Translations under genes and position numbers: made by a program
Shown here: in pieces, positions 1 to 64,000 of the stretch
How positions within the stretch are numbered: position 1 is the first letter of the stretch
Layout of the letters: every line of letters begins with the position of its first letter
From: an uncultured Planctomycetales bacterium
GTDB lineage: Bacteria; Omnitrophota; Gorgyraeia; Zapsychrales; Fredricksoniimonadaceae
Assembly (NCBI GenBank): GCA_964583975.1
Contig: CAZOXU010000010.1
Coordinates: 9,779-73,778 of the forward strand
Direction: 5' to 3'
Length of the DNA: 64,000 nucleotides
Notes under the pieces: model-generated
Told to the model about the DNA's origin: nothing
Database searches by the model: none
Seen by the model: the letters and a program-made list of their open reading frames with translations, nothing else

Positions 1-354
1 TTTGTGGTAGGAACCATCAGCCACAAAATGGCCCCGGTCTTAAAGACAGTTTATGATCAAATGTGTGAACCCAAATGGGTAGTTGCTTTTGGCGTTTGCA
101 CCTGCACCGGTGGTTTTTACGATAATTATGCAACCGTTCAGGGGATTGACACTATTATTCCGGTTGATATTTATATCCCTGGTTGTCCTCCTAGACCTGA
201 AAATGTTATTGATGGGTTAATGAAGCTTCAAGAGAAGATTCAAAAAGGTGAGCAATCGCGTACGCTGTATGATCCACGCACCAAGGTAGGACGCCCTGCA
301 GAATTAAGTCAATACACCATTGAGAAACATATTAAACATATAGAAACAAAATGA
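1..354 (+). CDS. nuoB: NADH-quinone oxidoreductase subunit B, 5'-truncated at the window edge
   Basis: The ORF 4..354 translation carries the NuoB C-terminal motifs ([28 protein letters not shown]). The N-terminal half of a normal NuoB is missing, so the gene starts upstream of the window. Confidence 0.9.
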
Positions 355-845
355 CGCCTTTAGAACGAGTTCAAGAACAATTTACGCAAGAAATAATCGA
401 AACCCATGCCTTTAGGGGCGATGAGACGATTGTTATTAAACCCAACGCTTTGCGCAGCGTCGCTCAATTTCTAAAAACCACCCCTGAGCTAGATTTTAAT
501 TATCTGATGGATTTAACAGCAGTCGATTATCTTTTCTTTGCCGGTGGAAGAATCCAAAAAGAACATCGCTTTGAAGTGGTCATTCATTTTTATTCAATCA
601 AATACAATCATCGATTACGTGTGAAAGTTCCTGTCGATGAAAAGAACCCTGAAATCGACACTCTTTCGGATGTATGGCCATCCGCCAATTGGTATGAAAG
701 AGAAGTTTGGGATATGTATGGCATTCGTTTTAAGGGCCATCCAAATTTAAAACGCATTTTGATGTATGAAGAATTTCAAGGACATGCTTTACGCAAAGAC
801 TATTCTTTTAATAAGCGTCAACCATTGATAGGACCAAAAACGTAA
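351..845 (+). CDS. nuoC: NADH-quinone oxidoreductase subunit C
   Basis: 164 aa, 30 kDa-subunit-like sequence with a 4 nt overlap to nuoB. It is separate from nuoD, so not a fused nuoCD. Confidence 0.85.
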
Positions 846-2170
846 TGGCAACAAAAACGCATACAATGTTATTAAACGTAGGTCCTTCGCATCCAGCTAT
901 GCACGGCGTTATTCGCATGGTGATGGAACTTGAGGGCGAGAAAATCAAAGGTGTCGATGTTGAAATCGGATACCTGCATCGCGCCTTTGAGAAAATGTGC
1001 GAGACTGTCATGTACAATCAGTGCTTTCCTTACACAGACCGTCTCAACTATGTTTCACCGTTAATTAATAATGTTGGTTTTGCCATGACAGTTGAGAAAT
1101 TGCTTGGCATTGATATCCCCGAGCGCGCTAAGTATATCCGTGTCATCATGAGTGAAATTTCTCGTGTCACCGACCATTTGACTTGCATTGGCGCTTCAGC
1201 CATGGAATTAGGTGCTATGTCGGTATTTTTGTACATGATCAAGGCGCGCGACATTCTTTATGAGTTGGTTGAAGAAATCACCGGTGCTCGTTTGACCATT
1301 TCCTATGTACGTATTGGCGGTGTGAAGGCTGATTTAACTCCTAATTTTACTGATAATTGTTTTAAAAAGATTGCTGAAGTTCGCAAGGTTCTCATCGAAG
1401 CGGATGAGCTTTTAACACGTAACCGTATCTTCTTTGACCGCATGAAGGATATTGGAAAAATTTCTGCTGAAGATGCCATTGCGTACGGAATCACAGGCCC
1501 ATTTTTAAGAGCAACCGGCGTTGCCTATGATGTACGTAAAGCCAGCCCCTATTTGATTTATGATCGCCTGGATTTTGAAGTTCCTGTTGGTACCAAAGGT
1601 GATAACCTTGATCGATATTTTGTGCGCATGGCTGAAATGGAACAATCGCTACGCATGATTGAACAGTGCTTTCAACAAATTCCTGATGGTCCAGTTTCTG
1701 GAGAATTAACTGGTGAGGTGATGTCCGCCGCTGACATGGTCGATCATGCCAAGATGGGCGAAACCCAAGGCTTAAAAGAATTCGAAGTAGATTTGGATCC
1801 AACCTTGCAAGGCAGTACTAAAAAATATCACGATGCAGTTTATGCAGATCAAAAAGGTGTAGTCCTGCCAGCTAAGGAACAAACCTATGGCAATATTGAA
1901 GGCCTTATGAATCATTTCAAATTGGTCATGTATGGGCATGGTATTCGCCCACCCGTAGGAGAGGTTTATTTTCCTGTGGAAGGGGCCAATGGAGAACTTG
2001 GATTTTATATTGTCTCTGATGGCCGTGATCATCCTTGGCGCGTCCGAGTGCATCCACCATGTTTTCCTATTATGGGAGCTTTGCACAAGGTATTAATTGG
2101 AGATTCGATGGCAGATTTAGTTCCGACGTTCGGATCAGTCAATATGATCGCCGGGGAATTAGATAGATAA
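845..2170 (+). CDS. nuoD: NADH-quinone oxidoreductase subunit D (49 kDa)
   Basis: 441 aa with strong NuoD/Nqo4 similarity (NVGPSHPAMHGV, RIGGV motifs). Its start overlaps the nuoC stop. Confidence 0.92.
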   Translation: MATKTHTMLLNVGPSHPAMHGVIRMVMELEGEKIKGVDVEIGYLHRAFEKMCETVMYNQCFPYTDRLNYVSPLINNVGFAMTVEKLLGIDIPERAKYIRVIMSEISRVTDHLTCIGASAMELGAMSVFLYMIKARDILYELVEEITGARLTISYVRIGGVKADLTPNFTDNCFKKIAEVRKVLIEADELLTRNRIFFDRMKDIGKISAEDAIAYGITGPFLRATGVAYDVRKASPYLIYDRLDFEVPVGTKGDNLDRYFVRMAEMEQSLRMIEQCFQQIPDGPVSGELTGEVMSAADMVDHAKMGETQGLKEFEVDLDPTLQGSTKKYHDAVYADQKGVVLPAKEQTYGNIEGLMNHFKLVMYGHGIRPPVGEVYFPVEGANGELGFYIVSDGRDHPWRVRVHPPCFPIMGALHKVLIGDSMADLVPTFGSVNMIAGELDR

Positions 2171-2184
2171 AACAATTATGGCAT

Positions 2185-2242
2185 CCCCGAATGTTTTAAT
2201 CGGGGATCCAGGCACTAGATTCCCGACAAAAGCATTCGGGAA
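2185..2242 (+). repeat. two tandem similar hairpins in the nuoD-nuoE gap
   Basis: CCCCGA-atgttttaa-TCGGGG and TTCCCGA-caaaagca-TCGGGAA, ending at the nuoE start codon. Confidence 0.6.
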
Positions 2243-2718
2243 TGACAATAGAAACTATGGCTCAAGATTATTCACAAGAGATCGATAAAATTGTAAACCT
2301 TTACGAAGATAAAAGAGCAGCGCTTCTGCCCGTGCTTCATTTGATTCAAGAGAAAGAAGGTTTTATTTCTCCTGAAGCTGAACAGCGAGCTGCCGATCGC
2401 CTACAGGTTCCTGTAGTGCAGGTCCATCAAGTTGTTTCTTTCTATCATTTGTTTCACCGAGAAAAGAAGGGCAAATGTCATTTTTCTGTCTGCCAGACTA
2501 CTGCCTGCGCGTTGCTCGGAGGTGAAGATGTGATTGAACATATTGAAAAACGTTTAGGCATTAAGCACGGCGAAACAACCAAGGATGGCAAATTTTCCTT
2601 AAGCGTGGTTGAGTGTCTTGGTGCCTGCGAACATGCACCAGTCATGCAATGCAATAAAGATTATGTGGGATTGTTAAATAAAAAGAAAATCGATGAAATG
2701 ATCGATAAGAATAAATAA
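2242..2718 (+). CDS. nuoE: NADH-quinone oxidoreductase subunit E (24 kDa, 2Fe-2S)
   Basis: 158 aa thioredoxin-like 2Fe-2S ferredoxin pattern with the cysteines in place (CQTTAC ... CLGAC). Confidence 0.88.
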   Translation: MTIETMAQDYSQEIDKIVNLYEDKRAALLPVLHLIQEKEGFISPEAEQRAADRLQVPVVQVHQVVSFYHLFHREKKGKCHFSVCQTTACALLGGEDVIEHIEKRLGIKHGETTKDGKFSLSVVECLGACEHAPVMQCNKDYVGLLNKKKIDEMIDKNK

Positions 2719-2719
2719 T

Positions 2720-3988
2720 ATGGAAAAAATCGTTTCGAGAAATTTTGATCGACCTAATTCGTACCGTTTAGAAACCTATGTGGCTAATCAAGGTTATGAA
2801 GCGGCGCGTAAGGCTTTACAAATGACGCCAGCCGCCGTCATTGAAGAGATCAAAAAATCTAATCTTCGGGGGTTAGGTGGAGCTGGCTTCCCAACTGGGA
2901 CCAAGTGGGGTTTTATTAATCCTGCCATCCCTAAGCCAAAGTATCTGGTTGTTAATGGCGATGAAGGTGAGCCAGGAACGTTTAAAGATAAATATATTCT
3001 TGAGTTAGATCCGCATGCCTTTTTAGAAGGCGTTCTCATCACTTGTTATGCGATAGGTTCTCACAAAGCCTATGTTTATATTCGCGGCGAATATGTTATT
3101 CCAATTCAGCGTTTAAGAGATGCTATTGAAGAAGCTCGCCAAAAGAACTTTTTAGGCAAAGGCATTATGGGAACCGGTTTTGATTTAGAAGTGGTAGTTC
3201 ACCAAGGGGCAGGAGCTTATATTTGTGGGGAAGAAACAGCACTCTTGGAATCTTTAGAAGGCAAAAAAGGATTCCCTCGTCTGAAACCACCATTTCCAGC
3301 TGTTATTGGGTTGTTTGGATGCCCTACGGTTATCAATAACGTTGAAACCTTGGCTTGCGTGCCGCCGATTTTACAAAAAGGCAGCGAGTGGTTTGCAAAA
3401 TTAGGCTCAGAGAAAAACGGAGGCAACCGATTGTTCTGTGTCAGCGGACATGTCAATAAACCAGGCGTATACGAGCTTCCCAATGGAACGACCTTACGTG
3501 AAATCATTTATGAACATGCTGGTGGCATTCGTGGTGGACGAAAACTCAAAGCAGTTATTCCAGGAGGAATCTCAGCGCCTATTCTCACCCCAGATCAGTT
3601 AGATGTAAAAATGGATTTTGATTCGCTCAAAGCGATTGGTTCGATGGCGGGCTCCGGGGGAATTATTGTTATGGATGACACTACTTGTATGGTCAGGGCT
3701 GCTTTAATTGCTGCTCGCTTTTTTGCTCATGAATCCTGCGGCCAGTGTTCGCCTTGCCGAGAAGGCTCGGGCTGGGTATATCGTAATGTGAAAAGAATTT
3801 ATCATGGTGAAGGCCAACCGCATGATTTAAAAAATTTACCAGGCATTGTGAATAATATCGGAGGCAACACGATTTGTGCTTTCGGTGATGCTGTAACGAT
3901 GTCAGTCGGTAGCTATGTGTCTAAGTTCCGTAAAGAATTTGAAGATCACGTGAATTCCAAGAAATGTGAGCATGTATGCCAAAATTAA
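2720..3988 (+). CDS. nuoF: NADH-quinone oxidoreductase subunit F (51 kDa; FMN, NADH, 4Fe-4S)
   Basis: 422 aa with the GLGGAGFPTG FMN/NADH motifs and a C-terminal CxxCxxC cluster (ESCGQCSPCREG). Confidence 0.92.
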   Translation: MEKIVSRNFDRPNSYRLETYVANQGYEAARKALQMTPAAVIEEIKKSNLRGLGGAGFPTGTKWGFINPAIPKPKYLVVNGDEGEPGTFKDKYILELDPHAFLEGVLITCYAIGSHKAYVYIRGEYVIPIQRLRDAIEEARQKNFLGKGIMGTGFDLEVVVHQGAGAYICGEETALLESLEGKKGFPRLKPPFPAVIGLFGCPTVINNVETLACVPPILQKGSEWFAKLGSEKNGGNRLFCVSGHVNKPGVYELPNGTTLREIIYEHAGGIRGGRKLKAVIPGGISAPILTPDQLDVKMDFDSLKAIGSMAGSGGIIVMDDTTCMVRAALIAARFFAHESCGQCSPCREGSGWVYRNVKRIYHGEGQPHDLKNLPGIVNNIGGNTICAFGDAVTMSVGSYVSKFRKEFEDHVNSKKCEHVCQN

Positions 3989-5532
3989 CCATTGATGGAC
4001 GAGAGATTGAAGTTGCAGCAGGCACAACAATTATTCAAGCGGCGGATAAGCTAGGAATCACCATCCCTCGCTATTGTTACCACGAAGCCTTACCTGTCTC
4101 AGGAAATTGTCGCATTTGCATGGTCGAGGTAGAAAAACAACCCAAATTACAGATCGCTTGTTATACACCTGTGGCTGATGGTATGGTCGTTAAAACTACT
4201 TCACCCAAGGTCTTAGAAGTACGCAAATCTGTTTTAGAATTTTTGCTGGTGAATCATCCGTTAGATTGCCCTGTTTGCGACCAGGCTGGCGAATGCAAAT
4301 TACAAGATTATTACATGGATCACGGTCAGTATGACAGTCGTCTTGATGATGTTAAGGTGAAGAAAGAAAAGAAGGCGGTCTCGATAGGACCGACTGTGAT
4401 GCTTGACCAAGAACGCTGCATTTTATGTACACGTTGTGTTCGTTTCACCGATCATATTAGTAAGACCCATGAACTCGGTGTATTTGAACGCGGCGATCAT
4501 TCGCAGCTTGATGTGTATCCAGGCAAACAACTAGATAACAATTATTCAGGAAACGTCGTTGATATTTGCCCAGTCGGAGCGCTGACCGATAAAGACTTCC
4601 GTTTTAAATGTCGTGTGTGGTATTTAGAGAAGACCAAGTCGGTTTGTCCAGGCTGCAGCAATGGATGCAACATTACTGTTGAATGGGATAAATCACGACC
4701 TCATCAAGATAAAAAAGAACGTGTCATGCGTTTAAAACCAAGGTTAAACGGCGAAGTTAATAATTGTTGGATTTGCGATGAAGGTCGCTACAACTATCGT
4801 TTTATCGACGAAAATAGAATTACAACTCCTCAAATTAAAGATGATTTAGTTAGATGGGATGCAGCTTTAGAGACCGTGGCTTCAGCCATTACGGCAGCCG
4901 GGAGTAAAGTCGGTGTAATAGCTAATGCTCAATTGACCAATGAAGATCTTTTTGTGATTCGTAAATTATTCAAAGATGCCTCAGTTGGTTTTAAGGTTCC
5001 CCAAGCTTTAGGTAAGAGCGATGATTTCTTATTGAAAGCTGATCGCAATCCCAATACGGCTGGTGCGCAAAGTATTCTAGGTGACAGCGATGCCCAGGCC
5101 ATTATCAAAAAAGCCCAAGAAGGGCAGCTAGATGTTTTATATGTCTTTGGTCATGATTTGGTCAAGCTTTTTGGTAAAAGTACGGTTGAGACAATCGCTC
5201 GCAAAGTCAAATTATTCGTTTATCAAGGTAGCAATGTTAATGACACAGCTTCTTACGCGCATGTGATTTTGCCAAGCGCCGTTTATGCCGAGAAAGATGG
5301 GACCTTTACAAATTTCCAAGGCCGGGTGCAAAGAATTCGACCAGCTTTCTTACCCAAAGCCGAAGCTAAGGGTGATTGGGAAATCCTAAAACTACTAAGC
5401 CAAAAATTAGGCAAGGCCCTCGAATACAACAATTCTCAAGAAGTGTTTAAGGATGTAGCCACTGCTATAGCTGCATTTTCCGAAATGTCGTATGAAAAAA
5501 TTGGCGATCAAGGAATGTTGTTTAAAAAATAA
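3976..5532 (+). CDS. nuoG: NADH-quinone oxidoreductase subunit G, short form (518 aa)
   Basis: N-terminal 2Fe-2S and 4Fe-4S binding motifs are present (CYHEALPVSGNCRIC, CPVCDQAGECKLQ, CILCTRCVRF). The protein is much shorter than the roughly 800-900 aa canonical NuoG, so most of the molybdopterin-like C-terminal domain is absent. Confidence 0.8.
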   Translation: MPKLTIDGREIEVAAGTTIIQAADKLGITIPRYCYHEALPVSGNCRICMVEVEKQPKLQIACYTPVADGMVVKTTSPKVLEVRKSVLEFLLVNHPLDCPVCDQAGECKLQDYYMDHGQYDSRLDDVKVKKEKKAVSIGPTVMLDQERCILCTRCVRFTDHISKTHELGVFERGDHSQLDVYPGKQLDNNYSGNVVDICPVGALTDKDFRFKCRVWYLEKTKSVCPGCSNGCNITVEWDKSRPHQDKKERVMRLKPRLNGEVNNCWICDEGRYNYRFIDENRITTPQIKDDLVRWDAALETVASAITAAGSKVGVIANAQLTNEDLFVIRKLFKDASVGFKVPQALGKSDDFLLKADRNPNTAGAQSILGDSDAQAIIKKAQEGQLDVLYVFGHDLVKLFGKSTVETIARKVKLFVYQGSNVNDTASYAHVILPSAVYAEKDGTFTNFQGRVQRIRPAFLPKAEAKGDWEILKLLSQKLGKALEYNNSQEVFKDVATAIAAFSEMSYEKIGDQGMLFKK

Positions 5533-5534
5533 AT

Positions 5535-6620
5535 ATGCTAACCGATATCCTTATTAAATTTGCATTAGCCAGCGGCACGATATTCATCATGTTTAATATC
5601 GCAGGCCTCTTGACGTGGGTTGAACGCAAGCAATCTGCGGTCATGCAAGATCGTATTGGAGCGAACCGTGCTTCAATTTTTGGTTTTAAGGCGTTAGGAT
5701 TATTTCATGCGATTGCCGATGTGTTAAAGATGCTCAGCAAAGAAGAGTTCATACCAGCGGGGGCCAATAAATTTTTATTTAATATTGCTCCGTATCTATC
5801 AGTGGTTTTTGCCTTGGTTGGTTTTGCAGCTATTCCAATTGGCAACCAGTTGATTGTAGGAGATAGAATCATTGAACTTCAAGCTGCTAATATCAATGTC
5901 GCCTTACTTTTTGTTTTTGCCATGATGTCGATGGGTGTTTATGGGGTGGTGCTTGCTGGATTTTCTTCGAATAACAATTATGCGTTTTTAGGTGGTATGC
6001 GTGGCGCAGCTCAGATGATCGCCTATGAAATCACCATGGGGGCAGCCATCATGGGGGTCATCATGGTCTACAATACCCTTGATCTTCAAGCATTGGTACG
6101 GGCCCAAGGAGATTATTTATTAGGTGGCTGGCTTCCTAAATGGGGTATTTTTGTCCAGCCTTTAGCGTTTTTATTATTCTTTACAGCAGCCACAGCGGAA
6201 ACCAAACGTACACCTTTCGATCTTCCTGAGGGAGAATCAGAAATTATTGGATATTTCGTTGAATACAGTGGCATGAAATTTGGCATGTTCTTTTTAGCTG
6301 ACTTAATTGAGACGGTGTTGGTGGCAGCTTTAATGACAACATTATTTTTAGGCGGTTGGCAAGTGCCTTATTTGATGCCTGATGGATTTCATTTCCCATG
6401 GGGTGGACATATGGCGATGGGTAATCTGGCTGTCACGCTCCTTGGAGTTGGCGCCTTCTTTGCCAAGGTCAGCATATTTATTTGGGTGCTGATGGCTGTT
6501 CGCTGGACCTTACCTCGATTTCGTTATGATCAATTGATGCGTCTAGGCTGGCAGATATTGCTTCCGGCTTCACTTTTTAACATCGCAATCACAGCTGTTG
6601 TGATTACTTTACTTAGGTAA
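5535..6620 (+). CDS. nuoH: NADH-quinone oxidoreductase subunit H
   Basis: 361 aa polytopic membrane protein with NuoH/ND1-like conserved stretches (GYFVEYSG, RYDQLMRLGW). Confidence 0.9.
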   Translation: MLTDILIKFALASGTIFIMFNIAGLLTWVERKQSAVMQDRIGANRASIFGFKALGLFHAIADVLKMLSKEEFIPAGANKFLFNIAPYLSVVFALVGFAAIPIGNQLIVGDRIIELQAANINVALLFVFAMMSMGVYGVVLAGFSSNNNYAFLGGMRGAAQMIAYEITMGAAIMGVIMVYNTLDLQALVRAQGDYLLGGWLPKWGIFVQPLAFLLFFTAATAETKRTPFDLPEGESEIIGYFVEYSGMKFGMFFLADLIETVLVAALMTTLFLGGWQVPYLMPDGFHFPWGGHMAMGNLAVTLLGVGAFFAKVSIFIWVLMAVRWTLPRFRYDQLMRLGWQILLPASLFNIAITAVVITLLR

Positions 6621-6623
6621 ATT

Positions 6624-7226
6624 ATGGAAAACCCCAACGAAAAGCGTCGTGCCGAGCTAGAAAAATATTTTGATGCGAAAAGTCCTTTTGCACTTTTACG
6701 TGTCGCTCAAATGAAGCGTGCCTGGAAGCAGAAAGACCGCCGAGAACTGACCTGGTGGGAAAATACCTATATCCCCATGCTTTTAAGCGGATTGTATTTA
6801 ACCTCTAAGCATTTCTTTCATAATTTAAAGCTGCATATCTTGCATGTGTTTGGTCTGTACAAAGATGTTCCAGCTGCTGTGACCTATCAATATCCCGAGC
6901 AAAAAAGACCATTGGCCCCACGCACACGCACACGTCATCGTTTGATGAAGCGAGAAGATGGTTCGCCTCGCTGTGTGGCTTGCATGATGTGTGAGACGGT
7001 TTGTCCGGCCCGCTGCATTGAAATTACTGCGGCCGAGCATCCTGATCCTAATATCGAAAAATATCCTGCTGAATTCATATTGGATTTAGGAAAGTGTGTG
7101 TACTGTGGTTTTTGTGTTGAAGTCTGCCCCGAAGATGCCATCCGCATGGACACTGGCAAGCTCGATACCGCCGAATACTCCCGCGAAAGCATGATCTACA
7201 ATAAAAAACGTTTGATGAACGACTAG
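6624..7226 (+). CDS. nuoI: NADH-quinone oxidoreductase subunit I (2x 4Fe-4S ferredoxin)
   Basis: Two CxxCxxCxxxCP motifs (CVACMMCETVCP, CVYCGFCVEVCP). It has a roughly 30-40 aa N-terminal extension relative to a typical NuoI, so the true start may be an internal Met. Confidence 0.85.
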   Translation: MENPNEKRRAELEKYFDAKSPFALLRVAQMKRAWKQKDRRELTWWENTYIPMLLSGLYLTSKHFFHNLKLHILHVFGLYKDVPAAVTYQYPEQKRPLAPRTRTRHRLMKREDGSPRCVACMMCETVCPARCIEITAAEHPDPNIEKYPAEFILDLGKCVYCGFCVEVCPEDAIRMDTGKLDTAEYSRESMIYNKKRLMND

Positions 7227-7269
7227 TCTTGATATTTTAAGTCTATAAATTAAGATTGATACGTTTCTG

Positions 7270-7315
7270 ATTCATCCGATTTCCCCAATCGGAATTAAAA
7301 ATCCCCCAAGTTTAA
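7270..7315 (+). promoter_or_regulatory. conserved hairpin-containing element upstream of the ORF6N gene (copy A)
   Basis: ATTCATC-CGATT-TCCCCA-AATCGG-AATTAAAAATCCCCCAAGTTTA. It is homologous to 22388-22430 upstream of higB, where the stem covaries (CGCAT ... ATGCG). Confidence 0.5.
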
Positions 7316-7346
7316 TTCTTATAAATCCCCGCAAAAGGAGACATCT

Positions 7347-7922
7347 GTGTCTAAGAAAATCCAATTAGCAAATGTAGTACCGGTTGAAATTATCCAGAAT
7401 AAGATTTATTTAATTCGGGGAATGAAAGTAATGTTTGATAAAGATTTGGCAGAATTGTATGGGGTACTCACGAAGAATTTGAATAAAGCAGTTAATCGAA
7501 ATATTGAACGCTTCCCAGAAGATTTTATGTTCCAATTAACGAAAGAAGAAATGGATTCTTTAAGGTTCCAAATTGGAACCTTAAAGAGAGGACAGCATAT
7601 TAAATATATGCCGCATGTTTTTACTGAACAAGGAGTTGCCATGCTTTCAAGCGTGCTCAATTCTCAAAGAGCTATTTATGTCAACATTCAAATCATGAGG
7701 ACGTTTACAAAACTAAGAGAAATGATGGCTTCGCATAAAGATTTAGCCCGTAAGATTGAAGAGATGGAAAAGAAATACGACCATCAGTTTAAAGTCGTTT
7801 TTGATGCTATTAAACAGATCTTGCAGGTGAAGGAAGAAGAAAACAAAAATCGTGGACCTATAGGTTTTCAGCCACCACCCAAGTCAGCTGTCAAGCAATC
7901 GAACCGAGCTGCGAAGGGGTGA
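7347..7922 (+). CDS. ORF6N/KilA-N-like DNA-binding domain protein (phage antirepressor-like)
   Basis: 191 aa whose N-terminal sequence resembles the ORF6N family, followed by a coiled-coil tail. GTG start with an AAAGGAG RBS. It overlaps the 3' end of sixA convergently. Confidence 0.6.
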   Translation: MSKKIQLANVVPVEIIQNKIYLIRGMKVMFDKDLAELYGVLTKNLNKAVNRNIERFPEDFMFQLTKEEMDSLRFQIGTLKRGQHIKYMPHVFTEQGVAMLSSVLNSQRAIYVNIQIMRTFTKLREMMASHKDLARKIEEMEKKYDHQFKVVFDAIKQILQVKEEENKNRGPIGFQPPPKSAVKQSNRAAKG

Positions 7923-8406
7923 GGAGCCATTGCAAGTTGGCAGAGTCTGTCTCGGCGCGTCCTCGAATAGTTAAATGAGCTAGTCCACCTTTTTTGAGAG
8001 TCAAAGGGAGGCTCGTTTCACCTATCAGCAAAAAAGAGATCAATTCACTTAAATGTGGCTCGTGTCCTACTAAAAGGATGTTAGAACCCTTGCGGGCATG
8101 CTTATTGATTTGGGTACAAAGATCCTCAAAGGCTGCACCAGGAATGAGATTATCTGATAGCAAGATCTGCGCAGGAGCATTCTCGAAGGTTTTAGCCACA
8201 ATGGCAGCAGTCTGCTTGGCACGAACAAAGGGGCTGGTCAGGATTAGATCAAAAGACAGCTTCAAAGCACTCATGCCAAGGGCATTTTGCCGCATTTTTT
8301 CACTACCTTCTCTAGTAAGGGGACGTTTGCTGTCATCTTTAAACCCTTTTGTGCCTCGTTCGACCGCAATAGCATGTCTTAAGATGTAAAGATTCATAAG
8401 AAGCAT
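7891..8406 (-). CDS. sixA: phosphohistidine phosphatase SixA
   Basis: RHG phosphatase motif (LRHA..E..T...RPLTREG...HEP); about 165 aa after trimming to the MNLYILRHA start. Confidence 0.8.
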   Translation of the reverse strand: MLLMNLYILRHAIAVERGTKGFKDDSKRPLTREGSEKMRQNALGMSALKLSFDLILTSPFVRAKQTAAIVAKTFENAPAQILLSDNLIPGAAFEDLCTQINKHARKGSNILLVGHEPHLSELISFLLIGETSLPLTLKKGGLAHLTIRGRAETDSANLQWLLTPSQLGSIA

Positions 8407-8427
8407 TATAGATTAAAAGGCCTATAG

Positions 8428-8486
8428 GGGCAATCCCCCGTGGTTGCCCAATGATAAAAGGGCAGGCACAGGGGCCTGCCCCTACG
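8428..8486. repeat. REP-like element, family A, two-hairpin module, copy 1
   Basis: GGGCAA-TCCCCCGTGG-TTGCCC, then a spacer, then GGGCAGGC-ACAGGG-GCCTGCCC-CTACG. The second hairpin recurs at 16764-16790 and both recur at 23808-23864. Confidence 0.8.
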
Positions 8487-8496
8487 AGGAGCCTGT

Positions 8497-8543
8497 CAAG
8501 GCTTCAGAGCGTTTTTGAGAAAACGGTATCTATTGACGACAAA
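8497..8543 (+). promoter_or_regulatory. conserved roughly 47 nt element upstream of secreted paralog 1
   Basis: CAAGGCTTCAGAGCGTTTTTGAGAAAACGGTATCTATTGACGACAAA is about 80% identical to 13011-13058 upstream of paralog 3. It contains a TTGACG/TTGTCG -35-like hexamer and a CGTTTT..AAAACG palindrome. Confidence 0.5.
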
Positions 8544-8657
8544 AAGAGATTAGATTTTAGTTAACTTAGTTTTTGTTAGTTATGTATGGTATCTTTGTTA
8601 ATAGATGCAATTATTAGTTATTATAAATAAAAATATAAAAATTCCGAAAGGATCAGC

Positions 8658-10883
8658 ATGAAATATAAAAATCTTACAAGAATTTTAATACTGTCCTTTG
8701 GGATGTTCTTTTTGTCTTCCAATATTTATGCTGCAGTGAATAACATGTCAGTGGTGCCGTTATTCGAAACTAAACGACCCGTCAAAACATGTAATCAAAA
8801 AGTAGTTTTCGCTAATACCTATCCGGAAGGAGTTACGCCAAGCGCACTATATTATCTGTTGGCTTGGAAAAATCCTGCCGTACCAATGCCAGCAGCCTGT
8901 TTAAGAGCCCCTGATCTTTTTGATAATTGGGGAACGGGTGCGATGTGTAAAGATAGGTTTATGGTGCTTGGAAACTCATTGCCGGAAAAATATTTAGTCC
9001 AAGCTAATCTTATGTCAGGATTTCCTAGTTTTTATTTAATGGCCATAGCTTTTACTAATCAAGATGTGTCATATTCAGTACCTCTTGCTATAGATACCAA
9101 TACAGATCCTGCAGCATGTACTTCTGGAGCGCCAATTCAATACTTGGTTCCTGGTAATGGTCTTCCAGCTTCACTTAATTTGGGCTTACAGGGAGCCCCA
9201 TCAAATCGTTATTACACTAGAAAGGTCGTCGGACGTGTTGTCCCATTGGAAGATTATATTATAGGGGGAACATTGAGCGATGGCTCTGTTGTTCCATCTG
9301 AAGTCGAGTTAAGTGTTGTTGCTTTCCATCCCGCTGGAATTGCCTACGTTGATTTTATTAATATATCAAGGGATCATCCAGCGGAAGCTGGATACAGAAG
9401 AGTTTATACAAAAACGATCGATTCTCATGGTATTGAGGCCTATGTTGTCAAAGCGAGATCTGCAGATCTTCTTGCTGGAGGCAACGATATAAAGATTGTT
9501 ATAGTGCCTAATGTTGGAGAAAAGTTGGTTATAGGTAATGATCTAACACCTGCTACAGCCGAAGACGGTACGGCAAAAATAACTATTTTTAATAATAAGC
9601 CAAATTCCTTGGGAGTTCAACCATTGCCTAGAACTAAAATTGCTATTCTTCCAGGGGGCGGTTATTCCTATGTATTTGATCTATCAACCCTTAACGCACC
9701 TGTTTGCGGAAGTGTATCTCGTCCTTGTAATAATATGGGGAGCGCTATAGAAGCAGCCAGAAGAGCAGCTTATATTTCTGGATTCGGGAACGATCTAAAA
9801 GGTGCTTATCTATATTATGTTGGACCAGGAACGGATACTTTTGGAGCTGTCCAAAACTACGGTAATCATACAGATGCCAGCTATCCTTTAATTATTCAAG
9901 GATTTGGAAATAAAAAGACAGTATTTGATAGAACCGCTTTAAATCCTAATGTTAATGCTTCTTTCTGGGGACAAATGGAACACGTCATCATTAAAAACGT
10001 GACTCTTAAACATCCTGGATTAGGAGAAGGACCTACTCCTGGTCTGCCAATCATACAGAGCGCCGGTATGCAATCTATAAGAAGATTGACCTTAGTCGAT
10101 GTTTATGCCAAGGGTCGAGGTATAAATCCTCCTGACTGTAATAGAATTGGCTATAGCCCAGCAGCTAGCGAAGTTGGTTTTGGCGCTGGAGGAATCGTAG
10201 AATTCAATGCCATTCGCTATTATAAAGAAAGTAACAGAGAAAATAGTTCAAGGACAAATTCTCTCTGGGCTTTTATATCCAATCATTCAGGAATAGCATT
10301 TAATGACAAGGGTATTTTCAATAGTGGAGTGTCTAATATTACAGGTGGAGAAGGAATAATTACATACTGTACTAATGATATGCCGCATCCAGACCAGAAT
10401 TATAATACACTAGGCAACCATGTTACTTCAGGTTTTTATGGGCTTGAAACAGCGTCCGGATCAACTCGCGCCCAAGGGCTTTTTATACCTTCACCTACGC
10501 ATGATGCACGAGGAGGTTATTTTCAAAATGGTCATTATAGTTCTCCAGGTAATAACGCTTTAATGCTTGGGAGTATATTTGATGTGGACTTTGTAGATAG
10601 TGAGTTTTTGGGTACCAATGGTAATCCATTAGAAAGCGGTAAAAGGTTTCAATCTACGGATAGCAGTGCGGCGAATGCTGCACACTATGATCCAACGTAT
10701 GCTTCTAATCCAAATAAAGGAGTAAGATTTTGGAATTCTTTAGAACCCCTTGCTGGTTCTACACAACTAGCTCCATTCCCATATTCTCAAGGAGCTACTC
10801 AAGTAAACGTCCCTTCACTTTATAATAACGCTGAACACACCTATACATCTGCCATCTATGTTGATTATACGGATAACCCATAG
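8658..10883 (+). CDS. secreted protein, paralog 1 of a three-member family with a predicted pectin-lyase-fold / parallel beta-helix
   Basis: 741 aa with an N-terminal signal peptide (ILILSFGMFFLSSNIYA). It shares domain order and motifs with the next two genes: VPL..(CN)QK, VPGNGL, SNRxY..K(V/P)(V/L)(G/A)R(V/W), a CG...PC..M.(S/G)AI-type N-cap, NNK. AAAGGA RBS. Confidence 0.7.
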   Translation: MKYKNLTRILILSFGMFFLSSNIYAAVNNMSVVPLFETKRPVKTCNQKVVFANTYPEGVTPSALYYLLAWKNPAVPMPAACLRAPDLFDNWGTGAMCKDRFMVLGNSLPEKYLVQANLMSGFPSFYLMAIAFTNQDVSYSVPLAIDTNTDPAACTSGAPIQYLVPGNGLPASLNLGLQGAPSNRYYTRKVVGRVVPLEDYIIGGTLSDGSVVPSEVELSVVAFHPAGIAYVDFINISRDHPAEAGYRRVYTKTIDSHGIEAYVVKARSADLLAGGNDIKIVIVPNVGEKLVIGNDLTPATAEDGTAKITIFNNKPNSLGVQPLPRTKIAILPGGGYSYVFDLSTLNAPVCGSVSRPCNNMGSAIEAARRAAYISGFGNDLKGAYLYYVGPGTDTFGAVQNYGNHTDASYPLIIQGFGNKKTVFDRTALNPNVNASFWGQMEHVIIKNVTLKHPGLGEGPTPGLPIIQSAGMQSIRRLTLVDVYAKGRGINPPDCNRIGYSPAASEVGFGAGGIVEFNAIRYYKESNRENSSRTNSLWAFISNHSGIAFNDKGIFNSGVSNITGGEGIITYCTNDMPHPDQNYNTLGNHVTSGFYGLETASGSTRAQGLFIPSPTHDARGGYFQNGHYSSPGNNALMLGSIFDVDFVDSEFLGTNGNPLESGKRFQSTDSSAANAAHYDPTYASNPNKGVRFWNSLEPLAGSTQLAPFPYSQGATQVNVPSLYNNAEHTYTSAIYVDYTDNP

Positions 10884-10911
10884 AGGTTTTAAGATTTTAA
10901 GGAGCATAAAA

Positions 10912-12972
10912 ATGCAAAACAGCAAATTAGTCAAATATTCTTATATAACTATAGCTGCAATTTGCTTGTCATTGTTATTTGCTAGCCCAAGCTTTGCGGT
11001 GGATCGAAATGATTTAGAGTTGTTGCCACTTGTGGATTCTAATAATATTGAAGCCTGTGGGCAAAAAATTAATAGTGTGATTGACTATAAAGTTGAAAAC
11101 TTAGAGGTGAGCAAGACTTTTTTATTTGCAGCTATAGATGATGGTACTATGCCTCAGATATGTAAGGACAATCCGTCAGGAAGTTCTCCAACGGGAGTTC
11201 CATGTGTTTATCGATTTCCTTATCAAGCTGAATTAGGTGATTCGCATATGCTTAGATTTTTAGCCCAAAATCAACCGAATGTCTATCTTTTTGTAGCTGG
11301 TTTAATCAATGCAAGTGAGGACAGAGTTTATTCTAAAGTGAAATCTTATAGATTTACGCCTTGTACACATACAACTCCAATGGTTAATATAGTTCCAGGA
11401 AATGGTTCGTTCACTGAAGATACCGTAGCCCCTCGTGGAAACGCATCGAATCGTTTATATAGTGTGAAACCACTTGCTAGATGGATTTCTTCAAATTATG
11501 GAATTTTTGGTGATGCTGAAAGCTCGAGCGAATTTGTTGTCAGTGTCGCAACTCGTGCCGATAACATTGAAAAAGTGGTGTTTGAAGTAAGAGATGTTAA
11601 TGATCATATCGGGCACGTAAATGTGCTAGCTTCACAAAAACGCATTGACCTAGAGGCAGGAGTTGAAGCTTATGTTGCAAAAATAAACAAAAATGCTTTC
11701 GATGCTGGAAAATTAACCATAAGAGCTTTTGTTATTCCAACCGTTGGGCTGCCTCTTAGCATGAGCGGTCCCTTGACTAGCCCGACACAAAGAAGTACGG
11801 ATGAACATGAAATATCTGTTTATAACAATAAGGATTCTAGCATTGTCAGGAAACATTTTTATATTGAAACCACTGGAGCAGACGTGGCAGGGTGTGGAAC
11901 TTTGGCGTTTCCTTGCGCAACGATGAATGGTGCAATTGATAAAGCTATGAATGCTGGAGTGACTGATTTTTCAGGTGCAACCTTGCATTTTGGTGAAGGA
12001 ACCTTTGCCTATGGTTGTACAGATCGGCGCTATCCAGGTCCACATACGGATAAGGCCACTATGATTTTTGAAGGGAAAATGACATCCAATGGTAAGAAAT
12101 TAACAACGATTAATCGAGGACTTGATTTGTCTCCGTGGGGTTGGAATGGTCAACAAATCACCGCGGTAACAAAAGCCGTATTTAAGAATTTTCTTATACG
12201 AAAAGATCCAACTAGTTCAAATCCTAGGGCAGCTATTATAGGAATAGGGGATAATTATGGTGTAGACACATCATTTTTAGTGGAGAATATTGATTTTAAA
12301 GGCTTGGGCAGAAATCCTGGAACATGCTTAACTGAAAATCTTCCATTTTCAGCAATATATGCAGAAATTCGAGATTCTTATATGGCTGGTTTCCAAGGAA
12401 ATGGAGCAGGGGAAAAAAATATTAGAAATTTTGTTTCCTGTTCTAGTATTGCATATTCTAATTCTGCAACAATTTTAAATTCTGCAGCGAAGGTGGATCA
12501 AACGGTTGGAGGTTGTACTATTCCTGGAAGCAGTCCACATGGCGATCTTATGAAATCATATAACGGGCATTTATATGTGAATGGATTCTGGTCTACACTA
12601 GAATCCTTAATTGTCTCTCAAGGACTATTTATTCAAGATTCTGATGTTGATATTAATAATGTTCATGTGACAGTGGGTGGGCCTAATGAACCTTCAATAG
12701 CAGCTGCTTTTTTATTTGGAAAACCAGATGGAGCTCCTGTTACAAATGTTACTTTTAGAAATAGCACTTTTGACAATGGGCCACGAAGAAATACCAGACT
12801 CGAAGCAGGGTTAGGAGCCTATCCTGGGACATCTGTAATAAGATTTATAAATACTCCTGGGGATAGCAACACGCCTTTTCTAGTGCCGGATAATGCGCAT
12901 ACTTGGGCCAATACATCATCAAATCCTTATTATTCCTCAGCGAGCGGTTTGGAATACTCTAGAGAGCAATAG
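10912..12972 (+). CDS. secreted protein, paralog 2 (parallel beta-helix-like)
   Basis: Start trimmed to the ATG at 10912, preceded by an AAGGAG RBS. Signal peptide present. Closest paralog is the third gene (HVGHVNVLASQKRID, KKDPTS(S/P)NPR, GLGR(N/D)PGTCL(T/S)E). Confidence 0.75.
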   Translation: MQNSKLVKYSYITIAAICLSLLFASPSFAVDRNDLELLPLVDSNNIEACGQKINSVIDYKVENLEVSKTFLFAAIDDGTMPQICKDNPSGSSPTGVPCVYRFPYQAELGDSHMLRFLAQNQPNVYLFVAGLINASEDRVYSKVKSYRFTPCTHTTPMVNIVPGNGSFTEDTVAPRGNASNRLYSVKPLARWISSNYGIFGDAESSSEFVVSVATRADNIEKVVFEVRDVNDHIGHVNVLASQKRIDLEAGVEAYVAKINKNAFDAGKLTIRAFVIPTVGLPLSMSGPLTSPTQRSTDEHEISVYNNKDSSIVRKHFYIETTGADVAGCGTLAFPCATMNGAIDKAMNAGVTDFSGATLHFGEGTFAYGCTDRRYPGPHTDKATMIFEGKMTSNGKKLTTINRGLDLSPWGWNGQQITAVTKAVFKNFLIRKDPTSSNPRAAIIGIGDNYGVDTSFLVENIDFKGLGRNPGTCLTENLPFSAIYAEIRDSYMAGFQGNGAGEKNIRNFVSCSSIAYSNSATILNSAAKVDQTVGGCTIPGSSPHGDLMKSYNGHLYVNGFWSTLESLIVSQGLFIQDSDVDINNVHVTVGGPNEPSIAAAFLFGKPDGAPVTNVTFRNSTFDNGPRRNTRLEAGLGAYPGTSVIRFINTPGDSNTPFLVPDNAHTWANTSSNPYYSSASGLEYSREQ

Positions 12973-13010
12973 GTAAAATTTTATGATGCATGTCAAGGCT
13001 TTGGGAGTAT

Positions 13011-13058
13011 TCTTAAGAAAACGGTTTCCATTGTCGACAAATATGTAAAGATTTGATT
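13011..13058 (+). promoter_or_regulatory. conserved roughly 47 nt element upstream of secreted paralog 3
   Basis: CAAGGCTTTGGGAGTATTCTTAAGAAAACGGTTTCCATTGTCGACAAA. See 8497-8543. Confidence 0.5.
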
Positions 13059-13181
13059 AAAATTCGGCCTCAAATTTGACTTTGACAACCAGGCATGTTA
13101 TGGTTGCCATAAGAGCAGTTAAAAGGCATACATACGATAATATTATAAGGAAGGTAAACTAAATTTTTGGGGGAGATTAAA

Positions 13182-15218
13182 ATGCTAATAAAGAACCTAA
13201 TCAGAAGCTCTTACATGACAATAGCTGCGTTTTGTTTGTCTTTGTCATTGACCAGCTTAAGTTATGCGGATTTAGAACTTGTTCCTTTGTTAGATTCAGA
13301 ACATATTAAAGCATGCAATCAAAAAGCAACCTTCATTGTTCATAATAATACTGAAAATGAAACGCCCGGCCTAACGGTTTTATTTATGGCCTTTGCTGGA
13401 ACTGTTTCAGAACAATGTTTAGCTAATCCTTACGCAGGAAACTGTGTAAATTCATATCCGTACAGGCTAGTGTTAAACAATAGTGGTTTATACACAATCC
13501 CAGCTGCACATCTCCCTAATTTAGTACTATGGGTTGGGCAAGTATTAACTAGCACCGCAAATCCAACACCACATGTGGCAGTTTCAAAAACTGTAAACTT
13601 TAATTTTGAAGCATGCCCATATGATCCAACAACAATTACTAAGGTAATCCCAGGCAATGGATTATCAACAGAAAATGTCACGCTTCCTCGTGGAAGTGGC
13701 CGATTGGCTAATAAACGGGTCGTAGCCAGATGGCTTTCCAAAATGAACCAAATCTTTGGCGACTCAGTATCTCGTGATAAATTTACAATTTCTGTAGGCA
13801 CACGAAAATCGGATGTATCAAAGGTTGTCGTAGAAGTTAGTGATTCTACAGGGCATGTTGGTCATTTAGACATTCTGGCTTCTCAAAAACGTATTGATCC
13901 AGATACAGGAATTTGGGCCTATGTAACAGAAATAGATAAGAATGATTGGGCTGCTGGCGATATAACCATAAAAGCAAAGGTTATTCCTACCAATGGCATA
14001 CCTTTTGTCATGGCTGGTTCTTTTGCTGCAGCAAGTAATACACAAAGATTAGACAATGAATTTGAATTGAAGATAGTTAACAATAAAAACAATGCTATCC
14101 CAAGATTAACTCACTTTGTAAATGCCAATGGTTCTGATACTCCAACATGCGGAACTACTCAAACTAATGCTTGCGCTAGTATGGATGGAGCTATCAAAAG
14201 CTTCCATAATCTTTATCCCAACAGTAAGTACGATGGTTGGAAAATTAAATTTGGTCCAGGAAATAACTTTGTATGGGGGTCAAATTATACCTACCTAGGT
14301 CCTCAAACAGAAAAAGTAGGATTTTTAGTCGAAGGGACCTTGTCTGATCTTGGTGAAAAACAGACAGTCTTTACCAGAGCAGTTGATTTAACCTCTGCGG
14401 GATATCCAGGCAATATATTGCTCACATCAATGGTAGAGGTGAAGGATGTAAAGTTTAAGAAAGACCCAACCTCTCCTAATCCGCGATCTTCCATTGTTGG
14501 TCCGTCTTGGGGTGGGTATCTTGGTTTAGAAAATGTGGAATGGATTGGTTTAGGGCGAGATCCAGGCACATGTTTATCTGAAGGATTTAGTACCACCGGC
14601 CTTATCGATGCAAGAAGACTAATGCTTAAAAATTCTTTAACTAATGGACAGTTCTTTAGTGTTGTTCAAAGTGCTGTTCTTGCTAACTCAAGCATTAGTT
14701 TTATTGACTTTTCATGGCTTGCTGGTGCAACTAGCCAGGTCAATCATGATGTCATTAATTGCCCTCCCAATGGAAATCCCCATGGTGATAAAGTAAAGCT
14801 TCAAGGCGGACATGGAGCTATATGGGGCTATAAGGATGGGAAAACCTTCGTCAATCATGCCCAAGGCTTATTTTTACAGGGCAATGATATATTGGTAGAA
14901 GACTCCTACGTTAGAATGGGTGATCCTGGTCAGCCTGCTATAGGAGGTAATCTATTTTTAGCAAATTATTCTGGAGGCTTCTTAGATAATATTCTTATGG
15001 ATAATGTTAAGACTGATGCTGGATGGACCAGATATGGTTGGATGGAAGGTGGTTATGGGCCGTTACCAACCAATAATGTTATAAAGTGTAATAACTGTAC
15101 TTTGTCTACTTATCCTAACGAGCCAGGAGGCACGTTACCTTCACAATCTGTATCGATAGGTGCGTGGAACTATGTATCACCCTATACGGGTGTTGAATAT
15201 TCAACAAGCAGTAATTAA
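13182..15218 (+). CDS. secreted protein, paralog 3 (parallel beta-helix-like)
   Basis: Start trimmed to the ATG at 13182 (GGGGAG RBS). Signal peptide present. Conserved blocks shared with paralog 2 throughout. Confidence 0.75.
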   Translation: MLIKNLIRSSYMTIAAFCLSLSLTSLSYADLELVPLLDSEHIKACNQKATFIVHNNTENETPGLTVLFMAFAGTVSEQCLANPYAGNCVNSYPYRLVLNNSGLYTIPAAHLPNLVLWVGQVLTSTANPTPHVAVSKTVNFNFEACPYDPTTITKVIPGNGLSTENVTLPRGSGRLANKRVVARWLSKMNQIFGDSVSRDKFTISVGTRKSDVSKVVVEVSDSTGHVGHLDILASQKRIDPDTGIWAYVTEIDKNDWAAGDITIKAKVIPTNGIPFVMAGSFAAASNTQRLDNEFELKIVNNKNNAIPRLTHFVNANGSDTPTCGTTQTNACASMDGAIKSFHNLYPNSKYDGWKIKFGPGNNFVWGSNYTYLGPQTEKVGFLVEGTLSDLGEKQTVFTRAVDLTSAGYPGNILLTSMVEVKDVKFKKDPTSPNPRSSIVGPSWGGYLGLENVEWIGLGRDPGTCLSEGFSTTGLIDARRLMLKNSLTNGQFFSVVQSAVLANSSISFIDFSWLAGATSQVNHDVINCPPNGNPHGDKVKLQGGHGAIWGYKDGKTFVNHAQGLFLQGNDILVEDSYVRMGDPGQPAIGGNLFLANYSGGFLDNILMDNVKTDAGWTRYGWMEGGYGPLPTNNVIKCNNCTLSTYPNEPGGTLPSQSVSIGAWNYVSPYTGVEYSTSSN

Positions 15219-15244
15219 TAGGGATTGAGTTATAAAAAATAATT

Positions 15245-15279
15245 AAGCCGGCCTTATTTAAGGTCGGCTTTTCTTTTTG
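15245..15279. terminator. bidirectional rho-independent terminator between convergent paralog 3 and nuoN
   Basis: AAGCCGGCC-ttatttaa-GGTCGGCTT flanked by an A-run upstream (AAAAAATAATT) and a T-run downstream (TTCTTTTTGT). Confidence 0.7.
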
Positions 15280-15292
15280 TATCTGTAAATTT

Positions 15293-16741
15293 TTATCGAG
15301 TTAAATACATTCCTTTAACAGCAGCAATCGTAGCTTCGAAAAACGGTCCTTGGAAGATACCAATGACAACGATGCCTAGCATGGCCAAGCCCAGCAGCCA
15401 GCGCATGGGAACGGAGACCACAATAGGTGTATTGTGGCGAGGAGGTTCATCGACATAAAGACGTCGAGCGACCATCAAATAGTAGTAAAGTGAAATGACG
15501 ATATTAACAACAGCTACGATGGCCAACCACATATAGCCGCTTTGGACAGTTGCCATCAACAGTGTAAACTTACCAAAGAATCCAGCCAATGGTGGAACCC
15601 CAGCCAGAGAAACTAAAGCCAACAAAAGAGCAGCACCTAAAATCCCTGAACGTCGAGCCAGTCCAGTGTAATCTTGGATCTCATCCGACTTGGTTGCCAC
15701 AAAAAAGAGCACAATGACTAAGAAGGCGGCCATGTTGGTAAACAAGTATCCTAATAAATAATAATTCATGGCCGAGGCGCCTAGCACGCTTCCTGCAGCA
15801 GCCCCCATCAATAAATATCCAGCGTGAGAGATCGAAGAATAACCTAAAAGACGTTTGATATTCGTTTGGAACATGGCAACCAGATTACCATAGGTCATGG
15901 TGACAGCAGCCAGGGCAGCCAGCATCAAGCCCCATTCTTGATGCCAGGGAGCCAGAATACCAAAGAAGATGCGAATCAGGGCCACAAAGCCAGCTGCCTT
16001 AGAACCAACCGATAAAAGAGCAGTGACTGGGGTAGGTGCGCCTTGATAAACATCAGGAACCCACATGTGAAACGGTACAGCTGCAATCTTAAATCCAATA
16101 CCTGCGACCACGAGCACTAATCCAAAGAGCATCATAGGTCCCATTGAATGAATACTGACATATTGTAAAATCGCATCAAAGCGAGTTGAGCCAGTAACGC
16201 CATAAAGAAAACAGATACCATACAGTAAGAAGCCCGAAGATAAGGCTCCCAGGATTAAATATTTCATACCAGCTTCGATCGAGAGCTTATCACTTTTAAG
16301 ATAGGCTGTTGTGACATACAAAGAGATACTAAGAATTTCAATCGAGATAAACAGCATGAGAAAGTCTGCGGAAGAGGCAACCAGACACATACCAAGAAGG
16401 GCGAGCCACAATAAAAGGTAGAATTCTCCTCGACGGCTGCCTAACGATTTAAAGTATTCTTGGGTCATCCCAAAGACAAAGAGCATAGCCGTTAAGAAGA
16501 GCGCTTTAAAGAACCAGGCCAGTGAATCCATGACAAACATGCCGCTGAACGTAGAACCAACCAGCGATTGCTTTGTAAACCAGAAACACAGCAGGCCAAT
16601 GGTCGCAAGCACGCTTAAGATACCAAGCGTGTCACGGGTTTCATCCTTGGGTGTAAACATTTCAATAAGTGTCAAACCCACAAGGATGCAGGTAATCAGC
16701 GATTCTAAGGAAAATAAATTCCAATCAATGACGGGAAACAT
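15293..16741 (-). CDS. nuoN: NADH-quinone oxidoreductase subunit N
   Basis: 482 aa antiporter-like membrane subunit, last gene of the - strand J-K-L-M-N run. Confidence 0.88.
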   Translation of the reverse strand: MFPVIDWNLFSLESLITCILVGLTLIEMFTPKDETRDTLGILSVLATIGLLCFWFTKQSLVGSTFSGMFVMDSLAWFFKALFLTAMLFVFGMTQEYFKSLGSRRGEFYLLLWLALLGMCLVASSADFLMLFISIEILSISLYVTTAYLKSDKLSIEAGMKYLILGALSSGFLLYGICFLYGVTGSTRFDAILQYVSIHSMGPMMLFGLVLVVAGIGFKIAAVPFHMWVPDVYQGAPTPVTALLSVGSKAAGFVALIRIFFGILAPWHQEWGLMLAALAAVTMTYGNLVAMFQTNIKRLLGYSSISHAGYLLMGAAAGSVLGASAMNYYLLGYLFTNMAAFLVIVLFFVATKSDEIQDYTGLARRSGILGAALLLALVSLAGVPPLAGFFGKFTLLMATVQSGYMWLAIVAVVNIVISLYYYLMVARRLYVDEPPRHNTPIVVSVPMRWLLGLAMLGIVVIGIFQGPFFEATIAAVKGMYLTR

Positions 16742-16763
16742 ATTATTTAATCTTTCTTGTACA

Positions 16764-16790
16764 GGGCAGGCACAGAGGCCTGCCCCTACG
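16764..16790. repeat. REP-like element, family A, second hairpin only, copy 2 (nuoM-nuoN intergenic)
   Basis: GGGCAGGCACAGAGGCCTGCCCCTACG, 26/27 identical to copies 1 and 3. It fills most of the 52 nt gap inside the nuoJKLMN transcription unit. Confidence 0.8.
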
Positions 16791-16793
16791 TAA

Positions 16794-18272
16794 TTATTTC
16801 TGCAATATGACAGCTATGGGTTTGGTGCTTTTCTCGATATGTTTAATTAATGTCGATGGAAAACAACCAACCCAAATTAAGACAATCAATAATAAAATAT
16901 AAGGAAATCGACCTGCTAAGCCTTGAGCATCTACCAATTTATCCATTTTAGGCCCTAAAGGTCCCTGTAAGCCTAAGCGGATGATTTTAAGCATATAGAT
17001 AGCGCCAAGCACAATACCTAGAACAGCTAAGACGGTCAGCCAGCGATATTGATCCCAAGCGCCGAGCAACACCAACACTTCAGCAACGAAATTAGCAAAT
17101 CCTGGAACCCCTGCTGAAGCCAAGGCGACCATCATAAAGCAGGTAGAGATAAAAGGCATGCGTTTGGCAATACCGCCTAATTCATCCAAATTGCGCGTAC
17201 GTGTTTGATCTTCAATAAATCCTGTTAAGGCAAAGGCTAGGGTTGCCATAATCCCGTGGGCAAACATTAAGAACACCACCCCATTAAGGCCAATGACGTT
17301 ATAGCAAGCCAGACCTAATAGAATATAGCCCATGTGGCTGCAGCTCGAATACCCTAAGATATATTTGATATCGCGCTGGGTTAAGGCAATCAAACCACAG
17401 AAAAGAATGTTGACGATGGCTAAGGTGGCAATGATTGGCATCCAGGTATGGGCCGCATCAGGCATTAACTGGATGGCAAAACGGATAATGGCATAAGCGC
17501 CCATTTTCTTAAGTACACCGGCGTGTAACATGCTTACAGTTGTAGGTGCTTCAGCATATCCTACAGGGGCCCAGGTATGAAAGGGGAAAAGAGTCAGGGT
17601 GATGCCAAATCCAACCACAATAAATGGGAAGATCCAATTTTGCACAGCCACAGGTAAAGGGTGGCTCGCTAAATGCTGTTGGATGGCGATCAAATCAAAG
17701 GTGCCCAGACCAAGACTTAAATACAGGGCAATTAAACCAATCAAAGCAATCGAGGCACCAGCGGTTAAATATAAGGTAAGTTTCATCGCGGCATAATCAC
17801 GATGCTTCGATCCCCACATGACCATCATTAAGAATACAGGAATAGCAGCAATTTCATGAAAGAAGTAGAAAAAGAAAATGTCAACGGATAAAAAGGCGCC
17901 ATAGGTTCCAATCACGATTAAAAGCAACATGATGAAGTATTCTTTAACGCGATCTTTAATGGCTCCAGAAACCATTACAGAGGTAAATGAAGCGACACCT
18001 AAGAGGACTAGCAGCATGGAGTTAATGCCATCCACCCCTAAATGATAAGAAATTCCTAAAGGTTTGACCCAGGGGATTTTTTCAATGAATTGATAACCAC
18101 CAGCTAAGGGATCGTAGGCCCCAAAGACCAGGACCGATAAAGCAAAAGGCACGAAGGTCGCCCAAAAAGCGATCTTGCGAATTAAATCAGTTTTTGTAGG
18201 CTGGACAAAAAATAATATTCCCAGCCCCACCGTTGGAAGCAAAAGAATCCAAGAAAGAATGTTTGGTATCAT
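16794..18272 (-). CDS. nuoM: NADH-quinone oxidoreductase subunit M
   Basis: 492 aa with NuoM/ND4-like conserved segments. Confidence 0.9.
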   Translation of the reverse strand: MIPNILSWILLLPTVGLGILFFVQPTKTDLIRKIAFWATFVPFALSVLVFGAYDPLAGGYQFIEKIPWVKPLGISYHLGVDGINSMLLVLLGVASFTSVMVSGAIKDRVKEYFIMLLLIVIGTYGAFLSVDIFFFYFFHEIAAIPVFLMMVMWGSKHRDYAAMKLTLYLTAGASIALIGLIALYLSLGLGTFDLIAIQQHLASHPLPVAVQNWIFPFIVVGFGITLTLFPFHTWAPVGYAEAPTTVSMLHAGVLKKMGAYAIIRFAIQLMPDAAHTWMPIIATLAIVNILFCGLIALTQRDIKYILGYSSCSHMGYILLGLACYNVIGLNGVVFLMFAHGIMATLAFALTGFIEDQTRTRNLDELGGIAKRMPFISTCFMMVALASAGVPGFANFVAEVLVLLGAWDQYRWLTVLAVLGIVLGAIYMLKIIRLGLQGPLGPKMDKLVDAQGLAGRFPYILLLIVLIWVGCFPSTLIKHIEKSTKPIAVILQK

Positions 18273-18287
18273 AGAATTTTTATATTT

Positions 18288-18358
18288 GTCATTCTGAGGA
18301 GTGCAACGACGAAGAATCTTAAATCAATTATTAGATCCTTCGCTACGCTCAGGATGAC
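18288..18358. repeat. inverted pair of roughly 28 nt hairpin units in the nuoM-nuoL intergenic region
   Basis: Left unit GTCATTCTGAGGAGTGCAACGACGAAGAATC. Right unit, as reverse complement, GTCATCCTGAGCGTAGCGAAGGATC. Each unit has its own 5 bp stem (ATTCT/AGAAT versus ATCCT/AGGAT) with compensatory changes. Confidence 0.7.
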
Positions 18359-18367
18359 ACGTGTTGA

Positions 18368-20209
18368 CTACAAACTTTTAACCATCACATAAAACAAATA
18401 CACAGCACCTAAAATAAAAATCAAAGCATAAAACTGAACGAATCCAGTTTGTAATAAGCGAAGCACGCGGCCAGAGGCCTTGGCCATACTGGTCATGCCA
18501 TGTACACCTAAGCGTACAATGAAGATTTTTTCAAATCCCGCCAAAATGTAAGCAAAACCTTGTTGAATATAGTCCACATAAAAACCATAGACGATATCGA
18601 AATAATATTTGTTCGTTAAGACCGGATACAGAGGACCTAATTTTTTAGGTAAAGGATCACTTTCAGGTCTGCGTCCGTAAATGGTATAAGCGATGATCAG
18701 CCCAGCAACACCGATTACAGTAGAAACGCTGGCAACTGTCATATTTAAAGCTTCAGCAGGATGGTCTGGGAAAATCAAATGTGGAATACCAATGACCCCT
18801 CCAATCACCGAAAGAATCGCTAAATAAATTAAAGGCAAGGTCATGATGGCTGGCGATTCGTGAGTGTGGTCATGTTTCGATGGGGCGCCCCAGAATGCCG
18901 TGAAAAACAAACGACCCATATAAAAAGAAGTCAGACCTGAGGCAAAGCTAGCAACAATGTAAAGAAAGATATTATGTTCAAAAGCTAAGCCCAGCACTTC
19001 ATCCTTGCTCCAGAAGCCACTTAAAGGGAAGATACCACACAAAGCCAATGTTCCAATTAAAAAGGTGATACCAGTCACAGGCATGGTCTTAAGAAGCCCG
19101 CGCATCTTCCAAATATCTTGTTCATGATGCATAGCATAGATGACTGAGCCGGCGCCTAAGAACAACAGAGCTTTGAAAAAAGCATGTGTCGTTAAGTGAA
19201 ACATGCCTTGCATCGGTCCGCCAAGTCCTAAGGCCATGACCATCAAACCTAATTGGCTTAAAGTTGAGTAAGCCAGGATTCGTTTAATATCATTTTCAGC
19301 AATGGCCAAGGTGGCTGCCATTAAAGAAGTCAGAGCACCGATGTGGGCAATCACATTAAGCGCATCATGCAAAGGTTCAAAAATAAAGAAGGTACGGGCC
19401 AATAAATACACGCCAGCAGCCACCATGGTTGCTGCGTGGATCAATGCGCTAACCGGTGTGGGGCCTTCCATGGCATCAACCAACCATACGTGTAAAGGCA
19501 CTTGGGCTGATTTACCAATAACTCCGCAAAATAGTAAAAGGGCCACAACGCCTAGGATCTCATGAGGAATGCTGCCGGCAGCTACAGCCAAATCAGTTAA
19601 CTGAAAACTTCGTCCGTGACCAACATCCGAAAGGCTCCATAGAAGAAGAATACCGCATAAAAATCCAAAGTCAGCCAAACGATTGACCATGAAGGCTTTT
19701 ACCCCCGCATCAGCCGCGGAAGGTTTGTGATACCAAAAGCTGATTAATAGGTAGGAGCTTAAGCCCACTAATTCCCAAAAGATAAATAATTGAATGAGAT
19801 TATTCGATAGAACAATGCCGATCATTGAGAAAGCAAAGAGGCTTAAAAAAGCAAAGAAGCGAGGCATGCTGGGGTCCTCAGCCATATATCCTCGAGAGTA
19901 TATAAAGATCGCACTACCAACACCAGTGACAACTAAAAGCATCATGATGGCCAGCGGATTGACCAAATAACCAAAATTAATCGTCAGAGCGTCAAATTGT
20001 ATCCAGGGAATAGATTGCTGAGCTTCTAAGGCTGGGTGGCCTTGAAAAATTTGAATGGCAGTTAAGACCGTACAGATAAATGAAGTGACAATGCCAGCGA
20101 TGGCTGTTAGCGAGCTTAAATTTTTGGAACGCAGGAAAAACAGCGTAATGATAATACAGGCGACCAACGGCGCAAAATAAGCTGTCCAGACAAGTGCGGG
20201 GTTTACCAT
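18368..20209 (-). CDS. nuoL: NADH-quinone oxidoreductase subunit L
   Basis: 613 aa, NuoL/ND5-like with a C-terminal extension helix. Confidence 0.9.
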   Translation of the reverse strand: MVNPALVWTAYFAPLVACIIITLFFLRSKNLSSLTAIAGIVTSFICTVLTAIQIFQGHPALEAQQSIPWIQFDALTINFGYLVNPLAIMMLLVVTGVGSAIFIYSRGYMAEDPSMPRFFAFLSLFAFSMIGIVLSNNLIQLFIFWELVGLSSYLLISFWYHKPSAADAGVKAFMVNRLADFGFLCGILLLWSLSDVGHGRSFQLTDLAVAAGSIPHEILGVVALLLFCGVIGKSAQVPLHVWLVDAMEGPTPVSALIHAATMVAAGVYLLARTFFIFEPLHDALNVIAHIGALTSLMAATLAIAENDIKRILAYSTLSQLGLMVMALGLGGPMQGMFHLTTHAFFKALLFLGAGSVIYAMHHEQDIWKMRGLLKTMPVTGITFLIGTLALCGIFPLSGFWSKDEVLGLAFEHNIFLYIVASFASGLTSFYMGRLFFTAFWGAPSKHDHTHESPAIMTLPLIYLAILSVIGGVIGIPHLIFPDHPAEALNMTVASVSTVIGVAGLIIAYTIYGRRPESDPLPKKLGPLYPVLTNKYYFDIVYGFYVDYIQQGFAYILAGFEKIFIVRLGVHGMTSMAKASGRVLRLLQTGFVQFYALIFILGAVYLFYVMVKSL

Positions 20210-20505
20210 TTTAAATCCTTTAAATCGTCAGCCATGATGGTGTTCAAACGACGATACATCAAAACAATGATAGCTAAACCAATGGCGACCTCAGCCGCAG
20301 CTACCAAGATGACAAAAAACACAATTAATTGCCCGGCGTAATCACCATTAAAACGTGAGAAGGCTACAAATAATAGATTTGAGGCTGCAAGTAAAAGTTC
20401 GAGTGATAAAAGCACCTTTAACACTGAGCGGCTGGTCATAACCCCAATCAAACCAATAGAAAAAACGATGCCGCTTAATATTAAATAGGAATGTAGAGTA
20501 ATCAT
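20203..20505 (-). CDS. nuoK: NADH-quinone oxidoreductase subunit K
   Basis: 100 aa three-TM protein with the conserved glutamates; short overlap with nuoL. Confidence 0.88.
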   Translation of the reverse strand: MITLHSYLILSGIVFSIGLIGVMTSRSVLKVLLSLELLLAASNLLFVAFSRFNGDYAGQLIVFFVILVAAAEVAIGLAIIVLMYRRLNTIMADDLKDLKW

Positions 20506-21032
20506 GCGCGTTCCTCAGCTTTGCCTGTGCTAAAAGCTCCTTGGGCCAGTGATACAATCCCAAAGACCGCAATCAGCAAAAGAAGAGAGGTTAATTCAAA
20601 AGGAAGTAGGTATTCCGTAAAAAGAATTTGGCCAATGGTTTCAATGGTGCCTCGTACGTTGGATGGCCCCATGCTTTGGGCCATCATAAAACCTCGGGTG
20701 CCAATCAAAAATTCCATTAAGAAAGCCAAGCCCACCAGGGTTCCTAGTAATTTTAAGCGGCCTTGTTGCATGGAGGTGATGGCTGCAGAGTTAAGATTTA
20801 AACACATGACCACAAATATAAAGAAAACCAGAACAGCACCAGCATAGACCAGAATGAGAATCATGCCTACAAAATAGGCTTCCATAAGTATGAAAAGAGA
20901 TGAAAGACAAAAGATAGCAACAACTAATGACAAAACATTATAAAGTGGGTTGCGTGCTAAAATCACCGTCAAGCTGGCAAGTATTAAAACGGTTGAAAAA
21001 AAGTAAAAAAATAAATCAGACATAGTATCCAA
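20502..21032 (-). CDS. nuoJ: NADH-quinone oxidoreductase subunit J
   Basis: About 173 aa membrane protein, first gene of the - strand half. The true start is probably the MSDLFF Met. Confidence 0.85.
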   Translation of the reverse strand: MDTMSDLFFYFFSTVLILASLTVILARNPLYNVLSLVVAIFCLSSLFILMEAYFVGMILILVYAGAVLVFFIFVVMCLNLNSAAITSMQQGRLKLLGTLVGLAFLMEFLIGTRGFMMAQSMGPSNVRGTIETIGQILFTEYLLPFELTSLLLLIAVFGIVSLAQGAFSTGKAEERA

Positions 21033-21111
21033 TATATAAACAAAGATTATAGTGTCAAGAATATTGTACTATTTGTTAGGTAACAAACAATCGGTAAAAC
21101 AACAAAATTAG

Positions 21112-21140
21112 TTGTATCGTGAAGAAGCGGTGGATATAAT
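21112..21140 (+). promoter_or_regulatory. sigma70-like promoter (TTGTAT-17-TATAAT) giving a leaderless transcript for the ANTAR regulator
   Basis: The -35 is TTGTAT at 21112-21117, the spacer is 17 nt, and the -10 is TATAAT at 21135-21140. The ATG at 21148 lies 7 nt after the -10 with no room for an SD sequence. Confidence 0.55.
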
Positions 21141-21147
21141 ACGCCCT

Positions 21148-22383
21148 ATGAAAAATAAGGCTCCCCAAAAAACTTTGAACATTTCTTCGAATGAAGAACT
21201 TAAAGTGCTTCGTTCGGTGGTAGACATTGCCTCCTCTGAACTGGATTTAAATCTCACCCTACAGTTGATTGTTAAAATTGTTAATGAAATGACCAAGGCT
21301 GACTCGGTTTTTATTTATTTGTTTGATGATAGAAAAGAATATCTCGTTTTGATGGCTTCTAAAACAGCGCATACTAAGGAACTTGGCAAGGTGCATTTGG
21401 AAATTGGTGAAGGTATTACGGGTTGGGTAGCGCGTGAAAGTAAAACTGTGGCCATTGCCAAATTGGCCTACAAAGACCAGCGCTTTAAGAGCTTTGATGT
21501 TTTACCTGAAGATCGTTATGAAGCGTTTTTGTCAGTCCCTGTTATCTTCAAGGGGAAAGCCATTGGAGTTATTAATGTGCAGCATAAACGCGAGCAGGAT
21601 TATTCAGCGACGACAGTTAATCTGATTGAAATGATTGCCAAGCAAGTTGGTGGCGTTATCGAACACGCCAGGCTTTTTGAAGAAACTAAGAAGAAGGCCT
21701 TACAATTCGATTCGTTGGTCAAGGTTTCTCGTTCAATTACCTCCGAACATTATCTCGATGAAATTTTAAATTTGATTGTAGTTGTGACAGCTGAAATGCT
21801 TAATTCTAAAATTTGTTCGATCATGTTATTAGATGAGAAGGGCCAGGAACTGGTCATTAAAGCGACCCAGTCGCTCAATGAAGACTACAAAAAGAAACCG
21901 AATATTAGCGTGGAAAACTCCTTAAGCGGAACAGTTCTTAAGACGCGTAAACCCATTGCAGTTTCGGATGTCCGTCACGAAAAAAAATATGCGTACCCAG
22001 ATTTGGCAGCCAAGGAAGGATTGACCTCCATGGTGGCTGTGCCGATGATTGTGAAGGACAAGGCTATTGGAGTCATCAACGTTTATACCAAACAACCGCA
22101 CAAGTTTACCGATGAAGAGGTCAATGTGTTACAAATGGTGGCCAATCAGGCAGCGGTTGCTGTTGAAAATACCAAACTAGTTGAAGAAGCGATCAAAGCT
22201 AAGGAAGCCCTTGAGACCCGCAAGGTCATTGAGAGGGCTAAAGGCATTATTATGAAGATGAACAATCTTTCCGAAGAAGCCGCCCACCGACTTATTCATA
22301 AAAAGAGCATGGATGCCAGCCGCTCCATGAAAGATGTGGCCGAATCCATTATCCTCATGGCAGATTTACAGAAGTCGTTATAA
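21148..22383 (+). CDS. GAF-GAF-ANTAR RNA-binding antitermination regulator
   Basis: Two GAF-like domains and a C-terminal ANTAR-like helical domain (residues about 360-411, KVIERAKGIIM..L.E.EA...I...S). The start is set at the ATG at 21148 because the ORF-track start at 21112 lies inside the predicted promoter. Confidence 0.75.
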   Translation: MKNKAPQKTLNISSNEELKVLRSVVDIASSELDLNLTLQLIVKIVNEMTKADSVFIYLFDDRKEYLVLMASKTAHTKELGKVHLEIGEGITGWVARESKTVAIAKLAYKDQRFKSFDVLPEDRYEAFLSVPVIFKGKAIGVINVQHKREQDYSATTVNLIEMIAKQVGGVIEHARLFEETKKKALQFDSLVKVSRSITSEHYLDEILNLIVVVTAEMLNSKICSIMLLDEKGQELVIKATQSLNEDYKKKPNISVENSLSGTVLKTRKPIAVSDVRHEKKYAYPDLAAKEGLTSMVAVPMIVKDKAIGVINVYTKQPHKFTDEEVNVLQMVANQAAVAVENTKLVEEAIKAKEALETRKVIERAKGIIMKMNNLSEEAAHRLIHKKSMDASRSMKDVAESIILMADLQKSL

Positions 22384-22387
22384 AGTA

Positions 22388-22430
22388 ATTCATCGCATTC
22401 CCCATGCGATTTATATAATCCCCCAATTTA
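22388..22430 (+). promoter_or_regulatory. conserved hairpin-containing element upstream of the HigB-like toxin gene (copy B)
   Basis: ATTCATC-GCAT-TCCCC-ATGCG-ATTTATATAATCCCCCAATTTA, followed by a TTGACA ... TATGCT promoter-like pair. Confidence 0.5.
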
Positions 22431-22498
22431 TTAACAGGAACGTTGAGCTGTCTTGACAATCATACTTCATTGAAGTATGCTTTGAAAGAAGGTGAATT

Positions 22499-22807
22499 GT
22501 GGAATTTATTGAAACGCTTTTGTTTAGCAAAGCAGCAAGAGGGCTACTAAATGAGGAGGAAATAGCCCAATTACAAATGACATTGATGTTTTATCCGGCG
22601 ATGGGGGCGTTTATTCCCGGCTCAGGAGGCTTAAGGAAGCTCCGATGGTTAGGGGTTGGAAAAGGCAAACGCGGAGGCTTAAGAATTATTTATTATTGGG
22701 TCTCACAGGACCATCAAATTTATCTTTTATATGTTTATAAAAAGAATCAACAAGAAGATTTGACTGCCGAACAGATTGAATATTTAAGACGATTACTGGA
22801 GGAATAA
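22499..22807 (+). CDS. type II toxin, RelE/ParE superfamily (HigB/Gp49-like)
   Basis: 102 aa with a GGLRIIYYW..........LLYVYKK motif. GTG start with an AAGGTG RBS. Directly followed by a 96 aa HTH protein. Confidence 0.65.
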   Translation: MEFIETLLFSKAARGLLNEEEIAQLQMTLMFYPAMGAFIPGSGGLRKLRWLGVGKGKRGGLRIIYYWVSQDHQIYLLYVYKKNQQEDLTAEQIEYLRRLLEE

Positions 22808-22808
22808 G

Positions 22809-23099
22809 ATGAATAAGAAGGATTTTGATAAACTCGTGACCAGCATTAAACAGATGAAGCAAATAAAGGCAGGAAAACTTAAGGCGGCCAAAGCAACAAA
22901 GTTTAATCACATAGAGATTAAATCTATTCGTCAGAAACTGCATCAATCCCAGTCAGAGTTTGCTTTTATGATTGGCGTTAGCCCTTCGACTTTGAAGAAT
23001 TGGGAACAGGGCCTTAGAACTCCAATGGGGCCAGCCATGGCTTTACTAACTGTCGCACAGAAAAACCCTCATGCCGTCTATGATGCTTTGCATTCTTAA
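22809..23099 (+). CDS. HTH XRE-family antitoxin (HigA-like)
   Basis: 96 aa, helix-turn-helix (SQSEFAFMIGVSPSTLKNWEQGLRTP). Its start is 2 nt after the toxin stop. Confidence 0.65.
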   Translation: MNKKDFDKLVTSIKQMKQIKAGKLKAAKATKFNHIEIKSIRQKLHQSQSEFAFMIGVSPSTLKNWEQGLRTPMGPAMALLTVAQKNPHAVYDALHS

Positions 23100-23153
23100 G
23101 TTGTTGCCCTAGTTTGTTTTCCCCATACCCATCGGGTATACTTACCTATAATT

Positions 23154-26100
23154 ATGTATATATACTTAAAGAAACCCCTTATATGTCTCCTTTTGTGCGC
23201 TTTTTTCTTCCAAAACTTGGGTTTTGGTCAAGGGACTGCCTCAGCGCAAGCTTTGCCCGAGCCAGGCATATTGCTTGAGCCCAGTGCAGCTTTTTCTCCA
23301 GCCCTGATGACTGGAATGACCATCCATCCTGAAAACCCGCTCGAATTTGATTTCATTGTTGATACCGGAGAAGACCATTTGCAAGGTGAAGAACTTAAAG
23401 CCCAAGCCCAGCGAATGGTGAATTACTTTATGGCAACCTTGACTGTTCCAGAAGATGAAATGTGGGTTAACCTTTCGCCTTATGAAAAGAACCACATCAT
23501 TGCCGATGGATTAAGCGTCACGGAAATGGGGCGTGACATGTTAGCCCAGGACTATCTTTTAAAACAGTTGACTGCCTCGCTCATTTATCCGGAACGAGAT
23601 TTGGGAAAGAAATTTTGGGAAGGTGTCTATAAAAAAGCCCAGGCCCTCTATGGCACAACCGAGGTTCCCGTAAATACGTTTAATAAAGTTTGGATCATTC
23701 CTGATGAAGCCAGCGTCTACAGCAAGGACAATAAAGTTTTTATTACGAATAGTCATTTGAAGGTGATGTTGGAATGCGATTACCTGGCGATGTCAAAACA
23801 AAATGTAGGGGCGACCCCCCGTGGTCGCCCTCAAGAAGGGCAGGCACAGGGGCCTGCCCCTACGGATACCAATATAATGGCCAATCAAATCGTCCGCGAC
23901 TTGGTCGTCCCCGCAATCACCAAGGAAATTAATGAAGGCAAAAACTTCGCCAATTTGCGCCAGATTTACAATTCTATGATTTTAGCAACATGGTATAAAC
24001 GCAAATTACACAAATTTGTACGGGCTGGGTCTCCCAGCCCTAACGCAAAGGGTGGGGAAACCCCACCCCTACAGAATTACATCGACCATAACAAAACCAA
24101 CGGCATTGAAATAGATGATAAAACCATCAAGGAAAAAATCTACAATCAATACCTGGCAGCATTCAAAAAAGGTGTGTTTAATTTTATTAAAGAAGACTCT
24201 TTGCCTACAGGCCAAACCATTCCTCGCAAGTATTTTGCCGGAGGCTTGGTCGCTCCAAAAGTGATCAAAGATGCAGCTACGCTATCTCCTGACTATTTAA
24301 TACAAGCCCAACGCAATCCGAAGGTGGTTGTTAGTGTTGATGCGCAACCGTTGAAAGAAGGTGTGGCTGATCAATCGATGGTATCAGAAGTAATACAGCT
24401 TTTATTTGGTCTTGATCAAAAGATCCTCGAAGAAAATTTTGGGTCAATGGACAATGTTATTGCTGCTGGCAAGGCCATGGCAGCTCTGAAACGATACGAT
24501 TGGAAGTCGGTGAGACATTTATTGAAAGGCGACGCTTTAGAAGTAAGGACTAAAATGCGTAATGAAGTTCGTACCGGTCAAAATAGCAGCACTCGCTTTG
24601 GAGGCCAGTTGGCGACTGATATTTTATTGGCCATTGGTAAATTTGCAAACTTGAATCCCCCAACTCAAAGTTTTATGTGGGAAGTGTTTAAAGACAAAAT
24701 AAGTAAGCTGCCTTCGGAGGTCGATAAATCGTCTTTGATGATCGGCTATATCGATGGACTGACGTCTCTAGAAGCAATGATTACCTTGGGAACTTTAACC
24801 GAAGATCGATTTAAAGATCCTACAGAAATGAGCACTAATCAAAGAGAAATATTGGCGCATGCTTTAGAGTTGAACCATGGAGATTTTAAACAGGCAATAG
24901 GTTACGTTCGTTGGATTCTTCCAGAAACCGGATTGTCAGATGCGGCGATGGCGGCTAATAAGGCGAAGAAACCATTGTCTGATTTATCCGAGGCAGAATT
25001 AAAAACTGAAATTATAGAACATATCTTTAAAGGGACACCATTAGATGGTGTTATCGATGATGTGCTGACTGTTTTTAATAGACAAGGTGGTTTTAGTGTA
25101 ATCCTTAAGTCTAAGCAAATGGATTTTTCTGTTTGGGATTTTAGCTACAATAAACAAAACATTACTTCGTGTACGTTTACCGGCAATAAATTTCGTAGTA
25201 AATATAATCGGGTACTACTGGGGTCCATTTTGTATTGGGCACAAACACGATGGGGTATGACCCGAGGCAGTGATTGGGCAACAGATCAGAAAGCTGCACA
25301 ATTCTTTGTCGATATTTTTGATGGTTGGGCTCTGCCAGGGCAAAATCCTGTCACATTCAAAAATGCTAGAATTACAGGTGGTTTTTTAATGAGTGTAGAT
25401 CTGACCAAATTAGATCTCGCTTCGCACTGGCCGTTTACAAATTTTGTGAATAAAGATAGGGCGATGGAGAGCCCCCAAGAGAATAAAGAGGCATTGCTAC
25501 GTGAACTTTTTCAAAATGAATTGCGTAAGATGACATCAGGCCTATTGTTTAGAATACTGCACAGATTATCTTTGGTTAATCCTATTCAAGCTGTTGCCCA
25601 AAGAGTAGTTGATTCGATTCTAGAAATGGAAGAATCTCCTCAAAGGGAAATGATGTTAGATTCAATTCGAAATTTCTCGCCTGCAGATTCAAGTAATTCA
25701 CTTATAGATCCAACCGACGCTGTTCTAATTCAAGCTAAACATTATCTCCAGGCTTTTGATTACCGCAGAATGATGCTGGCAGGGGCAATAAATGGCATGG
25801 CTGTATCTCTAGTAGAAGGTGTTCCTTTGTCGAAGACATTTTCATTTGGTGTAGATATTTTGGAAACCCCCAACGGTTTTCGTAGGTTTCAATACCTGGT
25901 TCGAAATGCCATGTTTCATCATGCAGATCATCTTAATTGGGAGCTACAAAAGCAATATCCAACAGATGGGCGCCAGTTAATGATTTTTGATTTGTTGCCT
26001 GATTACGCTAGATTTGGTTTCGATCCACCAGTAATCATTGCTGGTGAAGAGATTTCCAATGTCCCTTACGATCAATTGACTGTTGAGCAAAAAACATTGC

Positions 26101-27974
26101 TTAAGGTTGAAATGCAACGGTATGAGAATCGTGCACGCAAGGTAGCTGAATTCTTAGAAAGATTTCCTCCTCAAGTTGCCAATACGATAATGAACATTAA
26201 TGACGAAGACTTCCGGACACGTTTAACTCGAGATCTCATGAATAAAGATTTTAGCAACGCAAGGCAAAAACTTTTGGAACTCCAAGTTGAGCAAGATAAA
26301 TTAGCGGTAAAGATTGAAGAAATTAGTAGGACTATAAAATTAGAAGAAGCATTGTTAGAAATGAAACTGAGCGGTTCTTATTATCATCCTGAGGCCGTTG
26401 AGGATTTGTTAGAATTTGAAAAAGAACAAGAAAAGTTGATTTTTGAATTATATACGGAAAAGTATAAATCCTCTGATCAGCATGAGTATGTTATACATCT
26501 AATAAGGAATCTCTCAACCGATATCGAAAAACTATCGGCTACTGACAAGGCGATGGTGGCCAGTGGTGTGAAGAAGAAATTATCGGATTTATCCTCCACA
26601 GAATTAAGAGCTGAAATTATGAAGCATTTGATTAAAGGAACACCGTTGGAAGGCGTTGTAACAAATGTGAGAATTATTTCTAACCAAAGCGGAACGTTTC
26701 ATGCCATTTTTGATTCAGATCGATTTGGTACTTTGTATTGGGATTTTACTTATAAAGACCAAACCATTACTGAATTGACAATGACCGAAGGTGTGTTTCG
26801 AAGTCGATATAATCGTGTGCTTTTGGGATTGATACTGCATTGGGCGCAAACAAGATGGGGCATGACACAAGGCAAAAATTGGCCCATGGATCAAAAAGGC
26901 TCAGAGTTTTTCGTGAATGTTTTTAGTGAATGGGCCATCCCAGGGGAAAATCCTGTCACGTTGAATGGCGATAGTATCGCAGACGGTTTTAGTGTTGTAG
27001 ACTTTACCAAATTAGACCTCGTTCGCCACTGGCCGTTTGCCGATTTCGTGAATAAAGACAAGGCGATGACGGGGGAGTATGGCGCTAGTGTTGAGCGTAC
27101 GGCGAATGGTTTTACTGTCCGTTGGAAAGTGGCCTATGATAATATCGTGATCGAGCAATTTCCTCAATTGGTAGATAGTCTTTCAGTTATGGGCCCAGTG
27201 GAAGCCGCACAGAGATTTGCTTCAGGCCAGGAAGCAGTCACCTTATTACAAGTCGGGAATAAAGTAAAAGTATTTAGGCTCGAAGATGCTGAGGCTTTTG
27301 CTGAGAAATATCAGATTGCCGTTAGAATGGGGAATAGAAGTTACCGATTCAAAGGGCACAGGATTCAGCTTTTTGATCAACAAGGAATTATGCTGCAAGA
27401 ATTTGACGATCCAGAGATTCGGAGATTCTTGCTACTAAGAATTCATTCGGTGATTGGCTCTCTTTTAGTCGAAGTAGCTCGCAAAGACGTTCAAAGATTT
27501 ATGATGAAAGTTAAAGCCATGAAAGAAGGAATCACATATCAAGTTGATTTAATGAGTAAAAGTATCAATATACACTTGGGCGGAGTAAATCCTGTTATTG
27601 ATAAATTGACGGGCGCTATTATGCCAGAGGGTTTCCCGCCTACGTTGACAGATCAAGCTTACTTGCTCAGTCGGATGGCGTTGGCTTTGAGGTATACGGT
27701 TTTGGACGAAAGGGAGCAAAAAATCGTACGCCTTCCTTCTATGTCTGAGGTCTTGGCCTACAATCCCGTTGCTGATAATGCAATGACGGCCACCCCCGGC
27801 GGTATCGACTTTAATGCAAAGAACTTGAATTTAAAGGAACAAGGCTCCCCCAGCGAAACAGCATTTAAGCTAAGTGCTGAAAACGATCAAATCAACGGGA
27901 TTCGGCCGGTTATTATCAAAATCACCCCGGTCACCAATCTTCCTCAATTACTTGGGATAGATACCACTAGTTGA
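23154..27974 (+). CDS. giant secreted protein of unknown function (1606 aa) with an internal duplicated domain of about 170 aa
   Basis: N-terminal signal peptide (LICLLLCAFFFQNLGFG). A segment (about nt 24961-25470) recurs at about 26569-27075 with roughly 55% amino acid identity (KYNRVLLG..L.WAQTRWGMT.G..W..DQK). Two GC-rich palindromic repeat elements are inserted in frame (see repeats). Confidence 0.7.
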   Translation: MYIYLKKPLICLLLCAFFFQNLGFGQGTASAQALPEPGILLEPSAAFSPALMTGMTIHPENPLEFDFIVDTGEDHLQGEELKAQAQRMVNYFMATLTVPEDEMWVNLSPYEKNHIIADGLSVTEMGRDMLAQDYLLKQLTASLIYPERDLGKKFWEGVYKKAQALYGTTEVPVNTFNKVWIIPDEASVYSKDNKVFITNSHLKVMLECDYLAMSKQNVGATPRGRPQEGQAQGPAPTDTNIMANQIVRDLVVPAITKEINEGKNFANLRQIYNSMILATWYKRKLHKFVRAGSPSPNAKGGETPPLQNYIDHNKTNGIEIDDKTIKEKIYNQYLAAFKKGVFNFIKEDSLPTGQTIPRKYFAGGLVAPKVIKDAATLSPDYLIQAQRNPKVVVSVDAQPLKEGVADQSMVSEVIQLLFGLDQKILEENFGSMDNVIAAGKAMAALKRYDWKSVRHLLKGDALEVRTKMRNEVRTGQNSSTRFGGQLATDILLAIGKFANLNPPTQSFMWEVFKDKISKLPSEVDKSSLMIGYIDGLTSLEAMITLGTLTEDRFKDPTEMSTNQREILAHALELNHGDFKQAIGYVRWILPETGLSDAAMAANKAKKPLSDLSEAELKTEIIEHIFKGTPLDGVIDDVLTVFNRQGGFSVILKSKQMDFSVWDFSYNKQNITSCTFTGNKFRSKYNRVLLGSILYWAQTRWGMTRGSDWATDQKAAQFFVDIFDGWALPGQNPVTFKNARITGGFLMSVDLTKLDLASHWPFTNFVNKDRAMESPQENKEALLRELFQNELRKMTSGLLFRILHRLSLVNPIQAVAQRVVDSILEMEESPQREMMLDSIRNFSPADSSNSLIDPTDAVLIQAKHYLQAFDYRRMMLAGAINGMAVSLVEGVPLSKTFSFGVDILETPNGFRRFQYLVRNAMFHHADHLNWELQKQYPTDGRQLMIFDLLPDYARFGFDPPVIIAGEEISNVPYDQLTVEQKTLLKVEMQRYENRARKVAEFLERFPPQVANTIMNINDEDFRTRLTRDLMNKDFSNARQKLLELQVEQDKLAVKIEEISRTIKLEEALLEMKLSGSYYHPEAVEDLLEFEKEQEKLIFELYTEKYKSSDQHEYVIHLIRNLSTDIEKLSATDKAMVASGVKKKLSDLSSTELRAEIMKHLIKGTPLEGVVTNVRIISNQSGTFHAIFDSDRFGTLYWDFTYKDQTITELTMTEGVFRSRYNRVLLGLILHWAQTRWGMTQGKNWPMDQKGSEFFVNVFSEWAIPGENPVTLNGDSIADGFSVVDFTKLDLVRHWPFADFVNKDKAMTGEYGASVERTANGFTVRWKVAYDNIVIEQFPQLVDSLSVMGPVEAAQRFASGQEAVTLLQVGNKVKVFRLEDAEAFAEKYQIAVRMGNRSYRFKGHRIQLFDQQGIMLQEFDDPEIRRFLLLRIHSVIGSLLVEVARKDVQRFMMKVKAMKEGITYQVDLMSKSINIHLGGVNPVIDKLTGAIMPEGFPPTLTDQAYLLSRMALALRYTVLDEREQKIVRLPSMSEVLAYNPVADNAMTATPGGIDFNAKNLNLKEQGSPSETAFKLSAENDQINGIRPVIIKITPVTNLPQLLGIDTTS
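23808..23864. repeat. REP-like element, family A, two-hairpin module, copy 3, inserted in frame inside the 1606 aa CDS
   Basis: GGGCGAC-CCCCCGTG-GTCGCCC ... GGGCAGGCACAGGGGCCTGCCCCTACG. The first stem covaries with copy 1 (CAA/TTG versus CGAC/GTCG). It encodes a G/P-rich peptide (GATPRGRPQEGQAQGPAPTD). Confidence 0.8.
24015..24069. repeat. REP-like element, family B (GTAC-GGGC head), inserted in frame in the 1606 aa CDS
   Basis: GTACGGGCTGGGTCTCCCAGCCC ... GGGTGGGG-aaa-CCCCACCC. Same GGGCTGGGT-N-ACCCAGCCC palindrome as the copies at 30683, 33033 and 57684. Confidence 0.75.
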
Positions 27975-28049
27975 CAGAGAAAATTTGATTATTCAAATAT
28001 AAAAAAGACGAACAATTGACTGGATAATATCGGGTGTTAAACTAAACCC

Positions 28050-28628
28050 ATGCCTAATTTATATGTTATAGCTGGACCCAATGGAGCAGGAAAGACAACA
28101 TTCGCTAAAGAGTTTTTACCTTTATATGCTCATTGTCCCAATTTTATTAATGCAGACTTGATCGCAGCTGGTATTGCTCCGTTTGCTCCCGCCAGGGCTC
28201 AAATCAAGGCAGGCAAAATATTAATAGGACAGATCGATCAGTTTCTTAGAGACAAGGTTAATTTTGCTTTTGAATCTACCCTTTCAGGCAAAGCTTATGT
28301 TTCCTTGTTTAAAGAAGCTAGAGCTCAAGGGTATACAATTACAGTTTTTTATTTGAGTATTCCAAGCAATAAACTTGCTCAAGAAAGGATTAAACAGCGC
28401 GTTAAAGAAGGCGGGCATAATGTTCCCGTTGCTGATATTAACAGACGTTTTAAGAGAAGTTGGAGAAATTTTATTAACCTGTATAAGCCGTTAACTAATT
28501 CGTGGATTTTGTTTGATAACTCAGATCTTAAACCGGTTGAAATAGCGAAATCTAATAAGGGTAAATTAGAAATCTTAAATAAATTTTTATATACTCAGTT
28601 GATGGAGGATCAAAATGGCAAGTCTTAA
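28050..28628 (+). CDS. zeta-toxin-like / AAA P-loop kinase family protein
   Basis: 192 aa with a Walker A motif (GPNGAGKTT); overall resemblance to the zeta toxin / UDP-GlcNAc kinase-like ATPase family. Confidence 0.55.
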   Translation: MPNLYVIAGPNGAGKTTFAKEFLPLYAHCPNFINADLIAAGIAPFAPARAQIKAGKILIGQIDQFLRDKVNFAFESTLSGKAYVSLFKEARAQGYTITVFYLSIPSNKLAQERIKQRVKEGGHNVPVADINRRFKRSWRNFINLYKPLTNSWILFDNSDLKPVEIAKSNKGKLEILNKFLYTQLMEDQNGKS

Positions 28629-28779
28629 ATCTAGCGCAGTAATTTTAAATAAAGCAGGGAAGGCCATGCGTAGCGCGGTACGTAAAGTTTTGGCTGAAAA
28701 GAAATTAAGAGGAGAACCTGCCATTATTTGGAGAAACGGGAAGGTTGTAAAGATTCCTGCAAAACAATTAGGGGAATAA
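28615..28779 (+). CDS. small ORF (54 aa) overlapping the stop of the zeta-like ATPase gene
   Basis: ATG at 28615, stop at 28777-28779. Translation: MASLKSSAVILNKAGKAMRSAVRKVLAEKKLRGEPAIIWRNGKVVKIPAKQLGE. It overlaps the upstream gene by 14 nt, so it may be a translationally coupled partner such as an antitoxin-like protein. It is below the ORF-track length cutoff. Confidence 0.35.
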   Translation: MASLKSSAVILNKAGKAMRSAVRKVLAEKKLRGEPAIIWRNGKVVKIPAKQLGE

Positions 28780-28787
28780 AAAAATTC

Positions 28788-28816
28788 TTGACAATCAACA
28801 TTTCATCGGATATATT
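28788..28816 (+). promoter_or_regulatory. sigma70 consensus-like promoter upstream of amtB (TTGACA-17-TATATT)
   Basis: TTGACA at 28788-28793, a 17 nt spacer, and TATATT at 28811-28816. A leader of roughly 220 nt follows. Confidence 0.6.
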
Positions 28817-28964
28817 TGCTGCGTTGTTAAAGCTCAAAGCAAAGAAGTTTTGGGCGAGATGTAAGGACAAAGATGGTCCTCTTGGAAGAGTAACGATACT
28901 CCCTCAAGAGGATTTTTTATTTTGTAGGACAGGCTAAGATAGCCTAAGTCAAGGACACAGAAGT

Positions 28965-29010
28965 CCAGTTTTCCGCAGGCAGTGAAGCGGGGGGCTGGAT
29001 TTTTTTATTG
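28965..29010 (+). terminator. terminator/attenuator-like hairpin plus T-run in the amtB leader
   Basis: CCAGTTTTCCGC-(10 nt loop)-GCGGGGGGCTGG (12 bp with G-U pairs) followed by ATTTTTTTATTGG, 28 nt before the amtB ATG. A second hairpin+T-run (CCTCTTG ... CAAGAGG ATTTTTTATTTT) lies at 28878-28924. Confidence 0.5.
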
Positions 29011-29038
29011 GAAAACAACAATAAACAGGAGGAAGTCG

Positions 29039-30286
29039 ATGGAAACAACACCAGTAAATCCAATTAATGCCGGGGATACGGCATGGGTCTTGGTCTCATC
29101 AGCACTTGTTTTGCTGATGACAGCACCAGGCTTAGCATTTTTCTATGGAGGGATGGTCAGACGCAAAAACATCTTAGGCGTTTTAATGCAATGTTTTATG
29201 TGTTTGGCTGTAGTGAGTATCTTATGGGTAGTTTATGGGTATAGTTTAGCTTTCAGTAAGGGAACCCCGTTCATCGGAGGTTTGGATTGGTTTATGTTAA
29301 AAGGCGTTGGTCAAGATCCTAACACAGACTACGCTGGAACTATTCCGCATTTAGCTTTTATGATCTTCCAAGCTATGTTTGCGGTCATCACACCAGCTTT
29401 GATCATTGGTGCTTATGCTGAACGCATGAAATTCTCCGCATTTTTACTTTTTACAGCGCTTTGGTTGACCTTCGTATACTGCCCAATTGCCCACATGGTT
29501 TGGGGTCTAGGTGGTTTTATCGGTGGTTTAGGAGCCAAGGATTTCGCTGGTGGTACCGTTGTTCATATCAATGCAGGTGTTGCAGGCTTAGTTACAGCCT
29601 TATATTTAGGTAGACGCGTTGGAACAGATAAACCTGGGATGCATAATGTGCCATTTGTTGTCTTAGGGTCTGCTTTACTGTGGTTCGGATGGTTTGGTTT
29701 CAATGCTGGTTCAGCCTTAGCTGCTAATGGTTTAGCTGCTCATGCTTTTGTGACCACCAACACCGCTACCGCTGCTGCTGCCATTAGCTGGGCTTTGATG
29801 GAATGGATCTTTGCAGGTAAACCAACCACCTTGGGTGCTGCTTCAGGTGCTATTGCAGGTTTAGTTGCCATCACCCCTGCTTGCGGTTTCGTTGATGTGG
29901 CTGGCTCATTATGGATTGGTTTATTAGTTAGCGTATTCTGCTACTGTATGGTTGCTTTCGTAAAACCAAAGTTGAAATACGATGACACCTTGGATGCTTT
30001 TGGGGTTCATGGCATCGGCGGACTTTTCGGTGCTTTAGCTACCGGTATCTTCGCTACCAAGGCTGTTAATGCTGCTGGTGTGGATGGGTTGCTTGCAGGA
30101 AATCCAGGGCAATTATGGATTCAAGCCCAAGCTTGTTTGATCACCATTGCTTTTACAGCAGTTGTCACATGGATTATCTGCTTCGTGGTTGATAAAATCG
30201 TAGGTCTTCGTGCTGAGCAAGAAGAAGAGATTATGGGGTTGGATTTATCTCAACATCACGAAAGAGCATATACAATTTTAGATTAA
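29039..30286 (+). CDS. amtB: ammonium transporter
   Basis: 415 aa from the ATG at 29039, preceded by an AGGAGG SD. Amt/MEP family multi-TM sequence. The ORF-track start at 28982 (GTG) runs through the terminator-like hairpin. Confidence 0.9.
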   Translation: METTPVNPINAGDTAWVLVSSALVLLMTAPGLAFFYGGMVRRKNILGVLMQCFMCLAVVSILWVVYGYSLAFSKGTPFIGGLDWFMLKGVGQDPNTDYAGTIPHLAFMIFQAMFAVITPALIIGAYAERMKFSAFLLFTALWLTFVYCPIAHMVWGLGGFIGGLGAKDFAGGTVVHINAGVAGLVTALYLGRRVGTDKPGMHNVPFVVLGSALLWFGWFGFNAGSALAANGLAAHAFVTTNTATAAAAISWALMEWIFAGKPTTLGAASGAIAGLVAITPACGFVDVAGSLWIGLLVSVFCYCMVAFVKPKLKYDDTLDAFGVHGIGGLFGALATGIFATKAVNAAGVDGLLAGNPGQLWIQAQACLITIAFTAVVTWIICFVVDKIVGLRAEQEEEIMGLDLSQHHERAYTILD

Positions 30287-30289
30287 TTA

Positions 30290-30325
30290 ATCGTACGGGC
30301 GGGGGGGTGCCCCGCCCGATAATAA
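30290..30325. repeat. REP-like family B variant after the amtB stop
   Basis: GTACGGGCGGGGG-ggtg-CCCCGCCCG, with a GTAC head and a GC-rich palindrome. Confidence 0.6.
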
Positions 30326-30340
30326 TTTAGGAGGTTTTCA

Positions 30341-30682
30341 ATGAAATTAGTGCTAGCAATCATACAGCCTCATAGACTCGAAGAAGTCAAAAAGGAGCTC
30401 TATGCCGCCGACGTTAACTTGATCACCGTTTCTGAGGTCTTAGGACATGGTCGTCAGGTGGGTGTTGATGAGTATTACCGTGGAGTGAAAGAAACCGGAA
30501 ACCTGTTGCGTAAGATTCAGGTTGAAATCGCAGTCAACGAAGATTATGTTGAACCAACTGTTAAAGCAATTATTAAGGGTGCTAGAACAGGTAAAATAGG
30601 CGATGGAAAGATTTTCGTCTTAGATTTGCCTCGCTGTATCCGCATCCGTACGGGCGAAGAAGGTTCCAAGGCGATTGGGTAG
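30341..30682 (+). CDS. glnK: nitrogen regulatory protein P-II (GlnK-type, linked to amtB)
   Basis: 113 aa P-II fold sequence with a T-loop tyrosine region (DEYYRG). AGGAGG SD. Immediately downstream of amtB. Confidence 0.88.
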   Translation: MKLVLAIIQPHRLEEVKKELYAADVNLITVSEVLGHGRQVGVDEYYRGVKETGNLLRKIQVEIAVNEDYVEPTVKAIIKGARTGKIGDGKIFVLDLPRCIRIRTGEEGSKAIG

Positions 30683-30723
30683 GGGCTGGGTAACCCAGCC
30701 CGTACACACACATGTGCACGGGC
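30683..30723. repeat. REP-like element, family B, after the glnK stop
   Basis: GGGCTGGGT-A-ACCCAGCCC, then GTACACACACATGTGCAC, then GGGC. Confidence 0.75.
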
Positions 30724-30731
30724 AAAACATC

Positions 30732-30760
30732 TTGACATGATTAGGGTTGTATATTAATAT
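30732..30760 (+). promoter_or_regulatory. sigma70-like promoter upstream of glnA type III (TTGACA-17-TAATAT)
   Basis: TTGACA at 30732-30737 and TAATAT at 30755-30760. The leader contains a hairpin AGGTTCTTC...GGAGAACCT (30786-30819) followed by TGCTTTTTAGA. Confidence 0.5.
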
Positions 30761-30883
30761 TCGACTCTATTCAATATAAACAGTGAGGTTCTTCTTCGAT
30801 TCATTCGCAAGGAGAACCTTGCTTTTTAGACACTAAATTTGAGTTAAAGCTAACGATAACATAATCAAAAAGGGGGAATCATC

Positions 30884-33028
30884 ATGGGGCAAGGACGTCA
30901 CGAAGTTTTAGAAGCATGTGCCGAAGAAGGCAGCTGCTGTAACGGCTCTTTTTCTCAGCACCTTCCTGATCATTTCGGGGACAATGTATTTAATTTGAAG
31001 GTCATGAAGCAAGTTTTGTCATCCAAAGCTTATGCTTCGATCGAAAAGACGATTAAAGAAGGTGGCCGCTTAGATCCAACAATTGCTGATGAAGTAGCTG
31101 ATGCTATGAAGAACTGGGCGATTTCTAAGGGAGCGACCCACTTTACACATTGGTTCCAACCAATGACCGGTACCACCGCTGAAAAGCATGATTCTTTCAT
31201 CAGCTGGAACGATGAAGGTGGCATTATCTTAAGCTTTGGTGGTAAAGAACTTATTCAAGGCGAGCCAGATGCTTCATCTTTCCCTTCTGGTGGTTTACGT
31301 GCAACTTTCGAAGCTCGTGGTTATACGGGTTGGGATCCAACTTCTCCTGCCTTTATTAAAGAAGGTCCCAATTGCGCCACTCTTTGTATTCCTACATTCT
31401 ATATCGGTTATCATGGTGAAGCGTTAGATAAAAAGACACCTTTATTGCGCTCCATGAATGCCTTATCTAAACAAATCTGTCGTCTGGCTGTGCTTTTTGG
31501 TATTGATACCAAAGGCAAACGTGCCTATTGCACTTTAGGACCAGAACAAGAATATTTCTTGATCGACAAAGCTCATTTCCAAGCTCGTTTGGATTTAGTC
31601 CAAACCGGCCGCACTTTGTTTGGCCGTAAACCAGCTAAACATCAACAACAAGAAGATCATTATTTTGGAGCTATCAAGCCCAGAATTATGGCTTTCATGG
31701 AAGATTTGGACCGCACCTTATGGGGCTTAGGAATGCCTTCTAAGACTCGTCACAATGAGGTTGCTCCTGCTCAATATGAAATCGCTCCTATCTATGAAGA
31801 TTTAAACACTGCTGTTGACCACAACATGATGGCCATGGAAATCATGCGTCAATTAGCGGATAAACACGGTTTGGCATGTTTGTTACATGAAAAGCCTTTT
31901 GCTGGCGTTAACGGATCAGGAAAACACAACAACTGGTCTGTGGTTGGTCCAGATGGTAAGAACTGGCTTTATCCTGGAAAAACACCCCATGAAAACGCCA
32001 AATTCTTAACCACCTTGTGTGCCATCATCAAGGCCGTTGACACCTATGCTGATTTGCTTCGTGTCACCGTTGCTTCTGCCGGAAATGATCATCGTTTAGG
32101 GGCTAATGAAGCACCGCCCGCGATCATTTCTATTTTCTTAGGCGAACAACTTTATGATATCGTCGAGCAAATTGAAAAAGGTGGCGCTAAGAGTTCAAAA
32201 CAAGGAAGCGCGATCCACGTTGGGGTTGATTCATTGCCATCGTTGGCTAAAGACACTACGGATCGTAATCGCACCTCACCATTTGCTTTCACTGGTGCAA
32301 AGTTTGAATTCCGTGCGCTTGGTTCTAATATGAATCCTTCATCTGCGAACATGGTGCTTAACACCATCGTAGCTGAAGCGATCAGTGATATCTGCGATCA
32401 ATTAGAAGCAGAGAAGAAATCCGGAAAAGATTTCAACAGCTCATTACAAAAAGTTTTACAAAACATCATTAAGAACCACAAGCGCGTCTTGTTTAATGGT
32501 GATAACTATACTTCTCAATGGCATGCTGAAGCCAAAAAGAGAGGTCTTCCTAACTTGAAAAATACTCCTGATGCTTTGGAAGCGATCAAAGCTAAGAAGA
32601 ATGTTCAAGTCTTAGTGAAGCACGGCATCTTAAGCGAGAAAGAAGTTGCTTCTCGTTATGAAATCAATGTGCATGCTTACAATACTGTGATTGCTTTGGA
32701 AGGCAGCTGTGCAGCTACCATGGCAAGAACACAATTAATTCCAGCAGCAATCGAATATCAAAAAGAACTAGCTGATGCCATCAAGAGCGTTGGTTCAGTA
32801 GGTAAAACTGCTAACCAAAAGAAGCTTTTGAAGGAGATCTCTGGATTAATTGATCAAGCATTAGCGATCACTGATACTCTAGAAGCTTCCATTGAGAAAC
32901 ATGATTCTGCTAAAACCAGTGCAGCGATGGCTAAATTACGTGAAGCAATCGATGCGCTTGAAGGTTTTGTGCCTGCATCGATCTGGCCCGTTCCTTCTTA
33001 TGCAGAAATGCTCTTAATGAACGCATAA
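30884..33028 (+). CDS. glnN: glutamine synthetase type III (GlnN)
   Basis: 714 aa, the length and N-terminal region typical of type III GS. GGGGAATCAUC-type RBS (AAAGGGGGAA). Confidence 0.88.
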
Positions 33029-33032
33029 AGTA

Positions 33033-33070
33033 AGGGCTGGGTTACCTGCCTGCCGGCAGGCGTAGCCCTT
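33033..33070. repeat. REP-like element, family B-related compound hairpin after the glnN stop
   Basis: AAGGGCTGGGTTA-CCTGCC-tgcc-GGCAGG-CGTAGCCCTT. Contains a GTAG motif on the right arm. Confidence 0.7.
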
Positions 33071-33080
33071 AATAATATAA

Positions 33081-33116
33081 AAAGGGCGGATAAACTTTAT
33101 CCGCCCTTTTTGTTTT
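33081..33116 (+). terminator. rho-independent terminator after glnN
   Basis: Perfect 12 bp stem AAAGGGCGGATA / TATCCGCCCTTT with a 5 nt loop, followed by TTTTGTTTT. Confidence 0.8.
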
Positions 33117-33135
33117 AGTGTATAATCTCGAGAAA

Positions 33136-33879
33136 ATGATTACTATCATCAAACACATTGATATCGAAGGCCCGGGGACCTTGGGAGACTTCTTAGAATA
33201 CCGATCAATCCCTTACCAAATCATTGATTTAGGAGAAGGCGAGCGTCTGCCTGAAGACTTTGCTAACATCGATGCCGTGGTTGTTCTTGGCGGCCCCATG
33301 AATGTCGATGAAGAAGATAAGTATCCATTTTTAAAGCAAGAAGATAGATTTATCAAAGAGATTTTACGACGCGAAATTCCTTTTCTGGGAATTTGTTTAG
33401 GTTCACAGCTCTTAGCTAAAGCAGCAGGGGCCAGAGTAGTTAAATCACCGGTTAAAGAAATTGGTTGGTATACGATTCAATTAACGCCGCAAGGCCAACA
33501 AGATCCTTTGTTTAAAAACTTTAAAGAAGATGAACCGATCTATCACTGGCACGGGGATATGTTTGAAATTCCATTGACAGGTCAGTTATTAGCAACAGCC
33601 CAAGGTTGCCCACACCAAGCCCTCAAGATAGGTGAGAAAGCCTATGGCATACAGTTTCATGTAGAGGTCACCGATAAAAGCATTAAAGACTGGTGCGAGG
33701 AATATTGCCAGAACGACCTGCCCGGTCGGCCTGAACATGCCAAGAGCATGCTGGATGATTATGCGCGTTACCAAAAAGAATTCTTAAGGCAGGCTAATAC
33801 GATTTATGAGAATTTTTTAGGAATTACAAAATTAGGGACAGCGCCCTATTTTTCTAAAGTGGGAACCAACAATAAATAG
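33136..33879 (+). CDS. class I glutamine amidotransferase (GATase1-like)
   Basis: Nucleophile-elbow motif GICLGSQ with downstream conserved His/Glu (YHWHGD, GIQFHVEV). Start trimmed to MITIIKH. Confidence 0.75.
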   Translation: MITIIKHIDIEGPGTLGDFLEYRSIPYQIIDLGEGERLPEDFANIDAVVVLGGPMNVDEEDKYPFLKQEDRFIKEILRREIPFLGICLGSQLLAKAAGARVVKSPVKEIGWYTIQLTPQGQQDPLFKNFKEDEPIYHWHGDMFEIPLTGQLLATAQGCPHQALKIGEKAYGIQFHVEVTDKSIKDWCEEYCQNDLPGRPEHAKSMLDDYARYQKEFLRQANTIYENFLGITKLGTAPYFSKVGTNNK

Positions 33880-33903
33880 GGCGCTGTCCCTAATTTTAAG
33901 ACT

Positions 33904-35514
33904 ATGTTTAAAATTGCCCTAGCCCAAATCAATACAACCGTTGGAGATTTATCCGCTAACAGCGCTCTGATTTTAGATCATGTTACCTGGGCCAAGAAAG
34001 CCAAGGCGCAGGTGGTGGTGTTTCCTGAACTAGCTTTGTGTGGATACCCACCCGAAGACTTACTTCTAAAACCTCATTTTATTGAGAATAATCTTAAAGC
34101 CATTAACGCACTGGCTAAGAAAATCCAAGACATCATTGCTGTGGTTGGATTTGTGGATGCCGACGCTAAAGGGCGCATCTACAATGCAGCAGCTGTCATT
34201 GAAAAAGGAAAGATCAGCAGCATCTACCATAAAAAAGAATTACCTAATTATGGAGTCTTCGATGAGAAGAGGTATTTTACTCCTGGAGAGTCTAGTGCCA
34301 CGGATATTATTAGCATCGAGGGCGTAAAGGTAGGTCTTTCAATCTGTGAAGATATCTGGGTCGATGGTAGTATTTATGCCCGTCAAGCTAAAGCTGGGGC
34401 CAAGGTGCTTATCAATATTTCGTCTTCTCCTTATGAAATAGGTAAATTAAAACGTCGGCAAGATCTTTTAATAGCTCGAGCCAAAGAAACCCGCACCACA
34501 ATTGTTTATTGCAATTTAGTTGGCGGTCAAGACGAGTTGGTGTTTGATGGAGCTAGCATGGTGATTGGTGCACAAGGAAGAATTTTGTCCCAAGCTAATC
34601 AATTTAAGGAAGAGCTGCTTGTTTGTGATTTGTCTGCACCGCCAGCACCAGTGCTTCAGCCGCTCGATGAAACCAAAGAAATTTATGAAGCCCTCGTGTT
34701 AGGCACCAAGGACTACGTTGCTAAAAATGGTTTTTCTAAAGTAGCGTTAGGTTTAAGTGGAGGGATTGATTCAGCCTTGGTGGCTGCTATTGCGGTTGAT
34801 GCCTTAGGAGCAGAGAATGTCACAGCCATTTCGATGCCCTCACGATTTAATACTAAGGCGACCCAGGAAGATGCCAGAATTATTGCCAAAAATCTAGCAA
34901 TTGATTTTAAAGAGATCGCAATTGCTGATGTGCATACGATGTATTTGAAATTGCTGAAGAAATATTTCCGAGATCTACCTTCCAACATCGCGGAAGAAAA
35001 TCTTCAAGCCAGAATCCGCGGCAATATCTTGATGGCTTTTTCCAATAAATTTGGCTGGCTTGTTTTGACAACAGGCAACAAGAGTGAGATGGCGGTTGGC
35101 TATTGCACGCTGTACGGCGATATGTCGGGTGGCTTTGCTCCGTTAAAAGATATTTTTAAAACCAAGGTTTATGAATTGACCCGCTGGAGAAATGCTCAAG
35201 GCAAAGAAGCAATTATCCCTAAAAGTGTTTTATTACGTGCTCCAACCGCGGAACTAAGAGCTAACCAAACAGATGAAGAATCTTTGGGGGCTTATGAAAG
35301 GCTTGACCATGTACTTAAGGCCTATGTTGAGGACCACCAGTCGCAAGAAAATATGGCTGAGGATAAACATCAATTAAATTATGTCCAAAAAACATTAAAT
35401 TTAGTCGATCGCAATGAATATAAGCGTCGTCAGGCTCCCCCAGGAATTAAAATAACCGCGCGTGCTTTTGGCCGTGACTGGCGTCTGCCGATTACCAATA
35501 AATACAAGGAATAA
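33904..35514 (+). CDS. nadE: glutamine-dependent NAD+ synthetase (nitrilase domain + NAD synthase domain)
   Basis: 536 aa with an N-terminal CN-hydrolase domain (VVFPELALCGYPPEDL) and a C-terminal NadE domain (SGGIDSALVAA P-loop). Confidence 0.9.
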   Translation: MFKIALAQINTTVGDLSANSALILDHVTWAKKAKAQVVVFPELALCGYPPEDLLLKPHFIENNLKAINALAKKIQDIIAVVGFVDADAKGRIYNAAAVIEKGKISSIYHKKELPNYGVFDEKRYFTPGESSATDIISIEGVKVGLSICEDIWVDGSIYARQAKAGAKVLINISSSPYEIGKLKRRQDLLIARAKETRTTIVYCNLVGGQDELVFDGASMVIGAQGRILSQANQFKEELLVCDLSAPPAPVLQPLDETKEIYEALVLGTKDYVAKNGFSKVALGLSGGIDSALVAAIAVDALGAENVTAISMPSRFNTKATQEDARIIAKNLAIDFKEIAIADVHTMYLKLLKKYFRDLPSNIAEENLQARIRGNILMAFSNKFGWLVLTTGNKSEMAVGYCTLYGDMSGGFAPLKDIFKTKVYELTRWRNAQGKEAIIPKSVLLRAPTAELRANQTDEESLGAYERLDHVLKAYVEDHQSQENMAEDKHQLNYVQKTLNLVDRNEYKRRQAPPGIKITARAFGRDWRLPITNKYKE

Positions 35515-35519
35515 CGTAA

Positions 35520-36218
35520 GTGCTTGTCTCGATTCTTATCCCTGTCTACAACGAAGAACGAACAGTGGCTCAACTAATTGAAAAAGTCCGAGCTGTGAAA
35601 CTGGCTCCAGCATTGACCAAAGAAATAGTGATTGTGAACGATGGATCTACGGACAAAACTCGAGAAATTCTATCCCAATATGAAGGGCAAGAAGGTATTA
35701 AGATTTTTCATCAAGCCAATGGAGGAAAGACCGCAGGACTATTAACTGCCATCAAGCATGCTACAGGCGATGTATATATAGTTCAGGATGCTGATTTGGA
35801 ATATGATCCGGTTGAATATCCAACACTTCTTGACCCTATTGTTAAAGGGCAGACACATGTGGTCTATGGCTCACGTTTTTTGGGAAGTATTGAGCGAATG
35901 AAGTCCATTAATCGCTGGGCTAATGTCATTTCTAATTGGACTGTGAGTTGTTTATATGGGACAAAGATTACGGATATTAACACCTGTTATAAAGTTTTTA
36001 CCCGCCAAGCCTTTGAAGGCATTACGATCCATGGGACACATTTTGCCCTAGATACAGAATTGACTGTCAAACTCCTTCGTAAGGGGCTGTCGATCAAAGA
36101 AGTCTCTATTGGTTATGTGGCTCGGTCTCGAGCCGAAGGAAAGAAAATGCGATGGGCCACTGCTTTAAAAATGTACTGGGCCATTATCAAATATCGCTTC
36201 GTGTCTCCATCAAAATAA
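35520..36218 (+). CDS. family 2 glycosyltransferase (polyprenol-phosphate sugar synthase-like)
   Basis: 232 aa with GT2 DxD architecture (ILIPVYNE, VNDGSTDKT, QDADLEYDP). GTG start. Confidence 0.8.
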   Translation: MLVSILIPVYNEERTVAQLIEKVRAVKLAPALTKEIVIVNDGSTDKTREILSQYEGQEGIKIFHQANGGKTAGLLTAIKHATGDVYIVQDADLEYDPVEYPTLLDPIVKGQTHVVYGSRFLGSIERMKSINRWANVISNWTVSCLYGTKITDINTCYKVFTRQAFEGITIHGTHFALDTELTVKLLRKGLSIKEVSIGYVARSRAEGKKMRWATALKMYWAIIKYRFVSPSK

Positions 36219-36219
36219 A

Positions 36220-37629
36220 ATGAAGAACATCTGGATAAAAATAGCCTTTGTCGTAGGTTTCCTATGGTGGGTGTATTTATTTTTCACGACCCAGATCGTA
36301 GTTGTTTTTGATTCCGAAGGCTATGAGCAATTAGGCCGGATGATTTATACCCAGGGCTGGAGCGAGTATTTCCGCACTGGTCCAAATCGAGAACCCTTTT
36401 TTCCTGCCTTGATTGCCTTATCTATGTATTTGGGAGACATAGCGAAGGTTTCTTATTTTTATCCTTTGAAAATCATTGGGATCCTATTTTTATTCCTGAC
36501 CCTGATTTTCTCTTATCGCCTGATGAGGATGTTATCTATCCGTACATCGATCATCGTTTTAACAATTTTGTATCTGGCGTTCTCACCTGTTATGACCAAC
36601 TCATCCATGCGCTTATGGTCGGAGTTTGCAGCTTATCCGTGGGTTGTTTTGACAGTTTTATTAACGATTAAGGCTTGGGGAGCAGTCAAAGATCCTAGCA
36701 CCAAGAATTCTCAGATGGCAGGCTATGGTTTAGCAGTTGGGGGAATGTTTTTACTTGTGATGTCGGTCAAGGCTGTCGCTGAACCGATGATAATCTGTTA
36801 TCTATGGCCATTTTATTGGCAAATCATAGCTGCCTGGCGAGGCAGGAATTTCCATCAAGCTAAACGAATATTCGTATTTTGCGTGGTTGCCTTAGGGTTA
36901 TTTGAAGGAGCGGTAATTGGATATAAATGGTTGAACTATCAAGGTAATGGTTTGTATTCTTTTACCAATCGCGCCGATTACGCCCTGTATGGCTATACGG
37001 CCCGACGCACCGAGCCACTCACACTCAATCGCTTGGGGGCTGCCATCGTTCAAACACCAGGAATGGGAGGCTGTGCTGAAGTATTCAAAGAAGACGATTG
37101 TATGTTTTGGACTGCCCGCCACTCAGATGATATTCTTGAAGCCAAGAAGGTCGAATTGCATGATAAGGGAATTACAGGTCAGCAAGCATCGAATTATTAT
37201 ATGGCGACCAGCCTTAAGTTGTTTCTGTCTAATCCCCTTCAAGTGATAGGACTTATGCTGATTGAAGCACAAAAGGCTGTGTTTTGGGAATCCTCGATCG
37301 GCTTTGTAGCTTATCCGGACTGGCTCGAGAGGATTTTCTACGATCCGAAATTTTCAGGTGCCTTGCGTATCATTTTAGCTGTATTGTCCTGGCTCGCTTG
37401 TTTAGTAGCCTTATTACATTTGATGCTTTGCAAGAAAAGCCTCAAGGCCAAAGAAGCTGAAAGACCCACCCTATTTTGGATCGCAAATTTCGTTTTTTGG
37501 TTTACCGCCATGTACGCTCTTTATTTTGTCGAATACCGTTACATTTTTCCCATCGTTGCTTTATTCATGGTTCTGATCGCCTTTATGTTTAATAAATTTC
37601 TTAATAAGGTAGGGAAGCTCGGTGCTTAA
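36220..37629 (+). CDS. polytopic membrane glycosyltransferase, GT-C fold (ArnT/PMT-like)
   Basis: 469 aa with many TM helices and a large periplasmic loop. Coupled 2 nt after the GT2 gene. Confidence 0.55.
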   Translation: MKNIWIKIAFVVGFLWWVYLFFTTQIVVVFDSEGYEQLGRMIYTQGWSEYFRTGPNREPFFPALIALSMYLGDIAKVSYFYPLKIIGILFLFLTLIFSYRLMRMLSIRTSIIVLTILYLAFSPVMTNSSMRLWSEFAAYPWVVLTVLLTIKAWGAVKDPSTKNSQMAGYGLAVGGMFLLVMSVKAVAEPMIICYLWPFYWQIIAAWRGRNFHQAKRIFVFCVVALGLFEGAVIGYKWLNYQGNGLYSFTNRADYALYGYTARRTEPLTLNRLGAAIVQTPGMGGCAEVFKEDDCMFWTARHSDDILEAKKVELHDKGITGQQASNYYMATSLKLFLSNPLQVIGLMLIEAQKAVFWESSIGFVAYPDWLERIFYDPKFSGALRIILAVLSWLACLVALLHLMLCKKSLKAKEAERPTLFWIANFVFWFTAMYALYFVEYRYIFPIVALFMVLIAFMFNKFLNKVGKLGA

Positions 37630-38359
37630 GAAGAATATCTTTACGATTGTTGTTATAGTCTTGCTAGGCTCTCAATTATTGTGGTTGGCCGTGGCACCGT
37701 CTTCGTTTAAGGTTAGTTGGAGCAAGAATCCTTTGATCGCCCAAATCATTCGCGAACATGCTCTAGTTAATGAAAAAAGTAAGGCCATGACAATCAGCTA
37801 TTATTTCCCACACTTTGCTTATTTTGCGGATATTGTCTTAGGAGTGCAAAAGCCAGAGAGTGAACTGATGGATGGCTATCATGATGGTAAGCCGTATATA
37901 TTTCGCATGTACTACCAAAAGGCTGCCACGCTGTTTCCTAATAACGATGATGCCCAGGCTTTGCTGGCTTTTACTCAGTACTACCAAAAGGATATTCCTC
38001 AAGCTATAGAAAGCTATCAGCGTTCCTTAGATCGCAATCCCTACTTCTTTTGGGGCTATTACAATTTGGGGGTCATTTATTTTCAACAAAAGGATTATTC
38101 AAAAAGTGCTCAGATGCTCAGCAAGGCCGTATCCTTAAATCCAGAGATTACCTTAAGAATTCTTTATCAATCAGCTTTATACAGACAGATATGGAAATCC
38201 TTACCTAATCCTCAGGCGACTTTGCAGGTTAATTTAGAGCAAGGCCGTCAAGATGCAGGGAGGCTTCTGGCAGTGTGTTTCTTAAGAATCAAGACAGGTA
38301 ATATAGATAATTCTTTAGAAGAACAGGTGGCAAAGCAGGTGGTTGTGAGGCTTTTTTAA
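37622..38359 (+). CDS. TPR-repeat protein with an N-terminal membrane anchor
   Basis: 245 aa with one N-terminal TM and TPR-like repeats (AQALLAFTQYYQKDIPQAIESYQRSLDRNPYF...). Overlaps the upstream gene by 8 nt. Confidence 0.6.
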   Translation: MLKKNIFTIVVIVLLGSQLLWLAVAPSSFKVSWSKNPLIAQIIREHALVNEKSKAMTISYYFPHFAYFADIVLGVQKPESELMDGYHDGKPYIFRMYYQKAATLFPNNDDAQALLAFTQYYQKDIPQAIESYQRSLDRNPYFFWGYYNLGVIYFQQKDYSKSAQMLSKAVSLNPEITLRILYQSALYRQIWKSLPNPQATLQVNLEQGRQDAGRLLAVCFLRIKTGNIDNSLEEQVAKQVVVRLF

Positions 38360-38488
38360 TTTCCAACAGATGGTGAAGTTTTAATTGCATTGCAAGACTA
38401 AAAACGCTAAAATATCCGCTTTACAAATGCATAAAAGCGATTCAAAAAACATCGATCCTTATTAAATTGAAGGGGTTTAGTCTCTAAA

Positions 38489-41400
38489 ATGAACGATAGT
38501 TTTTATCAAAATCCTAAAAAACAAGGCCTTTTTGATCCTCAAGCTGAAAATGATGCTTGCGGGGTAGGCTTTATTGTGAATGTCAAAAATAACAAGAGCC
38601 ATGACATTGTGCGTGGCGGGATCCAAATCCTAGAAAACTTGTCTCACCGCGGTGCTTGCGGCTGCGATCCTGAAACTGGCGATGGCGCTGGAATTATGAT
38701 CCAAATGCCCGATGCCTTTTTCCGCAAAGAATTAGCCAAACAAGAAATAGAACTTCCTGCCCTTGGAGATTACGGGGCTGGGATGGTGTTTTTACCTCAA
38801 GATCTTTCTGATCGTAATATCCTAGAAGAATGGACCGAGCATATCATCCATGAAGAGGGCCAGAAATTCTTAGGTTGGCGCCAAGTGCCTCATGAACCAA
38901 CCAAGATTGGTCGTGTGGCCCGTTCGGTCATGCCAGCTTTTAAGCAGCTTTTCATTGCTCGTGGCAAAAACACCAAGCCAGAAGATTTTGATCGCAAGCT
39001 TTTTGTGATCCGTAAGCGCTTATGGGCTAAGATCTATGCTTCAACCATTTCCCAGAAAAATTATTATTATTTCTGTTCACTAAACAGCAAAACCTTTGTG
39101 TATAAAGGCCAGCTGATGAGCGAACAAGTTGATCGTTTCTTTCCAGACCTATCTGATCCTCTGATGGTATCAGCTATCGCTCTGGTCCACTCACGTTATT
39201 CAACCAATACATTTCCTTCATGGTCACTGGCTCACCCCTATCGTATGGTGGCCCATAACGGAGAAATCAATACACTTCGTGGTAACATGAATTGGATGCA
39301 TGCCCGTGAAAAACAATTTGTGTCAAAAGTGTTTGGCGATGATCTTAAGAAGGTTTTGCCTATTGTAGTCCCTCACGGATCAGACACAGCTACCTTTGAT
39401 AACGTTTTAGAAATGTTAGTGTTGGCTGGTCGTTCTCTACCACATGCCATGATGATGATGGTCCCTGAAGCTTGGAGTGGACATCAAGGTATGGATCCTG
39501 TCAAACGTGCTTTTTATGAATATCATTCCTGCTTGGTTGAGCCATGGGATGGTCCAGCTGCTTTGGCTTTTTGCGATGGACGTTATGTGGGTGCTGTGCT
39601 TGATCGTAATGGACTTCGTCCTTCACGTTATGTGGTGACTAAAGATGATATGGTCATTATGGCCTCCGAGGCAGGCGTATTGCCTATTGATCCTCAAAAT
39701 GTCGTCAAAAAAGGACGTCTTCAGCCTGGTAAAATGTTTTTAGTAGACACCACTGAAGGTCGCATCATTGATGACAAGGAAGTTAAAGAATTTTATGCCA
39801 AAGCCAATCCTTACGGCAAATGGCTTAAAGATAATGTGGTTGATATTCGAGAATTGCCAAAGCCAAAGAAGGTCCAAGGCTTGAATGAAAAGACCCTTTT
39901 GCAGCGTCAGCGCGCTTTTGGATACACATTAGAAGATCTGAAAATCCTTTTGATGCCTATGGCCCAAGGTGAAGAAGCCACAGGTTCAATGGGAACAGAT
40001 ACACCGCTTGCTGTGTTATCAGCTCGTCCACAATTACTTTATAATTATTTCAAACAACTCTTTGCCCAAGTGACCAATCCACCGATCGATGCTATTCGTG
40101 AAGAAATCATCATGGCTGAAGATATGATGTTGGGCCCTGAGAGCAATCTTTTGGAAGAAACGCCAGAGCATTGCCATCGTCTGTGGATCCAACGACCAAT
40201 TTTAACTAATGAAGAATTAGAGAAGATCGCACATATCAATAAAGGCAGCCTCAAAGGCGTTACCTTACCCATTTTCTTTGATAAAAAAGACGGACCCGAA
40301 GGCTTAGAAAAAGCCATGGAAATTTTATTTAAGAAGGCTGACAAAGCCATCGACGATGGTTTTAGCATTTTGATTCTTTCTGATCGTGCCGTGAATGAAA
40401 AATCCGTTCCTATTCCATCTTTATTGGCTGTTTCTGGATTGCATCATCATTTAATCCGTCAAGGAACCAGGACCAAGGTCAGTTTGGTTTTGGAATCAGG
40501 CGAAGCCCGGGAATTGCATCATTTTGCTGTATTGATTGGCTATGGAGCTAACGCAATTAATCCTTATTTGGCTTTTGAAAGCATTGAGCACATGATTTTA
40601 GATGGTCGTTTCGAAGAGCCATTGGCTTTCAAAGATGCTGAGAAAAATTTCATTAAGGCCTGCCATAAAGGACTTTATAAGGTTATCTCAAAGATGGGAA
40701 TTTCAACCATCCAATCGTATTGCGGAGCTCAAATCTTTGAGGCTGTCGGGTTAGGCACCGAGCTTGTTGAACGATATTTTACAGCCACTCCTTCGCGTAT
40801 CGGTGGAATTGATTTAAAGACAGTGGCTCAAGAAGCTTTGAAGCGTCATGACGTTGGTTTCCCAACGATCCCAAGCCAAGATCAAATGCTTGAGCAAGGT
40901 GGAGACTATCATTGGCGACGTGAAGGTGAATATCATCAGTTGAATCCTCAGACCATTGCTTTGTTGCAACACTCTGTTCGAAGTGGAGATTATAAAATTT
41001 TTAAGGCTTTTTCAAAAGCTGTGAATGAACAAAACAAGGGCGTTGCCAATATCCGCGGTCTTTTGAAATTCAAAAAAGGCCATCCTATACCTATTGCTGA
41101 AGTTGAGCCTGCTAGTGAAATCGTCAAACGTTTTGCCACCGGCGCTATGAGCTATGGATCTGTATCTAAGGAAGCTCATGAGACTTTAGCTATTGCCATG
41201 AATCGCTTAGGTGGTTTCTCTAACACTGGCGAGGGTGGCGAAGATGCTAATCGTTATAAGAAAGATCCTAACGGTGATTGGCGCCGCAGCCGTATTAAGC
41301 AGGTGGCTCAAGGACGCTTTGGGGTCACCATTGAATATTTAGTCAATGCTGATCAATTGCAAATCAAGATGGCTCAAGGAGCCAAACCCGGTGAAGGTGG

Positions 41401-43033
41401 ACAACTTCCAGGACACAAGGTGTCTAAGGAAATTGCCGCCACGCGTCATACCACACCTGGAGTGACCTTAATTTCCCCGCCACCACATCATGATATTTAT
41501 TCGATCGAGGATTTGGCTCAATTGATCCACGATTTAAAGAATGCTAATCCTAAAGCCATGGTTTCTGTAAAACTAGTTTCAGAAGTTGGTGTGGGAACAG
41601 TAGCTGCTGGTGTTTCCAAGGGCAAGGCTGATCATGTGTTGATTTCAGGTTTTGAAGGTGGTACGGGTGCTTCACCCCAGACATCAATCAAACATGCTGG
41701 TCTTCCTATGGAATTAGGTATTGCTGAGACCCAACAAGTCTTGGTCATGAATGATTTGCGTGGCCGTATTCGTGTACAAACCGACGGACAATTAAAGACT
41801 GGTCGCGATGTTGCCATTGCTGCTATGTTAGGGGCTGATGAATTTGGATTCGCTACAACTGCTCTTGTGACCATGGGATGTATTTTGCTTCGTAAATGCC
41901 ATTTGAACACCTGCTCGGTGGGTGTGGCTACACAAGACCCTGAGCTGCGTAAAAAATTTGATGGCAAGCCCGAGTATGTGGTGAATTTCTTTACCTTCAT
42001 TGCTGAAGAAGTGCGTGAAATCATGGCTGAATTAGGTTTTCGTAAATTTGAAGATATGGTAGGTCGTGTCGACATGTTGGATGTCAAAGATACCGTCGAA
42101 CACTGGAAGACCCAAGGTTTAGATCTGACTAATATTTTACACAAGGCTGATGTACCTCCTGAAGTAGCTATCCGCCATGTGGGTAAGCAAGATCATGGTT
42201 TGGAAAATGCCCTTGATAATAGACTTATTGAAAATTGCCAACAAGCCATCGAGACTAAAGCATCGGTGAAGTTTGATGCTAAGATTCGTAATACCAATCG
42301 TACGGTTGGAACCATGCTTTCATCGAGCATTGCTAGGCGTTATGGTATGGCTGGGTTGCCAGAAGATACGATCCAAATTAAATTCGAAGGCGCTGCAGGC
42401 CAGAGCTTCGGGGCCTTTTTGTCTAATGGTGTTTCGTTTACTCTTGAAGGCGAAGCTAATGATTATGTCGGCAAAGGTCTTTCTGGCGGCCGCATCGTGA
42501 TTTATCCACATAAGTCTGCTAGCTTTGTTCCAGAAGAAAATATGATTGTCGGTAACGTTGTGCTTTATGGCGCTATTGCTGGCGAGGTTTATTTTAGAGG
42601 GTTAGCTGGTGAACGTTTTGCCGTGCGTAATTCTGGTGCTTATGCTGTTGTAGAAGGCATCGGTGATCATGGTTGTGAATACATGACAGGTGGACGAGTT
42701 GTTGTTTTAGGTCCAACTGGACGCAATTTTGCAGCGGGTATGAGCGGCGGGATTGCCTATGTTTGGGACAAGGACAATGTGTTCCAAAAGAACTGCAACA
42801 CAGGGCTGGTGGATTTATATCCTGTGAAAGATGCTAAAGATATATTGGAATTGCGCTATATGATCGAGCGGCATCTTAAGTTTACCCAAAGTACGGTTGC
42901 TGATAATGTGCTTAAGAAGTGGGAGCAGGCTTTGCCTCAATTTATTAAAGTTTATCCTCGCGATTACCGTCGCGTTATTGAAGAAGCTGAAGCTGTTAAA
43001 AATTCTAGCGACACAATGAAGGTGGCAAAATAA
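38489..43033 (+). CDS. gltB: glutamate synthase large subunit
   Basis: 1514 aa with the N-terminal Cys1 amidotransferase (ACGVGF), FMN and 3Fe-4S domains and the C-terminal GXGXG beta-helix domain. Confidence 0.95.
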
Positions 43034-44466
43034 TGGGCGATATTAAAGGGTTCATGAAAATCAAACGACAGGACTACACCAAGGATCCTGTTAGTGAACG
43101 TCTAAAAAACTTCAAAGAATTTACGCATTTACCTGCAGACAAAGATTTGCAAGCTCAAGGGGCCCGTTGTATGGACTGTGGCGTTCCATTTTGCCAAAAC
43201 GGATGCCCTATCGGCAATATTATCCCTGATTGGAATGATTTGGTTTACAAAGGTCGATGGGCGGAAGCGATCGAACGTCTTCACAAAACCAATAATTTTC
43301 CTGAATTCACCGGCCGCGTTTGTCCAGCTCCTTGCGAAAACTCCTGCGTGCTTGCGATCAATGATCCAGCCGTCACCATTAAGAATATTGAACTAGCCAT
43401 TGTCGAACATGGTTATGAAAAAGGTTATATCGAGGCACATCCTCCGAAGCATCGTACGGGTAAGAAGGTGGCTGTTATTGGTTCTGGCCCTGCAGGGTTG
43501 GCTTGCGCGGATCAATTAAATAAAAAAGGCCATAAAGTCACAGTTTATGAGAAAAATGAAGTCATCGGCGGGCTTTTGACCTTAGGGATTCCTGATTTCA
43601 AATTAGAAAAATGGGTTGTCGAACGTCGTATCAAGCGCATGGCTGATGAAGGGGTGGTTTTTAAAACAGGTCAGCATATTGGGGTGAACGTTTCAGCTAA
43701 AGAATTAAAAGATAAATACGATGCGATTGTTTTATGCGGCGGGGCTGAAAATGCCAGAGATTTGCCAGTGCCTGGACGCGAATTAGAAGGTGTCTATCAA
43801 GCTATGCATTATCTGCCAATGCAAAATCGTAAGAATTTAAATATTCCTGTTGAGAATCAGATTTTAGCTAAGGGTAAGAAGGTTGTGATTTTAGGCGGTG
43901 GCGATACTGGTTCAGATTGTTTGGGAACAGCCAATCGTCAAGGGGCTGAATCCGTTCATCAGTTTGAATTGATGCCAAAACCTCCACAACAAAGAACACC
44001 AGACAATCCTTGGCCAAACTGGGCTTTTATTTTACGCACATCAACCAGTCATGAAGAAGGTGTGACTCGAGATTATTCGATTGCCACCAAACGATTAACG
44101 GGCGAGAATGGTAAGTTAAAGAAATTGCATGCCGTTCGTTTGGAATGGACTAAAGATCCTGCTACAGGACAGATGAAGATGAGTGAGATCCAAGGGTCTG
44201 AGTTTGAAATGGAATGCGATTTGTTACTTTTAGCCATGGGCTTTCTTGGGCCTGTGAAAAATGGAATGCTTGAAGAATTAGGTGTTGAGTTGGATGCTCG
44301 TAGCAATGTAAAGGCTGATGAAAATAAAATGACTTCTGTCCCGGGAGTTTTTACAGCTGGTGACATGACACGGGGACAATCGTTGGTGGTGTGGGCTATT
44401 GCTGAAGGCCGTGCTGCCGCCGAGGGCGTAGATCGATATTTAACTGCGAAGATCGGAAAAAAATAA
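43033..44466 (+). CDS. gltD: glutamate synthase small subunit (NADPH-dependent)
   Basis: 477 aa with 4Fe-4S cysteines plus FAD/NAD(P) Rossmann motifs (VAVIGSGPAGL, VVILGGGDTGSDC). Confidence 0.92.
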   Translation: MGDIKGFMKIKRQDYTKDPVSERLKNFKEFTHLPADKDLQAQGARCMDCGVPFCQNGCPIGNIIPDWNDLVYKGRWAEAIERLHKTNNFPEFTGRVCPAPCENSCVLAINDPAVTIKNIELAIVEHGYEKGYIEAHPPKHRTGKKVAVIGSGPAGLACADQLNKKGHKVTVYEKNEVIGGLLTLGIPDFKLEKWVVERRIKRMADEGVVFKTGQHIGVNVSAKELKDKYDAIVLCGGAENARDLPVPGRELEGVYQAMHYLPMQNRKNLNIPVENQILAKGKKVVILGGGDTGSDCLGTANRQGAESVHQFELMPKPPQQRTPDNPWPNWAFILRTSTSHEEGVTRDYSIATKRLTGENGKLKKLHAVRLEWTKDPATGQMKMSEIQGSEFEMECDLLLLAMGFLGPVKNGMLEELGVELDARSNVKADENKMTSVPGVFTAGDMTRGQSLVVWAIAEGRAAAEGVDRYLTAKIGKK

Positions 44467-44481
44467 AATAAGGAGAGGTTT

Positions 44482-45027
44482 ATGAAAAGAAGTATCGTTG
44501 TATTGTCCATGATGTTAGCATTAGCCGGCTGTCAACAAGCTCCTGAACAAGCTACTACGACTACAAGTAATGTTCAAAATGAACGCCAAGAAGCTGCTAA
44601 ACGATTATTTGCTCAAGCGGTGGTATTGTTACAAAAACAAAATGTCAAAGGGGCTGTCGAAAGTCTTGAAGCTTCAATCAAAGTCGATCCAACTGATCCA
44701 AATGCTTATTTGGTTTTAGGAGAGATTTTAATCAAAGCCCAGCAGTATGACAAAGCCGTTGAATTTCTAGATGGAACAGCGAAGAATTTCCCTAATAACG
44801 GAGCTGTCTTTTATATGCTCAGTTTGGCCCATAAATCAGCCGGAAAATTATTGCCTGCCGTCTTAGCAGCTAAAAGAAGTTTTGAAATATTCAAAGCTAA
44901 TGGGGATTCGGATATGGCCAAGACTTCAGCGGTGTTGGTGGAAGAATTGATCAGAGAAGGCCAGCAAGTTGAAAATGCCCAAGAAGCTGCAGCTAAACAA
45001 GCCGAGATGAAAGCAAAGAAGCAGTAA
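44482..45027 (+). CDS. TPR-like lipoprotein
   Basis: 181 aa with a lipobox (LALAGC) and TPR-like helices. GGAGAGG RBS. Confidence 0.6.
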   Translation: MKRSIVVLSMMLALAGCQQAPEQATTTTSNVQNERQEAAKRLFAQAVVLLQKQNVKGAVESLEASIKVDPTDPNAYLVLGEILIKAQQYDKAVEFLDGTAKNFPNNGAVFYMLSLAHKSAGKLLPAVLAAKRSFEIFKANGDSDMAKTSAVLVEELIREGQQVENAQEAAAKQAEMKAKKQ

Positions 45028-45054
45028 GATAGTTACAATTAGATAAAAAATCTA

Positions 45055-45087
45055 GCCCTGTACCGTTTGGTACAGGGTTTTTATTTT
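45055..45087 (+). terminator. rho-independent terminator
   Basis: AGCCCTGTACC-gttt-GGTACAGGGT followed by TTTTTATTTT. Confidence 0.75.
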
Positions 45088-45129
45088 AACTTATCTTTTT
45101 ATTCCCCCTAGTTTTGTTATAATGCTTGT

Positions 45130-46137
45130 ATGTCAGTATTCATAACTCCCATCCTTATCGCAATCATATTGATTCAATCCTCAGATGTTTTTGCAGCCGC
45201 AGCCGCGGTTGCTAAGCGCAAACAGGCCATGCAACAAGCCCAAATGCAACAGGAACAGCAAGCCATCCAAGAAGCCATGATCCATCAGTATCAACAAGCA
45301 CAGCAGCAAGCCCAAGCCCAACAAATTGCCCAGTATCAGGCTGCTCAAGTCCAAGCCCAACAACAGGCGATTGCACAATATCAGCAAGCCCAAATGCAAG
45401 CCCAGATCCAACAGATGGTGATGCAAGCCAGGCAAGAACAAATGAAAGAAATAGGCCAGGCCGTGGCCCAAGCGCAACAGCAAGCCATGATTGCCGCCAT
45501 CCGAGCTAAACAGCAACAACAAATTGATTATTCTAATGCCCAGCAAGTAGCGATGGTCAGTACCTATATGAAACAGTACCAAGAAGCCATGATGGCTGAA
45601 GCTGTGAAGCAAAAAATAACCTTAGATGCAGCTCAAAGAGAACAAATGGAACAAGTCATCAGGGCCCAAGCTGAGGCAGCTGCCGTTCAAGCGATGCAAG
45701 CCAAGGCCCAAGCTCAAACCTTTGCTGCGGGAGCAGCCGCCTCTCAAATGATGCCAGGCTTTGATCCGTTGGGAACCGATCCTGTGGCTGATGAAGTGGA
45801 TATTGCTGATGTATGGAAACGCTTAGATACTGATAGCCGTGCATGGGCTTTATTGATTGATAATCAAGCTAAGGTGGCTACCATCTCTGAATTTGTCGAT
45901 CGCTTTGCCAAAACAGGCGTCAAAATTAGTAAATCACCGATTGAGTATGTTCAAGTCATTGATCAAATGGCACTGCAAAACCCTTCTCTTTTGAAAAACC
46001 CATTCAAAAATTTGTTACAATTAGCTGCAATCATGGAATATGATTTTGATAATGGTACAGACAAAGATACTTTAGCAAGAAAATTCCTTGGATCACAATT
46101 GTATGAAGCCAACAAAAAAAGATTCACCCAAAAATAA
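45130..46137 (+). CDS. secreted Gln/Ala-rich low-complexity coiled-coil protein with a C-terminal globular domain
   Basis: 335 aa with a signal peptide. Roughly 200 aa are degenerate Q/A repeats (QQAQMQAQ, IAQYQ), followed by a non-repetitive roughly 130 aa C-terminus. Confidence 0.55.
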   Translation: MSVFITPILIAIILIQSSDVFAAAAAVAKRKQAMQQAQMQQEQQAIQEAMIHQYQQAQQQAQAQQIAQYQAAQVQAQQQAIAQYQQAQMQAQIQQMVMQARQEQMKEIGQAVAQAQQQAMIAAIRAKQQQQIDYSNAQQVAMVSTYMKQYQEAMMAEAVKQKITLDAAQREQMEQVIRAQAEAAAVQAMQAKAQAQTFAAGAAASQMMPGFDPLGTDPVADEVDIADVWKRLDTDSRAWALLIDNQAKVATISEFVDRFAKTGVKISKSPIEYVQVIDQMALQNPSLLKNPFKNLLQLAAIMEYDFDNGTDKDTLARKFLGSQLYEANKKRFTQK

Positions 46138-47608
46138 TTACATTTTAGCCTTAGACCAAGGGACTACTGGATCACGCTGCTTTATCTTTGATGGCAAGGG
46201 GCAAGTCGTAGGACAAGCCTATCAAGAATTTACCCAATACTTTCCAAAGCCTGGTTGGGTCGAGCATGATGCTGAGGAGATTTGGCGTAGCGTGTGTGCG
46301 GTCATCAAAAAGGCCGTTGCTTCCTCTAAAATCAATCCAAGCTATATTCGAGCGATCGGAATCACCAATCAACGAGAAACCGTGGTGCTGTGGGATAGAG
46401 TCACTCATCGACCATTGACTCGCGCCATTGTCTGGCAAGATCGACGGACCTCAGAAATTTGTCAGCGACTAAAGAAATTTGAACCTAAGGCCCATCGACT
46501 AACAGGTCTGCTATTAGATCCATATTTCTCAGCTACCAAGATTTATTGGGCCTTGCAAAACGTTCGAGGACTTCGTGCCAAAGCCGCCCGATCCCAGGTA
46601 GCCTTCGGAACCATTGACAGTTGGTTGATCTATAAGCTAACAGGAGGCCAGTCGCATGCAACCGACATGACCAATGCTTCTCGAACTCTCATTTTTGACA
46701 TCACTAAACGGCAATGGTCGAGCGAGCTTCTAAAAATATTTGGCATTCCAAAGAATATATTGCCCAAGGTGCTGCCTTCGGGATCATTATTTGGTGAGAC
46801 TTCAAAGGTTTCTGTATTGCCTGATGGAATTCCCATCATGGCGGTCATGGGTGATCAACAAGCAGCTTTATATGGCCAAGGTTGTTTTACAGCAGGGACG
46901 ATTAAAAATACATACGGCACAGGATGTTTCATGGTTTTAAATACGGCGAAGAAAAAGGTCATTTCTCATAAAGGTCTTTTAACCACTATTGCCTGTGATA
47001 TGCAAGGCAAACCCGTGTATGCTTTAGAAGGATCAGTATTTATCGCCGGCGCTGTGATCCAGTGGTTGCGCGATCAATTAAAAGCGATTCCAAGTTCTGC
47101 GGCCGCGGATAAGGAGATTAAGGGGCTAAGCGATAATCACGGCGTCTATTTTGTGCCTGCCTTTGTTGGGTTAGGCGCACCTTATTGGGATGCGCAAGCC
47201 AGAGGTCTTATTACAGGTCTAACAAGAGGAAGTAATGTTAAGCATATTATCCGTGCTGCTCGGGAATCCATGGCGTATCAAACCAAGGATATTTTTGATC
47301 TCATGCAAAAGGAATCAGGCCTTAAAATTAAGTCTCTGGATGTTGGTGGTGGTGCAACCCAAAGCGACTTTCTTATGCAGTTTCAGGCAGACATTTTGTC
47401 GATTAATATTGTTCGTCCCCGGATGGTTGACTCGACCGTTGCTGGCGTTGGCCATTTAGCAGGAGTCAAAGCAGGGCTTTGGAATGCCAAAGATCTTCAG
47501 AGGATGCGAGGAGCCAGTCAAACATTTAAACCTCGGATGAATAAAACAACGGCCAATCAATTTTATCAAGGATGGCAACGAGCTGTCCGTCAAGCGCAGG
47601 TCCAATAA
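46103..47608 (+). CDS. glpK: glycerol kinase
   Basis: FGGY kinase N-terminus (YILALDQGTTGSR) and full-length conservation. Start set to MKPTKK. It overlaps the previous ORF by about 35 nt. Confidence 0.9.
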   Translation: MKPTKKDSPKNNYILALDQGTTGSRCFIFDGKGQVVGQAYQEFTQYFPKPGWVEHDAEEIWRSVCAVIKKAVASSKINPSYIRAIGITNQRETVVLWDRVTHRPLTRAIVWQDRRTSEICQRLKKFEPKAHRLTGLLLDPYFSATKIYWALQNVRGLRAKAARSQVAFGTIDSWLIYKLTGGQSHATDMTNASRTLIFDITKRQWSSELLKIFGIPKNILPKVLPSGSLFGETSKVSVLPDGIPIMAVMGDQQAALYGQGCFTAGTIKNTYGTGCFMVLNTAKKKVISHKGLLTTIACDMQGKPVYALEGSVFIAGAVIQWLRDQLKAIPSSAAADKEIKGLSDNHGVYFVPAFVGLGAPYWDAQARGLITGLTRGSNVKHIIRAARESMAYQTKDIFDLMQKESGLKIKSLDVGGGATQSDFLMQFQADILSINIVRPRMVDSTVAGVGHLAGVKAGLWNAKDLQRMRGASQTFKPRMNKTTANQFYQGWQRAVRQAQVQ

Positions 47609-47621
47609 ATAACAAAATCTG

Positions 47622-49133
47622 ATGATTCGCGATCTTACTCGTTTTAAAAATACTGTTTATGATCTACTGGTGATCGGTGGTGGCATTAATGGAGCTGCCA
47701 TTGCCTATCAAGCGGCCCAGGCGGGAGCCAAGGTGGCATTGGTAGAGAAAAGTGATTTTGCATCTGGCACATCAAGTAAATCTTCCAAGTTGCTGCACGG
47801 AGGTATCCGCTATCTCGAAAATCTTGAATTTGATTTAGTTCAAGAAGCCCTCAAAGAACGGTTCATTCAATATCAAAACGCCCCTCATTTAGTTAAGCCC
47901 ATGACATTTGTCATTCCCGTTTATAAAAAGGACGCACGTCCGTTGTGGATGATGCGCATAGGAGTTTGGTTGTACGATGTGTTAAGTGGCAAGTATAGCT
48001 TAGGCGTACGTCAGAGTTTAAGTGTCGAGCAAATTACCAATATTGCCCCAGGGATCAAAAAAGAAGGCTTGGTCGGTGGAGTCTCTTATTGGGATGCGCA
48101 GATGGATGATACGCGTATTTGTTTGGAGAATGCTTTAATGGCTGATCTGAAAGGTGCTCATGTGGCTAATCATACAGAAGCGCTCGAGCTTTTAAAAGAA
48201 AACACCAGGTGTATTGGTGTGCGAGCCCGCGATGTATTGACCGGCCATGTTTTCGATATTCGGGCCAAGAAGGTTTTGGCAACAGCCGGCCCTTGGACCG
48301 ACCAGGTTTTATTAAAAGATTCAACCAAGAATCAAACATGTCTACGTCCTACCAAAGGCGTTCACATTCTTTATAAAGGAACCATTTCTGATCGGGCTTT
48401 CTTATTGCAGTCTTCCTCGGATAAGCGTATTTTCTTTGTCATTCCTTTTAAAGGTAACACGCTTATTGGAACCACCGATACTGATTACAAAGGCCGGCCA
48501 GATGATGTGCAGGTAGGTCAAGAAGACGTTACGTATTTGTTAAAAGAAGCGGCGCGTGTTTTTCCACAAGTTGAATTTAAAAAAGAAAATATTATTACGA
48601 CCTTTGCGGGTTTGAGGCCGTTGGCCTATGAACGTGGCCAGCCTTCGAAAGTTTCAAGAAAACACATTATTGATAAGACATTTTCAGGCCTATGGTATCT
48701 GGTAGGGGGTAAATATACAACCTATCGCGCTATTGCGCTCGAGAGTATCGCTAAAATATTGCCAGAGTTTAGTGGGCGATTAGCACCTTCAGAAGAATAC
48801 CCTTTGTATGGGAGCGGTGAAACCCAGACAGATATTAAAGGAGCAGCTACGCGTTTTGGGGTCGAAGCACAGATAGTATCTTACTTAATTTCTTTTTACG
48901 GCAGTCGCTACTGGGATGTTTTAAAACTGATCGATGAAGATTCTTCTTTGAGAGTAAAACTTTGCGACTGCTCACTAGCAATCCGTGCTCAAGTGGCTTA
49001 TGCCTGCAAGGTTGAAATGGCCAAGACCATCGATGATGTTTATACCCGTCGCTTAGAGCTACAGTATAATGATTGCTCCTCGCATCAATGTCGCAAGAAT
49101 GTCGAAGATGTTTTTAAAACCTATGCCTCTTGA
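47622..49133 (+). CDS. glpD: FAD-dependent glycerol-3-phosphate dehydrogenase
   Basis: 503 aa with an N-terminal FAD motif (VIGGGINGAAIA); GlpD family. Confidence 0.88.
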   Translation: MIRDLTRFKNTVYDLLVIGGGINGAAIAYQAAQAGAKVALVEKSDFASGTSSKSSKLLHGGIRYLENLEFDLVQEALKERFIQYQNAPHLVKPMTFVIPVYKKDARPLWMMRIGVWLYDVLSGKYSLGVRQSLSVEQITNIAPGIKKEGLVGGVSYWDAQMDDTRICLENALMADLKGAHVANHTEALELLKENTRCIGVRARDVLTGHVFDIRAKKVLATAGPWTDQVLLKDSTKNQTCLRPTKGVHILYKGTISDRAFLLQSSSDKRIFFVIPFKGNTLIGTTDTDYKGRPDDVQVGQEDVTYLLKEAARVFPQVEFKKENIITTFAGLRPLAYERGQPSKVSRKHIIDKTFSGLWYLVGGKYTTYRAIALESIAKILPEFSGRLAPSEEYPLYGSGETQTDIKGAATRFGVEAQIVSYLISFYGSRYWDVLKLIDEDSSLRVKLCDCSLAIRAQVAYACKVEMAKTIDDVYTRRLELQYNDCSSHQCRKNVEDVFKTYAS

Positions 49134-50073
49134 TTCTGTCATCCTCAAAACACTTAAAACCGCCCTTAGTCGAAGAGAACCTTTAAGAAAAATAACCAAT
49201 GCTATCCGTTTGGTCAATGGTCGAGGTGATGGTTTAGAGGGTTTAATTTTAGAACAATACGATAAACATTTTTTGGCGCAGGTCTTAGATCGACGCTGGG
49301 TTGCACAAGCAGAAGCTTTGAAAAGTTTTCTAGTAGAGAGTTTTCCAGTCGAATATTTTATTCTCAAAGACCGAACGCAAAGCACAGCTTCTCAAGCCGA
49401 TGGCTTTAAATCTCATGTTCTTTTAGGATCATCAAGCCAAGCCGTTATTAGTGAAAATGGTTTAAACTTTGCTGTTGATTTAAATGATGGTCTAAATACC
49501 GGCTTATTTTTAGACATGCGTGCTAATCGCAAGCTAGTAGGTCAGCACTGTAAGGCCAAGCGTGTGTTGAATTGTTTTGCTTACACATGTTCATTTGGCG
49601 TGTATGCCAAAGCCGCAGGCGCCAGCAGCACGGTCAATGTGGATATTAGCAAAAAGGTTTTAAATCGAGGTCTGCAGAATTACCAACTTAATAGCTTCCA
49701 AGAGGACAAGGGAGATTTTATGAAGGCTGATGCTGTTCAATACCTGCAGGTGGCTGTTAAAAAAGACAACCGTTTTGATGTGATCGTCATCGATCCTCCT
49801 TCTTTTGCTCGTGTGGAAGGCAAGGTTTTCAATGTGGCCAAGGCTTTGCCTGTTTTAATAAGTCACGCCCTGCATATTTTAAATGAAGGCGGTCGATTGT
49901 TTATATCGACGAATTTCAGTGGTCTTTCTTATCTGCAACTAGAACAAATGCTTAAGGATTTAAAGACCATTAGAGCTTATAAGAAGATTTCACGTTGTGG
50001 GCAAGATCAAGATTTTGTAGGCAGCGGCTCGAGCAAAGAAAGCTATCTGGCTGCCTTGTGGGTTGAATATTAG
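49123..50073 (+). CDS. class I SAM-dependent RNA methyltransferase (RlmI/RlmK-like)
   Basis: SAM-binding fold (VLNCFAYTCSFGV ... IVIDPPSF). Start trimmed to MPLDSV. Overlaps the glpD stop. Confidence 0.7.
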   Translation: MPLDSVILKTLKTALSRREPLRKITNAIRLVNGRGDGLEGLILEQYDKHFLAQVLDRRWVAQAEALKSFLVESFPVEYFILKDRTQSTASQADGFKSHVLLGSSSQAVISENGLNFAVDLNDGLNTGLFLDMRANRKLVGQHCKAKRVLNCFAYTCSFGVYAKAAGASSTVNVDISKKVLNRGLQNYQLNSFQEDKGDFMKADAVQYLQVAVKKDNRFDVIVIDPPSFARVEGKVFNVAKALPVLISHALHILNEGGRLFISTNFSGLSYLQLEQMLKDLKTIRAYKKISRCGQDQDFVGSGSSKESYLAALWVEY

Positions 50074-50124
50074 AGGGGATTACACTATAATGCCTCAAAT
50101 CTTAAACGAGAAAAAGGAGAATGT

Positions 50125-50505
50125 ATGACTAAGAAAATCATTAAAACTGACAAAGCAGCTTTGCCTGTAGGTCCGTACAATCAGGCTGTTGTTATAGGAA
50201 ATCTTATCTACACGGCTGGACAAATTCCTTTAGACCCACAAGGCAATATGGTGGCTGGTGGGGTTAAAGAACAAACCGAACAGGTGATTGCTAACTTAAA
50301 AGCAGTGCTTGAGCATGCAGGATCCTCGCTAGACAAGATTGTCAAGGCTACTGTATTTATGAAAGATCTTAATGATTTTGCTGGAATGAACGAAGTTTAT
50401 GGCAAGTATTTTAAGAACGAAACAGCCCCTGCTCGTTCAACCTTGCAAGTCGCCCGAATTCCTAAGGATTCCTTGGTTGAAATTGAAGTCGTTGCCTATA
50501 TCTAA
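50125..50505 (+). CDS. ridA: RidA/YjgF family reactive-intermediate deaminase
   Basis: 126 aa with YjgF signature regions (PVGPYNQAV, PARSTLQVARIP). AAAGGAG RBS. Confidence 0.88.
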   Translation: MTKKIIKTDKAALPVGPYNQAVVIGNLIYTAGQIPLDPQGNMVAGGVKEQTEQVIANLKAVLEHAGSSLDKIVKATVFMKDLNDFAGMNEVYGKYFKNETAPARSTLQVARIPKDSLVEIEVVAYI

Positions 50506-50516
50506 AAAGGAGTCAC

Positions 50517-51083
50517 ATGAGAATTTTTGTTCTTTGTATTATTGTTTTTGTTGTTTTAATTCAAGGTTTTTCCAAAGTGAGAGCAGAAAATATGCCACAA
50601 ACCAACAGTATCTATGATTTTGCCGTTAAAACCATTGATGATAAAGACAAATGGTTAGCAGATTATAAGGGTAAGGTTCTTTTGATTGTTAACACGGCCT
50701 CTCGCTGTGGATTTACGCCACAGTACAAAGGTCTTGAGGCCGTTTATAGGGAGTATAAGGACAAGGGTTTTGAAGTTTTGGCCTTTCCTTCCAATGATTT
50801 TATGGGCCAAGAGCCAGGGAATAATACAGAGATCAAAAATTTCTGTGAACTCAAATTCCATACGACCTTTCCGTTATTTTCAAAGATTAAAGTGAAAGGT
50901 TCCGAGGCTGCCCCGCTGTATCAATATCTGACAAACTTAAAGGAGTTTAAAGGGGATATTAGCTGGAATTTTAATAAGTTTTTGGTCGATCAAAAAGGCC
51001 AGGTGGTGGCTCGTTATGGTTCTAATGTCGACCCGCAGTCGCAAGAAATTCTTAGCAAAATCAAGTCGCTCTTAGCTCCTTAA
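50517..51083 (+). CDS. gpx: glutathione peroxidase family protein (Cys-type), secreted
   Basis: Signal peptide, then GPx motifs (NTASRCGFT, LAFPSNDFMGQEPG, WNFNKFLV). Confidence 0.85.
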   Translation: MRIFVLCIIVFVVLIQGFSKVRAENMPQTNSIYDFAVKTIDDKDKWLADYKGKVLLIVNTASRCGFTPQYKGLEAVYREYKDKGFEVLAFPSNDFMGQEPGNNTEIKNFCELKFHTTFPLFSKIKVKGSEAAPLYQYLTNLKEFKGDISWNFNKFLVDQKGQVVARYGSNVDPQSQEILSKIKSLLAP

Positions 51084-51088
51084 GGCTC

Positions 51089-51293
51089 ATGTTAAAATGG
51101 CCAACCAGCTTATGTAGCCGTAGACGGGACTATTTATGATTTAACCGAAAGCCGGCTTTGGCGTGGAGGCTTTCATGATCCTTCTGAAGGCCGTGCCCGT
51201 GCAGGAAAAGATTTAAGTAAGCTGATAAAGAAATCACCGCATGGGAAGAAAAATTTAGCCAGATTTCCCATAGTAGGTCGGCTATCTGATTAA
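51089..51293 (+). pseudogene. possible frameshifted cytochrome b5-like heme/steroid-binding small protein
   Basis: The frame 51096-51293 encodes NGQPAYVAVDGTIYDLTESRLWRGGFHDPSEGRARAGKDLSKLIKKSPHGKKNLARFPIVGRLSD, which resembles the cytochrome b5-like domain but has no in-frame start. The ATG at 51089 is in the +1 frame. Removing one A from the AAAA run at 51094-51097 would give MLNGQPAYV... as a continuous 67 aa ORF. Confidence 0.35.
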
Positions 51294-51395
51294 CAGACTT
51301 GTTTTCTTCTCGATGAGCAGCTATACTTACAGTATAATCAGCTAGACCCCATTGAAGCACGAGTAGGTAGAAAAACGAACTCTTTAAAAGAAAGA

Positions 51396-51779
51396 ATGCT
51401 TATGGCGCAAGCCAAAACAGTCCTTTTTATTGATGATAATCCAGTCGATAGAACGCTAATCGAGCGTCTTTTGTTGAAACACGAATTCAATGTTCTATTG
51501 GCCTCTAATGCCAAAGATGGACTTGATCTTGCCCAAGAACATATCCCAGACTTGATTCTTTTAGATATCCTTTTACCAGGGATTAGCGGGATCGAAGTTA
51601 GCAAAAAGCTTAAAAACAAACAAGAAACCTGTACGATCCCCATTATTTTCTACACCAGTATTGATACCCCCAAACACCTAATCGACTATGAATCATATGG
51701 TGCGGTGGATTATATTCAAAAGACCGACCCCCCTGAAGTTTTAATTAAGCATATTGAATACGCTTTAGGCATACAGTAG
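51396..51779 (+). CDS. single-domain response regulator (CheY-like receiver)
   Basis: 127 aa REC domain with a phospho-acceptor Asp context (LILLDILLPG) and conserved T/K positions. Confidence 0.8.
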   Translation: MLMAQAKTVLFIDDNPVDRTLIERLLLKHEFNVLLASNAKDGLDLAQEHIPDLILLDILLPGISGIEVSKKLKNKQETCTIPIIFYTSIDTPKHLIDYESYGAVDYIQKTDPPEVLIKHIEYALGIQ

Positions 51780-51807
51780 CGACGGGAAATAGTCTTAAGC
51801 ATTTCGC

Positions 51808-51836
51808 TTGACAACCCCATAGGCTTCGATTATATT
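51808..51836 (+). promoter_or_regulatory. sigma70 consensus-like promoter upstream of carA (TTGACA-17-TATATT)
   Basis: TTGACA at 51808-51813 and TATATT at 51831-51836. The leader contains the hairpin TTTAAGG-gcgac-CCTTAAA. Confidence 0.55.
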
Positions 51837-51908
51837 GTACCAGGCTTTAAGGGCGACCTTAAATCCCACCAAAGCATTTTTCCACGACATTTTTAAGCAT
51901 TAGGATTC

Positions 51909-53000
51909 ATGAAAGAGGCCATACTATATCTGCAGGACGGCACTACTTTCCGGGGCCGAACACTTCAAACTACCGGAGAAACACACGGTGAAGCTGTCTT
52001 TAATACAGCTTTAACCGGTTATCAAGAAGTTCTCACCGATCCATCTTATAGCGGCCAAATTGTAGTCATGACCTATCCTTTAATTGGTAACTATGGCATT
52101 AATGACCAAGACAACGAATCAGATGCGGTACATGTCAAAGGCTTTGTAGTCAAAGAATTCTGCCGCCGACCATCCAACTGGCGCTCGAAAAAAAGCATCA
52201 TCGAATATCTGAATGAACATAATATCCTGGCGATTGAAGGGGTTGATACACGCGCCCTGACCCGCCATTTAAGGCTTTCGGGAGCCATGAAAGCCATTAT
52301 TTCCACCGAAGATTTTGATCCTAAAGTCCTTAAGGCTAAGCTAGATGCCACACCTTCCATGGAAGGGGCTGATTTAGTTAAAGATGTCACCACCTCGAAA
52401 AAGTATGTATGGAAAGCCAAGGGCCTTAGACGTTATAAGGTGGCTGCCATTGATTGCGGTATTAAGTGGAATATTTTGCGTATCTTGGCGGATTTAGGCT
52501 GTGAAACTCATGTTTTTCCTGCCACGGTTACTTTTAAAGAAATCATGAAAATGAAGCCTGATGGTCTGTTTTTATCCAATGGCCCAGGTGATCCAGCTGT
52601 TGTTACATATGTTGTAGATACCGTCAAAGAATCTTTAGGTAAAATTCCTACCTTTGGGATTTGTTTAGGTAATCAGATTTTGGGCTTGGCGTTAGGTGGT
52701 CAGACTTATAAATTAAAATTTGGCCATCACGGAGCCAATCATCCAGTTAAAGACTTTGAAGGCAATCACATCAGCATTACCTCCCAAAACCATGGGTTTT
52801 GTGTCAATATCGATAGCCTTAACCAAGATGAAATCGAAGTTATTCATACCAATTTGAATGATCACAGTGTCGAAGGTATCCGACATAAGAAATATCCAGC
52901 GTTTTCGATCCAGTATCACCCCGAAGCAGCGCCTGGTCCACGCGATGCCAAATATTTATTTGAACAGTTTATTGCCATGATGGAGAAGAGTAAAACCTAA
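51909..53000 (+). CDS. carA: carbamoyl-phosphate synthase small subunit
   Basis: 363 aa with a GATase1 catalytic Cys (GICLGNQ) and a CPSase small-chain N-domain. Confidence 0.93.
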
Positions 53001-56000
53001 TGCCTAAACGTATTGATATAAAGAAGATTTTGATTATTGGAGCAGGACCTATTGTCATCGGTCAGGCGTGTGAATTCGACTATTCAGGCTCACAGGCTTG
53101 TAAGGCCTTGAAGGAAGAGGGCTATGAAGTCATCTTGGTCAATTCTAATCCAGCTACCATCATGACTGACCCAGGCATTGCCGATGGCACCTACGTTGAA
53201 CCTTTAACCCCTGAATTTTTAGAGAAAATTATTCAAAAAGAACGACCTGATGCTATTTTGCCAACCTTAGGTGGTCAGACCGGTTTAAATTTGGCGATGA
53301 AGCTTTATGAAATGGGAATTTTAAAGAAATATGGCGTGGAAATGTTGGGGGCTAAATATGAAGTCATTAAAAAAGCTGAAGACCGTTCAGAGTTTAAAGA
53401 AGCCGCCATCAAGGTTGGCTTAGATCTGCCTAAAAGCGTATTTGCCTATAATCTTGAGGAAGCTAAAAAAGGCGCTGAGGAAATAGGATTTCCTTGCATC
53501 GTGCGTGCTTCGTTTACTTTAGGCGGTACTGGTGGCGGTATTGCCCGTAATATGGAAGATTTTGAACGCATTGCCTCGCTTGGAATCGAAAGCAGCATGA
53601 TCCACGAAATCTTGATTGAAGAATCGATCGAAGGATGGAAAGAATACGAGCTAGAATTGATGCGAGACAGGGCTGATAACGTGGTGATTGTTTGTTCAAT
53701 TGAAAATTTAGATCCAATGGGAGTGCATACGGGAGATAGTATTACAGTGGCTCCTGCTCAGACTTTAACGGATGTTGAATATCAAAACATGCGCGACTGT
53801 TCGATTCGCTTGATTCGTGAAATTGGTGTTGAGACTGGTGGAAGTAATATCCAATTTGCTGTTGATCCTAAAAATGGACGCATGGTAGTTATTGAAATGA
53901 ATCCGCGCGTATCACGTTCCTCGGCGTTGGCTTCTAAAGCTACAGGTTTTCCTATTGCCAAATTTGCAGCGAAATTAGCCGTGGGATACAGCCTCGATGA
54001 AATCCAAAATGATATTACCAAGGAAACCCCAGCCTGCTTCGAGCCAACCATTGATTATGTTGTCACCAAAATCCCACGTTTTACTTTTGAGAAATTCCCT
54101 GAAGCCAAGGATATTCTAGGCGTGCAGATGAAATCCGTGGGTGAAACCATGGCGATCGGCCGTACCTTCAAGGAATCGTTACAAAAGGGTTTGAGAGGTC
54201 TGGAGATTGATCATATCGGCTTGGATAATAAACAAGATGCGCGTTATATCGAGGATGAAAAGATACGCTTGCGTTTAAGTGAACCCAATGCTTCTCGAAT
54301 ATTTTATATCAAGTATGCCTTACAAAAAGGCTATTCAATTGATGATGTGGCTGACATTTCAAAGATTGACGTTTGGTTTATTGATCAAATCTCCCAGATT
54401 TTAGAGTTGGAGGAAGAATTAAAAGCTGTTGTAGCATCTACAGGGACATTAAGCCCTTCGTTATTAAGAAAAGCAAAAGAATATGGATTCTCGGATGCCC
54501 AGCTCGCGGAGATCTTGGATAAAAGCGAAAACGATGTGCGCCAATGGCGTAAAGAACAAGGCATTGTAGCAACTTTTAAAGTGGTTGATACCTGTGCTGC
54601 AGAGTTTGAAGCCTACACACCATATTATTATTCAACCTATGAAACTGAAGATGAAGCCATCATCAATAATAAGAATCGTCGTTCTAAAAAGAAGAAAATT
54701 ATGATCTTAGGTGGTGGCCCAAATCGCATTGGTCAGGGAATTGAATTTGATTACTGCTGCTGCCATGCTTCATTTGCTTTGAAGGAGATGGGCTTTGAAA
54801 CGATCATGGTCAACTCTAACCCTGAGACAGTGTCGACCGACTATGACACTTCAGATCGTTTGTACTTTGAACCTTTGACCTTTGAAGATGTGATGAATAT
54901 TTATGATGTGGAACAACCTGATGGTGTGATTGTGCAGTTTGGCGGTCAGACACCTTTGAATCTGGCTCGACGCCTCAACCAAGCAGGGGTTCCGATCATT
55001 GGGACGTCGGTTGATTCAATTGATGTGGCTGAGAATCGCGAACATTTCTCCAAACTGATTAATGAATTGGGGATTGATCAGCCAGCTAATTCTTCAACAA
55101 CTTCCAAAGATGAAACATTGACTCAAGCTGCCAAAATTGGTTATCCGGTGCTGGTGCGACCTTCGTATGTTCTAGGTGGCCGGGCCATGCGTATTGTTTA
55201 CGATGAAGAATCTTTAAAGTCATTCTTGGATGAAGTCCACAGCGTGTCTCGAGGGCATCCAGTACTGATTGATAAATTCTTGGAAGATGCCCAGGAAGTT
55301 GATGTGGATGCGATCTGTGATGGCGAGGATGTATATATTGGTGGAGTCATGGAACATATTGAGAATGCGGGAATCCATTCCGGCGATTCAGCTTGCGTAT
55401 TGCCACCATATACGTTGCGTGAAGAGATTGTGGAAGAAATCAAGAAGCATACGGTTCGTTTAGCCAAGGCCTTAAAAGTCATTGGGCTTTTAAATATCCA
55501 ATTTGCTGTCAAAGGCTCCAAGGTCTATGTTTTAGAAGTTAATCCGCGCGCTTCACGTACATCACCATTTGTTTCTAAAGCCACAGGCATTTCTTTACCT
55601 AAGATTGCAGCTCAGATCATGGCCGGTAAAAAATTAAAGAATTTTCAACTTCCTAATGCGGATGACCTTAAGTATTTTTGTGTCAAAGAATCTGTGTTAC
55701 CGTTTAGCCGTTTCTCAGGGGTGGACATCATTTTAGGCCCTGAAATGAAATCAACCGGGGAAGTCATGGGAATTGCCAATACATTTGGGGCTGCGTTTGC
55801 TAAATCGCAAATGGCTGCCAACCAAGCCCTTCCTAAACACGGAACAGCTTTCATCAGCGTGAACGATTCGGATAAACGCCATGTGACCATGGTGGCCCAA
55901 AAATTAGCTGAATTGGATTTTAAAATTCTAGCCACCAAGGGAACAGCCAAGGTGTTGCGAGAAAACGGTATTGAGGTAGCGGTCGTAGATAAACATCATG

Positions 56001-56305
56001 AAGGTCAGAATAATGCCTTGACGCTTATTAAGAAAAATGAGATAAATCTAATTATCAATACGCCATCTGGAAAGAAAAGCCAGTCAGATATGCGGTCAAT
56101 AAGGGCAGCGTCGATTTTGCACAATATTCCTTGTATTACAACCTTGCAAGGAGCTTGGGCAGCAGTTTACGGAATCGAAGCCTCGTTGAAAGAAGAATTC
56201 ACCGTTGAGTCGTTGCAAAATTTATATCAATCTAATTCTGCTGTTCCTGCCCTGCCTCGCCGGGAGGCGGGCGACAAACAGGGGCGGGATAGCCTGAAAG
56301 TTTAA
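53000..56305 (+). CDS. carB: carbamoyl-phosphate synthase large subunit
   Basis: 1101 aa with duplicated ATP-grasp halves and an MGS-like C-terminus. Highly conserved N-terminus ([33 protein letters not shown]). Confidence 0.95.
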
Positions 56306-56307
56306 TT

Positions 56308-57684
56308 ATGTGTGGAATCGTTGGAGTCAGCCATCATAAGCAAGCCAGTCGGATCGCGTTTCTAGGCCTGTATGCGCTTCAGCATAGAGGAGAAGAAGCA
56401 GCTGGGATTGTTTCCTACGATGGCAAAGACACCCACGTACTTAAAAGAATTGGTTTGGCAACTGACCAATTTGATGAAGAAAATATCAGCAAACTTACCG
56501 GTCATATGGCAATCGCCCACACCCGTTACTCTACGACAGGTGGTTCACATTTAAAAAACGTACAACCGATCTTAGTTACTCATCGCAAAAAACCTATAGC
56601 CGTAGCACATAATGGTAATCTAACAAATACGGAAGAACTTTGTCATAGACTGGAAGAAGAAGGTTCTATTTTTCAGACTTCGATGGATTCAGAGGTTTTT
56701 GTTCATCTTCTTGCTAAAAGTCCTAATGGCGATTTAAAACGCTGGCTAGTTGATGTCTTTAGTCAGGTTAAAGGAGCCTTTTCCGTTGTTCTCTTGGTTG
56801 AAGATCATTTAATTGGAGTCAGAGATCCGCAAGGTTTTAGACCTTTATGTTTAGGCCAATTGGGGGACAGTTATATTCTGGCTTCTGAAAGCTGCGCATT
56901 TGATTTGATGAAAGCTGAATTTGTACGCGAGATCGAACCTGGTGAAATAGTGATGATTAAGGGTAATAAATTAGAATCCACATTTTTACCAGATGCCAAA
57001 AAGACCCGACGAGCCAGCTGCATATTTGAGAATGTTTATTTTGCAAGACCAGATAGCCATATTTTTGATGATAATGTTTACCAAGTCAGGAAACGTTTAG
57101 GACAGCAATTAGCCAAGGAACATCCAGCCCAAGCCGATTTTGTGATGGGGATCCCCGACTCAGGTAATTATGCAGCGATTGGTTATGCGCAAGAATTGAA
57201 ACTACCTTTTGAAATAGGAATGATCCGTAATCACTATATTGGCCGCACCTTCATCCAGCCGAGCCAGTTTATGCGTGAGTTTCGAGTACGCGTTAAGCTA
57301 AATCCTATTCGAGATTTGATTAAGGGCAAGAACGTTATTGTGGTAGAAGATTCAATCGTTCGAGGAACAACCTCCAGAAATCGTATCCAAGAAATTCGTA
57401 ATGCCGGGGCAAAATCCATTCACATGCGCATTTCTTGTCCACCGATCAAATGGCCATGTTTTTTTGGCATTGATTTTCCTTCAACCAAAGAACTAATTGC
57501 ACATAATAAAACTGTTAAAGAAATAGCTGATTTTATCGAGGTGGATTCCCTGGAGTATTTGAGTTTAGAAGGAATGACTTCGGTAATGAAAGACAAGGGA
57601 TTCTGTACGGCTTGCTTTACGGGAAATTATCCGATTGACGTCCCTAAGAACACCGATAAATTGAAATTAGAAGGTTGTAGGTAG
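56308..57684 (+). CDS. purF: amidophosphoribosyltransferase
   Basis: 458 aa with an N-terminal MCGIVG nucleophile and a PRTase domain. Possible 4Fe-4S cysteines (CPPIKWPCFFG ... CTAC). Confidence 0.92.
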   Translation: MCGIVGVSHHKQASRIAFLGLYALQHRGEEAAGIVSYDGKDTHVLKRIGLATDQFDEENISKLTGHMAIAHTRYSTTGGSHLKNVQPILVTHRKKPIAVAHNGNLTNTEELCHRLEEEGSIFQTSMDSEVFVHLLAKSPNGDLKRWLVDVFSQVKGAFSVVLLVEDHLIGVRDPQGFRPLCLGQLGDSYILASESCAFDLMKAEFVREIEPGEIVMIKGNKLESTFLPDAKKTRRASCIFENVYFARPDSHIFDDNVYQVRKRLGQQLAKEHPAQADFVMGIPDSGNYAAIGYAQELKLPFEIGMIRNHYIGRTFIQPSQFMREFRVRVKLNPIRDLIKGKNVIVVEDSIVRGTTSRNRIQEIRNAGAKSIHMRISCPPIKWPCFFGIDFPSTKELIAHNKTVKEIADFIEVDSLEYLSLEGMTSVMKDKGFCTACFTGNYPIDVPKNTDKLKLEGCR

Positions 57685-57735
57685 GGGCTGGGTGACCCAG
57701 CCCAATTAAAGGCGAGGAGACCTCGCCCGTACAGG
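57684..57735. repeat. REP-like element, family B, between purF and pyrG
   Basis: GGGGCTGGGTGACCCAGCCC, then aattaaa, then GGCGAGG-aga-CCTCGCC, then CGTACAGG. Confidence 0.75.
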
Positions 57736-57741
57736 TAGATT

Positions 57742-59349
57742 ATGAGTAAATATATTTTCGTCACAGGCGGGGTTGTTTCAAGTTTGGGTAAAGGTATTGC
57801 TGCTGCATCTTTAGCAAAATTGCTTGAAGCCCGAGGCCTCAAGATTGCCATCATTAAATGCGATCCATACCTTAACGTTGACCCAGGCACCATGAATCCT
57901 TTCCAACACGGGGAGGTTTATGTTACTGATGATGGAGCAGAGACCGACCTCGACTTAGGACACTATGAACGCTTTACCAATGCACGTCTTTCGAAAGACA
58001 GCAGCATCACAGCAGGTAAGGTTTACTATTCTGTCATCACCAAGGAACGCAAAGGCGATTACCTTGGTAAAACCGTTCAAATTATTCCGCATATCACTGA
58101 TGAAATCAAAGACCGCATCAAGAAGGTGGCTAAGGCCAATGATGTGGATATTACCATTGTTGAAATCGGAGGCACGGTTGGTGATATTGAAAGCCTTCCT
58201 TTCTTGGAAGCTATTCGTCAATTGCGTTGGGAGCTAGGTGAGAATTATGCACTTAATATTCATGTGACCTTACTGCCATTTATCAAATCAGCCGGTGAAC
58301 AGAAAACCAAACCAACTCAACATAGCGTCGGACGTCTGCGCGAAATAGGTATTATCCCCAATATTCTTTTATGTCGTACCGAGCGACCCATCACCCATGA
58401 ACAGCGTGAGAAGATTGCTTTGTTTTGTAATGTGGATGTCAAATCTGTTGTGGAAGCCTCCGATGTGAAACATATCTATGAAGTGCCTGCGAATTTGAAA
58501 AAAGGCGGGCTAGATGAATTGGTCTTAGAGAAATTGCATATTAAGTTGCCTGATAAGGGGCTAAAGTCTTGGGAAGAGGGCGTTCTTAAAAGATTACGAT
58601 CTCCCGAACACGAAGTGAAGATTGCAGTGGTAGGTAAATATATTTCGTTACAAGATGCTTATAAGTCTATCTATGAAGCGCTTGTACATGGGGGTATTGC
58701 TAATAATACAAAAGTCAACATTGTTAAGATTGATTCGGAAGATATTGAAAAAGGTGATCCCAAGAAACTTCTTAAAGGTATTCAAGGAATCCTTATTCCC
58801 GGTGGTTTTGGTAATCGTGGCATTGAAGGCAAGGTTAAGACAGTTGAATATGCCCGTAAACACAAGATACCATTTTTTGGGATCTGTTTAGGGATGCAAA
58901 TTGCTACGATTGAGTTTGCCCGTAATATTTGCGGTTTAAAGGGAGCTAACTCGACAGAATTTGATCGAGAAACCAAGTATCCTGTGATCAGTCTTTTGGA
59001 AGAACAAAAAGAAGTTAAAAATTTGGGTGCAACCATGCGTTTGGGAGTTTACGATTGCGAAATTCAAAAAGGCACCAAAAGCTCTGAAGCCTATAAAAAT
59101 CAAAAGATTTCTGAACGACATCGCCATCGTTATGAATTTAATAATGAGTACCGTTCACAATTAGAAGAAAAAGGATTTTTGATTGCTGGTCGAAATATTG
59201 ATAAAGATTTGGTTGAAATTATCGAGATCAAGGACCATCCTTGGTTTGTAGGTTGCCAATTTCATCCTGAATTTAAATCCAAACCAGACGTTGCCCATCC
59301 GTTGTTTAAAGCGTTTGTGGCAGCAGCCTTGGGGCAACCCAGAAAATAG
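57742..59349 (+). CDS. pyrG: CTP synthase
   Basis: 535 aa with an N-terminal synthetase domain ([16 protein letters not shown]) and a C-terminal GATase (GICLGMQ). Confidence 0.95.
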
Positions 59350-59361
59350 TTGATGATTTAT

Positions 59362-59443
59362 GCGCGGGTGGCGGAATTGGTATACGCGCACGTTTGAGGG
59401 GCGTGTGCCGCAAGGCTTGAGGGTTCAACTCCCTCCCCGCGCA
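59362..59443 (+). tRNA. tRNA-Leu (anticodon GAG), class II with a long variable arm
   Basis: Manual fold. Acceptor GCGCGGG/CCCGCGC with discriminator A. D-arm GCG-GAATTGGTATA-CGC. Anticodon stem CACGT/GCGTG with loop TTGAGGG, giving anticodon GAG. 13 nt variable arm TGCCGCAAGGCTT. T-arm GAGGG-TTCAACT-CCCTC. No encoded CCA. Confidence 0.8.
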
Positions 59444-59455
59444 CTGTATAAAAAT

Positions 59456-59737
59456 ATGCATTACGTTTACGTATTAAGAAGTATTAAAAATCAAAGACGT
59501 TATGTAGGAAGTACGGGGTTATTGCCTGAAGAACGTTGTCGAGAGCATAATGCGGGCGCTAGTAGGTGGACAAAAGGCAATCGTCCATTTGTTTTAATGT
59601 ATCAAGAAAGCTATTCGACAAATACAGAAGCACGGAAACGTGAGAATTTTCTAAAAAGTGGGGTAGGAAGGAAATTCTTAGATAGCCTTTTAAATCATGA
59701 AAGGGTTTCCGCCGAAGGCGGATCAGCCTCTGGCTGA
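59456..59737 (+). CDS. GIY-YIG nuclease superfamily small protein (UPF0213/YhbQ-like)
   Basis: 93 aa from the ATG at 59456 with the GIY-YIG core (YVYVLRS ... RYVGSTGLL ... R..EHN). The ORF-track N-terminal extension runs over the tRNA and is not credible. Confidence 0.7.
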   Translation: MHYVYVLRSIKNQRRYVGSTGLLPEERCREHNAGASRWTKGNRPFVLMYQESYSTNTEARKRENFLKSGVGRKFLDSLLNHERVSAEGGSASG

Positions 59738-59757
59738 CAACTCCCTCCCCGCGCACT
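59738..59757 (+). repeat. 20 bp direct repeat of the tRNA-Leu 3' end (att-like duplication)
   Basis: CAACTCCCTCCCCGCGCACT is identical to 59426-59445 within the tRNA. It begins immediately after the GIY-YIG stop codon and is preceded by a variable-arm-like hairpin CCGCCGAAGGCGG. Confidence 0.8.
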
Positions 59758-59764
59758 CTGCTTC

Positions 59765-59802
59765 GCTCCAACTGTTGTCTTGCGACAGCAAGACGTTGGA
59801 GC
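59765..59802 (+). promoter_or_regulatory. long near-perfect hairpin upstream of rpe
   Basis: GCTCCAAC-TGTTGTCTTGC-gaca-GCAAGAC-G-TTGGAGC. A candidate terminator/insulator between the tRNA/GIY-YIG unit and rpe, with no strong T-run. Confidence 0.4.
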
Positions 59803-59828
59803 TTCGCAGAAATAAACCAGGTAAACTT

Positions 59829-60539
59829 ATGGCAAAACCGATTGAAGTATCTGCAAGTATCCTTGCTGCTGATTTTGCAAATCTAGCTCGCGATATCAAG
59901 CGTTCTGAAGAATTTGGTGTCGATCGTTTTCATGTAGATTGTATGGATGGCCATTTTGTACCTAACATGACTATTGGTCCAATCATTATCCAAGCCATGC
60001 GTGGGTATACCCAATTACCCATCGAAGCTCATTTGATGATTGAAAACCCTTGGAATTATATTGAACATTATGCCAAGGCAGGTGCGGATATTATTCAAAT
60101 TCAAGTCGAGTGTTATGGGCTTCGTCGTCCGAATTGCCGCCAATTTGGTCAGTGGCCTAAGGAAATAGATGTGGTGGATATTGACGGTGATTTATTAATT
60201 GCTGATTTAAGAAAAATTCGTGCTTTAGGAAAAAAGGCTTTTATTGTAGTCAATCCAGGTACGCCGCTATTTAAGGAAATATTACCTGAGTGCGATGGCG
60301 TATTGATCATGTCTGTTAATCCAGGCTTTGCGGGGCAGAAATTTATTCCTACCGTTTTACCTAAGTTAGAAGAACTTAAAAAAAGTTTTAAGGGTGATAT
60401 TGCGATCGATGGTGGCATCAATGACCAAACAGCGCCTGGCGCCGTTGGGGCAGGAGCCAGGGTTTTGATCACAGCCAGCTATTTGTATGGAGCCTCAAAC
60501 CCTAAAGAAGTCGTTGCCTCTCTAAAGCGCCTCAATTAG
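59829..60539 (+). CDS. rpe: ribulose-phosphate 3-epimerase
   Basis: 236 aa from MAKPIEVSASILAADF with Rpe motifs (HVDCMDGHFVPN, metal His/Asp). It has a roughly 20 aa insertion (CYGLRRPNCRQFGQWPKEIDV) relative to typical Rpe. The ORF-track start at 59697 reads through the upstream repeat. Confidence 0.85.
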   Translation: MAKPIEVSASILAADFANLARDIKRSEEFGVDRFHVDCMDGHFVPNMTIGPIIIQAMRGYTQLPIEAHLMIENPWNYIEHYAKAGADIIQIQVECYGLRRPNCRQFGQWPKEIDVVDIDGDLLIADLRKIRALGKKAFIVVNPGTPLFKEILPECDGVLIMSVNPGFAGQKFIPTVLPKLEELKKSFKGDIAIDGGINDQTAPGAVGAGARVLITASYLYGASNPKEVVASLKRLN

Positions 60540-60575
60540 CTCACAGGCTGATTGTGTGGTATATTTACTATATCT

Positions 60576-61838
60576 ATGAGACTTTTTAAATTTAAGAATC
60601 CCACGGGACAAACGGTTTTGGAATATATGCTGATTTTAGCTGTCGTGGGAGTGATTGTTCTTTCCAGCTTCGCCTTTCTTGTCCCTCGAGTGAATAAAAG
60701 CTCAGAAGGATATTATAATTCTGTCTCACGCGTCATGATGGGAGAGGATCCTCAACCTATTAATGGGGGTTGGTGTCCTGTTGCAGCATCCAATATGCAA
60801 GCTGGCGCGGCGGACAATGCTACTATCTATCGAACATGTGAATGCCCGGCACCAGCTTTTGGCGGGGCTTATTGTGATCCTACCGATAGTTTTAATGGAA
60901 ATAATGTAAGTTGCTTAGGGGCAAGCTGTACTCCTACAGGCACATGTGTGCCTCAATGTGCAGGTAAACAATGTGGTCCCGATGGCTGTGGGGGCAATTG
61001 CGGATTTTGTTCTTCCGTACAATCGTGCACCGCAACGGGGCAATGCTTGTGTCCTAGTTTTGCTTGTAGTAGTCCTATCAATTCAGTACCTAATGCCACG
61101 TGTACTTCTTGTATCTGTCCACAGTATTCTACTTATAATGCGGGACCACCAGCCAGTTGCGATTATCCAAGCACCTTGGTTTGTCCCCCAGGCACAGGCT
61201 TAATTCCAAATGCCACCAACACAGATTGCATTTGTCCACAATATTCATACTGGAATTTTCAAACTCATCGATGTGTTTATCCTAGCTTCCCTTGGAATTG
61301 TCCTAATAATTTGATCCCTAATCCTTATTTTGATCCGAATGCGGCCGCAGGTACTCCAAATAGTTTCGCCTGCATTTGTCCATTAGGGTCTACTTATAAT
61401 TCAGTAGATAATAGTTGTCATTATGCTCCTATAGTGTGTGATCCATCTAAAAATTGGGCCCCTGATCCAACCGGAACACAATGTTGGTGCTATAGCGGTT
61501 TTTATTATGATTGCACATCAGACAGTTGTGTTTTTGGAACTCCACCGGATTGTCCTGCTGCATGCTCTGGAAACAATTGTGGCTGTGCACCCAATGGCTG
61601 TAGTTGCGGTACATGTGGAGCAAACTCGACTTGTTCGTCTTCCTCATCACCAGGACAGTGCAGTTTAATTTGCACAACCCAAAGCGTAAATACATCCCAA
61701 TGTGGTAGTGCGACCATGCCTGGGGCTAATAATGGAAACAATAGTACGGGTCAATGTCCTTTTGGATGTACGGGAACAATTACTGCGGTATGCAACAACG
61801 GGACGTTTAGTATTACGACAGATACCTGCCATCCCTAA
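60576..61838 (+). CDS. Flp/prepilin-like N-terminal leader fused to a large cysteine-rich extracellular domain
   Basis: From MRLFKFKNPTG|QTVLEYMLILAVVGVIVL (G-x4-EY prepilin/Flp-type processing motif plus a hydrophobic helix), followed by roughly 390 aa with about 60 Cys and recurring CICPQYS(T/Y)(Y/W)N modules, N/S/T/P-rich. Coordinates follow the ORF track. My line-based reading of the first codons is offset by 1 nt, so the start codon needs confirmation. Confidence 0.6.
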   Translation: MRLFKFKNPTGQTVLEYMLILAVVGVIVLSSFAFLVPRVNKSSEGYYNSVSRVMMGEDPQPINGGWCPVAASNMQAGAADNATIYRTCECPAPAFGGAYCDPTDSFNGNNVSCLGASCTPTGTCVPQCAGKQCGPDGCGGNCGFCSSVQSCTATGQCLCPSFACSSPINSVPNATCTSCICPQYSTYNAGPPASCDYPSTLVCPPGTGLIPNATNTDCICPQYSYWNFQTHRCVYPSFPWNCPNNLIPNPYFDPNAAAGTPNSFACICPLGSTYNSVDNSCHYAPIVCDPSKNWAPDPTGTQCWCYSGFYYDCTSDSCVFGTPPDCPAACSGNNCGCAPNGCSCGTCGANSTCSSSSSPGQCSLICTTQSVNTSQCGSATMPGANNGNNSTGQCPFGCTGTITAVCNNGTFSITTDTCHP

Positions 61839-61855
61839 TAGAATTTGGGGTTCTT

Positions 61856-62785
61856 CTAGCCTTTACGTTGATTTCTTACAAATACACTCTTTTCAATACT
61901 CTTAGCGTACTTCTTAAGCTCTGCTCCAATTTCACCTATTTGAGCCACATGAGAGATATTGTTGGCTACATTACTTACAATACCAATAGAGACGGAAACA
62001 AAACCTGTTTTGACTTCTTGACCTTGACGGTCTTTACCTATAATAAAGCCAGCATTACGATCAGCCTCGTTGTAAAAAGAAGGGGAAGCTTTATCAAAGC
62101 TTTCCACGATTTTCTGAGAGACGGCATCAGCCTTACTATCATCACAAACAAAAACAAAATCATCACCGCCGATATGACCTATAAAAGCTTCAGTCCCACA
62201 AATTTCTTGGGTTGATTCAATAAGGACGCGAGCAGTTTGACGAATGACTTCATCGCCGTGTTCAAACCCATACTTATCGTTGTAGATTTTAAATTTATCT
62301 AAATCCACATAACCAACAGCAAAAGATTTCTTTGAGTCAATTCGGTTTTGTAATTCATCCATAATGGAAGTATTGCCAGGAAGATGAGTTAAGGGATTGG
62401 CATCTAAAGAACGATTGGTTCTTTTTAAAATCATGCGGATACGTGCAAGCAAGGTTTCAGGTTCAAAAGGTTTAATTAGGTAATCATCCACGCCAGATTC
62501 AATACCAGTGACCATATCCTTGGTGTCTCCGCGGCCAGTGAGCATAATGACGGGAAGATGGGCTAAAAGAACATCTTTTCTAAGATTGCGACAAAATTCA
62601 AGACCATCCATCACAGGCATATTGTAATCCGTAATGATGATGTCAGGGTTCTTGGTTTTAACAAGCTCAAGACCTTCTTTGCCATTAGGAGCAGAAATTA
62701 CGTTAAAGGTTTCAGACAATGTTAGGTTTAAGACGTCTAAAATATCAGGATCATCGTCAATAATAAGTACTTTTTCTTTGCGCAT
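61856..62785 (-). CDS. response regulator with REC + GGDEF-family domain (signature GGDDF)
   Basis: 309 aa with a REC domain (VLIIDDDPDILD ... D at ITDYNMPVMDG) and a GGDEF domain (DLDKFKIYND ... GHIGGDDFVFV). The fourth signature residue is Asp rather than Glu. Confidence 0.8.
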   Translation of the reverse strand: MRKEKVLIIDDDPDILDVLNLTLSETFNVISAPNGKEGLELVKTKNPDIIITDYNMPVMDGLEFCRNLRKDVLLAHLPVIMLTGRGDTKDMVTGIESGVDDYLIKPFEPETLLARIRMILKRTNRSLDANPLTHLPGNTSIMDELQNRIDSKKSFAVGYVDLDKFKIYNDKYGFEHGDEVIRQTARVLIESTQEICGTEAFIGHIGGDDFVFVCDDSKADAVSQKIVESFDKASPSFYNEADRNAGFIIGKDRQGQEVKTGFVSVSIGIVSNVANNISHVAQIGEIGAELKKYAKSIEKSVFVRNQRKG

Positions 62786-62787
62786 AA

Positions 62788-64000
62788 TTATCCTTCGGGT
62801 GCAAGGAGGGTATTTGTTTTAATTTTATCAAAAGCCTCTTTGGTGGTTGGTAAGGTAAAACTAAAGGTCGTGCCTACGCCGACTTGGCTTTTAACCCAGA
62901 TTTTGCCTTGATGGGCTAAAACAATATCACGGGCCAAGACAAGCCCGAGACCGGTTCCTTTGACTTTTTGGTTAATATCATTTTCTGCTCGAAAGAATTC
63001 TGTAAACAATTTATCTATATCCGCAGGGGTCATTCCTATCCCCGAGTCAGTGACTTGAAAAGTTACAAAACCCGCATGCAAAAGCGGCAACGAAGAAATG
63101 GTGATCAAGCCGCCTTTTGGTGTAAATTTAATGGCATTGCTCAGTAAGTTTATAAAAACGCGCTCAGCTTGAGAAATGTCCACATAAAAATCTTGATATT
63201 GAGGGGCGAGTTCGATTTTTAACTTTATTTCCTTGGCCGTAGCTTGAGGTGTTAACAGATCAACAATACCCTCTAGGGTTGTTGTAATTTTTCGCGATTC
63301 AAAATGCATGTCCACCCGACCAGATTCAATACGAGCGATATCCAGCAAATTGTTGATCAGGTTGACCAAATTATCTGAGTGCAGGTTAATTTTAGCTAAG
63401 CGGTCCTTGACTGCGACAGGAATATCGCCAATTTTGCCAGCCAAAAGAATGGCTGCATAACCTTTGATCGAAGTTAAAGGTGTGCGCAACTCATGCGAAA
63501 CAGCAGAAATAAATTCGGTCTTCTTACGGTTAATTTCTTCGACCTGAGACAAGGCTGAGGCCAATTGTTTGGTACGGTCCTTGACCTTGATTTCGAGCTC
63601 CTGGCTTGAGCGAAACACTTGGTCTAAAAGTTGAGAGTTTTCAATGGCTTGGCCAATTTGTCCCGCTAAGATGCTAATAAGTTCTTCATCAGCCTGGGTG
63701 ATAGGAACAGCCGCACGACGGTTTCCCACAAAGATAAAACCCAGCGTTCCAGTTTGGGTTACGATAGGTGAAAGGATGCAATCTTCGGTTTCAAAGATTT
63801 GTATTAATTTGTCTTTGGCTTTGCGTGAAGCATTGATCGAAGAAAGTGTAAGGCCTTCATCGAGAGCTGTTTTAAGCGAAGCTTCACTCATCACAGCTTG
63901 GACTGTGGAAGCAATTTTAGTGTCCTCAAAGCCAATATGGATGCGGGCTTTGGGGGTCCGATTTTCATCATTGGCAACGATCAAGGTCATGGCAAATCCC
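62788..64000 (-). CDS. sensor histidine kinase (GAF - HisKA - HATPase_c), probably 5'-truncated by the window end
   Basis: HisKA H-box (FISAVSHELRTPL), N/G1/G2 boxes (LLSNAIKF, DSGIGM, GTGLGL). The ORF-track start at 63990 begins inside a GAF-like region, so the N-terminus probably lies beyond position 64000. Confidence 0.8.
   Translation of the reverse strand, partial: GFAMTLIVANDENRTPKARIHIGFEDTKIASTVQAVMSEASLKTALDEGLTLSSINASRKAKDKLIQIFETEDCILSPIVTQTGTLGFIFVGNRRAAVPITQADEELISILAGQIGQAIENSQLLDQVFRSSQELEIKVKDRTKQLASALSQVEEINRKKTEFISAVSHELRTPLTSIKGYAAILLAGKIGDIPVAVKDRLAKINLHSDNLVNLINNLLDIARIESGRVDMHFESRKITTTLEGIVDLLTPQATAKEIKLKIELAPQYQDFYVDISQAERVFINLLSNAIKFTPKGGLITISSLPLLHAGFVTFQVTDSGIGMTPADIDKLFTEFFRAENDINQKVKGTGLGLVLARDIVLAHQGKIWVKSQVGVGTTFSFTLPTTKEAFDKIKTNTLLAPEG

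Follow-up and report, generated by a model that had tools for sequence, protein, structure and literature searches.

A tandem-GAF/ANTAR protein as the probable antiterminator of an amtB-glnK operon in Omnitrophota

A regulator gene for a protein with two GAF domains and a C-terminal ANTAR domain lies 5' of a group of nitrogen-assimilation genes, and the locus raises the question of whether this protein acts on the leader RNAs of those genes. The analysis covered the window (the whole 64-kb stretch of DNA studied here) together with orthologous loci of relatives. The nitrogen genes found 3' of the regulator gene are amtB, glnK, glnN (GSIII; 30884-33028), a GATase gene, nadE, gltB (38489-43033) and gltD, and the gap of 6.4 kb between the regulator gene and amtB holds a RelE/HTH pair, a gene for a 1606-aa protein and a zeta-toxin-like gene. 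We assign a probability of about 0.7 to the reading that the regulator is a transcription antiterminator of the one-component kind that responds to a signal, sensing through its tandem GAF domains and acting on the amtB-glnK leader through its ANTAR domain.

Domain architecture of the regulator

The coding sequence of the regulator extends from the ATG at 21148 to 22383 on the plus strand (411 aa; the coordinates include the stop codon), and its domains are located as follows.

21187..21672, plus strand: GAF1, EI-Ntr/PtsP-type, residues ~14-175 (from NCBIfam, PDB and Foldseek)
21754..22167, plus strand: GAF2, with similarity to NifA-like GAF domains, residues ~203-340 (best Pfam stretch 203-340)
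22198..22353, plus strand: ANTAR RNA-binding domain, residues 351-402, with the long helix 322-372 leading into it

The sequence-only reading of this DNA had proposed two GAF domains and a C-terminal ANTAR domain, and the profile HMM searches confirm this architecture. Pfam matches the protein to GAF_2 with an E-value of 7.4e-44 (two stretches) and to GAF with 1.9e-42, and the ANTAR family (PF03861) matches residues 351-402 with an E-value of 9.4e-20 and a score of 70.6 bits against a cut-off of 27.3, spanning profile positions 3-54 of 54; the two GAF domains likewise exceed their Pfam thresholds by a wide margin. The GAF2 region is also matched by TIGR01817 (residues 186-406, 1.8e-29). Pfam gives no match to Response_reg or another receiver domain in the regulator, and the N-terminal 340 residues are accounted for by the two GAF domains. 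Compared with solved ANTAR proteins in the PDB, the ANTAR part matches 6wsh (1.2e-7), 1s8n (Rv1626; 1.8e-6) and 4akk (NasR; 2.5e-5). In the AF2 model of the regulator (pLDDT 78), GAF1 is followed by a long helix, GAF2 and another long helix that continues into a three-helix ANTAR domain (helices 322-372, 376-390 and 394-410). Among known folds, tandem-GAF sensors (PDE2A, PDE5 and CyaB2, for example) come closest to this model.

[quoted passage not shown] GAF1 matches NCBIfam PRK11061 (PtsP) over residues 18-178 with an E-value of 3.9e-41, and it matches PDB 3ci6 with an E-value of 2.7e-25 and ~33% identity in a full-length alignment; Foldseek superposes it on 3ci6 with a TM of 0.86-0.89 and an rmsd of 2.2-2.5 Å. 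The EI-Ntr (PtsP) GAF domain of proteobacteria binds glutamine and reports nitrogen status (PMC4848567). Because GAF1 resembles this glutamine-binding domain, the comparison suggests that GAF1 senses nitrogen status directly. Glutamine (or 2-oxoglutarate) is the candidate ligand, on the basis of homology within a family of GAF domains whose ligands can vary. [quoted passage not shown]

The amtB-glnK leader RNA

The amtB-glnK unit and its leader contain the following features.

28788..28816, plus strand: amtB promoter TTGACA-17-TATATT (11/12), found by the promoter scan and kept in orthologous leaders
28832..28855, plus strand: hairpin P1 of module 1, GCUCAAAGC-AAAGAA-GUUUUGGGC, 9 bp, hexaloop with A1 and G4
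28864..28880, plus strand: hairpin P2 of module 1, AGGAC-AAAGAUG-GUCCU, 5 bp, 7-nt loop with A1 and G4
28876..28918, plus strand: intrinsic terminator T1, stem 28876-28913 followed by a U-run
28931..28945, plus strand: upstream hairpin of module 2, AGGCUA-AGA-UAGCCU, found in relatives, loop not conserved
28953..28966, plus strand: hairpin P2' of module 2, GGAC-ACAGAA-GUCC, hexaloop with A1 and G4
28960..29006, plus strand: intrinsic terminator T2, 17-bp stem 28960-29003 with U-run 29000-29006
29039..30286, plus strand: amtB (ammonium transporter), true start ATG 29039 after the SD AGGAGG
30341..30682, plus strand: glnK (P-II), co-transcribed with amtB

The leader is 215 nt long and consists of two tandem modules, each with a small A..G-loop hairpin, and its fold is far more stable than those of shuffled sequences (z = -5.9). 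The 3' arm of P2 (28876-28880) falls within the 5' arm of T1, and the 3' arm of P2' (28963-28966) falls within the 5' arm of T2. An ANTAR target is described as two stem-loops of at least 3 bp with A1/G4 hexaloops, separated in eut by a linker of 5-12 nt (Ramesh et al. 2012, PMC3369931), and EutV requires two hairpins (PMC3369931). The amtB leader agrees with the dual-hairpin definition, with stems of at least 3 bp, a short linker (8 nt from P1 to P2 in module 1) and a P2 hairpin that overlaps the terminator. The dual hexaloop hairpins expected in the leaders were found in part: P1 and P2' carry hexaloops, but the loop of P2 has 7 nt. Because of this 7-nt loop, a strict scan for neighbouring pairs of hairpins with A..G hexaloops returned none in the leaders; its matches within ORFs and at 33833-33865 were judged to be chance or part of a different inverted repeat.

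The orthologous amtB leaders that were examined in relatives share this architecture, except that module 2 is not seen in L010 and no U-run follows the second module of L005. Most of these leaders have a P2 loop of 7 nt that retains A1 and G4; the loop of L009 and L034 has 6 nt. The upstream hairpin of module 2 shows no conserved A..G loop. In the alignment of module 1 (8 sequences), 99.1% of the cells are paired and four pairs, including pairs of P1, are changed on both sides, giving a covariation score that was reached by 0 of 500 shuffles. P2' is 100% paired across relatives and shows one A-U to G-C swap. Pairing is 87% at the base of T2, which covaries with the 3' arm of P2'.

The overlap of hairpins and terminators bears on how a bound protein would act. 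At mycobacterial ANTAR targets, the protein is reported to control translation or mRNA stability, and the regulator could bind the hairpins and act in the same manner: actinobacterial ANTAR-RNA pairs repress translation (bioRxiv 10.1101/660928), and in L005 an SD and a small ORF come after the second module in place of a U-run. However, both P2 hairpins in the window overlap strong terminators with a stem and a U-run and are themselves located 37 to 160 nt 5' of the amtB SD, and the covariation of the terminator base with the 3' arm of P2' also opposes control of translation or stability, a reading that we regard as most improbable.

A different reading keeps the terminators and discounts the ANTAR hairpins, so that a metabolite-binding RNA or another protein would control termination, or the terminators would be constitutive sites of pausing or attenuation, with the A..G hairpins being coincidental. 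The P2 loop, which is not a hexaloop, speaks for this reading, as does the frequency of loosely defined hairpin-terminator units, of which ~1.7 per 64 kb are expected by chance. Shuffled sequences give 1.7 (4-bp stems) to 3.6 (3-bp stems) A..G hairpin-terminator patterns per window; the pattern alone is not significant, and the argument is accordingly built on conservation, covariation and linkage. Against coincidence, A1, G4 and the stems are kept with compensatory changes across amtB, glnN and nadE leaders, always beside the regulator. Rfam at gathering thresholds reported only a tRNA over the whole window and, at E <= 10 over 28600-31000, nothing meaningful for the amtB or glnN leaders. The lack of any match to the leader even at this threshold counts against a known RNA class, and a glutamine riboswitch (glnA RNA) or other known cis-regulator was rejected. 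Taken with these observations, control of the terminators by something other than an ANTAR protein seems highly improbable, and antitermination by an ANTAR protein is the reading followed here.

A covariance model built from module 1 (R1) recovers the orthologous amtB leaders alone and is too specific for other targets, which were sought instead by a script for an A..G hairpin overlapping a terminator. A unit on the minus strand (7352..7301) has no downstream gene on that strand and was set aside as a chance match or a terminator that works in both directions. The leader of glnN was considered in the same way.

30732..30826, plus strand: glnN promoter TTGACA-17-TAATAT and leader terminator (~30782-30822), with one terminator

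In this leader, a degenerate 3-bp hairpin, AAC-AGUGAG-GUU, occupies the place where relatives carry GAGGGC-ACNGAN-GUCCUC in the alignment, and the glnN leader in the window is a possible second target. The gltB leader was rejected as a target, as it contains no terminator or hairpin and its fold is close to that of shuffled sequences (z = -0.24). The earlier description of strong promoters followed by leaders with hairpins and T-runs accordingly applies to amtB, with two terminators, and to glnN, with one, but not to gltB. The earlier proposal of ANTAR antitermination across the nitrogen cluster is likewise narrowed, as it is borne out by a conserved and covarying leader at amtB-glnK but meets a degenerate hairpin at glnN and no hairpin at gltB. 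Judged from these leaders, amtB-glnK is the only convincing target within the window.

Linkage in relatives, proposed mechanism and known systems

Synteny was analysed by tblastn with amtB and glnK queries over the loci of relatives. The regulator gene is within a few genes of ANTAR-type leaders in 13 of 18 distinct Omnitrophota loci, and it is located directly 5' of such leaders in L002, L004, L005, L009, L012 and L034. The genes behind the leaders that adjoin the regulator are amtB or glnN in Omnitrophota and nadE in Syntrophorhabdaceae, where orthologues with ~50% identity lie directly 5' of nadE, whose leader contains a dual hairpin and a terminator. L002 has a separate module for each of its nitrogen units (amtB1-glnK1, amtB2-glnK2 and glnN), and L011 and L012 have three tandem modules each; many modules of the relatives contain one canonical hairpin only. 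Hairpin-terminator units are found 23 times on the strand of the regulator and 4 times on the opposite strand, and a second count was similar. At the level of sequence comparison, the proposed regulatory link of the regulator to amtB-glnK is well supported.

The distance within the window leaves room for another candidate. A stretch of 6.4 kb with unrelated genes separates the regulator gene from amtB, and the 64 kb that are visible represent part of a genome that could encode other ANTAR proteins; the leader could then be served by another ANTAR regulator elsewhere, such as a REC-ANTAR protein like Geobacter GnfR or NasT, and the GAF-GAF-ANTAR protein would have other targets. This is opposed by the many Omnitrophota loci, and by those of another phylum with 50% protein identity, in which the regulator gene adjoins ANTAR-type leaders; where the genes in between were inspected (for example, in L011), no further ANTAR gene was noticed beside the leaders. 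We consider service by another ANTAR regulator rather improbable and propose the following mechanism for the regulator itself.

Transcription of amtB-glnK would begin at the near-consensus sigma-70-type promoter, probably without an activator, and RNA polymerase would be halted at T1 and then at T2, the two successive intrinsic terminators of the leader. The ANTAR domains of the active regulator, presumably as a dimer, would bind the A1/G4 stem-loops, and the predicted binding sites are P1 and P2 ahead of T1 and P2' ahead of T2. Since the 3' arm of P2 or P2' is also the start of the terminator 5' arm, a hairpin stabilised by binding would block the terminator, and RNA polymerase would continue into amtB-glnK. 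The GAF domains would set the state of the regulator. The most likely logic is that abundant glutamine turns the ANTAR output off and that nitrogen limitation (low glutamine, perhaps with high 2-oxoglutarate) turns it on.

The system that we propose resembles several known ANTAR systems and differs from each of them. Like NasR of Klebsiella oxytoca, the regulator is a one-component protein with an N-terminal ligand sensor, a helical linker and a C-terminal ANTAR domain (PMC3369931, PMC7496416), and the proposed action is also alike, with a hairpin whose loop has A1/G4 (a hexaloop for NasR and in P2') lying 5' of an intrinsic terminator of a nitrogen-assimilation operon and competing with it (the nasF leader for NasR). 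NasR, however, has a NIT sensor for nitrate, whereas the regulator has tandem GAF domains that likely respond to internal nitrogen status; its target is amtB-glnK (glnN or nadE in relatives), and the leader carries two or three attenuators in tandem where that of NasR has one. In Geobacter sulfurreducens, GnfK/GnfR also acts by ANTAR antitermination on leaders before glnK-amtB and other nitrogen genes (PMC2995071), but GnfR, a response regulator, is phosphorylated and controlled by a histidine kinase and a sigma-54 cascade, whereas the regulator lacks a receiver domain and its target promoter is of the sigma-70 type. The leader shares with the EutV/EutW targets of Enterococcus faecalis the order P1-linker-P2, the A1/G4 loops, the position of P2 on the terminator and a linker whose 8 nt fall within the range of 5-12. 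It differs from them in the 7-nt P2 loop of most amtB leaders and in the single canonical hairpin of module 2 and of many modules in relatives, and the regulator does not belong to the response regulators. Sensors of the PAS or GAF family also occur in other one-component ANTAR proteins, namely the actinobacterial GAF-ANTAR proteins and PAL (PAS-LOV-ANTAR), but the actinobacterial ANTAR targets that have been described act on translation. GAF-ANTAR ranks among the commonest architectures and is abundant in Pfam (bioRxiv 10.1101/660928; PMC7496416), and the one-component ANTAR proteins that have been characterised are NasR and PAL only (PMC7496416); in the literature searched, we found no experimentally characterised GAF-ANTAR regulator that would provide a ligand or regulon for comparison. 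The type of switch, ANTAR antitermination, is already known.

ANTAR antitermination of nitrogen genes has been widely predicted since 2012, and this locus and its relatives pair one GAF-ANTAR protein with defined RNA sites and with glutamine as a candidate ligand. They offer a concrete first model of how nitrogen genes may be regulated in the uncultured phylum Omnitrophota, and their natural variants (the 7-nt loop, the single-hairpin modules and the two to three attenuators) probe how strict the dual-hexaloop rule is. We advance only tentatively the much broader proposal that the tandem-GAF/ANTAR protein is the master nitrogen regulator of Omnitrophota and Syntrophorhabdaceae, reading glutamine or 2-oxoglutarate directly by means of its EI-Ntr-type GAF domain and controlling its whole regulon by antitermination alone, at RNA sites other than dual hexaloops. 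If it were true, amtB-glnK, glnN and nadE would run from constitutive promoters, with regulators of the NtrBC, GlnR or NtcA type being replaced, and the single hairpins, the tandem attenuators and the 7-nt P2 loop would imply another stoichiometry or a switch-like response with multiple checkpoints.

Promoter and start codon of the regulator gene

The regulator gene is preceded by two promoter elements.

21112..21117, plus strand: -35-like hexamer TTGTAT, 3/6 to TTGACA
21135..21140, plus strand: -10 hexamer TATAAT, 17 nt after the -35 hexamer and 7 nt before the ATG

These had been described as a near-consensus promoter that gives rise to a leaderless mRNA. The TATAAT is perfect and is separated from the ATG at 21148 by ACGCCCT, with no purine-rich SD, but the -35 hexamer is far from consensus, and for this reason (3 of 6 matches) a promoter scan of the region did not list the regulator promoter. 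Promoter-like matches of such quality are not enriched in the region (36 found and 38.8 expected in shuffles), and the combined leaderless pattern is found in front of 0.8% of all the ATGs that the window contains. As the matches are no commoner than in shuffles, the evidence for the promoter is comparative rather than statistical. The -10 hexamer lies 6-9 nt before the ATG in 8 of ~17 distinct Omnitrophota orthologues (the position is shared by L001, L003, L004, L006, L007, L010 and L026), and its distance to the ATG is constant among orthologues while the surrounding sequence diverges. The position of TATAAT predicts that the transcript starts at or beside the A of the ATG at 21148, and the regulator itself would probably be made from a leaderless mRNA.

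The mechanical ORF (21112..22383) begins upstream of this ATG, at a TTG inside the -35-like hexamer, and the deposited record of the identical protein (P0001) uses the same TTG and has 423 aa. It could also be that transcription starts further upstream, that translation begins at TTG 21112 or GTG 21130, and that the TATAAT is coding sequence (D-I-I). The annotation of P0001 favours such a longer leader, as do the weak -35 hexamer, the in-frame start codon 18 nt 5' of 21148 (GTG in the window, ATG in L001) and the orthologues L002, L005 and L035, in which the -10 box is 23-30 nt upstream, hence a short leader. The best 120 homologues, however, are nearly all 409-411 aa long, and their N-termini are in register with ATG 21148, which counts against a start at TTG or GTG. 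L003 and L004 have in-frame stops just 5' of the start, between the -10 hexamer and the ATG, and these also oppose an upstream start. From this comparison, the ATG at 21148 is the biologically likely start. The fixed spacing of the -10 hexamer amid diverging flanks argues further against a transcript with a leader, which we judge unlikely, although by no means negligible.

The leaderless reading is also favoured by other genes of the window, where the same layout is found at nuoJ (TTGACA-16-TATATT-7-ATG) and at further operon heads, about ten times as frequently at operon heads as at random ATGs. Its recurrence at these genes indicates a general trait of this genome rather than something particular to the regulator. 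The earlier claim is upheld in the spacing, which is kept in about half of the orthologues: a leaderless mRNA is plausible for the regulator and would not be special to it.

Start site and domains of the regulator

We placed the regulator CDS at 21148..22383 (+ strand, 411 aa) within a mechanical ORF that starts with TTG (21112..22383, + strand). Nearly all of the best 120 homologues are 409-411 aa long, homologue N-termini (M-x-x-x-x-K-N-K-K-L) line up with ATG 21148, and in-frame stops shortly precede it in two orthologues, so ATG 21148, not TTG 21112, is almost certainly the real start. The window derives from an uncultured Omnitrophota bacterium, and a protein similarity search returned homologues annotated as 'Candidatus Omnitrophica/Omnitrophota'. 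The GAF-GAF-ANTAR architecture noted in the sequence-only reading is confirmed by Pfam, with GAF_2 in two stretches (7.4e-44) and a C-terminal ANTAR domain at residues 351-402 (70.6 bits; cut-off 27.3), and the observation as a whole holds. The ANTAR part resembles the solved ANTAR proteins 6wsh, Rv1626 (1s8n) and NasR (4akk). In the AlphaFold model (mean pLDDT 78), GAF1 (~14-175), a long helix (154-195) and GAF2 (~200-340) are followed by a second long helix (322-372) that leads into a three-helix ANTAR domain, and the nearest folds are the tandem-GAF sensor modules of PDE2A, PDE5 and CyaB2.

Hairpin-terminator modules in the nitrogen leaders

The region between the regulator and gltD is arranged as follows.

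22499-23099, + strand, RelE-like/HTH pair downstream of the regulator
after this pair, + strand, gene for a 1606-aa protein without a Pfam match
between that gene and amtB, + strand, zeta-toxin/AAA_33-like gene (192 aa)
28788-28816, + strand, amtB promoter TTGACA-17-TATATT (consensus scan)
28832-28855, + strand, module 1, hairpin P1, GCUCAAAGC-AAAGAA-GUUUUGGGC
28864-28880, + strand, module 1, hairpin P2, AGGAC-AAAGAUG-GUCCU, after an 8-nt linker
28876-28913, + strand, module 1, stem of terminator T1, then a U-run
28931-28945, + strand, module 2, small hairpin
28953-28966, + strand, module 2, hairpin P2', GGAC-ACAGAA-GUCC
28960-29003, + strand, module 2, stem of terminator T2, with its U-run at 29000-29006
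29039-30286, + strand, amtB
30341-30682, + strand, glnK
30884-33028, + strand, glnN (GSIII)
downstream of glnN, + strand, class-I GATase gene, then nadE
between nadE and gltB, + strand, GT2 gene and two further ORFs
38489-43033, + strand, gltB, followed by gltD

The amtB leader (~215 nt) is far more structured than its shuffles (z = -5.9) and contains two successive modules. In both, the 3' arm of P2 or P2' is the beginning of the terminator 5' arm, and because this arm is shared, the small hairpin and the terminator are mutually exclusive. In P1, P2 and P2' alike, the first loop nucleotide is A and the fourth is G, as in the recognition signature that Ramesh et al. (2012; PMC3369931) set out for ANTAR proteins; the 7-nt loop of P2 is the only deviation. 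The loose pattern of an A..G hairpin overlapping a terminator also occurs 1.7-3.6 times per shuffled window, so what argues for ANTAR leaders is conservation, covariation, strand bias and linkage rather than the number of units in the window. One such unit (AGAC-ACAGAT-GTCT, 7352..7301, minus strand), overlapping a weak stem that resembles a terminator, has no gene on its own strand downstream of it and is probably a chance match or a bidirectional terminator.

Protein-based scans of genome and metagenome collections yielded 18 distinct Omnitrophota loci and ~25 Syntrophorhabdaceae loci (orthologues ~50% identical to the regulator); homologous loci carry L numbers (L001, L002 and so on). The amtB leaders examined share the layout promoter-P1-P2-T1-hairpin-P2'-T2, except that L010 shows only module 1 and L005 has no U-run after its second module, which ends instead in an SD and ATG, a hint of translational rather than transcriptional control there. 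Each nitrogen unit of L002 (amtB1-glnK1, amtB2-glnK2, glnN) has its own module. Three tandem modules precede amtB-glnK-glnN in L011 (12820-12991) and glnN in L012 (11270-11452), each a single GGGC-A..GA.-GUCC hairpin that overlaps its own terminator, with no obvious P1 partner. In Syntrophorhabdaceae, nadE directly follows the regulator orthologue, and its leader contains P1 (UCUUUUAGC-AACGUA-UGCUAAAAGG) and a P2 (GGAC-NNNGGC-GUCC) overlapping a terminator; more units lie 5' of amtB-glnK. In one comparative scan, 23 units were on the regulator's strand versus 4 on the other. In module 1 (P1 + P2, 8 sequences), 99.1% of cells are paired and 4 pairs have changed on both sides, a score reached by 0/500 shuffles. 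P2' (9 sequences) is 100% paired, with an A-U to G-C swap dividing 4 from 5 sequences (4/500 shuffles), and the base of T2 is 87% paired, its changes tracking those of the shared arm (3/500).

The relatives' glnN leaders carry GAGGGC-ACNGAN-GUCCUC before the terminator; the glnN leader of the window has a consensus-like promoter, one terminator and only a possible 3-bp AAC-AGUGAG-GUU. The gltB leader lacks a terminator and is not significantly structured (z = -0.24 versus shuffles). The ANTAR circuit suggested for the nitrogen genes is thus supported for amtB-glnK, where A1/G4 hairpins overlapping T1 and T2 are conserved and covary, is uncertain for glnN, and is not supported for gltB. Likewise, the suggested promoters with hairpin/T-run leaders exist at amtB (two terminators) and glnN (one) but not at gltB.

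Linkage of the regulator to these genes is also conserved. With amtB and glnK positions confirmed by in-frame queries, amtB-glnK or glnN lies directly 3' of the regulator gene in L002, L004, L005, L009, L012 and L034, and within a few genes of it in 13/18 Omnitrophota loci. The regulator-amtB gap in the window is 6.4 kb, and given the relatives' gene order, this segment (22499-28628) appears to have been inserted into an ancestral regulator-amtB order. Within it, the RelE-like toxin is a weak Pfam match and its partner is HTH_3 antitoxin-like. The 1606-aa protein has an internal duplication of ~165 aa (KKxLSDLSxxEL...NKDxAM occurs twice), and its N-terminal ~370 aa have homologues beside the regulator gene in L001, L004, L005, L007, L008, L010, L033 and L035.

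Several further features were observed. The close relative L026 (83% identity) has a gene for a PAS-domain protein instead of amtB directly 3' of the regulator; upstream of that gene, at 9225-9360, come a promoter, a hairpin of 6 bp, the hairpin GGC-ACAGAA-GCC and a terminator, and the regulon may therefore include a signalling protein. Small ORFs with their own SD lie between the second attenuator and amtB in L003 (~6670-6850), L004 (~11500-11670), L005 (~11460-11610) and L006 (~14085-14170), and none is found there in the window. The GATase-nadE junction contains a perfect 16-nt inverted repeat, TAGGGACAGCGCCCTA (33833-33848) and TAGGGCGCTGTCCCTA (33877-33892), with 28 nt between copies that are each nearly palindromic; it is not an ANTAR-type unit. 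The listed ORF 59360..59737 is probably spurious, at least in its 5' part, because it is overlapped by a tRNA with a long variable arm (59362-59443, + strand; Rfam 50.3 bits).

Proposed mechanism and related systems

Classical ANTAR antitermination is the best-supported model for the regulator on amtB-glnK. Transcription would start at the strong promoter, probably without an activator, and polymerase would stop at T1 and then at T2. Binding of the active regulator to P1/P2 and P2' on the growing transcript would block the terminator stems, and with two terminators in a row, leakage would be low and the response steeper. [quoted passage not shown] Because of these similarities, we propose that glutamine, possibly antagonised by 2-oxoglutarate, would keep the regulator off and that nitrogen limitation would switch it on. 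We infer RNA binding and dimerisation of the regulator, as well as its ligand and the ligand's sign.

Like NasR, the regulator is a one-component ANTAR protein of a nitrogen operon with a hairpin competing with a terminator, but it has no NIT domain; it shares its proposed target genes with Geobacter GnfR (PMC2995071) but has no receiver domain. ANTAR sites had already been predicted by Ramesh et al., in diverse bacteria, 5' of genes for P-II, ammonium transporters and Glu/Gln synthases (PMC3369931), so this kind of system is known. For GAF-ANTAR proteins there were 'no specific examples' in 2012 (PMC3369931), NasR and PAL were the only characterised one-component ANTAR proteins in 2020 (PMC7496416), and the literature found describes no characterised GAF-ANTAR protein. 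What is new is the assignment to nitrogen leaders of a specific, conserved tandem-GAF/ANTAR family with an EI-Ntr-type GAF, which occurs in Omnitrophota and Syntrophorhabdaceae. Departures from the canonical ANTAR RNA motif are the long P2 loop (7 nt), the single-hairpin modules and the two to three tandem attenuators.

Putative promoter of the regulator and candidate leaderless layout

The following starts share a -10 hexamer close to the ATG.

21112-21148, + strand, regulator, TTGTAT(21112)-17 nt-TATAAT(21135-21140)-ACGCCCT-ATG(21148), no SD
21058-21023, - strand, nuoJ (Pfam Oxidored_q3), divergent from the regulator, TTGACA(21058-21053)-16-TATATT(21036-21031)-7 nt-ATG 21023
45130, + strand, operon-head ATG of a 335-aa protein without a Pfam match, TATAAT 6-9 nt upstream, no SD
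8397, - strand, operon-head ATG of a His_Phos_1 protein, TATAAT 6-9 nt upstream, no SD
33136, + strand, operon-head ATG of the GATase, TATAAT 6-9 nt upstream, no SD

The regulator promoter had been described as near-consensus, which is right for the perfect -10 (TATAAT) but not for the -35 (TTGTAT, 3/6 matches), and for this reason it is missing from the consensus scan list. Matches of such quality are not enriched in the region (36 found versus 38.8 expected from shuffles), and the support for this putative promoter is comparative. The regulator ATG is preceded, at a distance of 6-9 nt, by a strong -10 hexamer (TATAAT, TATATT, TATACT or TATCAT) in the window and in L001, L003, L004, L006, L007, L010 and L026, that is, in ~8/17 distinct Omnitrophota loci, and the sequence around the hexamer diverges. 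In L002, L005 and L035, the -10 box is 23-30 nt upstream, indicating a short leader, and the Syntrophorhabdaceae orthologues have an ordinary ~45-nt leader with an SD.

Leaderless expression of the regulator, as proposed earlier, is thus plausible and on balance probable, but other genes here share the layout. It occurs at 5/~50 ORF starts in the window (regulator and nuoJ included) versus 0.8% of all ATGs, and it looks like a habit of the genome; this Omnitrophota bacterium may have many leaderless genes. The second leaderless-looking gene, nuoJ, heads a separate nuoJKLMN operon and probably starts at ATG 21023 rather than at the listed TTG 21032. In the Syntrophorhabdaceae loci L014-L020, a TTGACA-17-TATGCT promoter lies ~40-60 nt upstream of the regulator start, and the ~45-nt leader contains a conserved small hairpin (e.g. 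ACGGCA-AUGA-UUGCCGU), a possible case of autoregulation.

Follow-up and report, generated by a model that had tools for sequence, protein, structure and literature searches.

Two palindromic repeats, here called A and B, lie in frame inside a 1606-aa gene of an uncultured Omnitrophota bacterium. Both are very probably head-to-head dimers of GTAG-REPs, with A belonging to the RAYT subclass 2.4 type, and both are best explained as tolerated passengers in loops of the encoded protein. The evidence supports in-frame insertion of REP-type palindromes. Dimer A is no new family; it is one of the GTAG-REPs that go with RAYT/TnpAREP subclass 2.4. What is modestly new is that three loops of an expanded Omnitrophota domain repeatedly hold palindromic repeats of several unrelated families. 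The features found in the 64-kb stretch of DNA analysed here (the window) are listed in the table.

Table. Host gene, intragenic REP dimers and intergenic REP copies in the window
Feature	Coordinates	Strand	Composition	Evidence or context
Host gene	23154..27974	+	1606 aa, unbroken ORF	ORF list, translation
REP dimer A, head-to-head	23805..23863	+	59 nt	tags, hairpins, fold, same pair elsewhere
Dimer A hairpin 1	23809-23830	+	GTAG + GGGCGACC-CCCCGT-GGTCGCCC	followed by spacer TCAAGAA, 7 nt
Dimer A hairpin 2	23838-23859	+	GGGCAGGC-ACAGGG-GCCTGCCC + CTAC	CTAC at 23860-23863
REP dimer B, head-to-head	24018..24072	+	55 nt	tags, hairpins, gap in homologues
Dimer B hairpin 1	24022-24040	+	GTAC + GGGCTGGG-TCT-CCCAGCCC	followed by spacer TAACGCAAA
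Dimer B hairpin 2	24050-24068	+	GGGTGGGG-AAA-CCCCACCC + CTAC	CTAC at 24069-24072
Intergenic REP dimer, type A	8424..8485	+	tag ATAG; hairpin 1 variant GGGCAATC/GGTTGCCC, one G-T pair	hairpin 2 identical to 23838-23863
Single double-foot REP	16760..16789	+	GTAC-A-GGGCAGGC-ACAGAG-GCCTGCCC-CTAC	between two minus-strand Proton_antipo_M (nuoM/N-like) genes
Single REP	30293..30318	+	GTAC GGGCGGGG-GGGTG-CCCCGCCC	between ammonium transporter gene and P-II gene
Single double-foot REP, type B	30679..30705	+	GTAG GGGCTGGG-TAA-CCCAGCCC GTAC	tag TAG is the stop of the P-II gene (ORF end 30682)
Degenerate, interrupted type-B REP	33030..33070	+		after glnN (GSIII)
Intergenic head-to-head type-B dimer	57681..57732	+	GTAG GGGCTGGG-TGA-CCCAGCCC, spacer AATTAAA, GGCGAGG-AGA-CCTCGCC C GTAC	

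The host ORF contains four perfect 8-bp GC hairpins; the number expected per pattern from dinucleotide-preserving shuffles of the window is 0.00. All four have the form GGGnnnnn/nnnnnCCC, with three G-C pairs at the stem base and loops of 3 or 6 nt. The foot tags are GTAG at 23805-23808 and CTAC at 23860-23863 and 24069-24072; 24018-24021 carries the variant GTAC. The original prediction placed the elements at 23808-23864 and 24015-24069. They are present there, but their limits shift to 23805-23863 and 24018-24072 when the tags are included. Folded as DNA, the REP elements of the window have energies with z scores of -3.2 to -4.8 against shuffles, and the two in the ORF reach -3.8 and -4.8. 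Dimer B forms two hairpins. The ORF copy of dimer A does so in its minimum-energy fold, and its centroid structure is one long hairpin. Rfam has no family for these elements and returned just sub-threshold, miRNA-like hairpin matches.

Reading frame and homology are kept on both sides of A and of B, which confirms that two palindromic repeats lie in frame inside this ORF. Since neither 59 nor 55 nt is a multiple of three, each event must also have removed or replaced host bases. The predicted translations are VGATPRGRPQEGQAQGPAPT for A (aa 218-237) and VRAGSPSPNAKGGETPPL for B (aa 289-306); the peptides given in the original prediction lie at aa 219-238 and 290-307. GC content is 0.73 in A and 0.66 in B, against 0.42 in the remainder of the N-terminal domain. 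In a weak AF2 model of the host protein (mean pLDDT 57.5, pTM 0.52) both inserts are coil with pLDDT below 50; A lies between helices 207-217 and 238-261, and B between helices 263-291 and 305-313. The claim that the repeats encode Gly/Pro-rich loops is consistent with these results.

The host protein consists of an N-terminal hydrophobic helix, an N-terminal domain of ~400 aa, a unique middle and a conserved C-terminal GGIDxN module, which matches homologue P0158. Pfam has no family for this 1606-aa protein. The N-terminal domain represents a very large Omnitrophota family; 4223 homologues match the query over its first 21-28% only, and the domain is joined to a wide variety of C-terminal parts. 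A search with 153 aa from around the inserts retrieved 35 short fragments and zero long proteins; the fragments show short loops without REPs. In an exact-protein look-up, P0001, P0028 and P0031 had no record, and P0012 was recorded without DNA.

Dimer B is a true insertion, as 117 of 120 aligned homologues lack it; alignment columns 292-306 are empty in these and the flanks are conserved. Spacing at this position (site 2) is canonical in 105 of 113 homologues. Dimer A sits in a hypervariable loop of the N-terminal domain (site 1). The proposal that homologues would lack the inserted segments is therefore borne out for B; for A, the comparison falls in the hypervariable loop. Homologue P0158 has no insert at site 2; its REP dimer lies in a third loop.

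Several relatives carry repeats at site 1. L144 has both hairpins of dimer A in this loop; there a 6-nt spacer causes hairpin 2 to be read in a different frame; the right junction also differs. L146 and L147 have a common left junction, a homologous spacer of ~24-25 nt and one decayed hairpin each. The left junctions in the window, L144, L146, L147 and P0158 agree in phase, (N or T)/GTA GGG GCG, and lie at most one codon apart. The GTAG-REP copies seen at site 1 are all in frame and start V-G-A, and REP-bearing members have common local flanks, AM.K..V...T[DE]TN....QI[IV]R[ED]. The same loop carries at least four unrelated palindrome families: REP-A, REP-B (P0007), a family with GTCATTGCGAG (L148) and one with TGGATTTTCA (L149). 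The idea of an insertion hotspot thus finds support for the protein family as a whole, with several repeat families recurring in the same loops. The majority of family members, including a second paralogue in L148, are without a palindrome at this loop. A metagenome scan that required WYK at the expected distance from REP hairpin 2 found 25 loci, of which L144 was the sole family member. A 30-aa query against 1.8 billion representatives gave just 8 matches, the query being too short for statistical power.

The window contains eight REP sites, six intergenic and two in the ORF; four are dimers (two of them in the ORF) and two or three are double-foot singles. Dimer A had been described as identical to two intergenic copies. 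This is correct for hairpin 2 with its CTAC tag, which matches 26/26 nt at 8460-8485 and 25/26 nt at 16764-16789. It is not correct for the rest of the dimer: hairpin 1 has three differences from 8428-8449 (GACC/GGTC versus AATC/GGTT), and the spacer is 7 rather than 10 nt. The best fold of the dimer at 8424-8485 is one long imperfect hairpin. The GGGCTGGG...CCCAGCCC palindrome of dimer B had been placed downstream of three genes. It is intact after the P-II gene (30683-30701) and the purF-like gene (57685-57703), but degenerate after glnN. The purF-like gene (ORF end 57684) takes its stop codon from the TAG of the dimer at 57681-57732. Downstream of the glnN REP, at ~33083-33115, a GC hairpin followed by a T-run resembles an intrinsic terminator by eye.

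Dimer A is widespread in other genomes. The 26-mer of hairpin 2 was found in at least 120 stretches from >15 phyla, and both hairpins of the dimer recur across >15 phyla. Stem variants among copies are compensatory (AACC/GGTT in 11, GGCC/GGCC in 8 and GACC/GGTC in 5). Family B was not found in ~1 Mb of loci carrying family A. Two proposals are rejected on this evidence. The elements are not an undescribed repeat family, as they are GTAG-tagged REPs and the dimer A hairpins occur in >15 phyla and inside RAYT genes. Nor are the intergenic copies derived from the host gene; the same dimer occurs in phyla without that gene. A target motif was sought in the 9-nt flanks of 27 dimers; none was seen by eye, except that CTAC is mostly followed by a purine.

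The link to RAYT transposases comes from the same REP-selected loci. A crude regular expression for RAYT motifs near REPs found none; a later phmmer probe gave eight Y1 transposase ORFs in ~1 Mb of these loci. All four Y1 ORFs scanned against Pfam passed the PF01797 cut-off, and the best NCBIfam model was REP-associated tyrosine transposase for both ORFs scanned there. Four of the eight Y1 ORFs (L088, L095, L105 and L125) contain an in-frame REP dimer between the HUH and Tyr motifs, as do a RAYT-like ORF in L035 and P0157. This intra-RAYT dimer is of the A type in L088, L095, L105 and L035; in L088 its hairpins are identical to those of the window's dimer A (26/26 and 26/26). The frame of dimer A in the host gene is the same as its frame inside RAYT genes of other genomes. 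The window itself has no RAYT gene according to the phmmer probe against its ORFs and a Pfam scan of 10 small ORFs. Mobilisation in the source organism, which the pristine hairpins suggest is active or recently active, is consequently something we only infer.

Published work indicates that such REPs would spread as single-stranded hairpins moved by a Y1/HUH transposase of subclass 2.4 (RAYT group 4). Copies would have landed in three loops of the N-terminal domain which the model places between helices, although its low-confidence coil covers only two of the three, those present in this gene. These loops probably tolerate extra residues. A copy would survive only if it kept the frame and added no stop codon; in frame GTA-GGG-GCN, which is also the frame read in the transposase gene, the dimer has zero stop codons. 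The ribosome would then read through and add 15-20 Gly/Pro/Ala-rich coil residues per site. No specific function would be needed, as the repeats may simply be passengers adding loop variability. After arrival at a site they could be inherited, decay or be replaced by other REP variants.

The main alternative concerns the history of the elements rather than their identity, and is a sub-model of the passenger explanation. It proposes one ancient REP insertion per loop, which was inherited via domain expansion and refreshed or replaced, by recombination or RAYT, at conserved GTAGGGGC/GCCCCTAC ends; its chances are appreciable but somewhat below even. The GTAG-REPs seen at site 1 all have the same phase and lie at most one codon apart, a pattern easier to reconcile with one old insertion or site-specific targeting than with many random events. 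The V-G-A frame, the common local flanks, and the decay and homologous spacer in L146 and L147 favour this history as well. However, L144 differs in spacer length, in the frame of hairpin 2 and in its right junction, and the window hairpins are perfect in genes which are merely 42-56% identical. In addition, at least four unrelated palindrome families in one loop require several independent events. The three loops could also be a built-in diversification site, at which palindromic repeats of several families are preferentially captured and exchanged, or the repeats could serve as recombination points for new C-terminal fusions; either is unlikely. Selection for a nucleic-acid role in the gene, such as transcription or translation pausing, mRNA protection or N-domain shuffling, is more doubtful still. 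It would explain the different palindrome families in one loop, the perfect hairpins in a gene of 42% GC and the fusion of the N-domain to varied C-terminal parts. It does not account for the many family members without a palindrome (including the second L148 paralogue) or for the tolerance of decayed copies; by eye, no T-run follows the ORF hairpins, which are thus unlike intrinsic terminators.

In yeast mitochondria, mobile GC-rich byp elements are bypassed in coding regions. A similar process, by RNA removal or ribosome skipping, would leave the segments untranslated here. The idea comes from the likeness to mobile GC hairpins in coding regions. It is very improbable: neither removal nor bypass would require the frame to be kept, and the copies seen in the family are all in frame and stop-free despite varied spacer lengths, as are those inside RAYT genes. 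Finally, the arrangement could be an artefact, caused by chance or convergent coding sequence or by mis-assembly of a repeat into the gene. In its favour, the DNA probably comes from a metagenome-assembled genome, and the protein is on record once, on a contig of 75 kb. An artefact is nonetheless scarcely credible, given that shuffles expect zero matches, that homologues align collinearly with the flanks in an unchanged frame, and that the same arrangement occurs in independent assemblies (L144, P0012, P0028, P0031 and P0158). The repeats, at 26 nt, are also presumably shorter than the assembler k-mers (k127 and k141 appear in contig names of comparable assemblies).

The passenger explanation provides a clean DNA-level case, from an uncultured phylum, of REP dimers of the RAYT subclass 2.4 type that can be translated, in the same frame as in a transposase gene with the same dimer. 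For annotation, it accounts for odd Gly/Pro-rich, high-GC segments in Omnitrophota giant proteins and in many metagenomic hypothetical proteins. The recurrence of unrelated palindrome families in these loops gives a natural test of whether in-frame repeats are merely filtered by selection or are also targeted. If the loops were diversification sites, surface proteins of a putative predator or epibiont would gain rapid loop variation.

The elements can be compared with several known systems. Like Rickettsia palindromic elements (RPE), they are mobile palindromic repeats whose in-frame insertion lengthens functional proteins by a peptide segment; this likeness had been anticipated, as had the different sequence family. 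RPE-1 is roughly 100-150 bp long, AT-richer and known only from Rickettsia. In contrast, the window elements are 55-59 nt dimers of the GTAG type in Omnitrophota, unrelated to RPE in sequence. RPE-1 elements have been described as 'longer palindromic insertions', and RPE-4 and RPE-6 classed as CGTC rather than GTAG REPs (PMC3733652). REPINs consist of two inverted REPs with a short spacer, which pair into one long hairpin, and classic REPINs are described as vertically inherited within a genus (Bertels and Rainey 2011, PMC3116915). The inverted REP pair with a short spacer is similar, and the copy at 8424-8485 folds as one long imperfect hairpin in the same manner. Unlike REPINs, the arms of A differ in their inner stem bases (GACC versus AGGC) and the ORF copy folds best as two hairpins, although its centroid is one long hairpin; unlike classic REPINs, dimer A is common to several phyla.

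The closest relatives are the REPs of TnpAREP subclass 2.4, for which the part of the published description used here reports a GGG stem base, a double foot and in-frame REPs in the transposase gene (Quentin, Siguier, Chandler, Fichant 2018, PMC6006769). The corresponding parts on subclass 2.4 and RAYT group 4 give a GT[AG]G foot, GC stems of 6-13 bp and a patchy distribution across phyla (PMC6006769; Bertels et al. 2017, PMC5581495); the phyla listed in those parts do not include Omnitrophota. Set against these portions, the window elements share the GTAG foot, the three G-C base pairs, the double-foot copies and the patchy phyla. Their copies in the window are likewise mostly intergenic and downstream of ORFs, as dimers and double-foot singles, and the in-frame position between the HUH and Tyr motifs of a transposase gene is also common to both, the L088 hairpins being those of the window's dimer A. 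The type is further defined by a cognate RAYT in the same genome, often with REPs next to or within its gene, which binds and cleaves the single-stranded REP; the 64-kb window is without such a transposase gene.

Intragenic GTAG and CGTC REPs, including in-frame dimers that encode 20-30 aa, were described by Di Nocera, De Gregorio, Rocco 2013 (PMC3733652). Together with the part of PMC6006769 cited above, in-frame insertion of GTAG-REPs is already published for both the transposase gene and unrelated genes. DNA repair and RNA-binding genes hold many of the intragenic REPs in PMC3733652, with sites that vary from gene to gene; two inserts in a single ORF are known from R. conorii and from the PVC bacterium Opitutus terrae. 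The window elements resemble these in their head-to-head dimers with tags outside, the TAG stops which they supply, the in-frame dimers and the two inserts per ORF. They differ in that a single loop of a multi-paralogue surface-protein domain is repeatedly occupied by several repeat families.

The only long ORF around 23700-24200 is 23154-27974 (+), which the ORF list and its translation show to be an uninterrupted gene of 1606 amino acids. Four perfect 8-bp GC hairpins in this host gene, detected by pattern searches and by a generic hairpin scan, form two in-frame REP dimers: A (at site 1) and B (at site 2). No hairpin pattern matched in 100 dinucleotide-preserving shuffles of the window per pattern. 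Each unit is a GGGnnnnn-loop-nnnnnCCC hairpin whose foot bears the tetranucleotide GTAG or GTAC; the units are paired head to head with their tags facing outward. On the opposite strand, the second A unit reads GTAGGGGC-nnnC-CCCYGT-Gnnn-GCCC, the same shape as the first; A therefore consists of two inverted copies of one REP type, which differ solely in compensating inner stem bases. Folded as single-stranded DNA, A and B are much more stable than their shuffles (z = -3.8 and -4.8). Their G+C contents are 73% and 66%, against 42% for the surrounding domain.

Coordinates of REP elements in the window and of RAYT-like genes carrying a REP dimer in other genomes
Feature	Position	Strand	Details
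Perfect hairpin, dimer A	23809-23830	+	pattern search and hairpin scan
Perfect hairpin, dimer A	23838-23859	+	pattern search and hairpin scan
Perfect hairpin, dimer B	24022-24040	+	pattern search and hairpin scan
Perfect hairpin, dimer B	24050-24068	+	pattern search and hairpin scan
Dimer A	23805-23863		59 nt; GTAG-GGGCGACC-CCCCGT-GGTCGCCC / TCAAGAA / GGGCAGGC-ACAGGG-GCCTGCCC-CTAC
Dimer B	24018-24072		55 nt; GTAC-GGGCTGGG-TCT-CCCAGCCC / TAACGCAAA / GGGTGGGG-AAA-CCCCACCC-CTAC
Type-A dimer	8424-8485		intergenic
Single REP	16760-16789		flanked by two nuoM/N-like genes
Single REP	30293-30318		between amtB and P-II gene
Single REP	30679-30705		the upstream P-II gene stops at the TAG of the GTAG tag (30679-30682)
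Degenerate REP copy	33030-33070		downstream of glnN
Type-B dimer	57681-57732		the upstream purF-like gene stops at the TAG of the GTAG tag (57681-57684)
RAYT-like Y1 transposase gene with REP dimer	L088 829-1497	-	
RAYT-like Y1 transposase gene with REP dimer	L105 5-679	-	
RAYT-like Y1 transposase gene with REP dimer	L095 1976-2677	-	

The original prediction had described repeat insertions in this ORF and quoted their peptides, which correspond to aa 219-238 and 290-307; the sequence of 23700-24200, with its four perfect hairpins and unbroken frame, bears this out. It had also called A identical to intergenic copies. All six further REP sites in the window are intergenic. The word 'identical' fits hairpin 2 of A (26/26 to 8460-8485, 25/26 to 16764-16789), but neither hairpin 1, with its three differences, nor the spacer.

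The three copies of the hairpin-2 26-mer in the window (8460, 16764, 23838) all lie on the + strand, too few for a test of strand bias. Cumulative GC skew climbs across most of the window, with a small dip at ~16-20 kb; from this, the + strand may be the leading strand. A tRNA gene (Rfam, 50.3 bits) lies at 59362-59443, where the mechanical ORF 59360-59737 begins, and makes this ORF probably spurious. Next to it, the ORF for ribulose-phosphate 3-epimerase (59697-60539, 280 aa) has a Pfam match in two stretches, and its true start may be later than listed.

The 1606-aa protein has 4223 homologues, apparently all from Omnitrophota wherever the source is named. The match is confined to the first ~400 residues (the N-domain; 21-28% coverage); the remainder varies between homologues and often holds unrelated enzyme domains. 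The search turned up no full-length orthologue. The best partial orthologue, P0158, has an N-domain 46% identical to that of the window protein and a 77-residue C-terminal module in common with it. The two proteins have a C-terminal module in common at aa 1538-1602 of the window protein (DNAM...GGID[FL]N...PVII.I.P), despite unrelated middle parts. The family layout seems to be a conserved head, variable cargo and a conserved tail.

A D-x-A-M motif is repeated at apparent module boundaries of the window protein (aa 406, 596, 768, 1131, 1302 and 1541). It is enriched about tenfold in 120 homologues (1.06 observed and 0.10 expected per 1000 aa), and may serve these multi-module Omnitrophota proteins as a linker or as a signal for processing or sorting. 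A module of ~172 aa is duplicated inside the window protein (aa ~600-775 and ~1135-1306; 55% identity, E = 3e-71); both copies terminate in FVNKD[RK]AM.

Alignment of orthologues had been proposed as a check for absence of the segments. The N-domains of 120 homologues were aligned with MAFFT; the columns of dimer B (aa 292-306) are empty in 117, and the flanks are filled in all 120. Between the site-2 anchors (WYK...Y.[NDST].[NGADST][KRL]), the spacing is the canonical 11 residues in 105 of 113 proteins. B is thus a true insertion. The loop holding A is present in every homologue, with a length of ~8 to 60 residues; its commonest version, GSTKHGLGNVTKDDIEVIS, has no relation to the REP. In an AF2 model that is weak overall (pLDDT 57.5) with confident flanking helices, both inserts are predicted to lie in low-confidence coil, between helices 207-217 and 238-261 (A) and 263-291 and 305-313 (B).

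Among relatives, REPs turn up repeatedly at fixed junctions, in decayed and variant forms. Three proteins with ~50% N-domain identity to the window protein (P0012, P0028, P0031) carry VGATPRGRP[QD]EGQAQGP[AS]PT in the same site-1 loop. P0158 has a stem variant there, VGAGPRACPECKGQPQGPAPT, with the junctions of the window gene; it has no insert at site 2, and carries a REP dimer, VGAAPSGRPQQDGDHQQGQAQGPAPT, in a third loop (aa ~320-345, after NKTQGIEYN) where the window protein has none. In P0007, site 1 and site 2 each hold type-B sequence (VRAGSPSP...). Seven other proteins have site-2 inserts, several of which start with or contain VG[AN]. By the author's count from the alignment, about one fifth of the 120 best homologues have repeat-like sequence in the site-1 loop.

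Recurrence at site 1 can be explained by one old insertion with subsequent turnover or by repeated insertion. Junction and phase are alike in all GTAG-REP cases, which favours the single old insertion. Two paralogues from one sample (L146, L147) have a left junction in common and a homologous spacer of ~24-25 nt; one has three mismatches in hairpin 2 and the other has lost the right arm of hairpin 1. Locus L144, whose protein is 42% identical, matches both A hairpins at 26/26 and has its left junction in the window's phase, one codon nearer the conserved DY motif. However, its 6-nt spacer puts hairpin 2 in a different frame.

Together with this difference in L144, the several unrelated repeat families at this loop mean that there were at least several events. 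L148 (3655-3795) has an unrelated palindrome, GTCATTGCGAGGAGCGAAGCGACGAAGCAATCT, and L149 (3649-3819) has two tandem copies of TGGATTTTCATCAAAAATCCA, a duplicated MDFHQKST and another hairpin, all in frame; in the second paralogue of L148 the loop is ordinary, and no palindromic repeat is evident there. Further homologues have VIPAKAGIH, VILSAAKDL and other such peptides there, which we recognise as what other families of palindromic repeats typically encode. Three fragments of the closest subfamily (P0122, P0125, P0127) have short 'REP-less' loops, EGIQSGQAQTKNTN or EGIQSIQAQVKDTN, which may derive from ...EGQAQGPAPTDTN by extensive decay; in that case the site-1 REP has a greater age than its state suggests.

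The exact hairpin-2 26-mer, GGGCAGGCACAGRGGCCTGCCCCTAC (23838-23863), occurs in at least 120 stretches from species-representative genomes of more than 15 phyla. The matches listed include Desulfobacterota, Nitrospirota, Chloroflexota, Acidobacteriota, Planctomycetota, Proteobacteria, Omnitrophota and others, with the cultured isolates Sedimenticola, Desulfobotulus, Desulfosarcina and Thermalbibacter. It is often accompanied by the partner hairpin GTAGGGGCRRCCCCCYGTGGYYGCCC; the entire A dimer is present in 25 loci among the matches listed, where the spacer is 1-40 nt long and stem variants compensate each other. It is unusual to find REPs identical in different phyla, and the pattern fits carriage within a horizontally moving RAYT (REP-associated tyrosine transposase) gene. 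Type B has no copy in ~1 Mb of type-A-bearing loci, and may therefore be a lineage-specific REP family.

Type A does travel within RAYT genes. A RayT sequence, used as a probe against all ORFs of the REP-bearing loci, matched eight; all four scanned (L088, L105, L095, L047) pass the Pfam Y1_Tnp cut-off. Against NCBIfam, L088 and L105 score best with 'REP-associated tyrosine transposase' (70.8 and 65.3 bits, both below the cut-off of 80), with the match divided in two by the REP insert. In five RAYT-like sequences (L088, L095, L105, L035 and protein P0157), the interval from the HUH motif to the tyrosine helix holds the REP-A dimer in frame; P0157 has four in tandem. The dimer reads VGATPRG[RC]P...GQAQGPAPT in L088, L095 and L105, and L035 and P0157 have stem variants. 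This is the reading frame of A in the host gene, and the L088 hairpins are identical to those of A. The same dimer is read in frame as VRATPRGCPGQAQGPAPT at L062 ~2351 (+), within an ORF of 554 codons from a Nitrospirota MAG. This ORF looks like a CobQ-like (cobyric acid synthase) gene, an assignment we base on recognised sequence motifs; housekeeping genes of other phyla may likewise carry the dimer.

A RAYT acting on single-stranded hairpins would spread the REPs, with only frame-preserving copies in tolerant loops surviving; the inserts would be translated.

GTAG-tagged REPs were defined by Di Nocera et al. 2013 (PMC3733652), who also describe head-to-head dimers and REPs supplying TAG stops. 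They report REPs lying entirely within ORFs, most frequently those of Opitutus terrae and R. conorii. More than half of these REPs are dimers or groups, which encode 20-30 aa, and sometimes one ORF holds two. In Quentin et al. 2018 (PMC6006769), TnpAREP subclass 2.4 (RAYT group 4 of Bertels 2017) is patchy across phyla and has 'double-foot' REPs with three G-C pairs at the stem base. In-frame REPs within the transposase gene, in the HUH-Y interval, are given as its unique feature, and those in unrelated genes as possibly harmless in flexible loops.

No RAYT gene turned up in the 64-kb window. Save for this, the elements share all features listed in these sources, and so should work like subclass 2.4 REPs; type A is almost certainly the REP of such a system. 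The elements are not Rickettsia palindromic elements (RPE). The original prediction had proposed RPE-like in-frame insertion by a different family; the insertion is in frame, but the REP type is a published one. Its interpretation was essentially right overall: these are in-frame REPs, in loops reused among relatives. The phenomenon and the REP type have been described before; what is new is Omnitrophota as the phylum of the host, and the recurrence of such repeats in the same loops of one expanded protein family.

Follow-up and report, generated by a model that had tools for sequence, protein, structure and literature searches.

A 1606-residue predicted secreted protein as a probable member of a large Omnitrophota family with conserved ends and interchangeable internal cassettes

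Short sequence motifs can demarcate module borders in exported proteins, as VENN does in CdiA. In Bacteroidota, T9SS cargo proteins carry a Sec signal peptide, often an N-terminal Gln after its cleavage, any passenger, a cleavage region, and a conserved C-terminal sorting domain of ~60-80 aa. The long proteins of Omnitrophota have been reported to be multi-enzyme, and 94% of them to contain a signal peptide or TM helices (10.64898/2026.06.07.730766, Nielsen & Lui 2026). The phylum has been inferred to be host-dependent (PMC10066038).

A gene within the window (the whole stretch of 64,000 nucleotides analyzed here) encodes a protein that is probably a Sec-exported (as predicted) member of a very large, uncurated, Omnitrophota-specific family, in which interchangeable cassettes, joined by the motif D-x-[A/S]-M, lie between a conserved head and a conserved tail, i.e., an exported capped scaffold. 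The architecture runs from the signal peptide through a ~370-aa N-cap and a string of interchangeable cassettes to a ~60-aa C-cap. The features of the gene are the following:

23154..27974, + strand: whole gene, 1606 codons plus stop, ATG start; the exact protein is P0001 in a public collection
23154..23243, + strand: signal peptide, aa 1-30, predicted cleavage between ASA and Q (sequence, hydropathy, conserved layout in family alignment A2)
23244..24368, + strand: N-cap, conserved head, aa 31-405; 119/119 listed homologues align here with 44-60% identity
23805..23863, + strand: REP-like double hairpin type A, translated VGATPRGRPQEGQAQGPAPT, in a variable N-cap loop; the same element is intergenic at 8427-8486
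24018..24072, + strand: REP-like double hairpin type B, read in frame as VRAGSPSPNAKGGETPPLQ; hairpins akin to it lie at 30683-30701 and 57685-57727
24369..24380, + strand: junction motif 1, DQSM, aa 406-409 (motif scan, as for all junction motifs)
24381..24938, + strand: cassette M1, aa 410-595, orphan; no match by exhaustive phmmer or Pfam
24939..24950, + strand: junction motif 2, DAAM, aa 596-599
24951..25466, + strand: cassette M2, copy A of the duplicated module, aa 600-771, ending with junction motif 3, DRAM (copy comparison, motif scan, phmmer, AF2/Foldseek)
25467..26543, + strand: cassette M3, aa 772-1130, orphan, with a coiled-coil-like C-terminal half (phmmer, Pfam, composition)
26544..26555, + strand: junction motif 4, DKAM, aa 1131-1134
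26556..27068, + strand: cassette M4, copy B of the duplicated module, aa 1135-1305, ending with junction motif 5, DKAM (copy comparison, motif scan, dN/dS)
27069..27773, + strand: cassette M5, aa 1306-1540, the sole cassette with homologues: P0121 (39% identity), P0122, and P0049
27774..27785, + strand: junction motif 6, DNAM, aa 1541-1544, at the C-cap border
27786..27971, + strand: C-cap, conserved tail, aa 1545-1606, TATPGGIDFN...INGIRPVIIKITPVTNLPQLLGI; BLAST aligns 101/119 listed homologues

The original prediction of a 1606-aa secreted protein agrees with an uninterrupted frame over the whole gene and with a predicted Sec-type signal that stands on re-analysis. The N-terminus (MYIYLKKPLICLLLCAFFFQNLGFGQGTASA, followed by QALPEPG) consists of a K-K n-region, a hydrophobic core of 12-13 residues, and an A-S-A site preceding Gln; this layout, ending in Ala before Gln, is kept in 23 homologues of the family alignment. 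Only the signal peptide segment exceeds a Kyte-Doolittle mean of 1.6 in the whole protein, and hydropathy indicates no internal TM helices. A lack of recognizable domains had also been claimed, and curated models bear this out: Pfam and NCBIfam are blank for the whole protein, as is Pfam for each of the modules M1-M5 at E ≤ 10. PADLOC gave no match to the whole protein either. The assertion that no fold or domain could be assigned overlooked the head and tail, a quarter of the protein, which define a family of >4,200 protein clusters.

More than 4,223 homologous protein clusters match the caps, with Omnitrophota names wherever the source gives one; detailed inspection covered the top 120 homologues and 80 loci. 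Query coverage is only 21-28% for each of the 119 listed homologues, and BLAST alignments are limited to aa 1-~425 and ~1525-1606. In all of these homologues the N-cap is N-terminal, its start being only a few residues from the N-terminus, and the C-cap is C-terminal; compared with the query, the end of the C-cap is up to 49 residues (median 10) more distant from the C-terminus. The N-cap (E down to 4e-153 among the 119 listed proteins) has a strongly conserved core at aa 34-364 that terminates in RKYF[S/A]GG, and its blocks WVNLSPYE, FNKVWI, NFANLRQIYNSMILA, and RKYFSGG come directly after the signal peptide. The C-cap places the pattern GGID[FL]N...PVIINITP...LLG at the extreme C-terminus of the protein, and GGI[DN][FL] occurs within the last 110 aa of 114 of the 120 listed family proteins (query included). 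At least 583 family loci are present in GTDB species genomes; the best 80 of them all come from Omnitrophota MAGs or from MAGs that bear the label 'uncultured Planctomycetales'. A genome holds several paralogues, tandem copies occur, and no conserved partner gene accompanies the family members in these 80 loci.

The middle between the caps varies from 371 to 2343 aa across the family and often holds whole enzymes (e.g., enolase, PGK, TIM, and GDH); some members contain GT5/starch synthase, HEAT, HATPase_c, radical SAM, PPDK_N, or sugar-phosphate enzyme modules. The caps would supply a common function, namely export past the inner membrane together with anchoring to, or assembly at, the envelope, and the N-cap and C-cap may form a single domain split in two. 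Member-specific activities in the periplasm or on the outer face would come from the cassettes, and the capped scaffold would display or release them at the envelope. For glycolytic-type enzymes in a periplasmic or extracellular location the cofactor supply is not obvious, which counts against the exported-scaffold reading.

The N-cap has no Pfam or NCBIfam match, its profile retrieved 0 matches in a PDB sequence search, and its poor AF2 model (pLDDT 55) has no significant fold match in PDB or BFVD. ClyA-family toxins occupied the top rows of the structure search with a TM of only about 0.1 and were rejected. The family alignment contains no invariant His or Cys in the N-cap, and no protease family matches it.

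All six occurrences of D-x-[A/S]-M in the protein sit at module borders. The motif is enriched 6- to 14-fold overall, with 211 occurrences versus 34.6±6.7 expected in the 120 listed family proteins (query included) and 108 versus 7.5±2.9 in an independent genome set, while the other genes of the window display no enrichment (1 versus 1.5 expected). Its association with borders extends to cassettes of recognizable identity: the enolase, His_Phos, and PGK cassettes of P0072 are bordered by the motif, as are the TIM, malate-synthase, and ICL cassettes of P0097, and in each of four proteins (the query, P0121, P0122, and P0049) a junction motif opens the M5-type cassette. Conservation of its D and A (0.5 and 0.6) stands out against that of the surrounding linker (0.1-0.3). 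Since 48 of the 120 listed family proteins (query included) lack the motif, and it precedes the C-cap in only 30 of 114, it cannot be obligatory. It would mark a flexible hinge or a site of site-specific proteolytic processing.

The protein comprises five cassettes, of which four (M1-M4) are without detectable relatives: an exhaustive phmmer search found no homologue of them in 1.84e9 representative proteins. Family cassettes are typically of whole-protein size, with a median spacing of 241 aa. The claimed internal duplication, with about 55% identity at a distance of about 530 aa, is far beyond chance: aa 595-771 and 1130-1305 share 97/177 identities (55%) with one gap, at E 4e-63 and an offset of 535 aa. 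The copies are 67% identical in DNA, with dN 0.34, dS 0.97, and dN/dS about 0.35. An old duplication of one entire cassette, from junction motif to junction motif, gave rise to the paralogues M2 and M4, both of which have been retained under purifying selection; the gene shows cassette duplication and retention inside one chain. Of the coiled-coil-like stretches said to precede both copies, that before copy B fits by composition (aa ~1035-1125, rich in E/K/Q/L and poor in G/P); that before copy A does not. One 44-residue PDB sequence match of the repeat profile, to the HECW1 helical box (E 0.0011), was judged a chance hit.

No well-known enzyme domain was found across the repeat, only a weak GNAT-like fold resemblance without sequence backing. 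The duplicated cassette may possess an at best tentative GNAT-like α/β fold, as judged from its model. In the AF2 topology a helix is followed by a four-stranded meander, two helices, and two strands, and GNATs account for about 25 of the 35 highest-ranking Foldseek PDB matches, including SpeG (TM 0.41), PanZ (Foldseek probability 0.87, rmsd 4.0 over 117 columns), PseH, GNA1, and RimI. GNAT is also among the commonest Pfam families in the long proteins of Omnitrophota (10.64898/2026.06.07.730766). However, every Foldseek E-value is ≥0.069, the module model is poor (pLDDT 58.5, built from a two-sequence alignment), Pfam GNAT models give no match at E ≤ 10, and hhalign assigned a probability of 0.4% to an alignment with E. 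coli RimI. The Q/R-x-x-G-x-G/A pyrophosphate-binding loop (β4-α3) is replaced by F-R-S-K-Y-N-R, the region being FRSKYNRVLLGS / FRSRYNRVLLGL. That the module is a known enzyme fold, i.e., a pair of GNAT-type acyl-CoA N-acyltransferase domains, is consequently unlikely, and because the acetyl-CoA loop motif is absent, binding or a non-canonical role is as likely as catalysis. In its predicted topology and in the presence of two copies within one secreted protein, the duplicated cassette resembles the two-GNAT effectors, of which Legionella VipF (PDB ID: 6wqc) is an example; it differs from GNATs in having neither sequence-level support nor the CoA-binding loop motif.

The original prediction saw an accessory context and a profile typical of effectors or adhesins of host-associated bacteria, a view under which the gene would reside in accessory DNA and encode a strain-specific secreted protein of that kind. 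The neighbors on which this relied are present: a RelE-like ORF, which with 26.0 bits narrowly misses the Pfam cut-off of 27, and an HTH_3 ORF upstream, and a Zeta_toxin/AAA_33 P-loop ORF downstream, so that a toxin-antitoxin-like pair and a zeta-like kinase adjoin the gene. The predicted signal peptide, the orphan cassettes, the lack of any orthologue with the same middle region among the listed homologues, and the host dependence inferred for Omnitrophota (PMC10066038) point in the same direction. However, the gene is located between nuo (complex I) genes with a GAF-ANTAR regulator and amtB-glnB-GSIII, NadE, GOGAT, CPSase, and PyrG, and in GC content (41.5%) it matches the window as a whole (42.0%); these core genes of nitrogen metabolism and complex I, together with the average GC, rule out an accessory island. 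Pfam and NCBIfam revealed no adhesin-type repeat, toxin domain, or recognizable type-specific secretion domain, leaving the effector or adhesin profile a guess, and PADLOC revealed no defense system. The conserved caps place the protein among the numerous paralogues of a phylum-wide family and not among isolated acquisitions, and a strain-specific effector or adhesin is improbable. Since the family appears limited to Omnitrophota (best 80 of at least 583 loci) and host dependence has been inferred for the phylum, a role at a cell-cell interface is nevertheless plausible. A decaying gene or gene-calling artefact, in which REP insertions and orphan sequence amount to non-functional DNA, would agree with the 70% of the protein that has no homologue and with the two mobile REP-like elements inside the ORF, the in-frame positions of which (nt 23805-23863 and 24018-24072) match the two repeat insertions described before. 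Both consist of two GC-rich hairpins whose ends read GTAG/GTAC...CTAC, type B adds 15 aa that 22 of the 23 aligned homologues lack, and intergenic copies are found in the window at 8427-8486, 16764-16785, 30683-30701, and 57685-57727. The insertions fit the features of REP/REPIN (a GT[AG]G-type head, a GC-rich palindrome, inverted doublets, and several mostly intergenic copies), and resemble both these and Rickettsia palindromic elements as GTAG/GTAC-headed GC-rich palindromes in inverted doublets, most of them intergenic and two in frame here with the ORF unbroken. The 4.8-kb frame is uninterrupted, both elements are in frame within variable loops that host such elements in homologues too, dN/dS between the copies is 0.35, and the head and tail are conserved, all of which renders decay extremely improbable. 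The gene shows that the conserved head can accommodate REP-type elements, in frame, within loops that tolerate them.

Two other readings differ from the exported capped scaffold in what they make of the junction motif. The exported chain might be a secreted polyprotein, cut at each D-x-A-M either by its own N-cap or by a protease dedicated to the task; cutting would free five separate proteins, including two paralogous modules of ~19 kDa, plus the caps. According to established specificity, signal peptidase I obeys a -3/-1 rule, for which the D at -3 is unfit. The location of the motif exactly at the borders of whole-protein-sized cassettes, the selective retention of D and A in otherwise variable linkers, and the placement of the motif in low-confidence, probably flexible segments of both AF2 models argue for cutting, and cleavage of the giant proteins of Omnitrophota has been proposed, without cleavage sites, by West-Roberts et al. 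(10.1101/2023.11.21.568195). No protease was identified, neither as a conserved neighbor in the 80 loci nor in the N-cap, which is devoid of invariant His or Cys and of protease-family matches, and the 48 of 120 listed proteins without the motif also count against the polyprotein, which is thus rather doubtful. Alternatively, each cassette could once have been a separate gene, the M of the motif being its retained start codon in a chain that works uncut. The size of the cassettes equals that of proteins, and in P0072 the motif Met is within about 3-15 residues of the native N-terminus according to the enolase and PGK Pfam models; however, the TIM cassette of P0097 begins at Pfam position 51 instead of the native start, a start-codon relic leaves the conserved D at -3 and A at -1 unexplained, and none of the six internal ATGs is preceded by a Shine-Dalgarno-like sequence. 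Fusion scars are therefore an unlikely explanation. Internal translation starts at the motif Met were ruled out by the same lack of Shine-Dalgarno-like sequences.

Returning to the exported capped scaffold, thousands of Omnitrophota proteins that are annotated as 'hypothetical', or mis-named after one internal enzyme domain (e.g., 'triose-phosphate isomerase' or 'LysM protein'), share one undescribed grammar. Why a phylum that is uncultured and probably host-dependent would export copies of cytoplasmic-type enzymes becomes a question, and the motif makes a published question testable, namely whether, and where, the long modular proteins of Omnitrophota are cut. With low probability, the caps and D-x-A-M could define a phylum-wide bacterial 'secreted polyprotein' system, in which whole proteins are exported behind one signal peptide and released or displayed by processing at the motif. 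If so, the exported beads-on-a-string cargo would include glycolytic and glyoxylate-cycle enzymes, the D-x-A-M code would be the missing cleavage map for the Omnitrophota giant proteins of 10-150 kAA, and the present gene would give two paralogous orphan proteins of ~19 kDa, their fold being new or highly divergent. The literature searched, the coverage of which was incomplete, describes neither the caps nor the motif, and an earlier description may exist.

Among known systems, T9SS cargo presumably offers a similar layout, with a signal peptide, a Gln after the predicted cleavage, a passenger, and a conserved tail. The protein differs in its phylum, in its extra conserved head of ~370 aa, and in having no match to Por_Secre_tail/TIGR04183. 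In polymorphic toxins and CDI-type proteins, as in the capped family, a conserved end that serves trafficking is joined to shuffled modules of high variability, paralogues are numerous, and short motifs mark the module borders. In the capped family, however, both ends are conserved and the middle varies, the cassettes are often housekeeping-type enzymes, and no toxin domain, immunity gene, two-partner or T6SS partner was detected; in the 1606-aa protein the C-terminus is the conserved C-cap and not a variable toxin, and the next gene encodes the zeta/AAA_33-like P-loop protein in place of an immunity gene. The Omnitrophota giants, i.e., 'Archaeovorins' and the 'multi-enzyme metabolic cluster' long proteins (10.1101/2023.11.21.568195; 10.64898/2026.06.07.730766), are far larger (10-147 kAA, versus 1.6 kAA for this protein and 0.9-2.8 kAA for the capped family), and neither report mentions the N-cap, the C-cap, or D-x-A-M. 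Archaeovorins have many TM helices alternating with extracellular regions, whereas this protein lacks internal ones; they also contain HEAT, glycosyltransferase, and C39 or S8 peptidase domains, to none of which it has a Pfam match, although HEAT and glycosyltransferase-type domains occur in other members of the capped family. The giants and the capped protein nevertheless share the phylum, the N-terminal signal peptide, unrelated modules arranged as beads on a string with a domain repertoire that recurs in members of the capped family, mostly sequence-unique middles, and a hypothesized cleavage.

The open reading frame at 23154-27974 (+) is unbroken over 1606 codons and, as originally predicted, its product begins with a putative signal peptide. 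The N-terminus (MYIYLKKPLICLLLCAFFFQNLGFGQGTASA|QALPEPG) comprises a basic n-region, a hydrophobic core of 12-13 residues and an A-x-A|Q site, and is the sole segment of the protein with membrane-spanning hydrophobicity; the call is based on hydropathy and on an alignment with 23 homologues (A2), in which the layout ending in A|Q is found again. Cleavage at the predicted signal-peptidase site (window 23235-23246; A2 columns ~50-56) would give a mature protein starting with Gln, both in the query and in almost every aligned homologue (...YA|Q); elsewhere this pattern is linked to the formation of pyroglutamate on exported proteins. One base 5' of the start codon is a perfect TATAAT (cctataattATG, window 23143-23156), and no Shine-Dalgarno sequence is visible there, yet the start is backed by an M-x-x-Y-[LF] N-terminus conserved in homologues; translation initiation may therefore be unusual.

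More than 4,223 homologues came out of a search of 5.8 billion protein clusters; those listed span just 21-28% of the query. All 119 align with residues ~1-425 and 101 of them also with residues ~1525-1606; barring one or two weak matches, none aligns with the ~1100 residues in between. The conserved head (N-cap) is always at the N-terminus and the conserved tail (C-cap) always at the C-terminus of the listed homologues, whose middles span 371-2343 aa. We refer to these proteins as the Omnitrophota capped cassette family. The N-cap core is strongly conserved at residues 34-364 (~50% identity between paralogues), with alignment blocks including WVNLSPYE, TEMGRDMLAQDYxLKQLTAS, FNKVWI, NFANLRQIYNSMILA and RKYFSGG, while the C-cap consensus is GGID[FL]N..NLNL...G..PVIINITPVTN.PLLLG. 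Neither cap has a Pfam, NCBIfam or PDB sequence match, and the N-cap, modelled with AF2 from 24 sequences, reached a pLDDT of only 55 (pTM 0.59), with no matching fold found in either PDB or BFVD.

Scanning one genome per GTDB species revealed at least 583 family loci, the best 80 of which are all in Omnitrophota MAGs, some of them submitted under the name 'uncultured Planctomycetales'. Many MAGs so named carry family genes (e.g., those of loci L002, L003, L006 and L007), which points to a question of labelling or else to a broader PVC-group distribution of an otherwise Omnitrophota-only family. The best 80 loci include multiple paralogues from single genomes (at least five in OFTM38 and at least four in SMAG_U7936), and in at least six (L002, L007, L010, L032, L041 and L063) the genes are in tandem, the C-cap end of a same-strand ORF lying shortly upstream of an N-cap gene. 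No conserved partner gene was found beside family members across the 80 loci.

According to precomputed Pfam assignments, family middles contain domains as varied as TIM, PGK, enolase, phosphoglycerate mutase, FBPase, transketolase, GDH, alanine dehydrogenase, malate synthase, isocitrate lyase, radical SAM, cytidylate kinase, methyltransferases, HEAT, ankyrin, DnaJ, HATPase_c and response regulators. Their joints are marked by the short motif D-x-[A/S]-M, after which L/V/T/A and a small residue usually follow in turn. It occurs six times in the query (residues 406, 596, 768, 1131, 1302 and 1541), setting off the following segments.

Segments of the query, 23154-27974 (+)
N-cap: N-terminal to the motif at aa 406
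M1: cassette, aa 410-595
M2: cassette, copy A of the duplicated module, aa 600-771
M3: cassette, aa 772-1130
M4: cassette, copy B of the duplicated module, aa 1135-1305
M5: cassette, aa 1306-1540
C-cap: C-terminal to the motif at aa 1541

Occurrences of D-x-[A/S]-M
120 listed family proteins, query included: 211 observed, 34.6 +- 6.7 expected from shuffles
Family ORFs from GTDB loci (independent set): 108 observed, 7.5 +- 2.9 expected
23 other genes of the window: 1 observed, 1.5 expected

Homologue P0072 has one signal peptide and an N-cap, followed by enolase, His_Phos (PGM-type) and PGK, with the motif after the N-cap, directly before enolase, between enolase and His_Phos, and before PGK. 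P0097 likewise has one signal peptide and an N-cap, and its TIM, malate synthase and isocitrate lyase cassettes are bracketed by the motif. Both strings are consecutive pathway enzymes apparently bound for export. Some enzyme matches are weak or truncated (TIM from Pfam position 51; FBPase of P0098 just below the cut-off score), so some cassettes may be pseudo-enzymes. The M5-type module starts at the motif in all four carriers (query 1302, P0122 651, P0049 954 and P0121 53, the last as DAKM) at differing positions along the chain. Nested initiation at the motif Met is not supported, as none of the query's six internal ATGs has a Shine-Dalgarno-like sequence ahead of it.

The internal duplication was confirmed: residues 595-771 and 1130-1305 share 97 of 177 positions (55%) with one gap (E 4e-63) at an offset of 535 aa, and the repeated unit coincides with cassettes M2 and M4, running precisely from motif to motif. 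A coiled-coil-like stretch, proposed before each copy, is seen before M4 only. The copies are 67% identical at the nucleotide level (third positions 56%; NG86 dN 0.34, dS 0.97, dN/dS about 0.35), so the duplication is old and both copies have been held by purifying selection. Their final 73 nt (25394-25466 and 26996-27068), encoding VD.TKLDL..HWPF..FVNKD.AM with the junction motif, are 81% identical versus 67% overall, which could reflect stronger constraint or local gene conversion.

The absence of recognisable domains holds for Pfam and NCBIfam with the whole protein and for Pfam at E<=10 with each module. An exhaustive phmmer search of residues 405-1540 against 1.84 billion representative proteins gave three matches, all to M5, leaving M1, M2/M4 and M3 as orphans. 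AF2 modelling on the pair of copies gave a low-confidence structure (pLDDT 58.5, pTM 0.48), with a clean topology of a helix, a four-stranded antiparallel meander, two helices and two strands. Foldseek against PDB gave nothing significant (lowest E 0.069), though GNAT acetyltransferases make up about 25 of the 35 top-ranked matches (SpeG, TM 0.41; PanZ, prob 0.87; PseH, GNA1, RimI and VipF). However, GNAT Pfam models do not match the cassette, hhalign against an approximate E. coli RimI sequence gave a probability of 0.4%, and the Q/R-x-x-G-x-G/A loop is absent. The modelled fold is thus possibly GNAT-like. The finding that would have refuted the original reading, a familiar enzymatic domain across the repeat, did not emerge from the Foldseek, Pfam or hhalign comparisons.

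Two in-frame repeat insertions noted earlier were recovered within the N-cap, each a pair of GC-rich hairpins (GTAG/GTAC...CTAC). The window's REP-like palindromes are GC-rich with GTAG/GTAC heads, often form inverted doublets, and mostly lie just after genes.

REP-like palindromes in the window
23805-23863: hairpin pair, in frame within the ORF
24018-24072: hairpin pair, in frame within the ORF
8427-8486: intergenic, near-identical or related copy
16764-16785: intergenic, near-identical or related copy
30683-30701: intergenic, near-identical or related copy
57685-57727: intergenic, near-identical or related copy
30296-30318: further member of the GTAG/GTAC-headed family

The same translated element, GA[TP]PRGRPQEGQAQGPAPT, occupies the same N-cap loop in homologues P0028 and P0031, with variants in P0109, P0048 and P0007. 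Since these N-caps, from other genomes, are only ~50% identical, the loop appears to be a preferred or tolerated insertion site.

The gene had been assigned to an accessory context; its location is instead core chromosome, not an island. Upstream lie nuoJ/K/L on the opposite strand and, on the same strand, a GAF-ANTAR regulator, a RelE-like ORF (26.0 bits, cut-off 27) and an HTH_3 ORF; downstream are a Zeta_toxin/AAA_33 P-loop ORF, amtB, glnB, type III glutamine synthetase, NadE, GOGAT, CPSase and PyrG. GC content is 41.5% (window 42.0%). Elsewhere in the window, three tandem paralogous ORFs (8658-10883, 10858-12972 and 13167-15218, +; 741, 704 and 683 aa; 24-34% identity, E down to 1e-119) each have a signal-peptide-like N-terminal segment and no Pfam match.

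Family members combine a Sec-type signal peptide, a conserved head and tail, and interchangeable cassettes bounded by a selected motif. The query is probably a capped, exported cassette protein with a hinge or processing motif. The caps would serve a common function (passage past the inner membrane, anchoring or assembly), perhaps as two parts of one split domain folding together, and the cassettes would confer activities that differ between members, at the periplasmic or outer face, with D-x-A-M as hinge or processing site. Over 40 aligned instances, conservation of the motif's D and A is 0.5 and 0.6 versus 0.1-0.3 for the surrounding linker; the motif is missing from 48 of 120 listed family proteins, and only 30 of 114 have it ahead of the C-cap. 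Within this reading, true proteolytic release at the motif is rather unlikely, and a mere fusion scar slightly less likely still. For the Omnitrophota giant proteins, one preprint proposes cleavage, at sites not known (10.1101/2023.11.21.568195). The effector or adhesin role originally suggested is compatible with this reading, but has no direct support.

The query gene itself is an unremarkable, though orphan-rich, member of a family covered by no curated model; the interest lies in the family-level grammar that it exposes. Omnitrophota giants of 10-147 kAA are described as multi-enzyme or repeat scaffolds (10.64898/2026.06.07.730766; 10.1101/2023.11.21.568195); signal peptides or TM helices are reported in 94% of them, with the metabolic domains predicted to face outwards (10.64898/2026.06.07.730766). 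The caps and D-x-A-M junction are mentioned in neither preprint, although literature coverage is incomplete and an earlier description is possible. While 10-100 times shorter and without internal TM helices, the capped cassette proteins resemble the giants in phylum, signal peptide, domain repertoire and bead-like tiling.
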